From Octopus vulgaris (taxonomy: Eukaryota), in contig OX597814.1 of the NCBI GenBank assembly GCA_951406725.2, positions 70,246,001 to 70,310,000 of the forward strand: a stretch of DNA of 64,000 nucleotides, in the 5' to 3' direction. Below are positions 1 through 64,000 of the stretch, piece by piece. A program made the position numbers and the translations under genes. Positions within the stretch are counted from its first letter, which is position 1, and each line of letters starts with the position of its first letter. The notes under the pieces are model-generated. The model was not told the DNA's origin, did no database searches, and worked only from the letters and a program-made list of their open reading frames with translations.

Positions 1-400
1 GCTAGGTACTTCTGAAGCTGCATTACCAGAAATACAACATCAGTGGTGCTTCTCCTTGGCACAAAACCAAACTGTATCTCATCTAGATTAAACCTACCCC
101 TAATTAGTTGGGCTATGACCCTCTCTGTAACTTTCATCACCTGATCCAACAATTTGATACTTATGTGTTTATTTCTACCTAAGGTATCACCTTTACCTTT
201 GTAGTAGTTGACTATAGTACTGCTACACCAGTCATTGTGTATGACTCCTTCATGTACAACTTGATCAACTATACTGGTGACTAGACCATATCCCATATCG
301 CCAAATATTTTAAGCATCTCAGCAGTTATTCCAGGTGGGCCAGGGGCTTTTTCTGTCTTCATATCCTTCATAGCTTTGTCTACAATGCTTCTGTCTATTC
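1..400 (-). mobile_element. RTE-clade LINE RT fragment
   Basis: Decayed homolog of the RT start at 23270-23680 (YKGKGD, IKLLDQVMKV). Confidence 0.8.
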
Positions 401-506
401 AAACTATAACACTAACAAAAATATTAAACCTTCTCTAAAATATACTTTTGTGCCTTTTCCAACTTTATTTACTCTTTAAACTATATATATATATATATAT
501 ATATAT

Positions 507-2100
507 GGGCATGTTGGATGGCAATCTGGTATCTTCCATGGTGTACATGGGGCCATGGAATTGGTTCCCAAAATGAAGATGGTACAAGGCTACTGGAGTT
601 CTATGATGCATATAACCTATTGATCTGCAACACCAACTTCAGGAAGCCAGCCAACCACCTATCAATCAGGTGACTGTGCTAGCCAGATGGATTGTATTCT
701 CACCAGACAGCAGGATGCATGGTTACTTTTAAATACAAAGACCCTCCCTGGTGAAGAATGTACTCCACAGCATAGACTAATTGTTAGTGACTTTAGACTC
801 CAGCCAGAAGGATGCCAAGAAGCATACCAATCTGGAAAAGAAAGATTTGGAAACTTAAAGACCCTTCATATGGTCAGAGATTTAGGGACATCCTAATTGA
901 GAAATTTGATTAGAGAGGAGGAGCTACAGACTTGTGACTTAGAGGGCAACTGGGAATTCCTGCAGGACAGCTTGCTGAGTGCCACAGACCAAATCTGTGG
1001 TTGGTACAAAGTCCCTTCCAAACCTAGGGTAATGTAGTGGTGGAATGATACTGTAGACAGGGCCATTAAAGCAAAGAAACAGGCCTGGAAGAGAGTGGAT
1101 AGCAGGGAACTGTATCAGATAACCAGAAGGGAAGCTGGGGGAGAGGTATATATAGCCAAGGTAGAAGCAAAAAAGAAGCTTGCCTGTGTTCAGCGACATG
1201 AGCACTAAAGTATTTTGGATTGTAAGACAGTGTGTGAGAGAAGGTGTAGGAGTGGCTGTGTAGTAAATAGCTTGCTTACAAACCACATGGTTCTAGGTTC
1301 AGTCCCACTGCATGGCACCTTGGGCAAGTGTCTTCTATTATAGCCTCGGGCCAACCAAAGCCTTGTGAGTGGATTTGGTAGACGGAAACTGAAAGAAGCC
1401 TGTTGTATATATCTATATGTATGTGTGTTTGTGTGTCTGTGTTTGTCCCCCCAACATCGCTTGACAACTGATGCTGATGTGTTTACGTCCCCGTAACTTA
1501 GTGGTTCGACAAAAGAGACCGATAGAATAAGTACTAGGCTTACAAAGAAAAAGTCTTGGGGTCGATTTGCTCAACTAAAGGTGGTACTCCAGCATGACTA
1601 CAGTCACATGACTGAAACAAGTAAAAGAGTATGTCATAGGAGAGAAATGCATCTGCATGGATGATGGTGCACTTGCATTTAATGATTCTGGAAAGAAAGA
1701 GGCCTGGAGATGCCATTATGAAAGAGTGCTGAATGCGGAAAATGAATGAGAGGAGGAGAGTCTGCCAAATGTTGAGCCAATTGAGGACCAGCTACCCAAA
1801 TTGACAGTACCCTGGGAGATTAAGTAATTAAGGATATGAAGACAAGGAAAACTTCCAGTCCATCAGGAGTCACTTCTAAGATGCTTAAAATATCAGGCAG
1901 TGTGGGTTATAGTCTAGTCACCCATATTGTAAATCAGGTGGTTCACAAAGGAGTCATACCCAATGATTGTTGTAGCAACACCATTGTCAACTGCTATAAA
2001 GGTAAAAGTGATGCCTTAGATAGAAATAATTAACTTAAGAATTAACCTAGCAAAAACCAAAATCTTAGTAAGTAGGAAGGTAGACAGATCACAAACCCAT
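507..2100 (+). mobile_element. RTE-clade LINE relic (APE endonuclease to RT start), split by a SINE
   Basis: PGEECTPQHRLIVSDF and NCYKGKSDALDRNN are homologous to 62056-63300. Many frameshifts. Confidence 0.8.
1244..1630 (+). mobile_element. tRNA-derived SINE (octopus OK/OR-like family)
   Basis: Head GGAGTGGCTGTGTAGTAA...GGTTCAGTCCC (Pol III A/B-box-like), central accttgggcaagt, tail ggtggtactccagcatgac...tgactgaaacaagtaaaag. Copies at 25905 and 42806. Confidence 0.8.
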
Positions 2101-2129
2101 TTTATCTGTAGGTTCACAAATAGGATGCC

Positions 2130-3180
2130 ATTTTATCTACACATGGTTGTGCATAGGTGGATAGAAAATTTATCTGCCTCTTATCTCTGTATGGGGTTGC
2201 TAGCTGATTTCTTTTCTGCTGTTGGATTATTTCACCTCTCTTTTTTTTTTTTTTTTGCTTTTTTTATACCCAACAGTAGCCCTTTTCTACTAGCAATTAC
2301 TGTAGCACACATATATGTTGTCAAAGCATCTAAATCCACCACAAGTTTGACTGAACTAAAAAATCAGTTAAAAAAATAATATATGAACCTGATTATACAA
2401 TGGAAGTTATACATTCCAGACCACATTGTACCCGGGTCATGCTGACTTACATCACTGTCCCTTTTCCCTGTATAAAAACTAAACCCACAGCTGTACCCCA
2501 TATTTGCTTCACAAAACTTCCAAATTTTGATCCCCTACTTTGTGGGTTTTCCTGGCATATATTGTTAGAAATGTTCTCTACCTTTATACTCCACCATGCC
2601 TTTATCTACAGATAAGTATCTATCAGGATTGTGAAGTGTTTTATATGTGTTTTGGACACAGTTGATGAAGTGTCTTATTTTAAATAGGAGATGGAAGTTT
2701 GATTCTCCACATACTAGGTTATTGCTAGTGCCTCTCATATGTAGATATTATTTTAATTTCGTAAGTCATGTCTTTGTCATAATATTGGAAACATATTGGT
2801 CTCCAAAAATTTCACCATTACTCCAGTAATTTTTAATTTGGAGTAATTTCATGGTACCCATAATAATATGGCAAAAATTGCTCGTGTATCTTCTACAATT
2901 GTGGGAAACCAAAAACTACCTTCCTTTTTCAGTTTATTTACTTTCTGCATAATGGCTGGTTTCCACAGCAATTACTTCAAAGAAGCTTATTGGAAAAAGT
3001 AACAGAAAATAGTCTAATGGCTTCAATTCCTGAGAAAGACTAAGTAGGTCCAGTCTCTTCTGAAAAATAGTTTTCAAATTCCAACTCCATTTAGGTATAG
3101 ATTTGCTCTTGCTGTCACTATTGAGTTATCTTCAGAATTGCAAGTGAGATGACATGTTTTCACAAATGTACTTACGAGAT
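2130..3180 (-). mobile_element. Highly decayed Tx1/L1-like ORF1 relic
   Basis: Weak translated resemblance (LPYYYG, VFIQGKG) to ORF1 at 13500-13850. Confidence 0.3.
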
Positions 3181-3249
3181 TTGTGCTGAAATTTACATTT
3201 AAATGTCATTGGGTTTGCCTGGCTGTCTATGGCTGGGTTGGTGTGGAAA

Positions 3250-3703
3250 GGATTAAAAATCTGATAGCTAACATTAGTAATAGGATATCAAATCTATCTT
3301 CTAAACAAATATTTCATGAAGCAGCCCCTTACTATAACAATGCCCTAACTAACAGCTGCTTCAGAGATAAAATATATTACAAATCTTTAAGTAAAAACAG
3401 GAATCATAAAAATTGACCAAGGAAACTAATTCGGTTCAACCCTTCTTTCTCCCTTAATGTTACGGCTAACTTAGGCAAGAATTTCCTGTTTCTTTTAGAT
3501 AAGCATTTTCCATTAAATCATAAATACAGGAAAATTTTTAACAGATGCTCAAAAAGATATACAGCTGCTGCCCCAATATGAAGAACATTATAACTTGCAA
3601 AAATCACCAAGAAACCACTCCCATTTGTAACTGTTGGGACCCTGAAGCTTGCCCACTTGATCAGGTGTGTATGATGAATTCTGTCATATACAAAGCTGCT
3701 GTC
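3250..3703 (+). mobile_element. Penelope-like element fragment (RT C-terminus/linker up to GIY-YIG start)
   Basis: AAPYYNNAL, FNPSFSLNVTANLGKNFL..LDKHFP, YSCCPNMKNII and CNC...CPL...C...VIYKA are typical PLE linker motifs. Confidence 0.8.
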
Positions 3704-3723
3704 TATCTATCTATTTATCTTTA

Positions 3724-3779
<56 letters not shown>

Positions 3780-3796
3780 CTTTGTGATGGCCTATA

Positions 3797-3832
<36 letters not shown>

Positions 3833-3845
3833 CATATGTATGTAT

Positions 3846-5995
3846 ATTTCGAAAAATATTTTCGAATAATCCTAGTGGTTACAATGTTTCCTTCAAATTG
3901 GTTTTAAATGCCAGCTGGTGATACCCGAGTTAGTAACAAGTTACTTGACTCTGGTAATTATTCACACTTGGTAAATCTAAGCGTCCTTTTCAGGACTACA
4001 TAGTTTCTGTAGAGTAAGTAATAATATTAATAATGGTCAGGGGAACAAAGATTTTCCACATGTTACTTACTTATTAAACAGTTACTTACAGCATTCTTTT
4101 GTGGGACAGAAATCATTGTACACAGGTCAGCAGAATTAAAACAGGTAATAGCCAACTTAGGAATGAAAGGATAGATAAGGATAAGAAGATCAAACAATGG
4201 GTAATAACCATGGAACACCAGATAAGGTGATGATTAGCAATGATTTTAAGAAAATGGAACTGTATAATCTACTAAATAACTTTGATAGTAACAAAAACTT
4301 TAGTAGGCAGCACCCAAATAGAGGAGGTAACAAATATGTAAGCCAGTCCTTCAGAAATACACAAATAAGTAACAGACCAAATATGAAAACCAGAGAAATA
4401 GGATAAATACTCCAAAAATTTCTCTAATAAAATATCTGATAATACAAAGTGGCATATAATTCCCTTCAGAAAGCAAATTCTTTCCAACATTCCTAAATTA
4501 TTCTATTCAGCAGTGGTAAAATATTTTCCAAGAAATAGTAAATACTTTAGTGTATTTAATAACCACAAAATTAGGCTTGCGTTTTCCAGCAGCAGGAACC
4601 TAGTGCAAATTATAGCTGCACACAAGTTAAATAATTTCTATGAGAATACTATTAATATTAATCAAAACAGAAATAGCGAATTAGGAATAAACGGTAATGA
4701 GACAAGCCTTATTGGTAGAGCTAGTGACCAGAAAATTAGCTACAACAAAGGAACTAATATAAGAGAAGCAACCACTAACTCAACTACTAGACTAGAAAGA
4801 GAAGACAAGAACATTAGAAAGTGCACTACACAATGTCAACAATGGGAATATTGAAAATAACCTGGAATATAGGTGAAATAAATTAGAGAATACAAATGAT
4901 CAAAACAATAGAGAAGATAAGAACAGAATTATAAGAATTAATAACTGTGATTATGCAAAAAGAAAATTATGTCTGTTAAAATCACAATGTAAAATTTAAA
5001 ATGTGGTTTACAGGTGTAAAATTATATCAGAAGGTATAGAATATTTCTATATAGGTGCTAGTTCATGTTTTATAAAATGTAGGATAACTAACCATGAAAA
5101 TTCATTTAAAGATAAAAGTATGAAATATAAAATGAGCTTAAGTAAATTAATTTGGTCACTAAAGGATAGTAATAGAATATACTCAATTGGCCGGGACATA
5201 ATTAGTTGGGCTAAACCATATAGTATATGGAATAAATGATGTGAGTTATGTGTTGATGAAATATACCAGGTTTCCACTTCAAAATGTGATCTGATAAACT
5301 CTAGACAGGAACATGGCTTAAGATGCATTCATGCAAATAAAAATACATTTAATAAATTCAGATAAATGCATTATACAAAATAAGCATGAAAATTATAAAT
5401 TACTAGAATAACAATTGTGAAAACAAAAACAATAAGCCAAAATTAAATGAACACCTCTAAAAATAAAAATTCTCTTCCAAATGAGTAAAATGGTAAGCTT
5501 GTATTTAATAAATTCAAATAAGTGCATTATGTTTAATAAAGCAAGAAAATTATAAATTAATAGAATAACAATTGTGAAAACAAAAACAAATAATAAAACA
5601 AAATTCATACCTCAAAAAATAAAATTTTCCTTTAAATGAGTAGAATGATAATCTTTATGATAATACTAATACTAATGAACTTGCTCAAACTCCTAACTTT
5701 GACCTATTTTTAAGACTATACCTAACTCTACATATCAAACTAACCGAGGTGAACTTTGGGTCAAGAATGATACAAACATTTATAGTAACACCAACACCTC
5801 CTTAAAATATACTCTATTCACTCACCTTAACTTTGAATGGCAGTAAATAATGGACCCCAAAGAAACCTCATCGACAATAACACCAGAATATGCAGCTAAC
5901 AGTTGAAATGCACATAGGTCCACAAGAGAATGCTGTAAATAACTGTTTATAAAAATTAGATGTGGAAAATCTCCATTCTCCTGACCATTAAGTAC
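3846..5995 (+). mobile_element. Penelope-like element with GIY-YIG endonuclease, no recognisable RT, inverted terminal segments
   Basis: VKYFP..SKY..VFNNHKIRLAFSSSRNL and VVYRCKI....YFYIGAS...KCRITNHENSF...LSKLIWSLK. 4031-4104 is an inverted copy of 5920-5990. Flanked by TA/TG microsatellites. Confidence 0.7.
5348..5648. repeat. Two-copy ~156-bp direct repeat in the PLE 3' region
   Basis: tttaataaattca...gaataacaattgtgaaaacaaaaac...aaatgagta begins at both 5348 and 5504. Confidence 0.8.
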
Positions 5996-6015
5996 TATAT
6001 ATGTGTGTGTGTGTG

Positions 6016-7243
6016 TTAGCAGATTGTCTGGAAAGTTCTGCACATTTTTTGATATGCAAAAAGGGATATAAATAAATTTTATTCAATGAAATAATTTCCA
6101 TTATTATTAATGACCTTTGCCCATCTATCAGGCAATTTAAATATTCCATCAGCATGAAATTTGACTGGTTTTGAAAAAAAAAAAGTTATCTAGATGCATT
6201 TTGACTCCATCTAAATCCTGAAATGTTTTTCTTTGGAATGAGTTCTTTAGAGACAAAAACAAGTGGTAGTCAGATGGTACAGTATCAGGAAAATATGGTG
6301 GATGGAGTAAGAGATCCCAGCCAAGTTCAGGTAACTTTGTTCAAGTAGCCAAAGACACATGTTCGGGTTGGAACACTACTCCTTTTCTGTTGGCAGTCCC
6401 TGGCTTCATTACTTTGATTTCTTTTGGTTCAAATTAGCCAGCTGATGACAGTACACATCAGAATTAATGATCTGGTTTTGTGGGAGAAGCTCATGATAAA
6501 TAATGGCTTTATGATCCCACCAAACACAAAGCATAGCTTTTTTGGCATGGATATTCATCTTTGGTTACTGTTTGGGGGGGATCCTTATGCAAACTCCAGG
6601 ATCTTTTTTGCACTATATTTTCGTACACAATTCATTTTTCATCTCCAGCCTCAAGTTGTTGCAAAAAGGGGCATGCTTCCATTTTGTTTCAAAAGTGTAT
6701 CACAAACAGAATTCCTGTTCAAGCAATTCTTTTCTGAGAGTTTGTGAGGGCCCCATACATTATAGCTTCCCTAGGTGTTCATGAGCTGTACTTTTAGAAA
6801 CTCCCAACTCCTCTGCAAGTTCTCTAGTTGTGATATTTGAGTTTTCTTCAATTTTTGCCTTCAAAACACCTTCATCCAAGTTTGAAGGTCTTCCAAGTTA
6901 AACTCACTAGCTTTAAATTTTGCAAGGTATCTTCAAACAGTTGATTCACCTACAGCATCATCACCATAAACATCACAAATGTTTTTTGCAAGTCTTTGCA
7001 GCATTTTTACCTTTTTAAAAAAAGAAAAGCATTGCAACGCAAATAGAAAATATTTGGTTATCCATTTCAAATGTCAAAGCATAACTGGAATGAAAGATAA
7101 ATCTAATTTTAGTCAGGAACAAAGCAGAGATGTGCTACCACTTCAAGCAATGCCAAAGTTTTAAGTATGTTCCAGGTATGTTTGATGAAGCATTAAAAGA
7201 TTTAGCTTAAAAATGCTCAGAACTTATCAGGCAACCTAATATA
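6016..7243 (-). mobile_element. Decayed mariner transposon
   Basis: Degenerate TIRs (ttgtctggaaagttctg / cagaacttatcaggcaacctaata). Minus-strand HPPYFPDTVPSDYHLF near 6255-6305. Confidence 0.75.
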
Positions 7244-7779
7244 TCTATATAGACTTCTATTTTGTAGGACTGATGAAACCTTGTGAGTAGATGTGGTAGA
7301 TGAAAACCTCCATATGTCTGTGTGCATACTTTTATGTGTGTGTGTCTACATATATGTGTGATTGTGTGTGTATATACACACGTACATTATGTAGGTGAAG
7401 TTGCAGAAATTCTATGACAACCACTTCTGAAACCTTTCCAGAGGTATGGCAAGGAGCCAAATCCTGCTATTACATATATGGCCTTAAAGCAGCAACCCTC
7501 TCCAGTTACCTGAATTGAGCCTGTACAAAGAAGACAATGAAATCTGTTGTGATTTGTTATAAACAAATGTTTTTATTCTTTTCATGCGCAAAAATAAATA
7601 CTGTTACAACAAACGACAAAATGTCCAGAGTGTTGGTTGCAGTTATTGACCATTCATTGGCTTGGTGTTATCAATTGTTGCTCTGGTGAGTCAGTCAAAC
7701 CACTTGAGGAAAGGTCTTCTTTGAAATTGGTAGGTCTGCTTCCTGTAAGATTGGGTCATTATATAGGCCAAAGGACTAC

Positions 7780-8230
7780 CTCATATTTTGTATCTTTACA
7801 AGTCCACAATTTGTCCTTGCATGGAATACTTTTTCATATTTGGGAAGGTGCACCATCTTGTCACTTCAACCTCTTTGATCTCGTTCAAAAGCAAGTCTCT
7901 AATTTGATTGGTACCTCTCTTACTTCAACTCTGCAACCCTTATAACACTAACATAACATCACCAATCTTAATGTTTTCTATTATTATTACCACAGGAAGT
8001 ACTTTGATGAAATTTCTTTCTTGGTTCCAAATCAGCTTATGCCATGTCATTTGATTTGAAACTCACAGCATTTTCATCCAAATGCTGTTGTGCTTCTACA
8101 AATAAGGAAGTCATATGATCATAACTTTTTTCCTCAAACTTCCATCTCATTGTTTTCCTCTTTCTTATGACCTGAACTCTTTCAAATCTAAAATAAATTC
8201 ATTCCATATGTTTTAATTTCTCCTTTGTAG
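7780..8230 (+). mobile_element. LINE 3' relic (Jockey/CR1-group-like)
   Basis: HIWEGAPS...DLVQKQ...LQPL. A related relic lies at about 10330-10560. Confidence 0.5.
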
Positions 8231-8751
8231 TTCTTTACACTAAACAGCTTCTTGCTTTGTTCGGAACTTTCTTATAAAAAAGAGGAAAAAATGAATAGTC
8301 TAATTAAAATAGTCTTTTTCATATATTACCTGTAAACTACAAACCTAAAGATATGTTTTGTTAGTATAATATTGGGTGGGCTATTCTCAGTAACTCTTTC
8401 ATCTGATAATTCTTAAATTCTCTTCCTTGGTTGACTTAATTTTCCATTTCTCTGAAATTGAAGGAAACAATTAGACTATGAATGATTTAGAAAATATTTA
8501 CTGGAGTGATTATTGCATGTTTAATAGTGTATGTTCATATATTTGTGTGTGTGTATCTTTTTTTATCTATCTATATTTTTGTCATAGAATACAATTAAAT
8601 CTACTACCCTTAATCAAATTTTCTAAGTAGATATCTTTTTACTCAAATTAGTTGGTTATGATGGGAAATCATTTAAAATGAACCATCATTTAATGAAGAA
8701 AAAAAAAGACATATATTATTCAATTTGTTAAATTTTTTTTTTTTTTTCCAG

Positions 8752-9130
8752 ACCGGAATCAATCACTTGATAGCTTGAATTTTGACTCCATGACAAGTTT
8801 AGCATCATTGGCTTCCACCAGCAGCATAGAAATTGACATTTTTCCCACACAGAAGTTACAACACATCAACAAAGCACGGCCAAAGCGCAAGAAAAATCAT
8901 GCCATCACAAAACCACAGACAAAGATCATTAATGAAGTAGTAGACATTAATGCTGATGAAGGCTTAGGCAACTTTTTTAACAACTTAAGAAGCATGAAAG
9001 AGACTGTTTCAACTCCAGAAGATATTGGCCAGCTTCCAAAAGACAAGCATCAGATAGATGTTAACAGATATTCTTCTTTGAGTGAAGCTGATGGACCCCT
9101 AGTTGACAAGAATGACAAAACTGAAGTCAG
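8752..9130 (+). CDS. CARMIL: CARMIL/LRRC16-like capping protein regulator, internal exon A (CPI and CSI motifs)
   Basis: Polypyrimidine acceptor (t)n-ccag|8752 and donor cag|gtaatt at 9130. The open frame contains KLQHINKARPKRKK (CPI consensus LxHxTxxRPK, 8856-8885) and ADEGLGNFF (CSI-like DEGxxxFF, 8955-8978). The exon ends in phase 2. Confidence 0.85.
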
Positions 9131-11079
9131 GTAATTGTTTGCTTGTTTTTGTTCTTGCTTTATGAGCTTTAGACTAGAAGTTCAAATGTGTATGGAACTT
9201 AAATATCAACCGAGTAATAAAAGCAGCAAATATGTAAGTAATTAAACTTGTTTATTTGGATGTGTAATACGAACTTCACAGACAGTAAAGTAGAGAAAGT
9301 GTTTTACTATCACACAATTTTTTTTGTTTTGTACTTACAATTAGCTTGTGGTCTCAGCCAAAGTTTAAATGCATATAGTCTTTTTGAGTGAAAATTTGCC
9401 ACAAAATAGGCATTAGTAGAGGGTTTGCTTATAGAGGACCTCTGAAAGAGAATAAAGCATGGATACAAGTTGGGAAGCAACTTGTGTCTTCAAACTGACA
9501 CCTTGGAATTGATAATTTAGAGAGGAAAAGTTACTGAGGTAACATATTGAGACCTTTTATGCAACTGATACTACTGACATATTCCCAGTATACAATACTA
9601 CCACAAGAGCTGCTATGTTCACAAATGAAAATCATTTGAACTGATGATGAAAATTCTCTAGTTTATTTCTTCTATTGTAACTGTCTCATATGAATGCAAA
9701 TTTTAATGCGGATTGCAGTCCATGTCAGTATTCCATCACCTACATGACCACATATTTTACATTACAGATTTCATGATATGATGATAATCTGATTACAACT
9801 TATTTTTGCTGGATAAGTGAAATTTTTTTGTTCCCCAGTCATTTCAGGACAGTCATTAATTTCACCATTGATAAGCAATTAACATTTCCTTAATCTCCCT
9901 TCTGTTCATAGTAACAAAAACCAAATTCTTTAACTCATCTAGTCTTCAAATAGAAGAACTGTAGCTAATTGAATTAAAACTGTACATACACATTTTTCTA
10001 TTACCCAGAGTTACCAATCCAGGTTAAATGCATGCACACACATACACGAGATTGTACATGAACCTAGGCAGTACAATTTCATTTCATTTAAGTAAGATGT
10101 TTAATCTCTAAGAATGCAAAATGACTCAACATATAGTTGGTTCTATGACTTTGTGAATTAAAAAACAGGAAGAATACACCTCAAAAATACCACACATGGG
10201 ATGTCTGCATGGAACATCTAGATGAGGTTCTGACTATACTTTTTTTAGTTAATTTCTTTTTGGTGGAGATGAGGTTGAACGTTATGTAGGAGTTAAACAA
10301 GCATGATTACAAAGAAAAATTCATGTATCTATGTACCCTGCAGGCTTTTCAAGGATTTTGAACTGCTATTTATACATTTGATTGGGCCCTCTTTTGTTTC
10401 AACTCTCCAACCATTGTCACATTGACATGACATCACCAGTCTTAGTCTTTTTGAAAGTGCTCTGATGAAATTTTTCTCTTAGTTCCAGATCATCTTATAC
10501 CATCTCACTTGATTTGAATCTCACAGCATTTTCATACAAATGTTGTTTCATCCAGTTTAATGTCACAACAGACTGTTAAACAGATATACATATTTAGTCT
10601 TGCAATACTTCACTTAAGAGACTTTTCCTCATTAAAATTCTAAACTACCAACTGCTAGGCATGAGTTCACTCTCCAATTCATATTTACTTTTAATGCTTT
10701 TTTATATGTCCTCATTTTTGTGTCCAGACTGAATTCAAAAATATAAGAATGCCTTTTCACTCTGTTCTATATAATTACTTAGCATTTAATTTCTAAATTA
10801 TTATCATTGTAGCTTCTGTGTTATTTTCTGTTGGCTTATTTATTTATGTTTATTATTTTTATATTATCATGTAGTGTAAAATATGAGGCCAAACCTGAAC
10901 TGAAAAAGAAAAATTGGAATCCTTTTGATAAGTAAGAGATAAGAATTTTCTTTTAAAAACACAAATATCAGCTTCAACTTAAAAAAGATTAATTCTTGAA
11001 TGTTTATTTTTGCATGTATCTCCTTTTCACATTATGAGAGAAAAATAAAAGTTCTTAGCTAAGAGCAAGCTGCTATACC

Positions 11080-12030
11080 TAGAATTTATTGATCTAGAGA
11101 TGACCCTTGTCAGAGTATCACACTTTGTAGTCATCAAACTCACTAAGAATATAAATGAATGATATGTGACAACCATACAAGTCATGTACAAAGGTGTTGT
11201 CAGCAAGGTGGCAATTAGCAATGAGTTCAGTAAGGAACGTGCAATTAAGTGTCAATGAAGACTTCATTCTCAGCCCCTTCCTATTTACTATAATTCTCCA
11301 TGCTATAAGGATGCCTAAGTTTAAAAGTGGCTGTCTATAGGAACACCTGTATGCAAAAAACCTAGTAATCAGTCAAAGAATTAGAGGACAAATTCCAAAT
11401 ATGGAATTATGACCTGAAAGTCAAGCTGGCTATACAAAAGTCTTAGCAAGAAAGAACACGGAACCCAACTGCATCTAGAAAGTGGCCATGTTTAACATTC
11501 AGAAAATGCATTGTAAGGAAATCTATACTGTGTACTTGATGTAAATTGAGTGTAAAAAAGGTGCACTGGAATTTAGGCTGACAGAAATGAACTTCACATG
11601 TAGCAGATGCACAAGAAGTTAGCAGTAAGAACACCCATAAAACAAATTATTTCAAATGCTCAGGACAATCATTAGAAATAATTTTTTATGGAAGTGACCT
11701 AATCAATAATGTATAAATAGATGAGTATTGTAAAACCAGATTATCTCTTTTAAGGACAGAGTAAAAAAAGTTCAGAAAAATTACCTGTTGGCAACATAGG
11801 TTTCTCACTATATTTTGCTTGTATAGGAAATGTGATATTACATAGTAATAAAATATGGGCTCTGACTGAGGTCAGTGTGCAAAGGTTTAGCAAAAATGAA
11901 ATCTGCATGTAGGCCTGAACAGTGAAGGAGCTTATGAACACAGACAGAAGAGAAGCTTGATTTCAGGGAGTTCAGTATCACAAAAGGATGACAAGATGCT
12001 GTGCTGGTGCAGATTTCTCCAACCCATGCT
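11080..12030 (+). mobile_element. Old RTE relic
   Basis: Diverged similarity to the RT 3' half at 63570-64000 (gtcagcaaggtg...gagttcagt, ctcagccccttcctattt). Confidence 0.6.
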
Positions 12031-12329
12031 AACATGGAAAAAGTAGATATAAAATGGTAATGATATACATATAGCTTTGTGGGTTATAACTTCAAAAGAG
12101 AAGATATAATACCTAAGTTGAGAACATAAAACATTGATCATGTACTGGGATGGATATAACCTATATAATTTTGCCAGCAATTCCTGGCCTTTTATTTATA
12201 TCAAATAATAATAACAATAAAAATCATTGGATCAGTGATATCAACTAGCTCTTCCACTCAAAATTGCTGGCCTTGTAAAATTAGAAATGCTATTATTATT
12301 ATTATTGCTAGCATTTCTGGCAAACCACA

Positions 12330-12458
12330 CTTAACTTTAGCTTCAGAAAATTTATCAAAAAATTGAGTTTTTTACACTGAAATTCACTGTATTTACATTT
12401 GATAGGGAAGATATCTATATATTTTCAAGGGTGAATAAGCATCGACAGCAAGCAAGCC
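12330..12458 (+). mobile_element. 5' half of an old hammerhead-bearing retrozyme-like element (interrupted)
   Basis: ttttcaaggg, ataagca and cagcaagc (12422-12453) are complementary to 19272-19313. Ends in the 13-mer cagcaagcaagcc. Confidence 0.65.
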
Positions 12459-12824
12459 GAGCATTCCACAGTGGATGTGGAGTAACAATGACAGCTCACG
12501 CAGATTGTACTTAGATAGGGTATCCGTTAGGAAAAGAGATAAGAATACTTTTAGTTGTCCACAGTTTTGTATTGTGCCTTTTACGGATCACAAATTTGTG
12601 ACATGTGAGGTACATTTAAATAAATGTCATAGACAGGGCCCCGGTTACTGGAAGATGAACAAATCCATTTTGACTTGTGAAGCCTTTTGTACCCGGATTA
12701 AGGAGTTAGTACAGAGGGCATTGTAAATATATACATCTCACATTCATCCTTCATATGTTTTATGTTCCTGCATGTCTTTGTATGTCCCCTCTGTAATTAG
12801 GCCTTGTGCCTGTACTAGACAATT
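12459..12824 (+). mobile_element. Short, internally deleted Tx1-like LINE copy (EN fragment plus 3' UTR)
   Basis: 12459-12724 is a diverged copy of 15049-15312 (YLDRV, FTDHKFV). It is followed by a 3' UTR-like tail and tagctagcaagcc (12825-12837). Confidence 0.75.
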
Positions 12825-13096
12825 TAGCTAGCAAGCCAAGCCTTTTCTCTTCAAGTCATTTTGATTGCCACCATTGTTATGTGAGTTTGATTCTGGTTGT
12901 TTCTGTTATTATAATTTGTTGATTGCTGTATTGTCATTTGAACTATTGTCTGTGTGTTAACTGTAGTTTTCGCCCTGCAGGGCCAAAAATACTGTTTAAA
13001 AAATTTTTTGTTGTTGGAATACTTCTTCCAAAAATTATTTTTTGTTTTCCCAGTACTGGGTGTTGTTTTTGTCAATAATGACAAGTAACAAAAAAA

Positions 13097-14500
13097 TGGA
13101 ATTTAATATTAATTCCAGGAAGGACTTCCCTGCAATGGGAAACGACAGTACTACAAAGGATACTGAGGAAAAGACAAGTTTTTTGCCATGGTCTGTGGTA
13201 ATGAGGTTGAAATGGCATTTAAAATGGAGCAATTGTACAGTTTTAGAAACTTAATTAAAAAAAGTGATGTTGAAACCAAGTTAATGCCGCCCCCAGAAAC
13301 AGTGGCGAAAATAAACACCAGAACAGTTGTATACAAAGTATACAGTGTAAAAGAAAAAAAAATGATGGAAGTAAAGAACAAGGTAGTTGAGAGGTGCTTG
13401 GCACCAGTGTGGAACAAAATATGCTACATTGGCCAAGGAATACATAGTGCGACTATGGAAGCACAGTTCCAATCGGCCAATGTAGCTAAGGAAATATCTA
13501 CGAGAACTCTAATAAACAATGAAATTATGCTGCTGCCCACTTATCTAGGCCGCAAAATAGCAAAAATTGTAATTGAAGAAATCCCAGGCGGTACGAAGTG
13601 TTGTGGGCGGCAGCAGCAGTCATTTTTAACATGGAGAATGAAGTAAATATACTGCAGATGACCAAAAAAGACACCGTAAACTGGAAAGGTCAAACACTTC
13701 GATTGGTGGTTCAAACCACCAATGAAACTCTTGAAAGTTTGCCCGACAGAATTTTTGTAGGGGAGGGGCATACAATTTGTATGTCGGTAGAAGGACGTAG
13801 GCCCAGATGCTTTAAGTGTGGGGAAAAGGGCCGCGTTTGCTCTACTTGTACCAAGAAAAAAAAAGAAAATGAAGTCCCTCCCCAAAACACCAGTGAAAGA
13901 AGCAGAAAAACCAAAGAAAACAACAGGAAATGACAAAACAGAAAAAAAGTGAATAAGGATAAAGCTCTGGAAAAAAACGAGGAGATGGAATTTACCCAGG
14001 TTACACACAAAAGAAAAGAAACAAATACCATGGACTCCCCTCCCCAAACCAAAAAATCTTTGCATACAGACAACATTAAAAAAATTCTCCAGCCCCATCC
14101 CAGTGGTACTGTGTTCATTGGAACACATTTTGCCAAACCCCTCATAAATTAGGATAAAAAAGTTAAAAAATGAAAAATTTATTTCATTCGACGCAATAAA
14201 TGAAAGAGTTTTTAGGTATATAAAAGCCCACTACCAAATAAAACTGTTAATAGAACAGCAGACATTCACTTTGCAAAGGTAGGGGAGGAAGCATGGAAGG
14301 ACAAGTTGTTACAGGAACATTTGCAAAACCAAGAAATAAAGGATGCAACACAGAATGTGGTGGAGAGCAAAGTGATTTTTAGCCTGGCAGCCATACCAGT
14401 TCAGAGCCCTGTGAAAAGCCCAGTGGCTATGTCTGCCAAGGAAAGAGAGGGGAAGCAGGCAGACATAAACTGCCATGCATCCTATCAAAACCCTGAGTAG
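13097..14500 (+). pseudogene. Tx1-like ORF1 (gag-like, CCHC knuckle), frameshifted
   Basis: Successive ORF pieces at 13042, 13188, 13598, 13949 and 14306. Confidence 0.75.
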
Positions 14501-14518
14501 GTCATTTTTCCTTCATCG

Positions 14519-17500
14519 ATGATTAAGTTAGGTTGTGTGAATGTGCATGGAATGGGGTCTAAATGGAAAAAGGCTTGTTTCCTGGACAATCTCAGGACAC
14601 ATGGTGTAGATGTGGCTATTGCAACCGAGTCCAAGATGAGTGGACCTCAAGTATTCTCGCCTCTTCTAAATGGTTACGAGAAATATATTTCTCCTAGCTA
14701 AGGAAGGGGAGGAGGCATGGCAGTCTTTATCAAGAAGAGCTTGAACTTACAGTAAGTACTGTTTTTCTGGACCCAGAAGATGAGCTGGTTGTCCTAGATG
14801 TGACACATGTAAATAAGCAGTCCTTCAGGTTGGTAGCTGTCCACGCTCCTAACGAGCATGTTGGGTTTTTTTTGAGACCTGGAGCACTTTCTAGTGATGT
14901 CTAAAATGGTAGTTCTGTGAGGAGACGTTAACACTATCCTAGATGCATAGGTGGATAGTGTTGGCTCGACTGATAGGAAGGGAAATTCTGGCCTCAAGGG
15001 TCCACTAGAGAGCTTTAATCTAGTAGACTGTTACCGATTGGATGAGCTGAGCATTCCACAATGGACGTGGAGTAACAACGATGGCTCACACAGATCATAC
15101 TTAGATAGGGTATTCGTTATGGAAAGAGATAAGAATACTTTTAGTTGTCCACAGTTTTCTATTGTGCCTTACACGGATCACAAATTTGTGACATGTGAGG
15201 TACATTTAGATAAATGTCATAGAAAGAGACCCAGGTACTGGAAGATGAACAAGTCTATTTTGACTTGTGAAGCCTTTTGTACCCGGATTAAGGAGTTAGT
15301 ACAGAGGGCATTATGTGGCACCATCATTAATAATAGGTGGTGGCACACCCTCAAAAGAGCCATCCGTTCAGAGTCCATTAGATTTAGCAGTCAGCTCAGT
15401 TTAGATACGACTAGAATAGAGGGCAATTTAGTTAAGAACCTAGATGAAGCTGTGGAATCTGGCTCTGCATCTAGAGTGCTGGTGGTGAGAATGGTCTTGT
15501 ATCATCACCTCAGTTCCAAGCAGGAAGGTTGCAGAGTTAGAGCTAAGCTATGTGCAGGGAAACGAGGAGGTATTAACATTGCTGGGTGGGCATGTCGTGT
15601 GGAAAGTCAGAGAGGTAAAAATACCTCTATAAAGTCTTTAACTGACGAGCAGGAGCGCAAGATCTATGGACAGGAGGAGATGCAGAATGTCTTTCACCAG
15701 TGTTTCGCCCACTTGTTCGGGGTGGAGGGTGGGGATTTGCCTGAGCGAGGGGAGGCCTTAAAGGACTTCCTAGCTGGTGGGCTGTGACTCGGCACATGAG
15801 GTGGAGTCCTGTGAAGGACCAATCACTCTCGCAGAGGTAAAGGAAGTGTTGGCCGAGTGCGCCGGGGAAAAGTCGCCGGAGCTGGATGGTTTGCCCTATG
15901 AGTTTTATTGTTGCATGCCAGACTTGTTCAGGGATATACTGGCAGGCATCTATACAAACTGGCAACAGAATGGAGGATTCCCAGTTCTGTGAGCTGGGGA
16001 GTGGTGATGCTGGTCCAGAAAGACCCAAGCAAGGGAGATAGTATTAGCAATTACAGGCCCATAACTCTACTTAATGTAGTGTTAAAGATTTTGGCCAAGG
16101 TGTTAGCAAAAAGGTTGACGGCTGTCGTGGAGAAACTTGTAGGGAAGGCACAGACATATGCAATCCCAAGCAGGTCGATTCAGGACAATCTCCACCTTAT
16201 CCGCTACACCTTTGACAGGGTTGGTAAATTACCTGGCAAAGCATTTGATAGGGTAGACCATTGGTACCTGGCAGCAGTCCTCGAAGTGGCTGGTTTGGGC
16301 CTGGGCTTTTGTGGGTGGATCTCCACTATGTACGGCAGTATCAAGTACACAGTCCAGATAAACGGTTACCTGATGGAGCCGTTTTCGATCAAGTGCTCAG
16401 TTCATCAAGGGTGTCCCTTGTCTCTGCTGCTGTACATGTTGGCTCTTGAGCCATTGCTGCAGAAGTTGGAAAAATTGGAAGGCAACCCTAATGAAATCGG
16501 ATGTGGTAAGTCTGTTTCTGCTTTTGTGGATGACATCACCTTCATCGTGTCCAACGTAGTAAAGCTACCTTGTGTAGAAGATGCTATCAGAGGATACGGG
16601 GCGGTGGCAGGAGTAAAAGTTAACAAGGACAAGTCCATCGGCTTGTGCCTTGGCACCTGGAGGAGCAAGTTGATATCGTCCAGTGTTGTGGGTCACTGGA
16701 CAGATGGTCCTATTAAGTTGTTTGGAGTTTGGGTTGGACCGGACTCCCAGACGGAGAAGAATTGAAATGAGGTGGCAGACAAGGTGGAGGCACTAGTCTG
16801 GACTTGGTCCGGAAGGGCTCTGTCCTTGAAAGGAAAGGCAGAGGTGGTACAGATGTTTATTGCATCTGTAATTCCCTACTACCTGACCATTGTCCCTTGT
16901 CCCAATTCGTGGCTAAACAAGTTGGAACGACTCCTTTTCTGCTTTTTGTGGAAGGGAGGAAAGCCACTTCTGAGGCACGCTGTTTGCTGCCAGGAACCAT
17001 TAAAGGGTGGGTTAGGAATGCCTTGGCTAAGGATGCGCAGACATGTGTTGAGGCTGAGGCATCTCTGGCACCACCTGGAAGGTGATAAGGTGTGGAGTCT
17101 GCTGGCAGAGGGATTCTTCCCGCGACCAACCTCTGTCGAGAGATTTAAACCCTGTTTCCTAAAAAGACGTAATCTGACTGTATGGCAAAAGGAGTGACAA
17201 CAGACACTCATGCTTATCCACAAGACGGGCAAGGCTGGCAGTGGGAATACCACCTCAGTGTTCTATAGAGGGCTGGTAGAGTACAAAAATGATGACATCC
17301 TAGGAGGGGCTCTGGGCGTCGACGAGAACCAACTTGCCAACCTGTTTCATAGGACTGTTGGGCCAGGATATTTGGATAATTACCAAAAATCCCAAGCCTG
17401 GCAGTGTTACAGGAATGCTCTACCTGTTTGCGAAAAGTTATCCAGGCACGGAATGTCAGTGCCACCAATATGCCCAAGATGTGGGCTGGACGACAATTGA

Positions 17501-17828
17501 TAAGTTACATTGAACACATGTTGTCACATCTGGAGGAGTACAGCTATTGGCTGGATCTATAATAAAGACGGTACCGCCAGCTGGACTCTCAAAGGAAGGT
17601 GAGGCATATTTTCTCTGTATGGTTTCAGTATTGAAGGAGTGTGTATGGAGATCTAGATTGGAAGGTATCATGACAGAGCCCTTTGTCTCTGACCCCAGGT
17701 TGCTCACTTACTTCAGGTACCATCTGAAAAGCAAGATGGGGTTGGAGAGGAAAACCCTGTTGCAGAGCATGTATGAAAAACAATGGAAGGATGTGAAGAG
17801 AAAGGTGGGTGTTAGTAACCCAACTTAA
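14519..17828 (+). pseudogene. Tx1-like ORF2 (APE endonuclease + reverse transcriptase), frameshifted
   Basis: ORF pieces at 14519, 14951, 15777, 15908, 16772, 17210 and 17547 are colinear with an L1/Tx1 ORF2. Confidence 0.9.
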
Positions 17829-17872
17829 TCATCAATGAAGGAAGAAATAGATAATCACTGGGCCTTACAGGC

Positions 17873-19038
17873 TGCCGGCAATTCCTGGCCTTTTATTTAT
17901 ATCAAATAATAATAACAATAAAAATCATTGGATCAGTGATATCAACTAGCTCTTCCACTCAAAATTGCTGGCCTTGTAAAATTAGAAATGCTATTATTAT
18001 TATTATTGCTAGCATTTCTGGCAAACCACACTTAACTTTAGCTTCAGAAAATTTATCAAAAAATTGAGTTTTTTACACTGAAATTCACTGTATTTACATT
18101 TGATAGGGGAGATATCTATATATTTTCAAGGGTGAATAAGCATCGACAGCAAGCAAGCCGAGCATTCCACAGTGGATGTGGAGTAACAATGACAGCTCAC
18201 ACAGATTGTACTTAGATAGGGTATCCGTTAGGAAAAGAGATAAGAATACTTTTAGTTGTCCACAGTTTTGTATTGTGCCTTTTACGGATCACAAATTTGT
18301 GACATGTGAGGTACATTTAAATAAATGTCATAGACAGGGCCCCGGTTACTGGAAGATGAACAAATCCATTTTGACTTGTGACGCCTTTTGTACCCGGATT
18401 AAGGAGTTAGTACAGAGGGCATTGTAAATATATACATCTCACATTCATCCTTCATATGTTTTATGTTCCTGCATGTCTTTGTATGTCCCCTCTGTAATTA
18501 GGCCTTGTGCCTGTACTAGACAATTTAGCTAGCAAGCCAAGCCTTTTCTCTTCAAGTCATTTTGATTGCCACCATTGTTATGTGAGTTTGATTCTGGTTG
18601 TTTCTGTTATTATAATTTGTTGATTGCTGTATTGTCATTTGAACTATTGTCTGTGTGTTAACTGTAGTTTTCGCCCTGCAGGGCCAAAAATACTGTTTAA
18701 AAAATTTTGTTGTTGGAATACTTCTTCCAAAAATTATTTTTTGTTTTCCCAGTACTGGGTGTTGTTTTTGTCAATAATGACAAGTAACAAAAAAATGGAA
18801 TTTAATATTAATTCCAAGAAGGACTTCCCTGCAATGGGAAACGACAGTACTACAAAGGATACTGAGGAAAAGACAAGTTTTTTGCCATGGTCTGTGGTAA
18901 TGAGGTTGAAATGGCCTCTGTTGCAGAGCATGTATGAAAAACAATGGAAGGATGTGAAGAGAAAGGTGGGTGATAATAACCCAACTTAATCATCAATGAA
19001 GGAAGAAATAGATAATCACTGGGCCTTACAGGCTGCCG
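17873..19038 (+). repeat. Tandem duplicate of 12172-17878 with a ~4.5-kb internal deletion
   Basis: 17873-18915 matches 12172-13216 and 18916-19038 matches 17756-17878, with only a few SNPs. Junction microhomology tgcc(a/g)g. Confidence 0.9.
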
Positions 19039-19209
19039 GGTGCGTTCCCTCTGTTTTGTTTTAAAAACAAAAGTCAAAATTAAATTGTATATAGTTGAAA
19101 TTCAAATTTTTAAAATGTCTATACGAACTCATCATAACATCTTTATGTATTTGTAATGTCTTGTAATGTCCCCATCTGTGTAAGATTTTTATAATCATGA
19201 TAAAAAATT
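19039..19209 (+). mobile_element. Tx1-like element 3' UTR
   Basis: Follows the ORF2 end. atgtcttgtaatgtccccatctgt resembles the tail of the short copy. Followed by cagctagcaagcc (19210-19222). Confidence 0.7.
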
Positions 19210-19222
19210 CAGCTAGCAAGCC

Positions 19223-19430
19223 ATGCTACTCCAGACTGATGATGAGCAATGACTGAAACTAATCTCTGGATGCTCGCTTTGCTGGGTGGAAGTGCTTATC
19301 TCCCCTTTGAAAACATAAGGACACAGAAAATGTGTCATGGCCAACTGGAAATAGTGTTTCCTAGGGCTAAATAGCAGCATTCTTCCCTTTCATGGGACTG
19401 CCACATTAAGTTGGCAACATAACATCACCT
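19223..19430 (+). mobile_element. 3' half of the old retrozyme-like element
   Basis: Shares TGCTACTC, ATAAGGACACAG, AAAATGTGTCA and TTCCTAGGGCTA, in the same order, with the repeat at 28128-28290. Confidence 0.75.
19230..19270 (+). ncRNA. Type I hammerhead ribozyme (degenerate)
   Basis: Stem I uccaga/ucugga, core CUGAUGA (19236-19242), GAAA (19255-19258), triplet AUC (C17 at 19264). Stems II and III are degraded. Confidence 0.7.
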
Positions 19431-19699
19431 TATCATGCTGCTACTGTATAAATCACTCTAGTTTTTAAAATGCAATATTTCTATTGTTATTCTTAATTAG
19501 TTTTCCTCTTTTCAAGGTTGCTTTAGTACATTTTACTAAGCCAAATGTCATATTTATTCCTTTAGTAAACTCATGCACTGTTTCTAGTTGTTTATCTGTA
19601 GCAATACTTCCAGTTGTTTATCATTTGCACCTTACAGTATCAACCATACTACCTGTTTTACCATAGTAGTTGTATCTATGTCCAGTTCTGTTTAACATA

Positions 19700-20360
19700 T
19701 TGGTTAAAGGTGTTAAACTAAAAACTGGAAAGAATGAAATCAGAAACCATGATTATGATGCTTTAAAATTGAGTATAATCAAAGAATTAAAAGCCACCTA
19801 CTGAACCATCCAAAAATTAGACAACAACAACAATAAAATCAAAAATTTGGCTATCACAGATGTAACTGTAACAGGAACAAATGTCCAGGTTAAATAATAT
19901 AATATATGCAGCAACTTCTATGGCCACAAAGAAAAGTGGATACTCCCTCAAATCTACCCAAATTAGAGTATAAAACATAGATATGGAAAACTAATATCCA
20001 GAAAAATAAAATAAAATAAAAAATATGTCAGTCCTTATTGAAATTAGTAACCAAACAACACTACTAAACCCTTATGATTCTTTAAACAAAACAAGCAATT
20101 TAACTCTAATCCAAAACAATTCTACCAAGAACTTGGTAAAAATAAAATAGAAATCAATGAAATACCAGCAGCAGCAGAAGGATTTTGTGAAGAAGTAAGG
20201 GTAACAAAGGAATTACCAGAAAAAAGATTATTCAAAACAACAAATACAGCACCTGAACAACTCTGGGCACCTATAATAACAGAAGAGGTAATCCAGGTAG
20301 TGCAAAAAATCAAGTAACCAACTGGAAGGTACCAAGACACCACAAGATACCCAGCTTCCC
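19700..20360 (+). mobile_element. R4/Dong-like LINE relic (pre-RT region)
   Basis: QNKQFNSNPKQFYQEL and ITEEVIQVVQK resemble the N-terminal part of R4-clade ORFs. Confidence 0.45.
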
Positions 20361-20399
20361 ATTTCTGTTTTTGTTGATCTTCAGCAGTCCTAGCATTTG

Positions 20400-21447
20400 A
20401 GTTTGTTGTGTTTCATTATTTACTTTTTGTTGCATGTGTTATCTCTATCTTCATGTTTTACGTTCTCATTATTTATATTAGTTCCAGGTATTCTAAGGGC
20501 ACTATTTGTATTTTTGTGATGTATTTTTCCTTTTAAATGCTCTGTTTCATTTCCATTCTGAGGATATATCTCTTTATGTTAGCTAGTTTATTGGGGTTCA
20601 TCGAAGTAGTCAGATTAGTGTTAGCTAGTTTATTAAGGTTTCTTTAATGACTTGATTTAGCTAGTTTATTAGGGTTCATCTATCCAATCTAGGTAGTTTA
20701 TTGGGGGCTGCTGCTGCTGGTGGCAGCTGCGGCAGAGGCAGCGGTGGTGGTGGTGTATTTACTTCCTGTGAATTAAGGTGGTGCTTTCTTTTCAAGTCTC
20801 AAAAACTTTACACTGACTTCTTGCACTATCAAATAATACTGTTTTCTGGATGTGATCTATTTTTTCCAACTAATTTTTAATTTCTTTGCTCAATGTACTT
20901 GGGTCACCAACAGTTATTGGCACAGTACAAACCTTCTGCATCAACCATACTTTTTTTCTTTCTTTCTTCAGAGATCCATAACTCATCAGTTGTTCTTTTT
21001 TATGACTCTCCTGTTCCCAGGGCAAGCAATGTCTCTGATCAAGCATGAGAGTCTACCAGTGCAATATCAGGATTCTGGTGTTCAATTCTATGATTTCATT
21101 GGCTCATGAAGTCATAAAGTATTTTTGCTCTGCTGTTTTCTACCACACCCTTTGGCTTATTTTTACACCATTTTCTTGCTTTTCCGATCCAAACTTGTTA
21201 CATAGTTCCCAGTGAACAATTCTGGTGACATCATCATGCCTTCTCTTGTATCTGCTATGGGCTAATTTGTTGCATTCACTTAAAATATGACACACTGTCT
21301 CTCCAGCTTTACCATACATTCTGCATTTGTCAGATTCTGTTAAATGATCAATTCTGTGCTCGATGTGGTTTGTTCTGAATGCTTGTTTTTGCATTGCACA
21401 TGTCAAGGTCTCTGTTTGAGGTTTCAGTTTGATTGTTTTTGTAACCA
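20400..21447 (-). mobile_element. R4/Dong-clade LINE C-terminus (CCHC finger and restriction-like endonuclease), split by an RTE insertion
   Basis: LKPQTETL...Q.QAFRTN...CRMYGKAGETVCHILSEC...YKRRHDDV...HWELC. Continues at 24868-25215. Confidence 0.7.
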
Positions 21448-24400
21448 CATCATCATCATCATCATTTAACGTCCGTTCTCCATGCTAGCATGGGTTGGAC
21501 GGTTCGACCGGGGATCTGGGAAGCCAGAAGGCTGCACCAGGCTCCGGTCTTATCTGGTAATGTTTCTACAGCTGGATGCCCTTCCTAACGCCAACCACTC
21601 CGTGAGTGTAGTGGGTGCTTTTTACGTGCCACCTGCACTGGTGCCAGGCGAGGCTGGCATCGGCCACGGTCGGATTGGTGCATTTTACGTGCCACCTGCA
21701 CGGAAGCCAGTCGAGGTGGCACTGGCTTCGGCCACGATTCGGATGGTGCTTTTTACGTGCCACCGACACGGAAGCCAGTCAAGGCGGCACTGGCATCGGC
21801 CACGATTCGGATAGTGCTTTTTACGTATCTCAAGTCCAGGGGTCCTGGCATCTGCCGGATGCCAGTCATAGGATTGGTTCAATTTCGATTCCGATTTCAC
21901 TTGCCCCAACAGGTCTTCGCAAGCAAAGGAGGCATAGGTTGCCTGTCATCGGATGAGGTTCAATATCGACTTCGCTTGCCTCAACAGGTCTTTGTGTGTC
22001 CAAGGGAGGAAAGGCATGCATAAGTAGGCTGGACTCACTTGTCCTGCCTGGTCTTTTCACGCACAGCATATTTCCAAAGGTCTCGGTCGCTGGTCATTTC
22101 CTCAGTGAGACCTAAAGTTCAAAGGTCATGCTTCACCACCTTGTCCCAAGTTTTCCTGGGTCTCCCTCTTCCATGGGTTCCCTCCACTGCTAGGGATTGG
22201 CACTTTTTCACACACCTATCTTCATCCATTCTCGCCACATGACCATACCAGCGCAATCGTCTCTCTTGCACACCACAACTGATGCTCCTTAGGTCCAACA
22301 TTTCTCTCAGGATACTAACGCTCTGTCGAGCATGCACACTGACATTACACATCCATTGGAGCATACTGGCTTCATTTCTCATGAGCTTACGCATGTCCTC
22401 AGCAGTCATGGCCCATGTTTCACTGCCATGTAGCATGGCTGTTCGTACACATGCATCATACAGTCTGCCTTTTACTCTGAGCGAGAGGCCTTTAGTCACC
22501 AGCAGAGGTAAGAGCTCCCTAAACTTTGCCCAGGCTATTCTTACTCTAGCCGTTACACTTTCAGCACACCCACCCCCACTACTGACTTGGTCACCAAGAT
22601 AACGGAAGCTATCAACTACTTCTAGTTTTTTCCCCTGGTAAGTGACAGAAGTTGTTTTCTGCAGATTTTCAGAGGTTAATGCTCCCGAGCATCTGCCACA
22701 TACAAAAACCATCTTCCTAGTTAGCCTTCCTTTGACATTGCTGCACCTCTTATGTGTCCATAGCTTACACTTGGTGCATCTTATAGAGTTTCTACCTACA
22801 CCTTTTCTACAGATTGAGCAGGGCCATCTACCTGAAGGCGTTTGTGATTTGTCTACCTTCCTACTTATTAGGACTTTGGTTTTAGCTAGATTGACTCTAA
22901 GGCCCTTCGATTCTAATCCTTGCTTCCACACCTAAAACTTCTCCTCCAGTTCTGATAGTGACTCAGCAATTAGAGCAAGGTCATCAGCATAGAGGATCTC
23001 CCAGGGGCATCCTGTCTTGAATTCCTCCGTTATAAATAGGAGGGGGCTGAGGACTGAGCCTTGGTGGACCCCTACCTCTACCCGGAATTCTTCACTGTAC
23101 TCATTGCCAACCCTCACCTTACTAGCAGCGTCCCTGTACATGGCTCGCACAGCTTTCACTAACCATTCATCTATCCCTAGTTTCCTCATTGACCACCAGA
23201 TAAGGGATCGGGGGACCCTGTCGAAGGCTTTCTCCATGTCAACAAAAGCCAGGTACAGGGGCTTATCTTTGGCTAGGTATTTCTCCTGCAGCTGCCTTAC
23301 CAGGAATATAGCATCAGTGGTACTTTTCCCTGGCACGAACCCAAACTGCATCTCATCTAAACTAACTCTCTCTCTAATTAGTTGGGTTATGACCCTCTCT
23401 GTAACCTTCATCACCTGATCCAACAGCTTGATACCTCTGTAATTATTTGTATCTAGGGCATCACCTTTACCTTTGTAGCAGTTGACTATTATGCTGCTAC
23501 ACCAGTCATTGGGTATGACTCCTTCATGTATCACCTGATTAACTATACGGGTGACTAGGCTATAGCCGACACTACCAGATATTTTGAGCATCTCTGCAGT
23601 GATACCTGATGGGCCTGGGGCTTTCCCTGTCTTCATGCTTCTAATTGCCTTATCTACCAAGGAACTATCAACTCTGATAGCTGGTCCCTCTGTTGGGTCA
23701 ACATTCGGCAGACTCTCTTTATCCCATTCATTTTCTTTATTCAGCAACCTTTCATAGTGGCGTCTCCCTTTTAGCAGTTTGATACAATACCCTGCTACCA
23801 CCATTCTTCCAGTGCCTCCAAGTCTGTCTCTTTTCTCTAATAGCCATGTCTACAACACTGTTCCACCACCACGTTACCTTGGGACGAGAGGGGACTTTGC
23901 ACCAGCCACAGATCTGGTCAGTGGCTCTCAGCAGGTTGTCCCTTAGATGCTATTTGGATCTATGTTTCTTGGTATCTCTCTCAAAAACTGATCATACATC
24001 ATCTTATACTTCCAGTTGTTTTCCTCCTCATCTTTGCATCCTCAATTAGCACAAGTGAACCATCTTCCATGCGAACACACTTCTCTCCTACCACATCACA
24101 ATTCTCTCTCACACACTGTCTTGCAATGCGAAACACCTCCAGTCTTTGGTCCTCACAGTGCAGAACATTGGCAAATTTTTTCTTATCTGCTTCCCCTCTG
24201 GCTAGATAGACCTGTCTCCTAGCTTCCCTTTTAGCAGTTTGATACAATACCCTGCTACCACCATTCTTCCAGTGCCTCCAAGTCTGTCTCTTTTCTCTAA
24301 TAGCCATGTCTACAACACTGTTCCACCACCACGTTACCTTGGGACGAGAGGGGACTTTGCACCAGCCACAGATCTGGTCAGTGGCTCTCAGCAGGTTGTC

Positions 24401-24867
24401 CCTTAGATGCTATTTGGATCTATGTTTCTTGGTATCTCTCTCAAAAACTGATCATACATCATCTTATACTTCCAGTTGTTTTCCTCCTCATCTTTGCATC
24501 CTCAATTAGCACAAGTGAACCATCTTCCATGCGAACACACTTCTCTCCTACCACATCACAATTCTCTCTCACACACTGTCTTGCAATGCGAAACACCTCC
24601 AGTCTTTGGTCCTCACAGCGCAGAACATTGGCAAATTTTTTCTTATCTGCTTCCCCTCTGGCTAGATAGACCTGTCTCCTAGCTTCCCTTTTAGCAGTTT
24701 GATACAATACCCTGCTACCACCATTCTTCCAGTGCCTCCAAGTCTGTCTCTTTTCTCTAATAGCCATGTCTACAACACTGTTCCACCACCACGTTACCTT
24801 GGGACGAGAGGGGACTTTGCACCAGCCACAGATCTGGTCAGTGGCTCTCAGCAGGTTGTCCCTTAGA
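21448..24867 (-). mobile_element. Young 5'-truncated RTE-clade LINE with (GAT)n tail
   Basis: RT motifs NYRGIKLL, QFGFVPGKSTTDAIF, FVDMEKAFDRVP, GVHQGSVLSP and YADD, a Cys-rich insert, HGSETW and RGRPRKTW. (CAT)n at 21448-21465. Confidence 0.95.
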
Positions 24868-24951
24868 TGCTATTTGGATCTATGTTTCTTGGTATCTCTC
24901 TCAAAAACTGATCATACATCATCTTATACTTCCAGTTGTTTTCCTCCTCAT
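23765..24951. repeat. 460-bp tandem repeat, about 2.6 near-identical units
   Basis: Identical ORFs start at 23846, 24306 and 24766. Each unit contains the RTE/R4 junction. Confidence 0.95.
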
Positions 24952-25215
24952 TTTTGTCTTTATTTTGCAATTCATCTTGTCCTAACTGCTTTCTGTACAT
25001 AATAAATGTGCATTCTTTGCATACCAAACAATATTGTTTACCTCTGAACAGAATCCCCACCCTTGTTTCTTTTGCAGTCCCTTTGTTCTCCATTATATCA
25101 CTCCTACTCCATATCTCAAGAGAGCATTTGCCCCTGCAGTTTAGTCTTCAAAATCAAATTCAGCTTTCTGAAATACTCATGAGATAATATGTTCTTCATC
25201 TTACCCATGTCTATA
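24868..25215 (-). mobile_element. R4/Dong-like LINE piece (upstream continuation of 20400-21447)
   Basis: NWKYKMMYDQFLREIPRNIDPNS joins WL...LKPQTE once the RTE is removed. Confidence 0.6.
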
Positions 25216-25227
25216 AAAAGTAGATCG

Positions 25228-25359
25228 CATGGCGGCATGTTAAGAAGTTTGCTTCACAACCACGTGATTCCAGGTCAGTCCTACTGCATGGCACCTTGGA
25301 CAAGTGTCTTCTACTATAGCCTTGTGAGTGGATTTATTGAGGGAAACTGAAAGAAGCCC

Positions 25360-25362
<3 letters not shown>
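25228..25362 (+). mobile_element. SINE 5' fragment
   Basis: caaccacgtgattccaggtcagtcc...ggcaccttggacaagtgtcttct. Confidence 0.65.
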
Positions 25363-25398
<36 letters not shown>

Positions 25399-25644
25399 TA
25401 GCAGAGACACCTGGCATTGCCCATGTTGCATTCAATTGTTTATAAGCCATTTAAGAAACACACAAAAACCATTATATTCACTTCAACATTTAAATTTAAT
25501 TTGTCAAAATATTTTCGTTGCTTTGAGAATGCGACCTGTTCACTGGCAAAATTTCATGCTGCATATACTATATATATATATATATATATATATACTACAT
25601 GTATATATATACATACATTATATATATATATATATATATATATA

Positions 25645-25875
25645 GAGGCGCAATGGCCTAGTGGTTAGGGCAGCGGACTCGCGGTCGCAGGATCGTGGTT
25701 TCGATTCTCAGACCGGGCGTTGTGTGTGTTTATTGAGCGAAAACACCTAAAAGCTCTACGAGGCTCCGGCAGGGGGTGGTGATCCCTGCTGTACTCTTTC
25801 ACCACAATGGCGGTGCCCCAGCATGGCCACAGCTCAAGAGCTGAAACTGGAAAAACAAAACAAACAAAACAAAAA
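25645..25875 (+). mobile_element. Short tRNA-derived SINE (second family)
   Basis: A box TGGCCTAGTGG, B-box-like GGTTTCGATTC, tail ggcggtgccccagcatggccacagctcaagagctgaaact followed by (caaaa)n. Confidence 0.8.
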
Positions 25876-25904
25876 TACTATATATATATATATACTCTTT
25901 TTTT

Positions 25905-26320
25905 TTTTACTCTTTTTACTTGTTTCAGTCATTTGACTGCGGCCATGCTGGAGCACCGCCTTTAGTCGAGCAAATCAACCCCGGGACTTATTCTTTGTAA
26001 GCCCAGTACTTATTCTATCGGTCTATTTTGCCGAACCGCTAAGTAACGGGGACGTAAACACACCAGCATCGGTTGTCAAGCAATGCTAGGGGTACAAACA
26101 CACACACATAAACACACACACATACACACATATATATATATATATATACATATATACGACAGGCTTCTTTCAGTTTCTGTCTACCAAATCCACTCACAAG
26201 GCATTGATCGGCCCAGGGCTATAGCAGAAGACACTTGCCCAAGATGCCACGCAGTGGGACTGAACCCGGAATCATGTGGTTGGTTAGCAAGCTACTTACC
26301 ACACAGCCACTCCTGCGCCT
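25905..26320 (-). mobile_element. Full-length tRNA-derived SINE
   Basis: Reverse complement of the 1244-1630 family; head ggcgcaggagtggctgtgtggtaag. Confidence 0.85.
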
Positions 26321-26332
26321 ATATATATATAT

Positions 26333-27389
<1,057 letters not shown>

Positions 27390-27554
27390 GTTGTATACTC
27401 TCAATCTAACAAGAACGTGACAGTAGGGGGTACACCACCGCTGTATAGCCCTAGGAAGCATCGAATGCCTCCTGATAGCTTTGACACATTTTTTCCCTGT
27501 GTCCTTATATAGATATACGAAGGGAGACAAACACCCCCGGCTGCCGGAACTGCA

Positions 27555-27600
27555 TCTAGGGACACCGTGTTTCAGGATCGTTGTCCTTCATCGGCCTAGA
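27555..27600 (-). ncRNA. Minimal type I hammerhead ribozyme
   Basis: Exact reverse complement of 28134-28179. Confidence 0.85.
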
Positions 27601-28133
27601 GTAGCAGACACCGGTCAGCTGGTGATATTTGCCTCGACTTCGTAATTCTATATATCTATATTCAGTGAAGTTTATTCACTGATTATCAAAATAAGAAATA
27701 TTGAATTTCTAAATCTCTCGTAGAGACATGTACGGTGGTGGGGCGATAGAATGGTTGTATACTGTCAATCTAACAAGAACGTGACAGTAGGGGGTACACC
27801 ACCGCTGTATAGCCCTAGGAAGCATCGAACGCCTCCTGATAGCTTTGACACATTTTTTCCCTGTGTCCTTATATAGATATACGAAGGGGAGCTATCAGGA
27901 GGCGTTCGATGCTTCCTAGGGCTATACAGCGGTGGTGTACCCCCTACTGTCACGTTCTTGTTAGATTGACAGTATACAACCATTCTATCGCCCCACCACC
28001 GTACATGTCTCTACGAGAGATTTAGAAATTCAATATTTCTTATTTTGATAATCAGTGAATAAACTTCACTGAATATAGATATATAGAATTATGAAGTCGA
28101 GGCAAATATCACCAGCTGACCGGTGTCTGCTAC

Positions 28134-28179
28134 TCTAGGCCGATGAAGGACAACGATCCTGAAACACGGTGTCCCTAGA
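28134..28179 (+). ncRNA. Minimal type I hammerhead ribozyme
   Basis: ucuagg-CCGAUGA-agga(caacga)uccu-GAAA-cac(g)guG-U-C^-ccuaga: stem I 6 bp, stem II 4 bp, near-palindromic stem III, GUC site at 28173. Stem I extends through cugc/gcag and ccgg/ccgg. Confidence 0.85.
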
Positions 28180-28402
28180 TGCAGTTCCGGCAGCCGGGGG
28201 TGTTTGTCTCCCCTTCGTATATCTATATAAGGACACAGGGAAAAAATGTGTCAAAGCTATCAGGAGGCGTTCGATGCTTCCTAGGGCTATACAGTGGTGG
28301 TGTACCCCCTACTGTCACGTTCATGTTAGATTGACAGTATACAACCATTCTATCGCCCCACCACCGTACATGTCTCTACGAGAGATTTAGAAATTTAATA
28401 TT

Positions 28403-28435
<33 letters not shown>

Positions 28436-28439
<4 letters not shown>

Positions 28440-28665
28440 ATCCAAACAAGAAAACACAGAAAAAAAACACAGAAAAAACACAGCAACGTGAGGACGTGGA
28501 ACAATTAAAGTATTATTTGACGCTCAGGAAAGAAGGGAAGGAGTGTTTAACGTTTCGAGCAGAGCTCTTCGTCGGAAACAAGGAGAAGGAAAGATCCCAA
28601 GAAGGGAAGACAGAGGAAAAAATATTTTTGCTGGTGGTTCTCAAGAGATCACATGTTGCGATCAC
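28436..28665 (-). mobile_element. Penelope-type pLTR fragment between TA tracts
   Basis: Carries a minimal hammerhead; pyrimidine-rich on the minus strand. A decayed relative lies at about 50570-50760. Confidence 0.65.
28544..28580 (-). ncRNA. Minimal hammerhead ribozyme (PLE type, palindromic stem III)
   Basis: Minus strand: uguuu-CCGACGA-A-gagc(ucu)gcuc-GAAACGUU-aaaca. Confidence 0.75.
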
Positions 28666-28676
28666 ATATATATATA

Positions 28677-31600
28677 CTAGCAGAGTTACCCGGCGTAGAC
28701 TTTTCTGTTATATTTTCTGTAATGAACTGGAATACCTATGTTTCGAATTTCATCAAAATTGCAGATGAGGGTTTTTTCCCTCTTTAAACACTCAAGCAAA
28801 ATTGTAATTGGGCCACATGTATCCCATGCTACTGATTTTTATGCGCATATTCCAAAATTCCAGTCTTATAGAACCTGTTAAAAGATTTTGCTCCTGAAAA
28901 ATGGAGGTCATGGAGCTCTAAAATGTGAGAGTTAACATACCTATTGGGGGTGGGCATCTTAATGTCAACCAGAGAAGTTGAATTGTTGAGAATCTTTTTA
29001 ACTTGGGTCTTATATCTATTGTTTGAATTTCTTTGAAATAGGAAATATATGTTCACTGGGTTTGTAAAAGAGAGCAAAGCTACAGGAAATCAAAAGACAA
29101 ATAAGCAGTCAGTTACCCTACCCTAGTCATTACCACTCCCAATGTAAGATTTTTCACCATCCAGGTGACAGGCACAGCCGTAAGATGCATTACGAATCTA
29201 TAGCAATTAGAAGGGCATGACCCAACTGAAATAAACATTAACAACTGTGTGACGTGAGGGCTAAGGGGAAATGAAAGTGTCACCTCTGGAGTTTGCAAAT
29301 GACCACTATACTGATATGTAACTGGACAGAATAAATTTACAATCTATAAATGTCTTTGAATAACCAGTCACTCATCTGGGAAGGCCTTGAAATCAATGTT
29401 ACCGTCTGGGGACTATGTGTGATCCAGTGATAATAAAAAGACTGAAAGGAGGTCTGCAATCAAATAACTTTACTCAACACTTTGCAACTGAATCAGTGGA
29501 GGCAAAGATGCCTCTCATTTACTTGACAATTTATGCACCAGATTGCAGAAATCACAATGTAAGTGTATGTCAAAGCAAACTGTTACACTGTTGTAGCATT
29601 GAATTACAAATAATGCTCATCTTTTATGCTCAGGTAACCCTACAGCTTCCAAGAGCACAACTGTATTCATTTTTGCTTAGATAAAATGACAAAATTGTGA
29701 GTGTCAAGTCCCCATGGAGGGGTCTTTCTGACTGTAAGATGATGAAATTTTATAAATGTTACTTCATTTGTGTCTAATATCTATGGTTAAAATTTCATCA
29801 ACAGCAAAAATATATGAATTGTCATCTATCTATCTATCCATATATATATATATATATCATCATCATCATCATCATTTAGTGTCCGCTTTCCATGCTAGCA
29901 TGGGTTGGACGGTTCAACTGGGGTCTGTGAAGCCAGAAGGCTGCATCAGGCCCAGTCTCATCTGGTAGTGTTTCTACGGCTGGATGCCCTTCCTAACGCC
30001 AACCACTCCGTGAGTGTAATGGGTGCTTTTTACGTGCCACCCGCACAGGTGCCAGACGGAGCTGGCAAATGGCCACGAATGGATGGTGCTTTTTACGTGC
30101 CACCGGCATGAGGCCAGTCGGGGCGGCGCTGGCAACAGCCACAAACGGATGGTGGTGCCAGACGAGTCTGGCAAACGGCCATGAATGGATGGTGCTTTTT
30201 TACGTGCCACCAGCACGGGGGCTAGGTGAGGCTGGCAACGGCCACGAACGGATGGTGCTTTTTACGTGCCACCGGCACGAGGCCAGTCTGGACGGCGCTG
30301 GCAACGGCCACATTCGGATGGTTCTCTTACGTGCCACCGGCACTGGTAACTCAGCTGCAATTTCCATTGATCGATTTCGATTCTGATCCTCACTTGCCTC
30401 AACAGGTCTTCACAAGTAGAGTTTTGTGTCCCTAGAAGGGAAGGTATGCATAAGTGGGCTGGCTTCATCCCATGTAGAAGGCCACGGGTTATGGTCTCAC
30501 TTGTCCTGCCGGGTCTTCTCGCGCACAGCATACTTCCAGAGGTCTCGGTCTATAGTCATTTCCTCAGTGAGACCTAAAGTTCAAAGGTCGTGCTTCACCA
30601 CCTCATCCCAGGTTTTCCTCGGTCTGCCTCTTCCACAGGTTCCCTCAACCGCTAGGGTGTGCCATTTTTCACACAACTATCTTCATCCATTCTCGCCACA
30701 TGCCCATACCAGCGCAAATGTCTCTCTTGCACACCACAACTGATGCTTCTTAGGTCCAGCTTTTCTCTCAAGGTACTTACACTCTGTCGAGTATGAGTAC
30801 TGACATTACACATCCATCGGAGCATACTGGCTTCATTTCTTGTGAGCTTACGCATATCCTCAGCAGTCACGGCCCATGTTTCACTGCCATGTAGCATGGC
30901 TGTTCGTACACACACGTCATACAGTCTGCCTTTCACTCTGAGCGAGAGGCCTTTTGTCACCAGCAGAGGTAAGAGCTCTCTGAACTTTGCCCAAGCTATT
31001 CTTACTCTACCAGTTACACTTTCAGCACACCCACCCCCGCTGCTGACTTGGTCATCTAGGTAACGGAAGCTATCAACTATTTCTAGTTTTTCTCCCTGGA
31101 AAGTGACAGAAGTTGGTCTCAGAGCATTTTCAGTGTTTATTGTTCCTGAGCATCTGCCACATACAAAAACCATCTTCCTAGTTAGCCTTCCTTTGACATT
31201 GCTGCACCTGTTATGTGTCCATAGCTTACACTGGGTACATCTTAAAGGTCATCAGCATAGAGGAGCTCCCAAGGGCATCCTGTCTTGAATTCCTCCGTTA
31301 TTGCCTGGAGGACTATGATAAATAGGAGGGGGCTGAGGACTGAGCCTTGGTGGACCCCTACCTCTACCCGGAATTCTTCACTGTACTTGTTGCCAACCCT
31401 CACCTTACTAGCAGCATCCCTGTACATGGCTCGCACAGCTCTCACTAACCATTCATCTATCCCTAGTTTCCTCATTGACCACCAGATAAGGGATCGGGGG
31501 ACCCTGTCGAAGGCTTTCTCCATGTCAACAAAAGCCAGGTACAGGGGCTTATCTTTGGCTAGGTATTTCTCCTGCAGCTGTCTTACCAGGAATATAGCAT

Positions 31601-32238
31601 CAGTGGTACTTTTCCCTGGCACGAACCCAAACTGCATCTCATCTAAACTAACTCTCTCTCTAATTAGTTGGGCTATAGCCGACACTACCAGATATTTTGA
31701 GCATCTCTGCAGTGATTCTTGATGGGCCTGGGGCTTTCCTTGTCTTCATGCTTCTAATTGCCTTAACTACCAAGGAACTATCAACTCGGATATCTGGTCC
31801 CTCTGTTGGGTCAACATTCGGCAGACTCTCTTTATCCCATTCATTTTCTTTATTCAGCAACCTTTCATAGTGGCGTCTCCAAACCTCTCTCTTTGCATCC
31901 TCATTTAGCGCAAGTGAACCATCTTCCATGCGAACACACTTCTCTCCTACCACATCACAATTCTCTCTCACACATTGTCTTGCAACGCGAAACACCTCCA
32001 GTCTTTGATCCTCACGGCGCAGAACATTGGCAAATTTTTTCTTATCTGCTTCCCCTCTGGCTAGATAGTCCTGTCTCCTATCTTCCCTTTTGGCAGTTAC
32101 CCTAATGGGGGTCTTCTACTCCCAAAATGCATAGAATATAATTTCCAAATTTCATAAAGATCCATTCAGTACTTTTGACCTAGTTTTGCATCATAAAAGA
32201 AATTACTGAAATTTGGGAGTAGAAGGCCCCCATTAGGG

Positions 32239-32275
<37 letters not shown>
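28677..32275 (-). mobile_element. Non-autonomous Helitron-like element (interrupted by an RTE)
   Basis: Minus-strand 3' end gccgggtaactctgCTAG|t at 28677. 5' end TCTATATA...AAAACACCCTAATG with a 28-bp subterminal inverted repeat (32099-32126 / 32212-32239). Internal aatttcatcaaaat motifs. Confidence 0.45.
29857..32096 (-). mobile_element. RTE-clade LINE, 5'-truncated, with two internal deletions
   Basis: Same family as 21448-24867. Deletions near 31242 (YADD joined to the Cys-rich region) and 31672. (CAT)n tail. Confidence 0.93.
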
Positions 32276-32353
32276 TAGATAGATAGATAGATAGATATAG
32301 ATGATAGATATATATATACACACGCGTGCACACACACACACACATACAAAGAT

Positions 32354-33005
32354 AAATTGATAGATACAACTGAGTGGGCAAACAAAAATATGAGACACGG
32401 CCTAGTGGGTTTTTTTATGTTGATAAGCCTAGTACTTATTCTATTAGTTTGTTCTTGTGAAACCAGTAAGTTATGGGGATGTAAATAAATGAACAGCAGT
32501 TGTGAAGCAGTGATGAGGGCGAAATACAGAGACAAAGATACACACATACACTTACATATATACATACATATATATATATATACAATTAATTTGTTTCAGT
32601 TCCTGTCTACGAAATCCATATATATATATTATATATGTATACACACACACACACAAAGAGAAATTGATAGATACAGCTGAGTGGGCAAACAAAAATATGA
32701 GACACTGCCTAGTGCTTTTTTTTTATTTTGATAAGCCTGGTACTTATTGTATCAGTTTCTTCTTGTGAAACCAGTAAGTTACGAACACCAGTTGGGAAGC
32801 AGTGATGAGGGAGAAACACAGACACACACATAGACTTACATATATGCATACATATATATATATACAATTGATTTCTTTCAGTTTCTGTCTACAAAATCCA
32901 CTTAGCAGGCAGAAGACATAGGCCAAGTTACTACACAGTGGGACTGAACTGATAGCCATGTGTTTTGGAACCAAGTTTGTTACCACACAGCCACACCTGC
33001 ACCTA
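32354..33005 (-). mobile_element. Decayed SINE with a ~307-bp local duplication
   Basis: aaattgatagataca..tgagtgggcaaacaaaaatatgagacac occurs at 32354 and 32661. SINE head near 33000. Confidence 0.6.
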
Positions 33006-33147
33006 TATATGTGTGTGTGGAGGGGGTGTATATGTATGCAGGTATATATGTGTATATATATGTGTACATATTACATGTACATCTATATATATACATCCAT
33101 ATATATATATATATACATGTATATGTATACATCTATATATATATATG

Positions 33148-33191
<44 letters not shown>

Positions 33192-33197
<6 letters not shown>

Positions 33198-33624
33198 AAT
33201 TTAAATGTAAAATAATAAGGGTGAAAAATTGAATATTAATTTGATTAATATGAATTGAAAACCAGTGGTGTAGCATATAAGACCATAGCAGATCTTCTAG
33301 CAAAATGGATGTCCACTGTTAATGGTTCATCCCTCTTATATAATAGTTTGACTTTAATAGTTTCATTATTAAAGTGAAAGCATCTGACATTACAATAGAG
33401 AGATGTTTTTGTTTCACTTTTAACATGTAATACTGAAATAGTGGAGAAGATATGATATTGCTGTCGGCTCGCCCTAGGCAAGAAGTTGAAATTTTTGCCC
33501 ATGACACTACATGGACACTAAGTAAGGCATGTGTAAAATTTGAATGAAATTGGTTGTGTAGTTCTCAAGTTTTAGGGATTCACACAGACAGACAGACACA
33601 CATTCTCAGTTTTATATATATAGA
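33192..33624 (-). repeat. ~435-bp unit (pLTR-like segment plus Helitron-like 5' end), copy 1
   Basis: Direct copy at 34743-35176 and partial inverted copy at 33725-33901. Minus-strand start TCTATATATATAAAACTGAGAATGTGTGTCTGTCTGTC. Confidence 0.8.
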
Positions 33625-33678
33625 TATACATCCATATATATACATCTGTATGTATACATCTATCTATCTATCTATCTA

Positions 33679-33720
<42 letters not shown>

Positions 33721-33901
33721 TCTTGCGTGTTAAAAGTGAAACAAAAACATCTCTCTATTGTAATGTCAGATATTTTCACTTTAATACTGAAACTATTAAA
33801 GTCAAATTATTATATAAGAGGGATGAACCATTAACAGTGGACATCCATTTTGCTAGAAGATCCGCTATGGTCTTATATGCTACACCATTGGTTTTCAATT
33901 C

Positions 33902-34728
33902 AGCTTGTACTCATTCGCTCGCTCAAGCAGTTGTGTTAGAGTAAATATATGGTGGATCATGCTGTAGTTCTTACGGAAGCCGGCTTGTTCCCTCGGTCGT
34001 TGTTCGTCGAGATGACGTGATAACCTGTTCAGATAATCTGACGGAGCTCGACATCAAAAGCTCTGCAGTAGGTCTCAAGATGAACCACATGAAAACGAAG
34101 TTCATGTGGTCAGTCAACGTACCAACAGGTCGAATGGTGATCGGCAGTGATGAAATAGAGGAGGTAAAGGAATATGTCTACTTGGGACAGGTAGTGAATA
34201 TGTGCCGAAATATCAAAAAGGAGATCTCACGGAGAGTAAGGGCCGGATGGAAGGCGTTCAATGGCATAAGGGATGTGCTCAAGGGAAGGTTGGACAGGAC
34301 CACCCACGCCAACTTCATCAACAGTACAGTTCTACCTGCAATGTTATATGGTAGTGAAACATGGGCTACCACAAAGAGAGAAGAGCAGAGACTGGTAACG
34401 GCTCAAAGAGCCATGGAAAGGTCAATACTTGCTATCTCGTTGAGAGAGCACATCAGTAGTCAGAAAGAAGTCCGGCATGAGGGATGTCATCGCAAAGTAT
34501 ACACACGTCACCCAGCTCACCGATAATCGGTGGACCTGTGCAGTTGTCGAGTGGTACCTGCGCAAGCGGAAACAACCACCCGGAAGGCCTCCACGACAGT
34601 GGAGTTACGATTTCAGGAGGACGGTTATGATCGCGTGGATGAGAAAGGCGCAATCCAGAGAGGAGTGGACAACGTGCTGTGACCAGCTGTGTCAAATGGA
34701 CGCCCGACAGACTATTCGGTCAAGGTGA
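33902..34728 (+). mobile_element. RTE-clade LINE 3' fragment, distinct GC-rich family
   Basis: GLKMNHMKTK...EYVYLGQ...EISRRVRAGW...VLPAMLYGSETW...AQRAMERS, and PPGRPPRQW. Confidence 0.85.
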
Positions 34729-34742
34729 TATATACACACACA

Positions 34743-35176
34743 CATGTAAATTTAAATTTAAAATAATAAGGGTGAGAAATTGAATATTAATTTGATTTAT
34801 ATGAATTGAAAACCAGTGGTGTAGCATATAAGACCATAGCAGATCTTCTTCTAGCAAAATGGATGTCCACTGTTTATGGTTCATCCCTCATATAATAATT
34901 TGACTTTAATAGTTTCAGTATTAAAGTGAAAATACCTGACATTACAATAGAGAGATGTTTTTGTTTCACTTTTAACACGTAATACTGAAATAGTGGAGAA
35001 GATATGATATTGCTGTGGGCTCGCCCTAGGCAAGAAGTTGAAATTTTTGCCCATGACACTACATGGACACTAAGTAAGGCATGTGTAAAATTTGAATGAA
35101 ATTGGTTGTGTAGTTCTCAAGTTTTAGGGATTCACACAGACAGACAGACACACATTCTCAGTTTTATATATATAGA
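34743..35176 (-). repeat. ~435-bp unit, copy 2
   Basis: Highly similar to 33192-33624. Confidence 0.8.
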
Positions 35177-35184
35177 TATATACA

Positions 35185-36004
35185 CTGGCTGACATACCCG
35201 GTAATTCCCAAGAAAGCAGGACTTATCCCTTGGTTCCATTCTCATAATTGTTTCACTAATCCAATAACAATAACACAAAGTATGTAGCCCTTAAAATAGT
35301 TTTTGTGCATTTACAGAAAAAACTAAATTGTCTTACACAGGATCTTGTTTTTAGGAATTCCCAATAAGTTATGAATACCCAAATTGTGAAGTCACTTATG
35401 TAATAACATGAAATTAGTTACCTAATAGTAAGAATTCAAATAAAATAGCCCCGAAAAGGGCTTTAATGCATTCCCAGAGTATATAGAACATAGGAGGAAA
35501 TATTAATAAGGTATGTATACTAAAATTGTGAAGCATTTTACAGGTTAATCAGATATGAGATAATAACAATTCAAAGTAAATAACTCTGAAAAGGGCTTTT
35601 GTGCATTCCCAGAGAATATTACCCTCAGGGGCACTAGTGTTGGTATATTCATGAAATAAATGGATCTTTTGTTTAGGAAAATACTATTTACTTGCTTAAG
35701 GATTGTACTGGATAAATTGCGAAAATAACTCTAACAATTCATATACTAAGAAATAAGCTTACTCAATTTCATTTTTACCAAATAATTTAGGGAAATGAAT
35801 GAGCTATTTCCCTTGGTTTTTAAAATAAATATTAGATATATGTAAGGATCCCTTCCAGGGGCCCCATTATTGATTTTTTTTCAATAATCTGAGTATTCCA
35901 GGCATGAGTTCTACTCACATGTCAAGTTTCATCAAAATCGATAAAACAATGTCGGAGGAGTTAACTAACAACTCTACAAACACACAGACAGAATTTCTCA
36001 CATA
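35185..36004 (-). mobile_element. Helitron-like non-autonomous element with internal degenerate repeats
   Basis: Degenerate end ccgggtatgtcagCCAG|t. aagtttcatcaaaatcg...acaaacacacagacaga near 35925-35992. Repeated gaaaagggcttt..tgcattcccagag. Confidence 0.4.
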
Positions 36005-38585
36005 TCATCATCATCATTATCATCGTTTAGCATCCGTTTTCCATGCTAGCATGGGTTGGATGGTTCGACCGGGGTCTGGGAAGCCAGGAGGCTGCACCAG
36101 GCTCCAGTCTGATCTGGCAGTGTTTCTACTGCTGGATGCCCTTCCTAACACCAACCACTCCATGAGTGTAGTGGGTGCTTTTTACATGCCACCGGCACAG
36201 GAGCCAGAGGTGGCTGGCAAATGGCCACAATTGGTTGGTGCTTTTACGTGTCACTGATACGGATGCCAGTCAGGCAGTGCTGGCATCTGCCATGTTCGGA
36301 CAATGCTTTTAATGTGTCACCAGCACGGGTATCTTAACTACAATTTCCATTTGATTTTCATTTTGATGATGTTGTTGACGTACTTAACTCAATAGGTCTC
36401 CTCAAGAACAGCAGGTCACTCTACGAGCCAAGGTTAGCACAGCAGGCCATCCTGCAAGCCATGAACTCACTTCATTTGTCGGGTCTTCACAGTCACAGCA
36501 TATCTCAGAGGTCTCAGTCTTTGCCGTTTCCTCTGTGAGGCCCTACGTGCCACTGGCACGGGTATCACAACTACAATATTCATATGATTTTTATTTTGAT
36601 GTTGATGTACTTGACACAATAGGTCTCCTCAAGTACAGCACGCCGTCCTGCAAGCCATGAACTCACTTCATTTGTTGGGTCTTTCGAAGTCACATCATAT
36701 CTCCAGAGGTCTCGGTCTTTCATTATAGCCTCTGTGAAGCTCAACGTATGAAAGTCATGCTTGACCACCTTGTCCCATGTCTTCCTGGGTCTACCTCTAT
36801 CCTGGATTCCTTCAACAGTTTGGGAGTAGCACTTCTTCACACATCTCTGCTCATCCATCTGTAGTACATGACCATACCAATGCAAACATCTCTCCTGCAC
36901 GCTGCATCCGATGCTTCTTATGCCCAACATTTCTATCAGGGCGTTTACACTCTATCGTGCATGGACACTGACATTACACATCCAACAGATCATGCTAGCT
37001 TCATTTGTTTTGAGCCTACGCATGCCCTCTGCTGTCACAGACCATGTTTCACTGCCGTGAAGCATGGCAGTTTGCACACATTTGTTGTACAATCTGCCTT
37101 TCACTCTGAGCGAGAAACCCTTTGTCACCAGTAGGGAAAGAAGCTTCCTAAACTTTGCCCAGGCTATTCTTATTCTAGTAACACTCTCTGAGCATCCACC
37201 CCCACTACTAACTTGGTCACCTAGGTAGCAGAAACAATCAACTACTTCTAGCTTCTCTCCCAGGAGTGTAACGGAATCTGTTTTCTGAGTATCAATGGTG
37301 TCTATTGCTTCTGTGCATCTGCCGCACATGAAAGCTATCTTCTCGGTTAATTTTCCTTTGATGTTGCTGCACCTCTTATGTATCCATAGCTTACACTGGG
37401 TACATCTTATGGAGTTTCTACCTACACCTTTTCTACGATCGAGCAGCTTACTAGAACTTTGGTCTTTGCAACATTTACTCTAAGGCCTTTTGATTCTAAA
37501 CCTAGCTTCCACACATGAAATTTCTTCTCTAATTCCAGTAGTGATTCTGCTACAGTAGTGATTATGCTAGGTCATCAGCATAGAGGAGTTCCCAGGGGCA
37601 ACCGATCTTGAATTGCTCTGTTATTGCCTGGAGGACTATGATGAATAGAAGGGGACTGAGGGCTGAGCCTTGGTGGATGACAACTTCTACCCGGAATTCT
37701 TTACTGTATTCATTGCCAATCTTAACCTTACTAACAGTCTCTCTGTAAAGGGCCTGTACAGCCCTTATTAACCATTCATCAATCTCCAGTTTCCACATAG
37801 CCCACCAGATAAGGGATCGGGGTACCCTGTGAAAGGCTTTCTCCAAGTCCACGAAAGCTAAGTATAGGGGTTTATCTTTGGCTAGGTATTTCTCCTGCAG
37901 TTGTCAAACCAGGAATATGGCATCAGTGGTGCTTCTACCCGGCACAAAACCGAACTGCATCTCATCTATGCAGACTCTCTCTCCCTGATGAGATGGACTA
38001 TGACCCTCTCCATGACCTTCATTACCTGATCCAGCAGTTTGATACCCCTGTAGTTATTTCTATCTAGAGCATCACCTTTACCCTTGTAGCAGTTGACTAT
38101 GGTGCTGCTACGCCAGTCATTGGGTATGACTCCGTCATGAACTTCCTGGTTTACAATGCGGGTGACTAGGCTGTAGCCCACACCGCCAGATGTTTTAAAC
38201 ATCTCAGCTGTGATTCTTGATAGGCTGGGGGCTTTTCCTGGCTTCATACCCTTAATTGCTTTGTCTACTAGAGAGCTATCTATACGGAGAGCTGGTCCCT
38301 CTACTGGGTCAACACTTGGTAGGCTCTCCTTCTCCCATTCATTCTCCACATTCAGCAGTCTTTCATAGTGGCTTCTCCAAGCCTCTTTCTTTTCAGAATC
38401 ACTAAAAGCAAGTGCACCAGCATCCATTCGAACACATTTCTCTCCTGTGACATTACAATTTTCTCTCACACACTGTCTTGCAATCCGAAATACCTCCCTT
38501 CTTCGGTCCTCACATCTCTGGACATTGGCAAAATTCTTTTTTTCTGCTTCGCACTTGGCTATGTATACCTGCTGCCCAGCCTCTC
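36005..38585 (-). mobile_element. RTE-clade LINE (older subfamily) with a duplicated 3' UTR segment
   Basis: NYRGIKLLDQ, DLEKAF, YADD and HGSETW. (CAT)n tail at 36005. 36320-36540 resembles 36547-36740. Confidence 0.9.
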
Positions 38586-38596
38586 TTCTCTATGTA

Positions 38597-38639
<43 letters not shown>

Positions 38640-38676
38640 CCAAATAAAAAGATTAAGAATATCTTTTACCACATCA

Positions 38677-38862
38677 TTAATGATTCAATATACTTGTTTT
38701 TGTGCCAACTCTGCTTGCAATGCCAGTTTACACAAAAATTTGAAGTGAAAATATACGTAGTGTTTGCAGTTTTAGACATTACATAAATTTTCACTTTGAA
38801 TTTTTGCTTAAACTGGCGTTGCAAGCAGAGTTGGTACAAAACAATTGTAACAAATCATTTAA
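38677..38862. repeat. Imperfect ~80-bp-arm inverted repeat
   Basis: ttgtgccaactctgcttgcaatgccagttta..aaaaatt...aagtgaaaat / attttcactt..aatttttg..taaactggcgttgcaagcagagttggtacaa. Confidence 0.85.
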
Positions 38863-39079
38863 GATGCATTAAAGAATTTCTCTGTCTTCTTTTTATTTGG
38901 ATTATAATTTACACTTCGGCAAACCCACATCACAGTGTGACTGTTGTGAAACCAAGATTTTCTCCACTTGAAAAATTCTAGCATTAATCTTGAACCCAAC
39001 AGTGTTGATAGTCCAGTCTTCAGGTTGAGTGCTTCTCTGGATACACCTTATCTTTATACTGTACTAGGACCTAAGATTA

Positions 39080-39286
39080 TATATGTGTGTGTGTTTGTGT
39101 GTCTTTGTATCTGTGTTTGTCCCCTACCACTGCTTGACAACTGGTGTTATCCCCCGTAACTTCGTAGTTGAGCAAGAGTAATCAAAAGAATAAGTACCAG
39201 GCTTTAAAAAATTAAATACTTGGGGTCGATTCATTCAAATTCTTAAAGGCAGTGCCTAGTATGGCCGTAGTTTAATGACTGAAACT
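39080..39286 (+). mobile_element. SINE 3' half
   Basis: gcttgacaactgg...gaataagtaccaggc...ggggtcgatt...atggccgtagtttaatgactgaaac. Confidence 0.7.
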
Positions 39287-39289
39287 CAT

Positions 39290-41500
39290 TCCCAGATTTT
39301 GTGTTTCTCAAAGTTGAAATCAACAGTATCATATACAGTATAAAAACCTATGTTGATAAGCTATCTCCTTGAAAGATTCCACATTTGATTTTGACAAAAC
39401 CTAAGCTCTGATACCCAATTTGAGTTCAGTGACCCATTCATTCACACTTTGACTCAGTAGATTCACAATATCATGTGCAATTCTGAATTCCTGAAGCAGT
39501 CTTTAATGTATAAATGAGGAATCAAATGGTATGCTTTGCAGTTGTCTATTCATACCATCCTTAAGTTGGTGTTGCACTTTATGCAGTCTTTCAACACTGT
39601 CTTATATATCAATAGTTGATCTGATTCCTCTGCGTCCATGTTTTTTCCCTTTTTGCTTTTCCAGTAAGATGTTATCTTGTCCATGAACTTGAACATTTCA
39701 TCTGCCAGTATTCCAGTTATCAGTTTCCACATGATGGACAGACAGGTTATTGGCCTGAAGTTGTCAACAGTATTTCCTTTTGATACTTCTTTCTGGCACA
39801 ATTTTGTTCCTCCTTTGGTGAACCAGCCTGAGATTTTTCTATCAAAGATCAACTGGACTCCCTATTCAAGTTGTACAAAATGTTCACATGATATCCAGGT
39901 GGTATTTTGTTTAATTATTATTACTGAGTGTGAAGAGCAACACATGCCATCAGAATGATACTGGGGTACAAATATATGAAGCCCAATATGCCCATCATGA
40001 CTATCTGTCTGAAAAGGGTACACCAAGCACATGTCATATGCATGCAACACAGTAACCTCATATCAAGATAAACAGTGTGACCCTGCAAGTGGGGCTTAGT
40101 TAGAATTTTCCTCTAGTTGAGTAGTCGACCCCACTACTAATCATCATCATTATTCGACATTTGAATTTCTACTGCATCACCTGCTACACTTTCAGTTTGC
40201 TGAGGTGTGTGCAGTAATGTGTGTTCTTGTTTTTGTCGATGTTGGGGGAGTACAGACTCTTCCCAGTACTGTATTGTATCAGTTTGTTCTGTTATGAGAT
40301 TTGATTGTTGTCTTTTCTTGTATTGGTGTTTGTATTGTTTGTTGTGTGTGTAATGTGCTTTGTGTTCTTCTGTTGTGTATCTAACCTGTAGAGTATATGT
40401 TGTGGGAGTTGTTTATTTTATTGAATATTTACTTTATAGAGTGTGTTTTATATTTGTGTATTATTTTATTGTGTTGGCTGATCCTAGCAGCACATTTTTT
40501 GGAGAGTATGTAGTGTTTTGAGTCCAGGTATAGCTTCTATGTTTTTGTTCATACATTTTTTTCATCATATCCTATACTCAAATTATTACTGGTATTGTTT
40601 TTACCTTCATAACCCTCATCTTGTATATTTCAATTTCAAGATCTCTATACATTTCTCAACTTCTGTTTGGGGCAATATTTTGGTTGGAAGAGACTGCAAT
40701 ATCTATCAGAAAGCAGATGTTTCTTTGTCAGTTTCAAATGGTATATCTCAGTCTTTAATGTACAAATGAGGAACCCAATGGTTATTGTCATGTACTTTGT
40801 TTGTCACATGTTTGTTGGCATGTTGTCCAGTGGATATAACTACTATATATTCACATTTGGTTAGGACTGGACAACTGTGGTCAACTGTCACATTGTGTTG
40901 GTAGTAAATCTGCATTTGGTGTTCGGGCCTGTTTTCATTATTTTGCTTTTATAGTTGTTTGTTGTCTGACATTGGTCTTGTGCAGTAAGAATCAGTCCTT
41001 CCATTTCTGCTTTTAGTCCAGAGCTTTTGGACCATTGCTGGCTTTCACATCTGTCAAGCCTTGCAAAATATTGGCCATGGAGAGATTTTTATTTCCATTT
41101 CTTCTTTAGTATGTTTTGTAGTTCTGTTTTTCTGGGGTTTTTTTGTCTCTTTGATAATTTCTGTCATGTTGTCATATTTCTGTTTTTATTTTATTACCTT
41201 GCTGTGTATAGAGAAACATGTTTTCTGTTTTTCGTGTTGCTTTATTATATATAGTAGTTGTCCACATTTTGTTACTCAGTATTTTCTAGTTCAACTGTTG
41301 TTATTTTATAGCAGTTCTCTATTTGTGTCAGACTGCAACCGCCTCCTGAGTGGAGTAGATATATCATGTCTATGTCTGCTTTGGTATGATATGACTTCAG
41401 TATGTTGTTAATAGTTTCCTGGTTCTTTTACCTCAGTTTCTTAATTCACTGAGCTTCCAGTTTATTATGTTGAATCTGCAATTTATGACTGGTATGGCTA
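39290..41500. mobile_element. Scattered R4/Dong-like LINE relics (both orientations)
   Basis: Minus-strand DNFRPITCLSIMWKL...DQLLI.KTVLKDC at 39550-39852. LKAEMEGLIL.AQDQ and PD-like motifs at 40480-41400. Confidence 0.55.
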
Positions 41501-41509
41501 CCATGTTTA

Positions 41510-41517
41510 TTATTAGT

Positions 41518-41571
<54 letters not shown>
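41510..41571. repeat. (AGC)n(AGT)n compound microsatellite
   Basis: Seen directly. Confidence 0.95.
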
Positions 41572-41572
<1 letters not shown>

Positions 41573-41749
41573 AGGCAGTATCATTAGCATGTCAAGCAAA
41601 ATGCTTAGCAGTATTTCATCTATCTTTAAATTCTGAGTTCAAAATTCCACCAAGGCTTTCATCCTTAAATACCAGTTGAGTACTGAAGTTGATGTAATTG
41701 ACTTCCCCATTCTCTCAAAATTCCTGGCATTGTACCAAAATTAGCAATA

Positions 41750-43389
41750 AATTGAAAGAGCACTTTTCCTTTCAAGAACCATCGCACATCTGTATGAAGC
41801 AGTAAACACTTAAAATCAGAATTCATAGTTTCACATAGGGATGCAAAACTTCTGCACCATAGAGAATGTGACTTTAACAACATTGTCCGTCATCTTCAAG
41901 AGACTATCAGGAAGAAACTTTGTCGCCAAAACTTCACAGTGAATCATGCAATGTACAATTTTAACTTGTGAATTTTTTTGCCCTACATGTGCCACTAAAG
42001 CCTTTTTTTCGACCCTGCATGGATGGAGTGCCATCAGTACAAATGCTAATACAAGTCTGCCACTGCATCCCTCTCAATATGACATTTTGGTTTACCAGGT
42101 TAAAGATATCTCCTGTCATTCTTTCTTTCAATTCACAGCAAAAGAAAAACTGATGATTTTACCATCTCTGATGATTCGCAGAAATGAAATTAGTTGAGCT
42201 TTGTTGCTGATGTCTGTACTTTCATTGATTTGTAGGGCCCACAAGTTTTCGAGTTCATTTTTTGCTTCAGTGAAATGTTTGTGGAGCTGATCATCAATGT
42301 CTTGCGAAATGTCTTGAATTTTACAAGAAATCATGTGGGTAGACAAAGGAATGGTCTTAATTTGTTTGACAGCTTCATTTCCAAGGCTGGTAAAATAATG
42401 TTTTCAGCATCAGAATGTGGTTGTTTTCCTTCTTTACCAAAAGCTGGACAATTTTGTAACTAGCAATTTGAGCTTTCTCAGGAATTGAGTGAAATTTCTT
42501 CAGCCTTTTTGATTGAATTTTAAAATTATTTTTTAGCATCGCAATGTATTCTTTTGGTTTGTCCTTATGTTGTGGATGATTTGATTGTTGTTAAATAAAT
42601 CATACAAAAAGGAACCAAGTTGTCCTTTACCGATAATATAAAACCATGTTGGATGTAATTTTCATTATATTTTCATTTTAATGCAGTGGACTTTTTATTT
42701 TGGTGTTCGTCTTGTTTGCTATGACTCTCTTTCTCATTTTTCTGAGGTCTCAAAAAGATTAATCCATATTTAAATCTAAAACTAAAAATCGATTAAAATT
42801 AACATAGGCATTGGAGTGGCAGTGTAGTAAGTAGCTTGTATACCAACCACATAGTTCCAGGTCCAGTCCCACTGCGTGGCACTTTGGTCAAGTGTCTTCT
42901 GTTATAGCCTCAGGCTGATCAAAAGCCTTTTGAATGGATTTGGTAGAACGGAAACTGAAAGAAGCCCGTCGTATATATTTATATATGTTTGTGTGTCTGT
43001 GTTAGTCTCCGTAACTTAGTGGTTCGGCAAAAGAGACCGATAGAATAAGTACACGACTAAAAGGTGGTGCTCCAGCATGACCGCAGTCAAATGACTAAAA
43101 CAAATAAAAGAATATAATAATTTATGTAAATTATAAATAAATCAAAAATTAAAAACTACTAGGACTACTAAACAATTTACTTACTGACAATCCTGGTTTA
43201 AATGCAGAAATGTATTATATTATAGCAAAACTGCTGTTTGTAATGTAATGTAATTAATTTATATTTACCATATTTTATGATTTATATAATTAATTTATAT
43301 TTCCACTTGGACTTTGCGAATGTTCTTGGATTGTTGTTTCCTGAAAATCTCGAAAATATTTTTCGCAGCACACAGTTTGACAGACACTG
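41750..43389 (-). mobile_element. hAT (Buster/Charlie-like) transposon, 3'-truncated
   Basis: TIR-like CAGTGTCTGTCAAACTGTG at 43389. WALQINESTDISNKAQL, HCMIHCEVLA and LLLHTDVRW..KGKVL. Confidence 0.8.
42806..43112 (+). mobile_element. tRNA-derived SINE with internal deletions, nested in the hAT element
   Basis: Same head and tail as 1244-1630. Confidence 0.8.
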
Positions 43390-43439
43390 CCTTAAAGTGT
43401 AATTATCTTTGAGTATGTCTCCAATGAGGGGGATGTCAT

Positions 43440-43961
43440 GCTGCCCCATGTCTTTGAACAGGTCTTTAGGCTCAAGTCAGATGGCTATGCGAAACTAACT
43501 GCTCTATGGTAGAGAGGATTGCTCCCTGAGTAGAGAGGATTGCAACTGGAAGACCATATTTGTGGCAGCCGGATTCAGTTTCATTCCAGAAAGAGTGGTT
43601 GTCAGAGAATTCACCATCTCCAGTTTCTGGCCTCCCAATTCTCCCATAACTCTTCCCATGAATTACTATATGTAAGACAGTTGAAAAAGACACCAACCAT
43701 TTTACCTGAAACACAAATGCTAAACTGGTGACCAAGATCAAGCAGGTGTGCAAAGACCTTCCCAGTGACACATTCAGGAATGCATGTGCCAAGTTCATGA
43801 GCTATCTTGAGGCCATGGTGGAAGCTGTGGGTAGTTATTGTCCAGATAAAATCTAGTTTATATTTTTTTGATTTTTGAAAAAATACTTTTATTTTTGGAT
43901 GGAATATTGTGTTTTGTTTTCCTTTTATGCAGAATGTCAAGTTTAACCCAAACACTCTGTA
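43440..43961 (+). mobile_element. Tc1/mariner-superfamily 3' fragment
   Basis: FWPPNSP...PMNYY motif. TIR-like end aagtttaacccaaacactctg|ta. Confidence 0.6.
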
Positions 43962-44759
43962 TTATTCATGTGTGCTGACAAAATCATTAACTCACCAGAC
44001 AAAATGCTTAGCAGCATTTCATCATCTTTCATTTGCATTGTGACTGATATTTTTAAGGGCTTATGTTCCAGTGTATATACATATATGTGTGTGATTTAAA
44101 CGTAATTATAATTATGTTTTAATCCCTTTAAGAAATTATAATCTCAACAGTAGAATAATCTGTTCATAGTTGTGTTGTTAATGTCTTTATAGCACTTATT
44201 ATACCCAGTTCAACTAGCTGTAGGATGTTACTTAGAATAGCCTGACATCTTACTGAAAGAAGCTTCCACTTCAACTTATTTCAGTAATACTGCAAAGTCT
44301 GATGTTAGATACTGATTTTATGTAAGGGTTTCATAATTAACTATAGCTTTGAATCTTAACAACTAAAATACATATGTAAATACAGGTATATCAAATACCA
44401 TGATTTATTAAAATTATCTCTACTTCTAGATGGTATGTCATAAATACCAAATGGCAATTTAGATTAGTTTCATACTAAGCCTTGTAAAAGTCCTGTTACA
44501 TTCATTATGACACTTTCAACAAAGGATGCAGTGATGGTTTTGATGCAGTTAGACATGTTTTTATTGTTTTAACATATAAATATAGTAATGCCTCTATATA
44601 CAAGTTAATTTGTTCCTGGAGAGTCAAGAGTTGTTTGTTTTGAAAAAGCTTTTTATCACCATAAATTTCTCAGTAACACACAGAAGCATTTGTTATGGTA
44701 GTAGAAACGTTTGCACTTCTTTCAAAATTTGAACCTTGTGCTTGAAATTTCAGCTCACC

Positions 44760-45900
44760 ATACAAAAGTGAGCTGAAAAATAAAGCTCATAAACTTGGGG
44801 TCTCAAAGTGGGTCCTTGTAAAGAGAGATATTACTGTATGTGTTTAAATATTAACATTAATCAGGAGATCTGAAGGCCATGCACATGTTGCAAACAAAGT
44901 CCTTACTCATGCTGGCCCACATGTGATCGACATTGCTGTAGTGAACCTTGCAAGCCTTGCCCTCGACATGCATCCAGACACTGTAGTTGAAGCGGCTGAG
45001 GTCAGGTGACTGCAGCAGTCAAAAGTCCTTTGACCAGAAGTTCATGTTCAACCCCAACCACTCTTGCATGGCCTTGGCCATGTGGGCTGGGGCACCATCC
45101 AGTTGAAAAACACAGTCCACCTTCTTCGTGATCTTTCTCACCCAGGACAGGACTTTCGTGGCCAAAATGTCCCTGTAGTTAGCTACAGTGAGCCTGTAAC
45201 CAGCCACAAACCACACTGACAGCATCTTCTTGACATTTGAAGCTACAACCATGAGCATCATCATGGAGGCTGGATGCTTGGTCGTTGTCATGTAGTAGAC
45301 CTCAGAGATGTCCTGGTCAAAGCTGACCATACGGTCATTCTACTTATTGATGGCCAGATCGACTGTGAAGGTTTTTTTTTATCAGAAAAAATGACAATTC
45401 AATTGCCATGACACTTCAAGTTGTTGAAAAGACAACAACAGTACTCCCGACATTATTCTCACATATGGTTGGTGAGCAGAGGCCTTTCTACACACCTCAA
45501 GCGCTTGCAGCCCTCATCTTTGACAATCCTGGACACTGTGGCCACCAAGATGTTGTTCTTCATGGGTACGATCATTTTGAACTTCGGATCATTTTCGAAG
45601 GCCTTTCTCACAGCCAAACAGTTGACCACTTGAGGTCTGTCGCATTGTGGTCAATCTTTGAGGTCTTTCCTATTCTTGGGCCTCTCCGCAACTCTGTGGA
45701 CAGTCAACCAGCCACTTGGTGAAGTTGGACTTTTGCCCATGCACAGATGAGCAGAGATCTTGATTCTTTTCGCTTCCATCTTGATATACCTGCACACAAT
45801 GGAAAAGATATTTTAATGACACGTGCTGGAAAAGTGGAACTTTAAGTATGTTTGACAGCACTTTTTCTATCACACACATTAATTTCTTGAAAGATCAAAA
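44760..45900 (-). mobile_element. Tc1/maT-like DDD transposase relic
   Basis: FSDKK.FTVD, TKHPASMM, FQLDGAPAH and SPDLSRFNYSVW. Confidence 0.8.
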
Positions 45901-46249
45901 CCAAGTATAGCAGGGCTTCTACAAAGCCTGGAGAAATGGAAATAATTTCAAGAATCAAGAATTCACCAAAGTTGACATGTCATTAAGGAAAAGGACAGGC
46001 TTATTGTCTGAAGATAAGAGGGCTCTTATAAGATGCTGCTCTGGGACATATTGTCATTGGAGTATTGCTAACTGTACTGAAACCAAATCATGTACTTAAT
46101 GTGAATCTGAAACAATGAGACATTAAAAGGATTTTTTTTTTAAATTCTGTTCTTAATTCTATCGTCTTCTTTTATCTTTAATAAAACATAGTTTCAGCAA
46201 TAGAATGAACATTTATGTGATTATATGTGTTGTTTTATCTTTTCATCAG

Positions 46250-46398
46250 AATTTCTAATCCCTTTTCAAAGAAACACAAACCTGACAATCCAAAACACAA
46301 GTTGGTTGAAAGTGACATTGTAAAAGACATTAAAGATGACCCAAAAGTATATGATAAGAAAAACAGTGAATCATCTACAGGATTTCATGAAATTACAG
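46250..46398 (+). CDS. CARMIL: CARMIL-like exon B
   Basis: Acceptor tttcatcag|A: AG from exon A plus A gives Arg, then ISNPFSKKHKPDNP...FHEIT. Donor acag|gtttgt, phase 1. Confidence 0.75.
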
Positions 46399-47548
46399 GT
46401 TTGTTGTAGAATATTATTATATCTTGCTCTGTTTGTTCTTGTTAATGTTGTTTATCTTTTAAGCATCTCTTAACCACACAATTCAAATAAATACTTTTTG
46501 AAGTTTCTCAATGTGCTATGATGCCATCTGCCTTGAGTTCACATTGCATATACTGACATATTTATGAGTATTAAGATTTATCCTGAATGTTTGTAGATAA
46601 GCTAAAAGCTAACAGAATTTTAAATTACTGGCAGTTTCTCTTGATAACAGCTTTCAGTTGGTATAATGCAACATTTTGGGATGATAACAGAAAAAAAATC
46701 ATTAATAATTGCGATGCAGGACCAGCATCACTATAAAAACATTCTCCAAAGGAAAATGGAGCAAGCATATAAGTATAAGATGTACCTACAAAGCGTTTAT
46801 TGCTGTGTGAGCAGTCCTAGCCAAGGAACACACTATATATATTTTTCTACTACAAATAACAGACAATTTTTTATCAAGTATTATTTTAGAAAAAGGTAAA
46901 ATAATTAAATACTTCCATCCTAGATGTACTACATCAGAAAAAAAAATGGACTGCTAGGATTACTTTAATCATAGCTCAATCAGGGTTAACTTGAGTAGCA
47001 GGAGAACCCCATTTGGAAATCATGTATGATAAAATTTAAGCACTTCAAAAATATGAGCACAAATCTGAGAAAGTTATAAAGTAAAAATGTGACAATGCCG
47101 TAGCTAAAATGTCTGATCTTACTGATAGGGAGACATTGGCCATATGATCAAGAAACATATGACTGAGAGAGTCTAATGACACACACACATACAAACAGGA
47201 TACATATAATACACACATACAAACAGGATACATATAATAACAAAAATCTTAGCAGTGCATTACATTCATGTGGTGAACTAAACTTTCAACTAATCATGCC
47301 ATTATCTTATGTGCTAAGATACAGTTTGAAAATAATTGAAACAAATGCAGAGAGAAAGGGAGAGAGGAGATGAAAGAATGTGATAATTAAAGACAGCACT
47401 GTCACAAACTTTTCTATGTATTCATATACTCTTCTTACATGCCCCCCCCCCCAGTTCTGTATCACTTTCATCTTCCCAATTTTCTATTTTTTACTTTTTC
47501 TCTTGCATGTTTATCTCTAACCTTACTCAGTCTCTCACTACTTAGAAC

Positions 47549-47551
<3 letters not shown>

Positions 47552-47592
<41 letters not shown>
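47552..47592. repeat. (CT)n microsatellite
   Basis: Seen directly. Confidence 0.95.
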
Positions 47593-47598
<6 letters not shown>

Positions 47599-48108
47599 AT
47601 CTATTTGTCATTCATTTTCTCTCCCATTTTGATTCCAAGCTAGCTTTATCTCTTTCTCTTTTCATTCCTAGTCCCTAGTGTTTCAGTATAAACATCACCA
47701 CCACCATTTATTACTATCATCTCTTTATTTTCTCCTTTTTCTTTGATATTCTGTTACTCTTTTTTTCTTTTCTACCATGTTTTCTTTCTCTATCACTTCA
47801 CTGATTCCACTATCTCCACCTTCCTCTTTTTCTTCTTGTCACTCACACCCTAACTATTTTCTCTAACTTTTACTCTTCTTTGTAGTATACTTCTCTCTCT
47901 CTCTATCTGTCAACAACACTGCCACCACTACCATAGCTACTAACTGTTACTTACTTTAAATGAGTTTCCATATGCTAATTACACAAAAGGTAATTAGCAT
48001 ATAGATTGCAAAACTTACTATTTTTTGAAACTTTAATTTAATAAAGTAAAAATCCATCTATCGATAATCTGATTAAAATTTTTTACTGACTTTTCTTTTG
48101 TTTTACAG

Positions 48109-48239
48109 AGACAACAGAAACACCTCATGAAACTTGTGAAAAACTCAAACGGAGTCCTGTTGTGCGAAAAATAAATGTAAATATGTTGGCTGAAATGAAG
48201 AAAAAGCAAGATATGCACTCATCTCAAAAAGATTTGACT
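48109..48239 (+). CDS. CARMIL: CARMIL-like exon C (not in the ORF track)
   Basis: Branch-like actgac (48085-48090), acceptor ttttacag|, donor act|gtaagt. G+AG gives Glu, then TTETPHETCEKLKRSPVVRKINVNMLAEMKKKQDMHSSQKDLT. LAEMKxKQ resembles the vertebrate CARMIL1 LLAEMKAKQ motif (from memory). Bridges phase 1 to phase 0. Confidence 0.8.
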
Positions 48240-48329
48240 GTAAGTTGTTATGAAGTTTTTGTTGATAAGAAGCTCAGTCAATTATGGTAAAAAAGATAAG
48301 TTAGCTATAGATGCCTCCCCAGGATAGGA

Positions 48330-48730
48330 TCAATGATTTTCAGTCAGAATAAGAATTACAGTATTAGGAACACCCTTCAAAAATCTCATCATTGTAGATC
48401 CTCCGGAAAACGAACTGATGTACAAAGCCAGCATCACAGAACAACAAAAACTTATGTTGGAATTATGCAAAACACCTCAAGAGAGATATACGTAGCATTT
48501 GGTTTCATTCAGAGATAAGAATAAAGGACACACATCTTTATCTAATATGATATGGGCTCTTAAAGACTGGAGCTGTATCAATGGACAGGGCAGCAAATGC
48601 AATCTCTATATCACAGAAAAATTAAATAAAACATCAGCAGTGAATATTTTAAGTATTAGAGAAGAAAATGTCTTTCCTTGCATGCACAAGCAATCATTCA
48701 TTCTTCAAAATTTCAACTATGACCCTTTAC
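48330..48730 (+). mobile_element. Penelope-like GIY-YIG relic
   Basis: MYKASI..KTYVGI...HLVSFRDKNKGHTSLSNMIWALKD...KCNL..TEKL...CMHK. Confidence 0.65.
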
Positions 48731-48949
48731 ACACTATGCCACTTATCTAACCTGGGTCACTTTTTTATATCAGTTGTATGCACATTATGCATTACAAACA
48801 TATATCCCCATGAACTCATCTACATTTTCTAACTTACACAGATACATGTGCATAGCACATATTCATGACATCACATAGTTCACATATATGAATATGAACT
48901 TATAAAATACATGTATAAAAATGCAACCATGGTCAAACATCCTCAACAA

Positions 48950-49950
48950 AGTCTGTCTACAATACATGATTTTACATTGCTCCTGGCAACTGCTCCTTAC
49001 TAAGATTTGTATTATCTGATAGTTGATCAATGAATGTTTGAGCAGGTCTCCTTCTGCTACTCCTATGAATTTGATTCCGACTACAGTAACTTGTGTATAA
49101 CTTCTTGCTTACTTCTCCAGCTATGTCCTGCAAATCATAATGATCTTTGAGCAATTGCAGTTGGCAAGTTTCCATATAAACTTTCATTTGTAATATGTTC
49201 TAGTTTGTTTTGTACAACCCTAAGCATTTTAGTGTATGCACCATCTAGTTTCTTCTCAAGTGCTTATGGCAGGATCTGTTCACACAACAGCACTGACTCA
49301 ACAAGTGTTTTGAGAATGATATCTTGATTTTTCTGGGTAGATCTGACTTCCATATCTTTTCCATTTTGTTCACTGCAACAATCAATATTCTTTTTTGATG
49401 TACTTATTCACCTGCCCAAATATAGAAAATCATCAACTCAGTTTAGTATTCCACCATCCAGTAGGACAAGATTTCTATCTTCTTGGTTTAGTAGCATGTA
49501 TGCTGTCTTGGTAACATTTATGCATTGACCATTTTTCCTGACAGAGCACTTGACTTTATGAAGAAGTTCTTGAACTTGATCAGTGGTGTTTCATAAAAGA
49601 GCTATGTCATCAGCAGCATCTGTATCACATATAACAGTTGGTGGGTTTTGCTTGCTTCTCCTTTGTGTCACTGTAAAATCGAGATCTTGTTCATTAACAG
49701 TGGCTTCCCTTGTGGCATAGTCCAGAGTGATTATGAAAAGATAGGATGCCAGTGTATCACATTGAAAGACACTTGCCAGGATTTTAAAAGACTTTGTATC
49801 ACCATCAGGAGATGGTATGCAGGTATTTTATGAATACCTCACAGAGTGACAGCTGTGCTCTACATAATTATGGGTCATCTTTTGGCAAGGCATAGTACCT
49901 GTTCATCATCCCTGCCAGGGAAACGATGAAAGGGAGTCAACTTTCATAAA
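48950..49950 (-). mobile_element. Old RTE-like LINE relic
   Basis: Minus-strand DTLASYLFIITLDY, DTDAADDIALL and LDGAYTKMLR. Confidence 0.6.
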
Positions 49951-50949
49951 TCCATTTATTTCCTGTAGTTCAATCTGGTAGACAATGACAAACTGTTGTA
50001 TTAGCAGGAGGACATTGTGGCTACGCAGATGATCATCTGTTTTGACAACAGACAGGTGCATTAACTCTGGTTAGCAGAGAACGACAGGTTTACATGAGTT
50101 GCACTCCCTGTTCAAATTAGCAGCTGGAAAACAAACCATGTCAAAACAACCACACAATTCATCATACTGAATCACTCATCACATGTGTCAATAAGGAGCA
50201 TGTCCACTGGTGGAAAACCAAGTCAGGTGCCCTAAAATTGGTTACTGGGTCCCTACTGAAATGCAACAAATTTATAAATATAACTTCTTTCAACAATAGG
50301 ACCCTAAATAACACTAGAATAAATGAAGTTACAGTACTCTGTGAACAATACATGTAGATAAAATTATAACATTTTTTATGAACTTACAAATCCATGAACC
50401 AAGTCTGGTATCAAAAACTGTGAAATGTTTTAAATGGTAATATGCACATGCTCAAGCATGAGTGTTCTCACATGAAATATATAAGGAATTAATTAGTCTA
50501 AAGCGAATACAATTTCTTGTAAATATCCAGAGCTAATGCAAGGGAAATAACAATTTAAATTCTTATGGGTTATTGTCCAAAAATAAAGATGAAGTGAAAG
50601 AAAAACAAACAGTGTGTTAGGTTGATGCTCAGGAAAAATGGAAGAAGTTTTTAACATTTTGGGTCTACACTCTTCTACAGAAAAGAAAGATTAGGAGAGA
50701 AAATGGAGAGAAGAAAAATGTGCCTGAGTTAAAACAGTCAAACCATGCTGAAATAGTTGGCTTGAATTATGGGTTGCATGGGAGACAACAGTGATCTAGC
50801 AAATGTGTGTGTATATATGAAGCTAATATGTGTATGGGTGCATGCATGTGTGTGTGTATGAAGATGTGTGCATGTATATGTATGAGCATGGAAGCAGGTG
50901 TGTGTATGAGATAATGTGTGTTTATGCCAAGTAGTCTAGATCCAAGATA

Positions 50950-52665
50950 CACTGATCCTCCATCTCCACCACATTGACAGGAAGCATGAACTCTTGTCCT
51001 GCAACTTCAATCAGGATATTAACCAGCCCTCTCAGCTCAGTACAGTGTCTGATAACACCACACAACTGCTGTAATGACACTGGCAGGTCTCGATGCTATA
51101 ACATGCGTCCCAAGGCTGAATCAGTCACAAGGGAACACTTCTGGCTGTTAATCCTTCCATCCATTTGTACACACTCAATCACAGGCATTTTATGTCATCT
51201 CAGAGATAGAATATTTAGCTGGCTGTTGCCTCTTAACACCAGCCCCTCCTAGTTTTCCGACTTTCCTCTTTTGTTCTGCTTTTGTTCTCTCTTCAGGTTG
51301 TAACAATCTTGCCGCTTGTGTCCTGGTTTTCCACAGTGCCAACAACTTACACCAATTATCACTTCTTTCTTCTCACAAGACCCACAACTATCCTTAAGCC
51401 TTCCTGCTTCACAGATTTTCCCCCTTTTTGCATGGAATCCAGAACTGTAGCCCACCTAGAAATTCTGGTGCTAGACCTGACTTACAACTCAAATTCCAGA
51501 GCTCTAGCCAGTGCCTCTTGCATAGTACTTGGCTGTGCCTGCTTCACTTGCACTTTGAGATTCGCACTGTCCAGAGTGTTGATGAACTGCTCTTTCAGGA
51601 GAAGGCTGTAAGATAGGCTTTATGCACTGTGCTCTCCAGGTCCTGGGCAAGCTGTTGCAAGGACTCCCCTCTATCTCTTACATGGGTATGAAAGCTTGAC
51701 TTGTGCATTTCATGCTGGTACATAGTACCATATTTTCTCTGTAGTACTTCTACTAAGGCTGGATAACAACCCCTGTCCTCTACTGACAATTGGCTCAGCA
51801 CCTCTAGTGCAGGACCTTTCAAACTAGTGGCAAGCTGAAATGCTCTTTGCCTCTCATCCCACTCATTCTAGTCAGCCAGCAACTCAAACTGGACTTGGTA
51901 GGCCTCCTAAGACACTTTGCCATTGAATTCCTGTGGTTTCTTCCTAATGGGGATTCCAATGTCACCTTGCACTTCACGGGATCTGGGTTTAAACACCAGA
52001 GCATCATGATATGGTACAGTACCAACAACTACTTCTTGCTCAGCAGCCTTAGACTCAGTAGCACAAAGCTTTTCCACAGACTCCATCCTCTTGCCAAACT
52101 TGTCTATTTGTTGCTTGCACCATATAACCTCACCACTTACTTTGCATAACTCCTCCTTAAACTGTTGGTGATCCTCTTGCGACTGCTGTTGATCCTTCTC
52201 CATTCTTCCCATAAATGTTTCTAGCTGAACTTGAAGATGTGTGTGCCACGTTTTCTGCTCCTTTTGAGCTCATGTAAATTGTCATTTTCCTCCTTTAGCA
52301 TTTTCACAATTGTAGCCAGAGATAACTCTTCCATCTTTGTCTGGTTCCTTGTATGTATTCCTTCCAGGTCCATAGTGAATAATCAGCTCACTGCAGCAAT
52401 GAATATACCACTTCTCACATCAACTTTCATCATGTCACTAGTCGCACATCATCTTCCAGCACGAAGTCGCCACATGGGCAATAGTAGTCTTTATACTTCA
52501 CTCACACCATAAAAGTGTGACAAAATCATACTGCCTATGCTTTAAACAGTCACGTGACCAGAAAGAATTACTTTTTTCCTTTGCTTGCAAAACCAGAGAG
52601 CGGTGTTCTAATTCATGTCGTACAAATGAGAAATTATCTGAATATAATTTTTTTCATTTGTAACA
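50950..52665 (-). mobile_element. Ty3/Gypsy LTR retrotransposon relic (5' LTR, PBS, gag, protease start)
   Basis: Gag knuckle CWHCGKPGHKRQDC, plus KPQEFNGK and RDRGESLQQLAQDL. PBS-like TGATGTGAGAAGTGGTAT (52405-52422) matches a tRNA-Leu PBS at 15/18. LTR-like start TGTTACA at 52665. Confidence 0.8.
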
Positions 52666-53156
52666 ATATATATATATACATGCACACATACATTCTGACT
52701 TAAATTTATGCAAAAGATTTTGGCACTATTGTGTTCTTGTAATGAAATAATTATTTTATATACTTAGATACATTTCAAACAAATGCAGGGGGAAATGGAC
52801 ACTGAGGGACTTAGAGAATGAGATAACTACAGATGCAGTGACATGAAAACATTGCTGTTTTGATATTCTTTCTTCTTCCCCATTATCTTCACTTTCACTT
52901 TCTTTTGCCTGTATCTCCCCCTATCTCTCTTTGTTGCTTCCTCCCCATCTCTCCCTCTGTTCCTTTTCATATTCAAGTTATTTTGCTTAATATACGCAGA
53001 AGGTAGTTATGTTTACACACACACACAGTATTTTTAATGTTTTGTACAACTGCTCTCATGATAAAGCCCATTATTATGGAAAATTTTGTGGATTTAATTA
53101 TTTTGTTCTCCATATATGCAACACCTTTTTATGTGATTTTTGTTCTTTCATTCCAG

Positions 53157-53730
53157 TTGTCTACTTCCAAAAGCACTGACCATGATAATTCTCAGAAAGC
53201 TGTTCTTGAGGATCCTTATGTAAATGCTTGCTTACGCGGTGACTTATCATGTGAAAATTTAAATTCAACATCTTTTGCAACACCACAGCAAAAAATTGTT
53301 ATGGACACACAGATTACTTGTGAAAATGCTAGTTGTAAAGAAAATAAATCCCCTTTGCAGTCTCCAAATAGCAGAGCCTTACCAGGACTCCCCAACATAA
53401 AATCTCTACCAAAATCTACAGAGACCAACACAATTAATGAAGCCTCAAAGAAATCTCTGGAGAAGGATGCTGTTGGATTACAAGAAACTCTTGCTTCAGT
53501 TGAAATTTCATTGAACGAGGAAGTTACACCTATTTATACAAAGAATACAGTTGTTACTGAAATCAGAAATAAAAATAGTTGCATAAAAGATTGCCTAAAT
53601 GAGAAAACTTTGGGCCAAAATGTTTATAAAGCTGAGAACAAAGCTGGAAATTTGCATCAAGATTCACTAGGATCCAAAACAGCTACTTCAGAAGAACCAA
53701 ATATGAAACCAAAGCCAGCTCCTCGAACAA
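53157..53730 (+). CDS. CARMIL: CARMIL-like exon D (disordered tail)
   Basis: Acceptor tttcattccag|TTG in phase 0. Open for 191 codons, ending MKPKPAPRT. Donor caa|gtcagt, phase 1. Confidence 0.75.
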
Positions 53731-54134
53731 GTCAGTTTAAATATTCTAATATCTCTTTCTATAAATGATAGAAACTTTACTGATTCCATTTTTAAATATA
53801 ACTAAAATGTAAACAGAATATACAACATTTTCTTCTTACTTCCTTGATACTTACAGTTTCTTGGTTATATTTTAGGTAGTTAATATTTCATTCATTGTTC
53901 TGGAATTTTTGAGTGCAAATATGCAAGTTGATTGAACTCTACTCAAGTGATTAAAATGTTGTCAGTATTGTATTTCATCGCCAATGCAGTGTCATGTCCA
54001 AGTCCAAAATTTTGGACTCTTATAGCTAGAAGTTGGCACCATGTTCCAATTCAGTTTTGTATCATTTGTGGTACTGAGTTCAAATACCAGTAACATGCAT
54101 ACACATACACTCTATCTCTTTCATGCATATTATG

Positions 54135-55406
54135 TATCAGGTCATCCCATAAGGTCTGTCCGATTTTACCTTTTTTAAAATTGAATGAAATTTAATAGTA
54201 TTTTAGAATGTCTAATGGGATTAAAATTATTTTTATACATTTGTATAGATTTAAACTAATTAAATATTATTTTACAGAATAATAGAATTAAAATTTCTTT
54301 GATTAAAACCCTTTCTAACATGGAAGTATCCAAAGAGCATTTGATGCACATAATGCTTTATGAGTACAAAAAAGGAAACTCTGCAGCCAAAGTGACTCGA
54401 AACATACACTCAGTTTATGGGAAAGAATGCTTGAATGAAAGAACTTGCAGAAGATGTTTTGCAAAATTCAGAAGTGGAGATTTCAACATTGGAGATGAAG
54501 ATCGAACAGGATGTCCAGTTGAGTTTAATGAGAAGCTCCTTGAAGCATTACTTGAAGAAAATCCTGCATTATCAGTTGAAGAATTGGCAATTAAGCTTAG
54601 TTCAAACCATACAATTTGGAAAGGTTCCTAAACTTGGAAAATGGGTGCCTCATGAATTGTCCAAAAGTAACCACAAATCCCGAGATGGCATCTTCTCTTC
54701 TCTCCATTCTCGTGAACTCATTTCACCCTTTTTGGATAGACTTGTGACTGGTAACGAAAAATGGATCTTCTATCGAAATATTAAACATTGTAAACAGTGG
54801 CTTGGTAAAAGGGAAAAAGTTCAATCACAACCAAGAAGGGAACTTCATGAGAAAAAGGATTCTTCTCTCTATCTGGAGGGATTGCAAAGGAGTAATTCAC
54901 TTTGAATTGTTACCACCTAATGCAACAATCAGCGCTCAAGTCTACTGTCAGCAATTAGAGCATTTGAACCAAGCTTTAATAAAAAAAAAAGACCCACTTT
55001 AGTGAATCGAAAAGGAGTGATGTTTCATCAGGACAATGCGCAACCCCATACTGCAAAGATCACATCACAGAAGATCAAAGAGCTTGGTTGGGAAAAAAAT
55101 TTTTCATCCACCTTATTCTCCTGACTTTGCTCCTTCAGACTACCATTTGTTTTGTAGTTTATAGAATCATTTGGGGGACATAACTTTCACAAACCAGGAG
55201 AAGATCGAAACTGACATTTCAGAGTTCTTCACTTTGAAACCAAAAGAGTTTTACATTGATGGGATTAAAAAGCTTGTAAATAGATGGAAGGAAGTCATAG
55301 ATAATCAGGAAAAGTACACCGATGATTAAATTTCAATTAAATATCACATTTGATCACTTGTTTTCTTTATTCAAAATTCAGACAGAACTTATGAGATGAC
55401 CTGATA
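54135..55406 (+). mobile_element. Full-length mariner transposon (defective DD34D transposase)
   Basis: TIRs tatcaggtcatcccataaggtctgtc / gacagaacttatgagatgacctgata. WVPHEL, VTGNEKW, HQDNAQPH and YSPDFAPSDY. Frameshifted. Confidence 0.93.
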
Positions 55407-55590
55407 TACCAAGCTCACACTTTAGGGGATTGGGGGAATGTATCTGAGTAAAAAATCCAAGAATTCAAACAAAATTGTCTCTTTTAACATTCTTTTCCCT
55501 CCATTTTTTTAAAATGTAAAATTGTAATATTTCTATTGCCAATTCTTTTACTAAGTTACAAATTTTTACTCTGCTTCATTTATTTCACAG

Positions 55591-55956
55591 GCTTTACTTC
55601 AACAAAACCAGCTATTAAATCTAAACCACCTCCGCCTGTAGCACCAAAGCCATCAGTTCCTTCACGACCAAGTTTAAAAAGAACTACTGCTCCTACAGTT
55701 CACAGGAATTCTGTAGAGTCCCTAAAAGAAGTGTCAACCAAAGAGAACAGCTATAACAATGATAATGGTGTTGTTTATGACTCTGCTACATTAAGACTTT
55801 CAGTCCAAGAAAAAGTCTCAAAAATTAGTAATATCAGCCAATTAATGGAAAAACCTGTGATTGAAGATAATACAGATTGCAATGATTGTGATGCTTTCAG
55901 CAATAAAAAAAGATCTTCTTTCCTATGTGATACTCAAATCTCTAAGGGGCTTAAAG
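55591..55956 (+). CDS. CARMIL: CARMIL-like exon E (proline-rich SH3-binding region)
   Basis: Acceptor tatttcacag|GC: A+GC gives Ser, then FTSTKPAIKSKPPPPVAPKPSVPSRP. Likely donor aaag|gtatct at 55956; otherwise the frame reads through to a stop at 56003. Confidence 0.75.
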
Positions 55957-56039
55957 GTATCTATCTTTTAAATATCATATCTTTAGGAAACATATTTTCT
56001 TAAATATATAAAAGTCTAAAATACTTTTTATACATTTGT

Positions 56040-56373
56040 GGCACATAAAAAGCACCTTTCAAGCATTGGCCCTCACAGAGGCAATGACAAATGACTAAGA
56101 CCTTTGGCAATATGCTGTGCTTGAATAGAAGACCCATCAAACCAAGTGGAATTATAGTTGTGACAGATACTGATATCATGTAACTGGTACCCATGCCAGC
56201 GGTACATAAAAGCACTCATTACACTCTCAGAGTGGTTGATGTTAGGAAGGTCATCCAGCCATAGAATCCATGCCATATTAGACTGGAGTCTAGTGCAGCC
56301 CCTCAGCTTACCAGCCCCGGTCAAACCATCCAACCCATGCCTGCATGTACAAAGGATATTAAATGATGATGAT
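56040..56373 (+). mobile_element. RTE 3' UTR fragment
   Basis: aaaagcac...ccaacccatgc...aaatgatgatgat tail. Confidence 0.7.
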
Positions 56374-56654
56374 TTCTACAATTTAAATAATTTGAAGCAG
56401 AAATTAAAACTTTTTTCCTAGATCTTTAGACGACAGGTTATGTTGTCATCATTATTGCTATTGGTACCACCATTTTTATGTTCGCTTTCTATGCTAGCAT
56501 GGGTTGGACAAGTTATGACCCAGATTAGTCCTTATTTGAAGTTATTGCTTTTTTAGATTGAAAGAGTCCCCTCTTGCTAAAAACATTCCATTTTTGACAT
56601 GGTTTGTGTAACTGGATGCCTTTCTAAACATCAAATACTTTACAGATTTATCTT

Positions 56655-56845
56655 TTTTCTTTTATTTGTTTCAGTCATTAGACCATGACCATGCTGGGGC
56701 ACTGCCTTGAAGGGTTTAGTCAAATGAAATCAACCCCAGTAGTTATTTTTATAAGCCTGGTACTATTGGTTACTTTTGCTGAACCAATAAGTTATTGGGG
56801 CATAAGCAAACCATCACCAGTTTTCAAGTAATAAAGGGGGACAAG
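56655..56845 (-). mobile_element. SINE 3' half
   Basis: tgtttcagtcatt...catgctggggcactgcc...aagcctggtact. Confidence 0.65.
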
Positions 56846-56934
56846 CATGTGTAAGTGCATGTGTGCATGTATATATATGTGTGTGCATGTATTTATATAT
56901 GTATATGCATATATGTATATATACAAGCAAAAAA

Positions 56935-58980
56935 ACTTTTACTCATTTCAGCCATGCAAGAGCACCACCGTGGTCTTTCTAATTTCCTAGTCTGGGGTGT
57001 TTTATATCACCACTCCTAGATGTGCCTTTGTCCCAGCTGTTGGCCCATTTGGTGTATAAGGAAGTTTGATTCCACTGCCCTCATCTGCACCTTATGGTGG
57101 ACTGTTGGTTCATCCAGTATTTTGGAGAGGAGAATGTCTAGTTCCTTTTTGAAGACATCTACTTCCACCTTATGCAGATTTCTTAATTTTTGTGATTGGG
57201 CATTGAAGAGCTGTGGGCCTTTGAACCCTAGACTATTGCAGTACCTAGTCCTGAATTTAGATGGAGTGGATGGTACCTTTGGTACAATACAATGGCAGTT
57301 AGCTCTGGCATTTGTTTAACACTCAATGCCAAAGTTAGGTACTAGCCCTTCTAGGATTTTCCATATGTATATTATTGCATATCTCTCAGGCCTTCACTCT
57401 AGGGAGTAAAGCTGTAGTTTTCTCAGCCTATCCCTGTAGCTCATCCACTGCACTGTTTCAATCTTTTTAGTGTAGTGGCATTGGACTGCTTCAAGCTCCA
57501 CTGTTAGTTTGGCACTATGTGGTGACCATAACTGGGAGCAGTATTCCAGTGGCTGAGAACAAAGGTTCTCCACAGGGTCAACATAGTTTCTTAGTCTCTT
57601 CTCTTAAAAGACCTCAGTATCCATCCTCCCAGTTGTCTGCACTTTGCTGCTATCTTGGTAAAGATCCCCAAGTCTTTCACTGCTTGTGACTCTGGGATTA
57701 TAGTGCCTTTGGGTCCTGTATATGCAGGCTGTAGAACAGTCATGAGTTAATAGTAGAATGCTTGAAACTTTCCAGCATTAAATTGCATGTTGTTTAATTC
57801 AGCCCACTTGTATATCGAATTCAAGTCCCGCTGTAAGCTTGTGACATCATCTTGATTTTTTATTGCCTGTTATAATTTTGTATCATTGATACAGCTAGTG
57901 ACAGTGGGCATGTCTAATAGGGCTATTATGAACAGTAATGGCCCCATGGGGGACGTCAGTTAGGATTTGAGTTTCCTCAGAAAGGGCACCATTGGCTGTG
58001 ATTACCTGACTTCTGTCTTTAAGGTATTCATGCAGCCAGCCTCCCAGTTTACCAGCAATGCCAAGGTCTCATAGCTTGTGACATATCATGCTGTGATCTA
58101 CCTTTTCAAAGTCAAGGTATATCGTGCTGACATCTGAATGGTCAAGCAGCTGTTTCAAAACACCGTCATAGTGGTGTAGGAATTGTGTGAGGCAGCTTCT
58201 GCCTGGACAAAAGTCATGCTGTGCATTGTTCAATAGGTATTTTCAAGAACATTATCAGCTTCTTTCTGATGACTTGCTCCATGACTTCACTGATATGTGA
58301 AGTCAGAGAGATTGGCCTGTAATTTTTAGCCTCTTCCCTGCTTCCACCTTTGTGGATGAGGCATATAATGCCTTCTTTCTACTTACATAACCTGCTTACA
58401 TGACTTCAGGAGAATAGCTGGGAAGCCATCAGGATCTGTTGCTGAGCATAAGCTCATTTCATCTATGGCCACATCTACCTCCTCAATGGTTGGCACCTAC
58501 TGTTTTAGAGCTGCAATATTAAAGAATTCAATCAATTTTTTTATCTGCATGTGTCGAAAGGAGAAAGTGAAGACACTTTTAAATTGTTCACTGAGTATCT
58601 CACTTCTCCTTCCTGGGTCCACGGTCAGTAAGCCATTCCCTTGGAACAATGATCATATTTTATATTGTATTGTGGATGTTTCTTTTGCAAATTTATAGAA
58701 ATATTTGGAATTTGTTTTTATGCTTTCTACAGCTCTGTTTTCTCTCCCCCCCTTTGTGAGAGAGTTTGATCTTGTTCTCGATTTCTAGGAGTGTCCATAT
58801 TAAGATAGACTTTTCCCTATCCTTCAGTTGCCCATTCAGCTGCTTTGAAACCTTTGACCTGCATCTCATAAGGATTTTTCTGTCCCTGGGAATCTTGTTT
58901 GACAGTGTGCTGGCCTCTCTTTCTGGGATATATTTAGTGCACATAGCTTGCACTGTTGACATAAACTGGCTGAGTTTCAA
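56935..58980 (-). mobile_element. CR1/L2-group LINE relic (RT and 3' end)
   Basis: Homologous to 26333-26944. NYRPISLTSHISEVME, IYLDFEKVDH and YCSQLWSP. Confidence 0.8.
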
Positions 58981-59001
58981 ATATATATATGTACATATAT
59001 A

Positions 59002-61040
59002 CAGTGATACCTCGCAGTATGAGTTTAATTCATTCCATAACAGAGCTCGTTTGATGACTTACTCATTTTACAAATCAATTTTCACCATTGAAAGCAATTA
59101 AAATATAATTAATCTGTCCCCCCCCCCAACCACCCCAAAATTATTTCTTATGGATTTTAAAATGAAAAAGGTGCAGCTGCAAGGAGAATAACAATTATAA
59201 AAACATAATAAAAGAGAATGCAAAAGAAATATGTAAACTGGTTTTATTAATTGAATTATCTTAAAGGTGGGACAATTTGTGCACGAAGAAGGCTGTGGAA
59301 TAGGGAGAAGGAAGGGGATTACTATTTGGAAGGAGAATTTTCTTCCATTAAGACATCAGGAAGAACAATTTCTAGCATTTTTTCTCTCACTTCACTTAAT
59401 TTAGGCTTTCTGGACACACTTTCTTCACTTTTTACACTTGCAGATTGTTTCATTTGAAACATATGAAAGGAAGTTTGCTTTTTGCTGCCTTTCAAAATGT
59501 TACAAAAATGCACCAGAGCAGTGTCATTAAGTAAAGCAGCTATGTGACCTGTAGATACTTTTTCAGGATGATTTTTTTTCTACAAATTCAGAAACATACT
59601 GCGACTTTGCCAACACTGCTTTTATGTCACTTGTTGAGATGGTCTTCTCTGCACACTACCTCCTCCAGGGAACCAATTTCTTCCACCACATCTGAATGCT
59701 GCTGCTCCTGAAGCTACAGGAGTTCATCTATCATCAACTCTTCTCAATGTTCCTTGATGAGATCATTAATGTCCCCATCATCAACCTCAAGGCCCATGGA
59801 CTTGCCAAGAGACACTATCTCCTCGACAACAGGTGTCTCAGACTCCAACCCCTCAAAGTCTCTTTCAGATATGCAATCAGGCCACAGTTTCCTCCCTGTA
59901 GAATTCAGTGTTCTCCTCGTTACATCCTGTCAGGCCATATCAATGATTTTCAAGCAGTTAACAATGTTGTAATGCCCCTCCAAAACTCACGAAGGTTTAA
60001 ATTTGTATTTTTGGTGACTTCAAAGCACCAACAGAACAGGTGTTTGGTGTGCAATTGCTGGTCCATGGGCTGCAGGATAGGGATAGTGTTGCATGAAAGG
60101 TACATCATCCAGGATATCATCTTCAAGATTAGGAGGGTGAGCAAGAGCATTGTCAAGGATGAGGAGGGCCTTGAAAATATCATTCTCTAGAAGGTACTAT
60201 TTCACCTGGTCTGAAGATGTTGACTCACTCAGTGAAGAATTGACCCAGGCTTTAACATTTGCCCTCCACATGACCTGCAGCTTCTCCTTCAGGATTTTGT
60301 GACTTGAATGCTTGTGGATTTTTGGAATGGTAGATGAGGAGCAGCTTAATCTTCAAGTCTCAAGTCTCCACTAGCCCAAAAGACAAGAGCTAGCCTATAT
60401 GTCATAGGCTTATGGTCTAGCACTTTCTTCTCCTCTGCAGTTATGTAGCTTCTTTGGGTCATTTTTTTTTCCCCAAAACAGGCCACTTTCATCACATTTG
60501 AATATCTGTTGTGTGATGTACTTTCAGCTGCAATCAGCTGGCAGAATTCACACACAAAAAAATGTTAGCTGCTTTCATGTCAGAACTTGCTGCTTCTCCA
60601 TACCTCACAAAGGGTTAAATTTAAATGTTATGAACACCATTGCTCTTCTTGAGCCTTAAATGTGTCTGCTGATGTCTTCTTCATCAATGTTCCAGGGTTC
60701 TGTTTCAGGAGATCCACATGCAACACTCATGCTTTCTTGCAGATCATGGTCTCCATAATCATATCCCCTGCAAGTTGCTTCTCATTGATCCACAGGAGAA
60801 GCAATTTTTCCATCTCTTCATGGACAGATGTGTATTGCTAAAAGTGCTTGGAGACAACCTTTGCTGTTTTAACAGCTTTGATCTTGTCCTATTTCTTCAG
60901 GATGGTGCAGATCATTGACATGCTATGTCCACTACACACACTCCTCTCTCGTGTTTATTAATGATTTCCTTCTTCAATTCTATCATAATCAGCTTTTCCT
61001 TCTCAACACTGACCATTGCCTAATCTTCTTAGGCCCCATG
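59002..61040 (-). mobile_element. pogo/Tigger-like transposon relic
   Basis: TA|CAGTGATACCTCG terminus. Minus-strand MGPKK..., CENP-B-type HTH, GEAASSD and ILQPMDQQ. Confidence 0.8.
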
Positions 61041-61067
61041 GCTAACACAACAAATTATTATTAAAAA

Positions 61068-61362
61068 AATCGAAATCGATCAACATCAATGGAAATTGCA
61101 GCTGTGATACCAGTGCCGGTGGCATGTAAGAGAACCATCCGAACATGGCCATTGCCAGCGCCACCCCGACTGGCCTCCGTGCCGGTGGCACGTAAAAAGC
61201 ACCCACTACACTCATGGAGTGGTTGGCATTAGGTAGGGCATCCAGCCGTAGAAACATTGCCAGATCAGACTGGGCCTGGTGCAGCCTTCTGGCTTCCCGG
61301 ACCCCAGTTGAACCGTCCAACCCATGCTAGCATGGAAAGCGGACGCTAAACGATGATGATGA
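61068..61362 (+). mobile_element. Young RTE 3' end fragment
   Basis: Reverse complement of 29857-30380, ending catgctagcatggaaagcggacgctaaacgatgatgat. Confidence 0.9.
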
Positions 61363-61413
61363 ATAGCATAAAATGCACAATACTATATATATATATATAT
61401 ACATGTGTATATA

Positions 61414-61573
61414 TAAAAAACCACTAGGTGGTCAGCTGTATGCTAGAAGTAGATCACCTATGATCAAACTACAAAGAAAAGAATGTTCTCTAGAGGAAAA
61501 ACATTCTTTTCTTTGTAGTTTGATCGTAGGTGATCTACTTCTAGCATACAGCTGACTTCCTAGTGGTTTTTTA
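61414..61573. repeat. Near-perfect 74-bp-arm hairpin (foldback)
   Basis: 61414-61487 versus 61500-61573 with about 3 mismatches and a ~12-nt loop. Confidence 0.92.
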
Positions 61574-61696
61574 GCCCTTTAAGTATACACACGTATTAGA
61601 ATTTTCTCTGAATTTTCATATTTTTGTATGCTAGGCTACTGGTTTTAAATTGATATTAATTAAATTAATATTCAATTTATCTCCCTCATTATTTAA

Positions 61697-61741
<45 letters not shown>

Positions 61742-62055
61742 TTTTAATTATATATTATTATTAATATTAGGAAATCAATATCAAAACTCCTCAGAAAGAT
61801 ATACACGTGTGAAAAATAATTGTTGTATTAAAAATATATAAATAAATAAATATAAATAGGTATAAAAATATATGTAAATATGTATAAGCATAAATAGATA
61901 ATGTATATGACAGTTTAAAAGTTTTGAATTAATTATTTAAAGCATCTTACAATTGTTTCACAGAAGAGTTGTCCCTATAGAGTGATACTTACAAATAGAT
62001 ACATAGATAAACTGATAAGAATTATTTGACTATAAATTGTATATTAAATAAAGAT

Positions 62056-64000
62056 TGTTCTATGACACTCTACTGCAGACTACCTCGTTGACGAACGACA
62101 GAGACCTTCTCTTTGTGGCTGGTGACTTCAATGGTCACGTTGGACGACATGCTGGGGGCTTCCATGGCGTACATGGAGGCTATGGCTCTGGTTCCCGCAA
62201 CGAGGAGGGAACCAGGCTGCTGGAGTTCTGCGATGCAAATAATCTTATGATTTGCAACACTAACTTCAGGAAACCTACCAGCCACCTAGTCACCTACCGA
62301 TCGGGCCAACATACCAGCCAAATTGACTACATCCTTGCCAGGCAAAGGGAGAGATGGCTACTTATAAATGCCAAAACCTTCCCAGGCAAAGAATGTACCC
62401 CACAACATAGACTGGTAGTTAATGACTTTAGGATCAGGAGTAGGAGGACAACCAGAAGATGACCAACATGGAGAAGAAGGATCTGGAAGCTTAAGGATCC
62501 TGTGAATGGACAGAGATTTAGAGACATGTTACTTGAAGCCTTTGACGAAGTAGAAGGGGATAGAGTATCACATGGGGTAGAGGACAACTGGACGTTTCTA
62601 AGGGACAACCTGCTGAGAGCCACTGACCAGATCTGTGGCTGGTGCAAAGTCCCCTCTCGTCCCAAGGTAACGTGGTGGTGGAACAGTGTCGTAGACAGGG
62701 CTATTAGAGAAAAGAGACAGACTTGGAAGCACTGGAAGAATGGTGGTAGCAGGGAATTGTATCAGACTGCTAAAAGGGAAGCTAGGAGACAGGTCTATCT
62801 AGCCAGAGGGGAAGCAGATAAGAAAAAATTTGCCAATGTTCTGCGCCGTGAGGACCAAAGACTGGAGGTGTTTCGCGTTGCAAGACAGTGTGTGAGAGAG
62901 AATTGTGATGTGGTGGGAGAGAAGTGTGTTCGCATGGAAGATGGTTCACTTGCGCTAAACGAGGATGCAAAGAGAGAGGCTTGGAGACGCCACTATGAAA
63001 GGTTGCTGAATAAAGAAAATGAATGGGATAAAGAGAGTCTGCCGAACGTTGACCCAACAGAGGGACCAGCTATCAGGGTTGATAGTTCCTTAGTAGCTAA
63101 GGCAATTAGAAGCATGAAGACAGGGAAAGCCCCAGGCCCATCAGGTATCACTGCAGAGATGCTCAAAATATCTGGTAGTGTCGGCTATAGCCTAGTCACC
63201 TGTATAGTTAATCAGGTGATACATGAAGGAGTCATACCCAATGACTAGTGTAGCAGCATAATAGTCAACTGCTACAAAGGTAAAGGTGATGCCCTAGATA
63301 CAAATAATTACAGAGGTATCAAGATGTTGGTTCAGGTGATGAAGGTTACAGAGAGGGTCATAAGCCAACTAATTAGAGAGAGAGTTAGTTTAGATGAGAT
63401 GAAGTTTGGTTTCGTGCCAGGGAAAAGTACCACTGATGCTATAGTCTTGGTAAGGCAGCTGCAGGAGAAATACCTAGCCAAAGATAAGCCCCTGTACCTG
63501 GCTTTTGTTGACATGGAGAAAGCCTTCGACAGGGTCCCTCAATCCCTCATATGGTGGTCAATGAGGAAACTAGGAATAGATGAATGGTTAGTGAGAGCTG
63601 TGCAAGCCATGTACAGGGACGCTGCTAGTAAGGTGAGGGTTTGCAATGAGTACAGTGAAGAATTCCGGGTAGAGGTAGGGGTCCACCAAGGCTCAGTACT
63701 CAGCCCCCTCCTATTTATCATAGTCCTCCAGGCAATAACGGAGGAATTCAAGACAGGATGCCCCTGGCAGCTCCTCTATGCTGATGACCTTGCTCTAATT
63801 GCTGAGTCATTATCAGAACTGGAGAAGAAGTTTCAGGTGTGGAAGCATGGTTTAGAATCGAAGGGCCTTAGAGTCAACCTAGCTAAAACCAAAGTCCTAA
63901 TAAGTAGGAAGGTAGACAAATCACAAACGCCTTCAGGTAGATGGCCCTGCTCGATCTGTAGAAAAGGTGTAGGTAGAAACTCTATAAGATGCACCAAGTG
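62056..64000 (+). mobile_element. Young RTE-clade LINE (APE and RT, runs off the window)
   Basis: GDFNGHVG, SQIDYIL, PQHRLVV, NYRGI, KAFDRVP, QGSVLSP and YADD. In-frame stops at 62460 and 63246. Confidence 0.95.

Follow-up and report, generated by a model that had tools for sequence, protein, structure and literature searches.

Octopus LINEs of the L1/Tx1 group occupy hammerhead repeats and position +1 of U1 and U2 genes, probably through their position behind snRNA-type promoters

The target specificity of LINEs is commonly attributed to an endonuclease that recognises a single conserved sequence. A 64,000-nt stretch of the Octopus vulgaris genome (contig OX597814.1, positions 70,246,001 to 70,310,000 of the forward strand; here called the window) contains two LINE copies, A and B, next to a hammerhead ribozyme, and a first-pass annotation of the sequence proposed that both were inserted at the same site of a ribozyme-bearing repeat that serves their family as target. 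The locus thus raises the question of what these elements recognise. Its features, numbered from the first letter of the window, are the following.

12410..12445, + strand: left half of a hammerhead repeat of family H1, matching empty sites from ~12410; promoter-like motif degraded, with the best score not at -58
12446..12462, + strand: 5' copy of the ~17-nt target duplication; the last nucleotides overlap copy A (microhomology)
12459..12824, + strand: copy A, of another subfamily, 5'-truncated and internally deleted; 91% identical to B 15045-15312, tail 91% identical to L066
Within 12459..12824, + strand: make-up of copy A, an endonuclease-linker fragment to 12722 and then the 3' tail
12825..12841, + strand: 17-nt sequence separating A from B, a target copy or 5' leader of the AAGC variant
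12842..17878, + strand: body of copy B, decayed; ORF1 remnants at ~13167-13933, ORF2 from the ATG at 14519
Within copy B, + strand: ORF2, with the APE, the RT at 15902-16765 and the C-terminus to 17828
17873..18915, + strand: duplicate (99.3%) of 12172-13216, comprising flank, TSD, copy A, leader and 5' end of B, which contains the motifs at 18148 and 18527; one contig spans the junction
18918..19209, + strand: 3' end of B behind a 4.5-kb deletion, a duplicate of 17757-17878 plus the 3' UTR; contigs span the junction
19209, + strand: 3' terminus of B, ATAAAAAATT, without poly(A)
19210..19226, + strand: CAGCTAGCAAGCCATGC, the target duplication in its 3' copy; transcription of the repeat is predicted to begin at ~19211
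19227..19488, + strand: right part of the H1 retrozyme-like repeat, 89-92% identical to the best copies among 3047 candidates
19230..19270, + strand: minimal type I hammerhead, damaged; stem I TCCAGA/TCTGGA, CTGATGA at 19236, GAAA at 19255, cleavage after TC 19264

The target motif had been described as a 13-mer present at three sites. A 12-mer, AGCWAGCAAGCC, is indeed located at all three (12447, 12826 and 19211), while further copies are found at 18148 and 18527, since 12172-13216 is repeated at 17873-18915 and 17757-17878 at 18918-19039. Because both segments are duplicated, B cannot be one contiguous full-length copy that ends at 19209, as had been supposed. An assembly error was ruled out as the source of the duplication, as contigs from public runs span both junctions: a contig of run X16, which may be the same sample as the assembly, spans 17802-18263, and contigs of runs X17 and X18 span 18486-19239 (missing cover of X17 and X18 over B was given no evidential weight). 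The target duplication is not the 13-mer but a sequence of ~17 nt, and the supposedly stuttered aagcc is the AAGC variant of the last 4 nt of a target copy. The 13-mer sits in empty sites, which excludes that it is the 3' end of the element itself. The two insertions do look independent, as the annotation had it: A belongs to another subfamily, its identity to B is 91% over 268 nt, and its tail is similarly close to L066. Excision of the inserts also rebuilds the long stem, in which position 12422 is matched by 19313 (z = -2.6 for the complete join and -3.2 for the core), the CTGATGA core starts 13 nt past the 13-mer, and the expected uninterrupted sites are abundant. However, the rejoinable target does not reach back to 12330, its likeness to empty sites starting only at ~12410. 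Copy B contains 21 stops and 4 frameshifts per 1566 aligned codons, and a match to the RVT_1 domain.

From their domain order, the elements are LINEs of the L1/Tx1 group, with a CCHC motif in ORF1 and an ORF2 that contains an N-terminal APE, an RT and a C-terminal zinc motif but no RNase H. The intact relative L121 has zf-CCHC, Exo_endo_phos, RVT_1 and zf-RVT domains and is nearer to human L1 ORF2p (E 4e-66) than to R2 (4e-23). We take the clade to be probably Tx1, a label that we assign from architecture and target specificity.

The H1 repeat is multicopy, with 3047 candidates genome-wide, and its arrays are mostly partial or inverted. The HY family consists of 362-nt units in tandem and inverted arrays and fits the definition of non-LTR retrozymes used here, namely tandem non-coding units of 170-400 nt with one type I hammerhead each. 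In animals, these have been described as tandem ~360-nt units that each contain one minimal type I hammerhead and no ORF (PMC7229834; bioRxiv 10.64898/2026.07.22.740005), and the octopus repeats match them in unit layout, a likeness at the level of sequence. Rfam gave no hammerhead match in the window or at 12 loci, and the hammerheads were instead called with a custom descriptor and a covariation count. The core is conserved and stem I covaries in 11 families, with pairing in 58 of 66 cells, which was reached by 0 of 10000 shuffles. The first stem II pair is U-U in most H1 copies (26 of 27 have a T there), and the copy in the window is missing 2 nt of stem II that are present in 21 of the 27 other copies, as well as the palindromic GAAACTAGTC carried by 19 of 27. 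ORFs of the GIY-YIG type are abundant in the genome (6136 candidates). Among 20 such loci, no autonomous Penelope partner of the target repeats was found, and a comparison of their flanking terminal repeats with six target families, made for a link to pLTRs, gave only one antisense HY-like copy among the matches listed.

Genome-wide, insertions of the clade lie at one homologous site in each of at least 11 families of hammerhead repeats; they have TSDs of 14-17 nt, precise 3' junctions without poly(A), and independent 5'-truncated copies that have their own TSDs. A LINE is classified as target-specific if more than 20% of its flanks share one target, with a fixed junction, a TSD and independent truncated copies (PMC4494074), and all of these are observed in the clade. 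The proposed specificity for hammerhead-bearing multicopy repeats is thus upheld by the 13-mer within the target, the empty sites and the truncated copies. A narrower prediction did not hold: of the 28 other loci with the 3' end of B, none continues with cagctagcaagcc-atgctac...CTGATGA, and 10 precede hammerheads of other families. The remainder consists of five loci with the cagctagcaagcc leader and then another Tx1 copy, one with the leader of another family and a Tx1 copy, nine with unrelated sequence and three without an aligned end (all classes read by eye).

All 20 ends of subfamily Y at ≥98% identity (16 loci) share one site, including a 5'-truncated copy with the full 17-nt TSD and a 69-nt copy. 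The 30 ends of subfamily Z at 90-100% identity were sorted by eye into five at U2 +1, 20 before three hammerhead families starting with ATCG, three before another Tx1 copy and two off-target; of the 18 non-U2 ends that were refetched, 13 contain a hammerhead according to the descriptor. The HY and Z sites are related copies and do not represent independent observations. Among the 95 catalogued ends, 37 were classified as "other", that is off-target, suggesting that targeting is leaky or was lost in some lineages. It is very improbable that these patterns were mainly produced by hitchhiking, in which a few insertions spread as retrozyme cargo by Penelope-type machinery. The ages of Y and of the retrozyme haplotypes do co-vary roughly, and one or two Y loci look like carried cargo; at C14:42.98 Mb a truncated Y adjoins a retrozyme arm that is inverted and belongs to another haplotype, and at C1:162.62 Mb the unit behind Y is unlike its array and terminates where arrays typically do. 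Cargo transport as the main route is refuted by the truncated copies with their own TSDs, which leaves it as a minor route. The element-TSD-element tandems, the occurrence of both filled and empty units within one arm, a young Y copy in a retrozyme haplotype of greater age and the insertions at U1 and U2 also speak against it. Copying of donor flanks into new sites was not seen, and the downstream units match the host array in most Y loci.

Insertions of the clade are also found at the first base of genes for U1 and U2. Full-length copies occupy the +1 position of U2 genes from two distinct promoter classes, with a TSD of 14 nt, and the closest Z copies at U2 and at hammerhead families are ~99% identical. 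One copy is located exactly at U1 +1 (Rfam 125 bits; one of 30 U1 loci). The presence of near-identical copies at U2 and of relatives at U1, where there is no hammerhead, speaks against the idea that the ribozyme defines the target. A strict hammerhead core is found 22-42 nt downstream of 29 of the 95 ends, as compared to 4 of 3000 random windows, and this enrichment, like the stem I pairing, is what would be expected if the element recognised the hammerhead, or a long hairpin or cruciform capped by it. Yet the distance from site to core varies (25 to ~33 nt), while the distance to an upstream motif is constant, and together with U1 and U2 this makes recognition of the ribozyme extremely doubtful. 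The ribozyme itself is probably not the target.

The upstream motif was identified with a matrix trained only on DNA upstream of U1 and U2, which placed it 56-61 nt upstream in all 12 held-out snRNA genes. At the insertion sites, it peaks at -61 to -55 in 77 of 85 HY, 14 of 25 H1, 3 of 4 H2, 1 of 2 H3 and 3 of 7 H4 sites, as compared to 150 of 3000 random windows (5%). It is also located at -57 to -60 in 12 of 13 retrozyme 5' junctions of Z, and an ATCAGT-type motif precedes the U1, U2, H1, HY, H2, H8, H9 and H10 sites at this distance. Of the 17 off-target sites whose 5' flank is known, only one has the motif at this position. It was not seen in the pattern matches for H1b (0/5) and H6 (0/6), most of which are spurious, no empty site was obtained for H5 and H7, and the left flank in the window has no good motif. 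The common feature of the sites thus appears mostly to be a U-snRNA-type promoter motif ~58 nt upstream, and such a fixed distance to a putative promoter element across unrelated targets is what position-specific integration of the Ty3/TRE5 type requires. Since the retrozyme families are homologous, their shared insertion position could be inherited, and only the jumps to U1 and U2 are independent.

To what extent the endonuclease could account for the sites can be seen from the trees and from close relatives at different targets. In the classical Tx1 mechanism, the endonuclease of each subfamily reads the DNA sequence of its site and changes fast. Target choice is considered to depend mainly on the endonuclease (PMC4494074), the subfamilies have short consensus preferences, and the endonucleases differ between Z and Y (74-86% amino acid identity) and between Y and L203, a copy with a U1 leader, at ~11 of 235 residues as counted by eye. 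However, the APE DNA of Y and L203 is 97% identical and the predicted specificity loop is the same, although their target sequences are unrelated, and the predicted hairpin loop is identical in elements that target GGAAG and ATAC. Target type is scattered on the APE tree (32 rows) and also discordant with the 3'-end tree, from which 20 of the 95 ends were left out as too short. Furthermore, a consensus of 4 nt is too short to account for on-target rates of 20/20 or 28/30 ends in 2.8 Gb of DNA, and we regard sequence reading by the endonuclease as quite improbable.

Full-length copies retain the first 14-17 nt of the previous target as a leader, and are therefore likely to have been transcribed from the +1 of that target. 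For example, copies inserted in U2 have the first 14 nt of the H9 repeat (with one mismatch) behind the U2 TSD, and L203 has nucleotides 1-17 of U1 as leader at a non-U1 site. We consider it fairly probable that the clade inserts position-specifically at snRNA-type promoter starts, with a filter of ~4 nt and capture of the promoter. The RNP would be recruited to the promoter-bound complex (SNAPc or the pre-initiation complex) or to the opened start site, and the endonuclease would nick at -1/+1. A match of ~4 nt (ATCG, ATAC, AGCT or RGAAG), probably through pairing of read-through target RNA at the 3' end of the element, would select the promoter to be used. A second cut 14-17 nt downstream would yield the order promoter, leader, element and gene, so that the captured promoter would drive the copy and the snRNA or retrozyme unit would be deprived of it. 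Retrozymes would be hosts in most cases because snRNA-type promoters are available in them by the thousand and can be spared, and the hammerhead may trim the read-through RNA without being the address.

A similar pattern could arise by selection if there were no protein tether, a weakly specific endonuclease nicked widely, read-through target RNA on both transcript ends paired with homologous DNA and so directed daughter copies to the target of their parent, and only landings at promoter starts were expressed. The leaders from former targets, the exact junctions without poly(A), the fidelity of Y to one family (20/20) and the resemblance of off-target sites in the ATAC group to the initial 4 nt of the target of their subfamily would all fit, and co-transcription with target RNA can reinforce specific integration (PMC4494074). 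However, the ~99% identical copies at U2 and at H8/H9 have only ~4-5 nt in common past +1, and the jumps between U1, U2 and retrozymes are all at +1, yet an insertion anywhere in a transcribed tandem unit would be expressed. We therefore judge such RNA-guided homing to be unlikely. Insertion at promoter starts may extend to a fuller and more tentative reading, in which the clade docks on the snRNA machinery (SNAPc or the pre-initiation complex), inserts at +1 and takes the promoter, the read-through nucleotides acting as a switchable address. It would thereby hop between U1, U2 and at least 11 retrozyme families, and animal retrozymes would carry an snRNA-type promoter of their own.

The literature searched contained no element with such targeting. 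Keno, a U2-specific member of the Tx1 clade, is likewise an APE-type LINE in U2 genes, but Keno and Utopia insert before U2 nt 39 (PMC4640811, PMC4494074), which rules out that the octopus clade is Keno: it inserts before nt 1 of both U2 and U1, mostly uses hammerhead repeats and switches targets within subfamilies. Xenopus Tx1L in Tx1D and the crocodilian Tx1-Mar, Tx1-8_Crp, Tx1-4_AMi and Tx1-9_AMi also use a transposon as multicopy target, and transcription from flanking DNA has been proposed for them (PMC4494074). Their targets, DNA transposons or LTR elements, are accounted for by sequence, while those of the octopus clade are ribozyme repeats and snRNA genes, seemingly united by their location downstream of a promoter motif. 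Promoter-bound factors are known to direct the position-specific integration of yeast Ty3, which inserts within 1-4 nt of Pol III starts via TFIIIB, and of Dictyostelium TRE5-A, an L1-clade LINE with an ORF1-TFIIIB contact (PMC5911963). These use Pol III/tRNA promoters, TRE5 44-54 bp upstream and in antisense, whereas the octopus elements are inserted in sense at +1 of snRNA-type units, with a captured promoter and a presumed tether.

The clade may thus provide an animal parallel to the tethering of Ty3/TRE5, here at Pol II snRNA promoters, and ribozyme-bearing retrozymes represent an additional target class, in which one parasite exploits another. The portions of the retrozyme literature consulted mention neither a LINE that targets retrozymes nor an snRNA-type promoter inside the unit (PMC7229834; bioRxiv 10.64898/2026.07.22.740005). 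The fossil leaders point to the likely transcription start of retrozymes, a point that these portions do not address, and docking on the snRNA machinery, if true, would reveal that animal retrozymes have such a promoter. Near-identical elements at unrelated sequences that share only their position behind an snRNA-type promoter motif offer a natural case of LINE target choice and switching, with relevance to LINE-based targeted gene insertion. The family has young intact members, and the model is therefore directly testable.

The window (G000:C1:70246001-70310000, in a genome of 2.8 Gb) contains the repeated motif and the two differing Tx1-like LINE copies described in the first-pass annotation, a short one of another subfamily (A) and a longer, decayed one (B). 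Among named homologs, the one closest to the RT region comes from Argonauta hians (63%), which makes an octopod host likely, and the predicted architecture places the element in the L1/Tx1 group. The hammerhead core is present at 19236, and removal of the inserts restores the stem that had been proposed (z -2.6 and -3.2). The suggested TSD-A-TSD-B-TSD arrangement overlooks that 12172-13216 is duplicated at 17873-18915 and that a deletion of 4.5 kb connects the 5' end of B to its 3' end. With "leader" for target-derived 5' nucleotides, the layout is flank - TSD - A - leader - B body - [flank - TSD - A - leader - B 5' end - B 3' end] - TSD - hammerhead. Both novel junctions are spanned by contigs of public runs, and the TSD is about 17 nt long rather than 13 nt. 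Stem II of the hammerhead copy lacks 2 nt, and the palindromic stem III is lost as well. Three public runs contain an 18-nt insertion relative to the window at 11808.

The right flank, here called the H1 repeat, has 3047 candidate copies in the genome. Most of the 29 other best loci among these candidates (27 distinct regions) contain an uninterrupted site, and a Tx1-like copy is present at the H1 site in 3/27 regions. HY, a younger relative of H1, is organized in tandem and head-to-head arrays of 362-nt units whose ends are fixed, similar to the non-LTR retrozymes in excerpts of published accounts (PMC7229834; bioRxiv 10.64898/2026.07.22.740005). The HY hammerhead (e.g., L162:1576-1937) has a U3-A8 core variant (TTGAAAA), and the array arms diverge from a central junction and stop at unit position ~237 or 300, each after CTATTATT. 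The hammerhead core is conserved over 11 repeat families, with pairing in 58/66 cells of stem I (shuffle mean 34.8; 0/10000 shuffles as high) and 34/44 cells of stem II (88/10000 as high). Rfam called no hammerhead in the window or in 12 loci. No autonomous Penelope partner of the target repeats was found in 20 GIY-YIG loci. At L369, L374 and other loci there are many open frames of 781 aa, nearly identical to each other, that have a Penelope-like GIY-YIG domain at the C-terminus; ~65-nt tandem repeats containing GATGACGTC are located 3' of one of them, and our descriptor detects no hammerhead in these repeats.

We catalogued 95 3' ends of the element and its relatives (the clade) by element-DNA searches and, for a few, searches with the repeat itself; the catalogue is therefore not an unbiased census. 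By the strict descriptor, a hammerhead is located 22-42 nt 3' of 29/95 ends, compared to 4/3000 random windows. Classified by leader, the ends belong to HY (20), H1 (15), H2 (7), H3 (4), H4 (4), H6 (2), H1b (2), H5 (1), H7 (1), U1 (2) and other sites (37). In subfamily Y, all 20 ends (16 loci) occupy a single site and the TSD is 17 nt long; since the copies are 98-100% identical, the family was recently active. One copy is intact:

L121:1182-6538 (G000:C15:61.02 Mb), young Y copy with a 493-aa ORF1 and a 1132-aa ORF2

The Y insertions are independent and target-primed, as seen from one copy that is truncated at nt 3308, has a perfect TSD and lies in a retrozyme haplotype of greater age, from another copy of 69 nt, and from tandems of the form element-TSD-element. 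Hitchhiking with the repeats is thus quite improbable as a general account, although one or two Y loci look carried as cargo. In the arrays at C14:42.98 Mb (L210) and C1:162.62 Mb (L137), the unit that flanks the Y copy has a haplotype unlike the rest, and the LINE was possibly carried there by Penelope-type machinery. Two other clade copies (3' flanks of L106 and L039/L237) have the target CATTTTAAACTTGAAG in common, in another repeat that lacks the promoter motif.

The ribozyme had been proposed as the thing targeted, but relatives are also inserted at U1 +1 and U2 +1, and recognition of the ribozyme is highly improbable. Sister copies of Y (87-97% identical) are at ATAC-like sites, one of them exactly at U1 +1 within a genuine U1 promoter. 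A clade copy is present at +1 in 2/20 U2 loci, full length, with a 14-nt TSD and in two promoter classes. Subfamily Z, collected by searching with a U2-inserted copy, has 30 ends, of which five are at U2 +1, 20 precede three additional hammerhead families, all starting with ATCG, three precede another copy, and two are off-target. Target type is scattered on the trees of both the 3' ends and APE, the endonuclease domain of ORF2. The APE DNA of Y is 97% identical to that of a U1-derived copy, and both have the same loop at the position that we align with the L1 specificity hairpin, a mapping of our own; the role of that hairpin loop is described in part of PMC1950540. Next to these similarities, choice of site by the endonuclease alone appears improbable.

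Most of the targets tested have an upstream motif in common. We trained a matrix on 10 regions upstream of U1/U2, and in 12/12 held-out snRNA genes it finds an ATCAGT core at -56 to -61. The motif is presumably a PSE, as judged from where it stands relative to U1 and U2 together with general background. The core is equally far upstream of the first TSD base in HY (77/85), H1 (14/25), H2 (3/4), H3 (1/2) and H4 (3/7), and at -57 to -60 in 12/13 Z retrozyme 5' junctions; it is in place in 150/3000 background windows and 1/17 off-target sites, and in none of the pattern hits, mostly spurious, for H1b (0/5) and H6 (0/6). The U1/U2 gene clusters at G000:C18:48.97-49.21 Mb, C3:20.77-20.84 Mb and C23:43.31 Mb contain several distinct promoter classes, of which the core is the sole common part. 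Behind the U2 TSD, the U2-inserted copies retain the 14 nt with which the H9 repeat begins, and L203 contains nt 1-17 of U1 although the 3' flank of its site has just ATACTT in common. These two fossil leaders indicate, at the sequence level, putative transcription from the motif-positioned +1. The AAGC leader of B, where the host has ATGC, may be of the same kind. Homing by RNA flanks, combined with selection, is rather unlikely as the targeting mechanism.

We consider it probable that the element inserts position-specifically at snRNA-type promoter starts, subject to a ~4-nt filter, and then captures the promoter. What is observed of this is the specificity for the site, the TSDs, the spacing of the motif and the leaders. 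A putative tether would keep the element at the promoter start, the filter would probably work by base pairing of read-through target RNA at the 3' end of the element, and the captured promoter is predicted to be active. Against this, off-target ends make up 37/95, the motif in the window itself is degraded, and the counts are inflated by related copies.

Excerpts of earlier studies describe Tx1 families aimed at other transposons or U2 (PMC4494074; PMC4640811; PMC8869645) and factor-tethered positioning of Ty3 and TRE5-A at Pol III genes (PMC5911963). The only snRNA-gene targeters named in those of the 2015 account are Keno, Utopia, Dada-U1 and Dada-U6; Keno and Utopia insert before U2 nt 39 (PMC4640811), whereas the clade copies are at U2 +1. 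In searches of open papers, no LINE targeting retrozymes or snRNA +1 was found; Repbase and other sources may hold such a family. The observation is real, and the element is a variant of target-specific LINE.

The window also contains several decayed elements that carry an RT and are of a different LINE type, presumably RTE-like:

22119-24869, decayed RT-bearing element
30652-32115, decayed RT-bearing element
36580-38589, decayed RT-bearing element
62052-63248, decayed RT-bearing element

The segment 23844-24209 recurs at 24304-24669, and 54260-54905 is presumably a remnant of a Mariner-like transposase. Four 20-nt direct repeats, TTAGCTAGTTTATT(G/A)GGG, are spaced 32-42 nt apart at 20577-20706.
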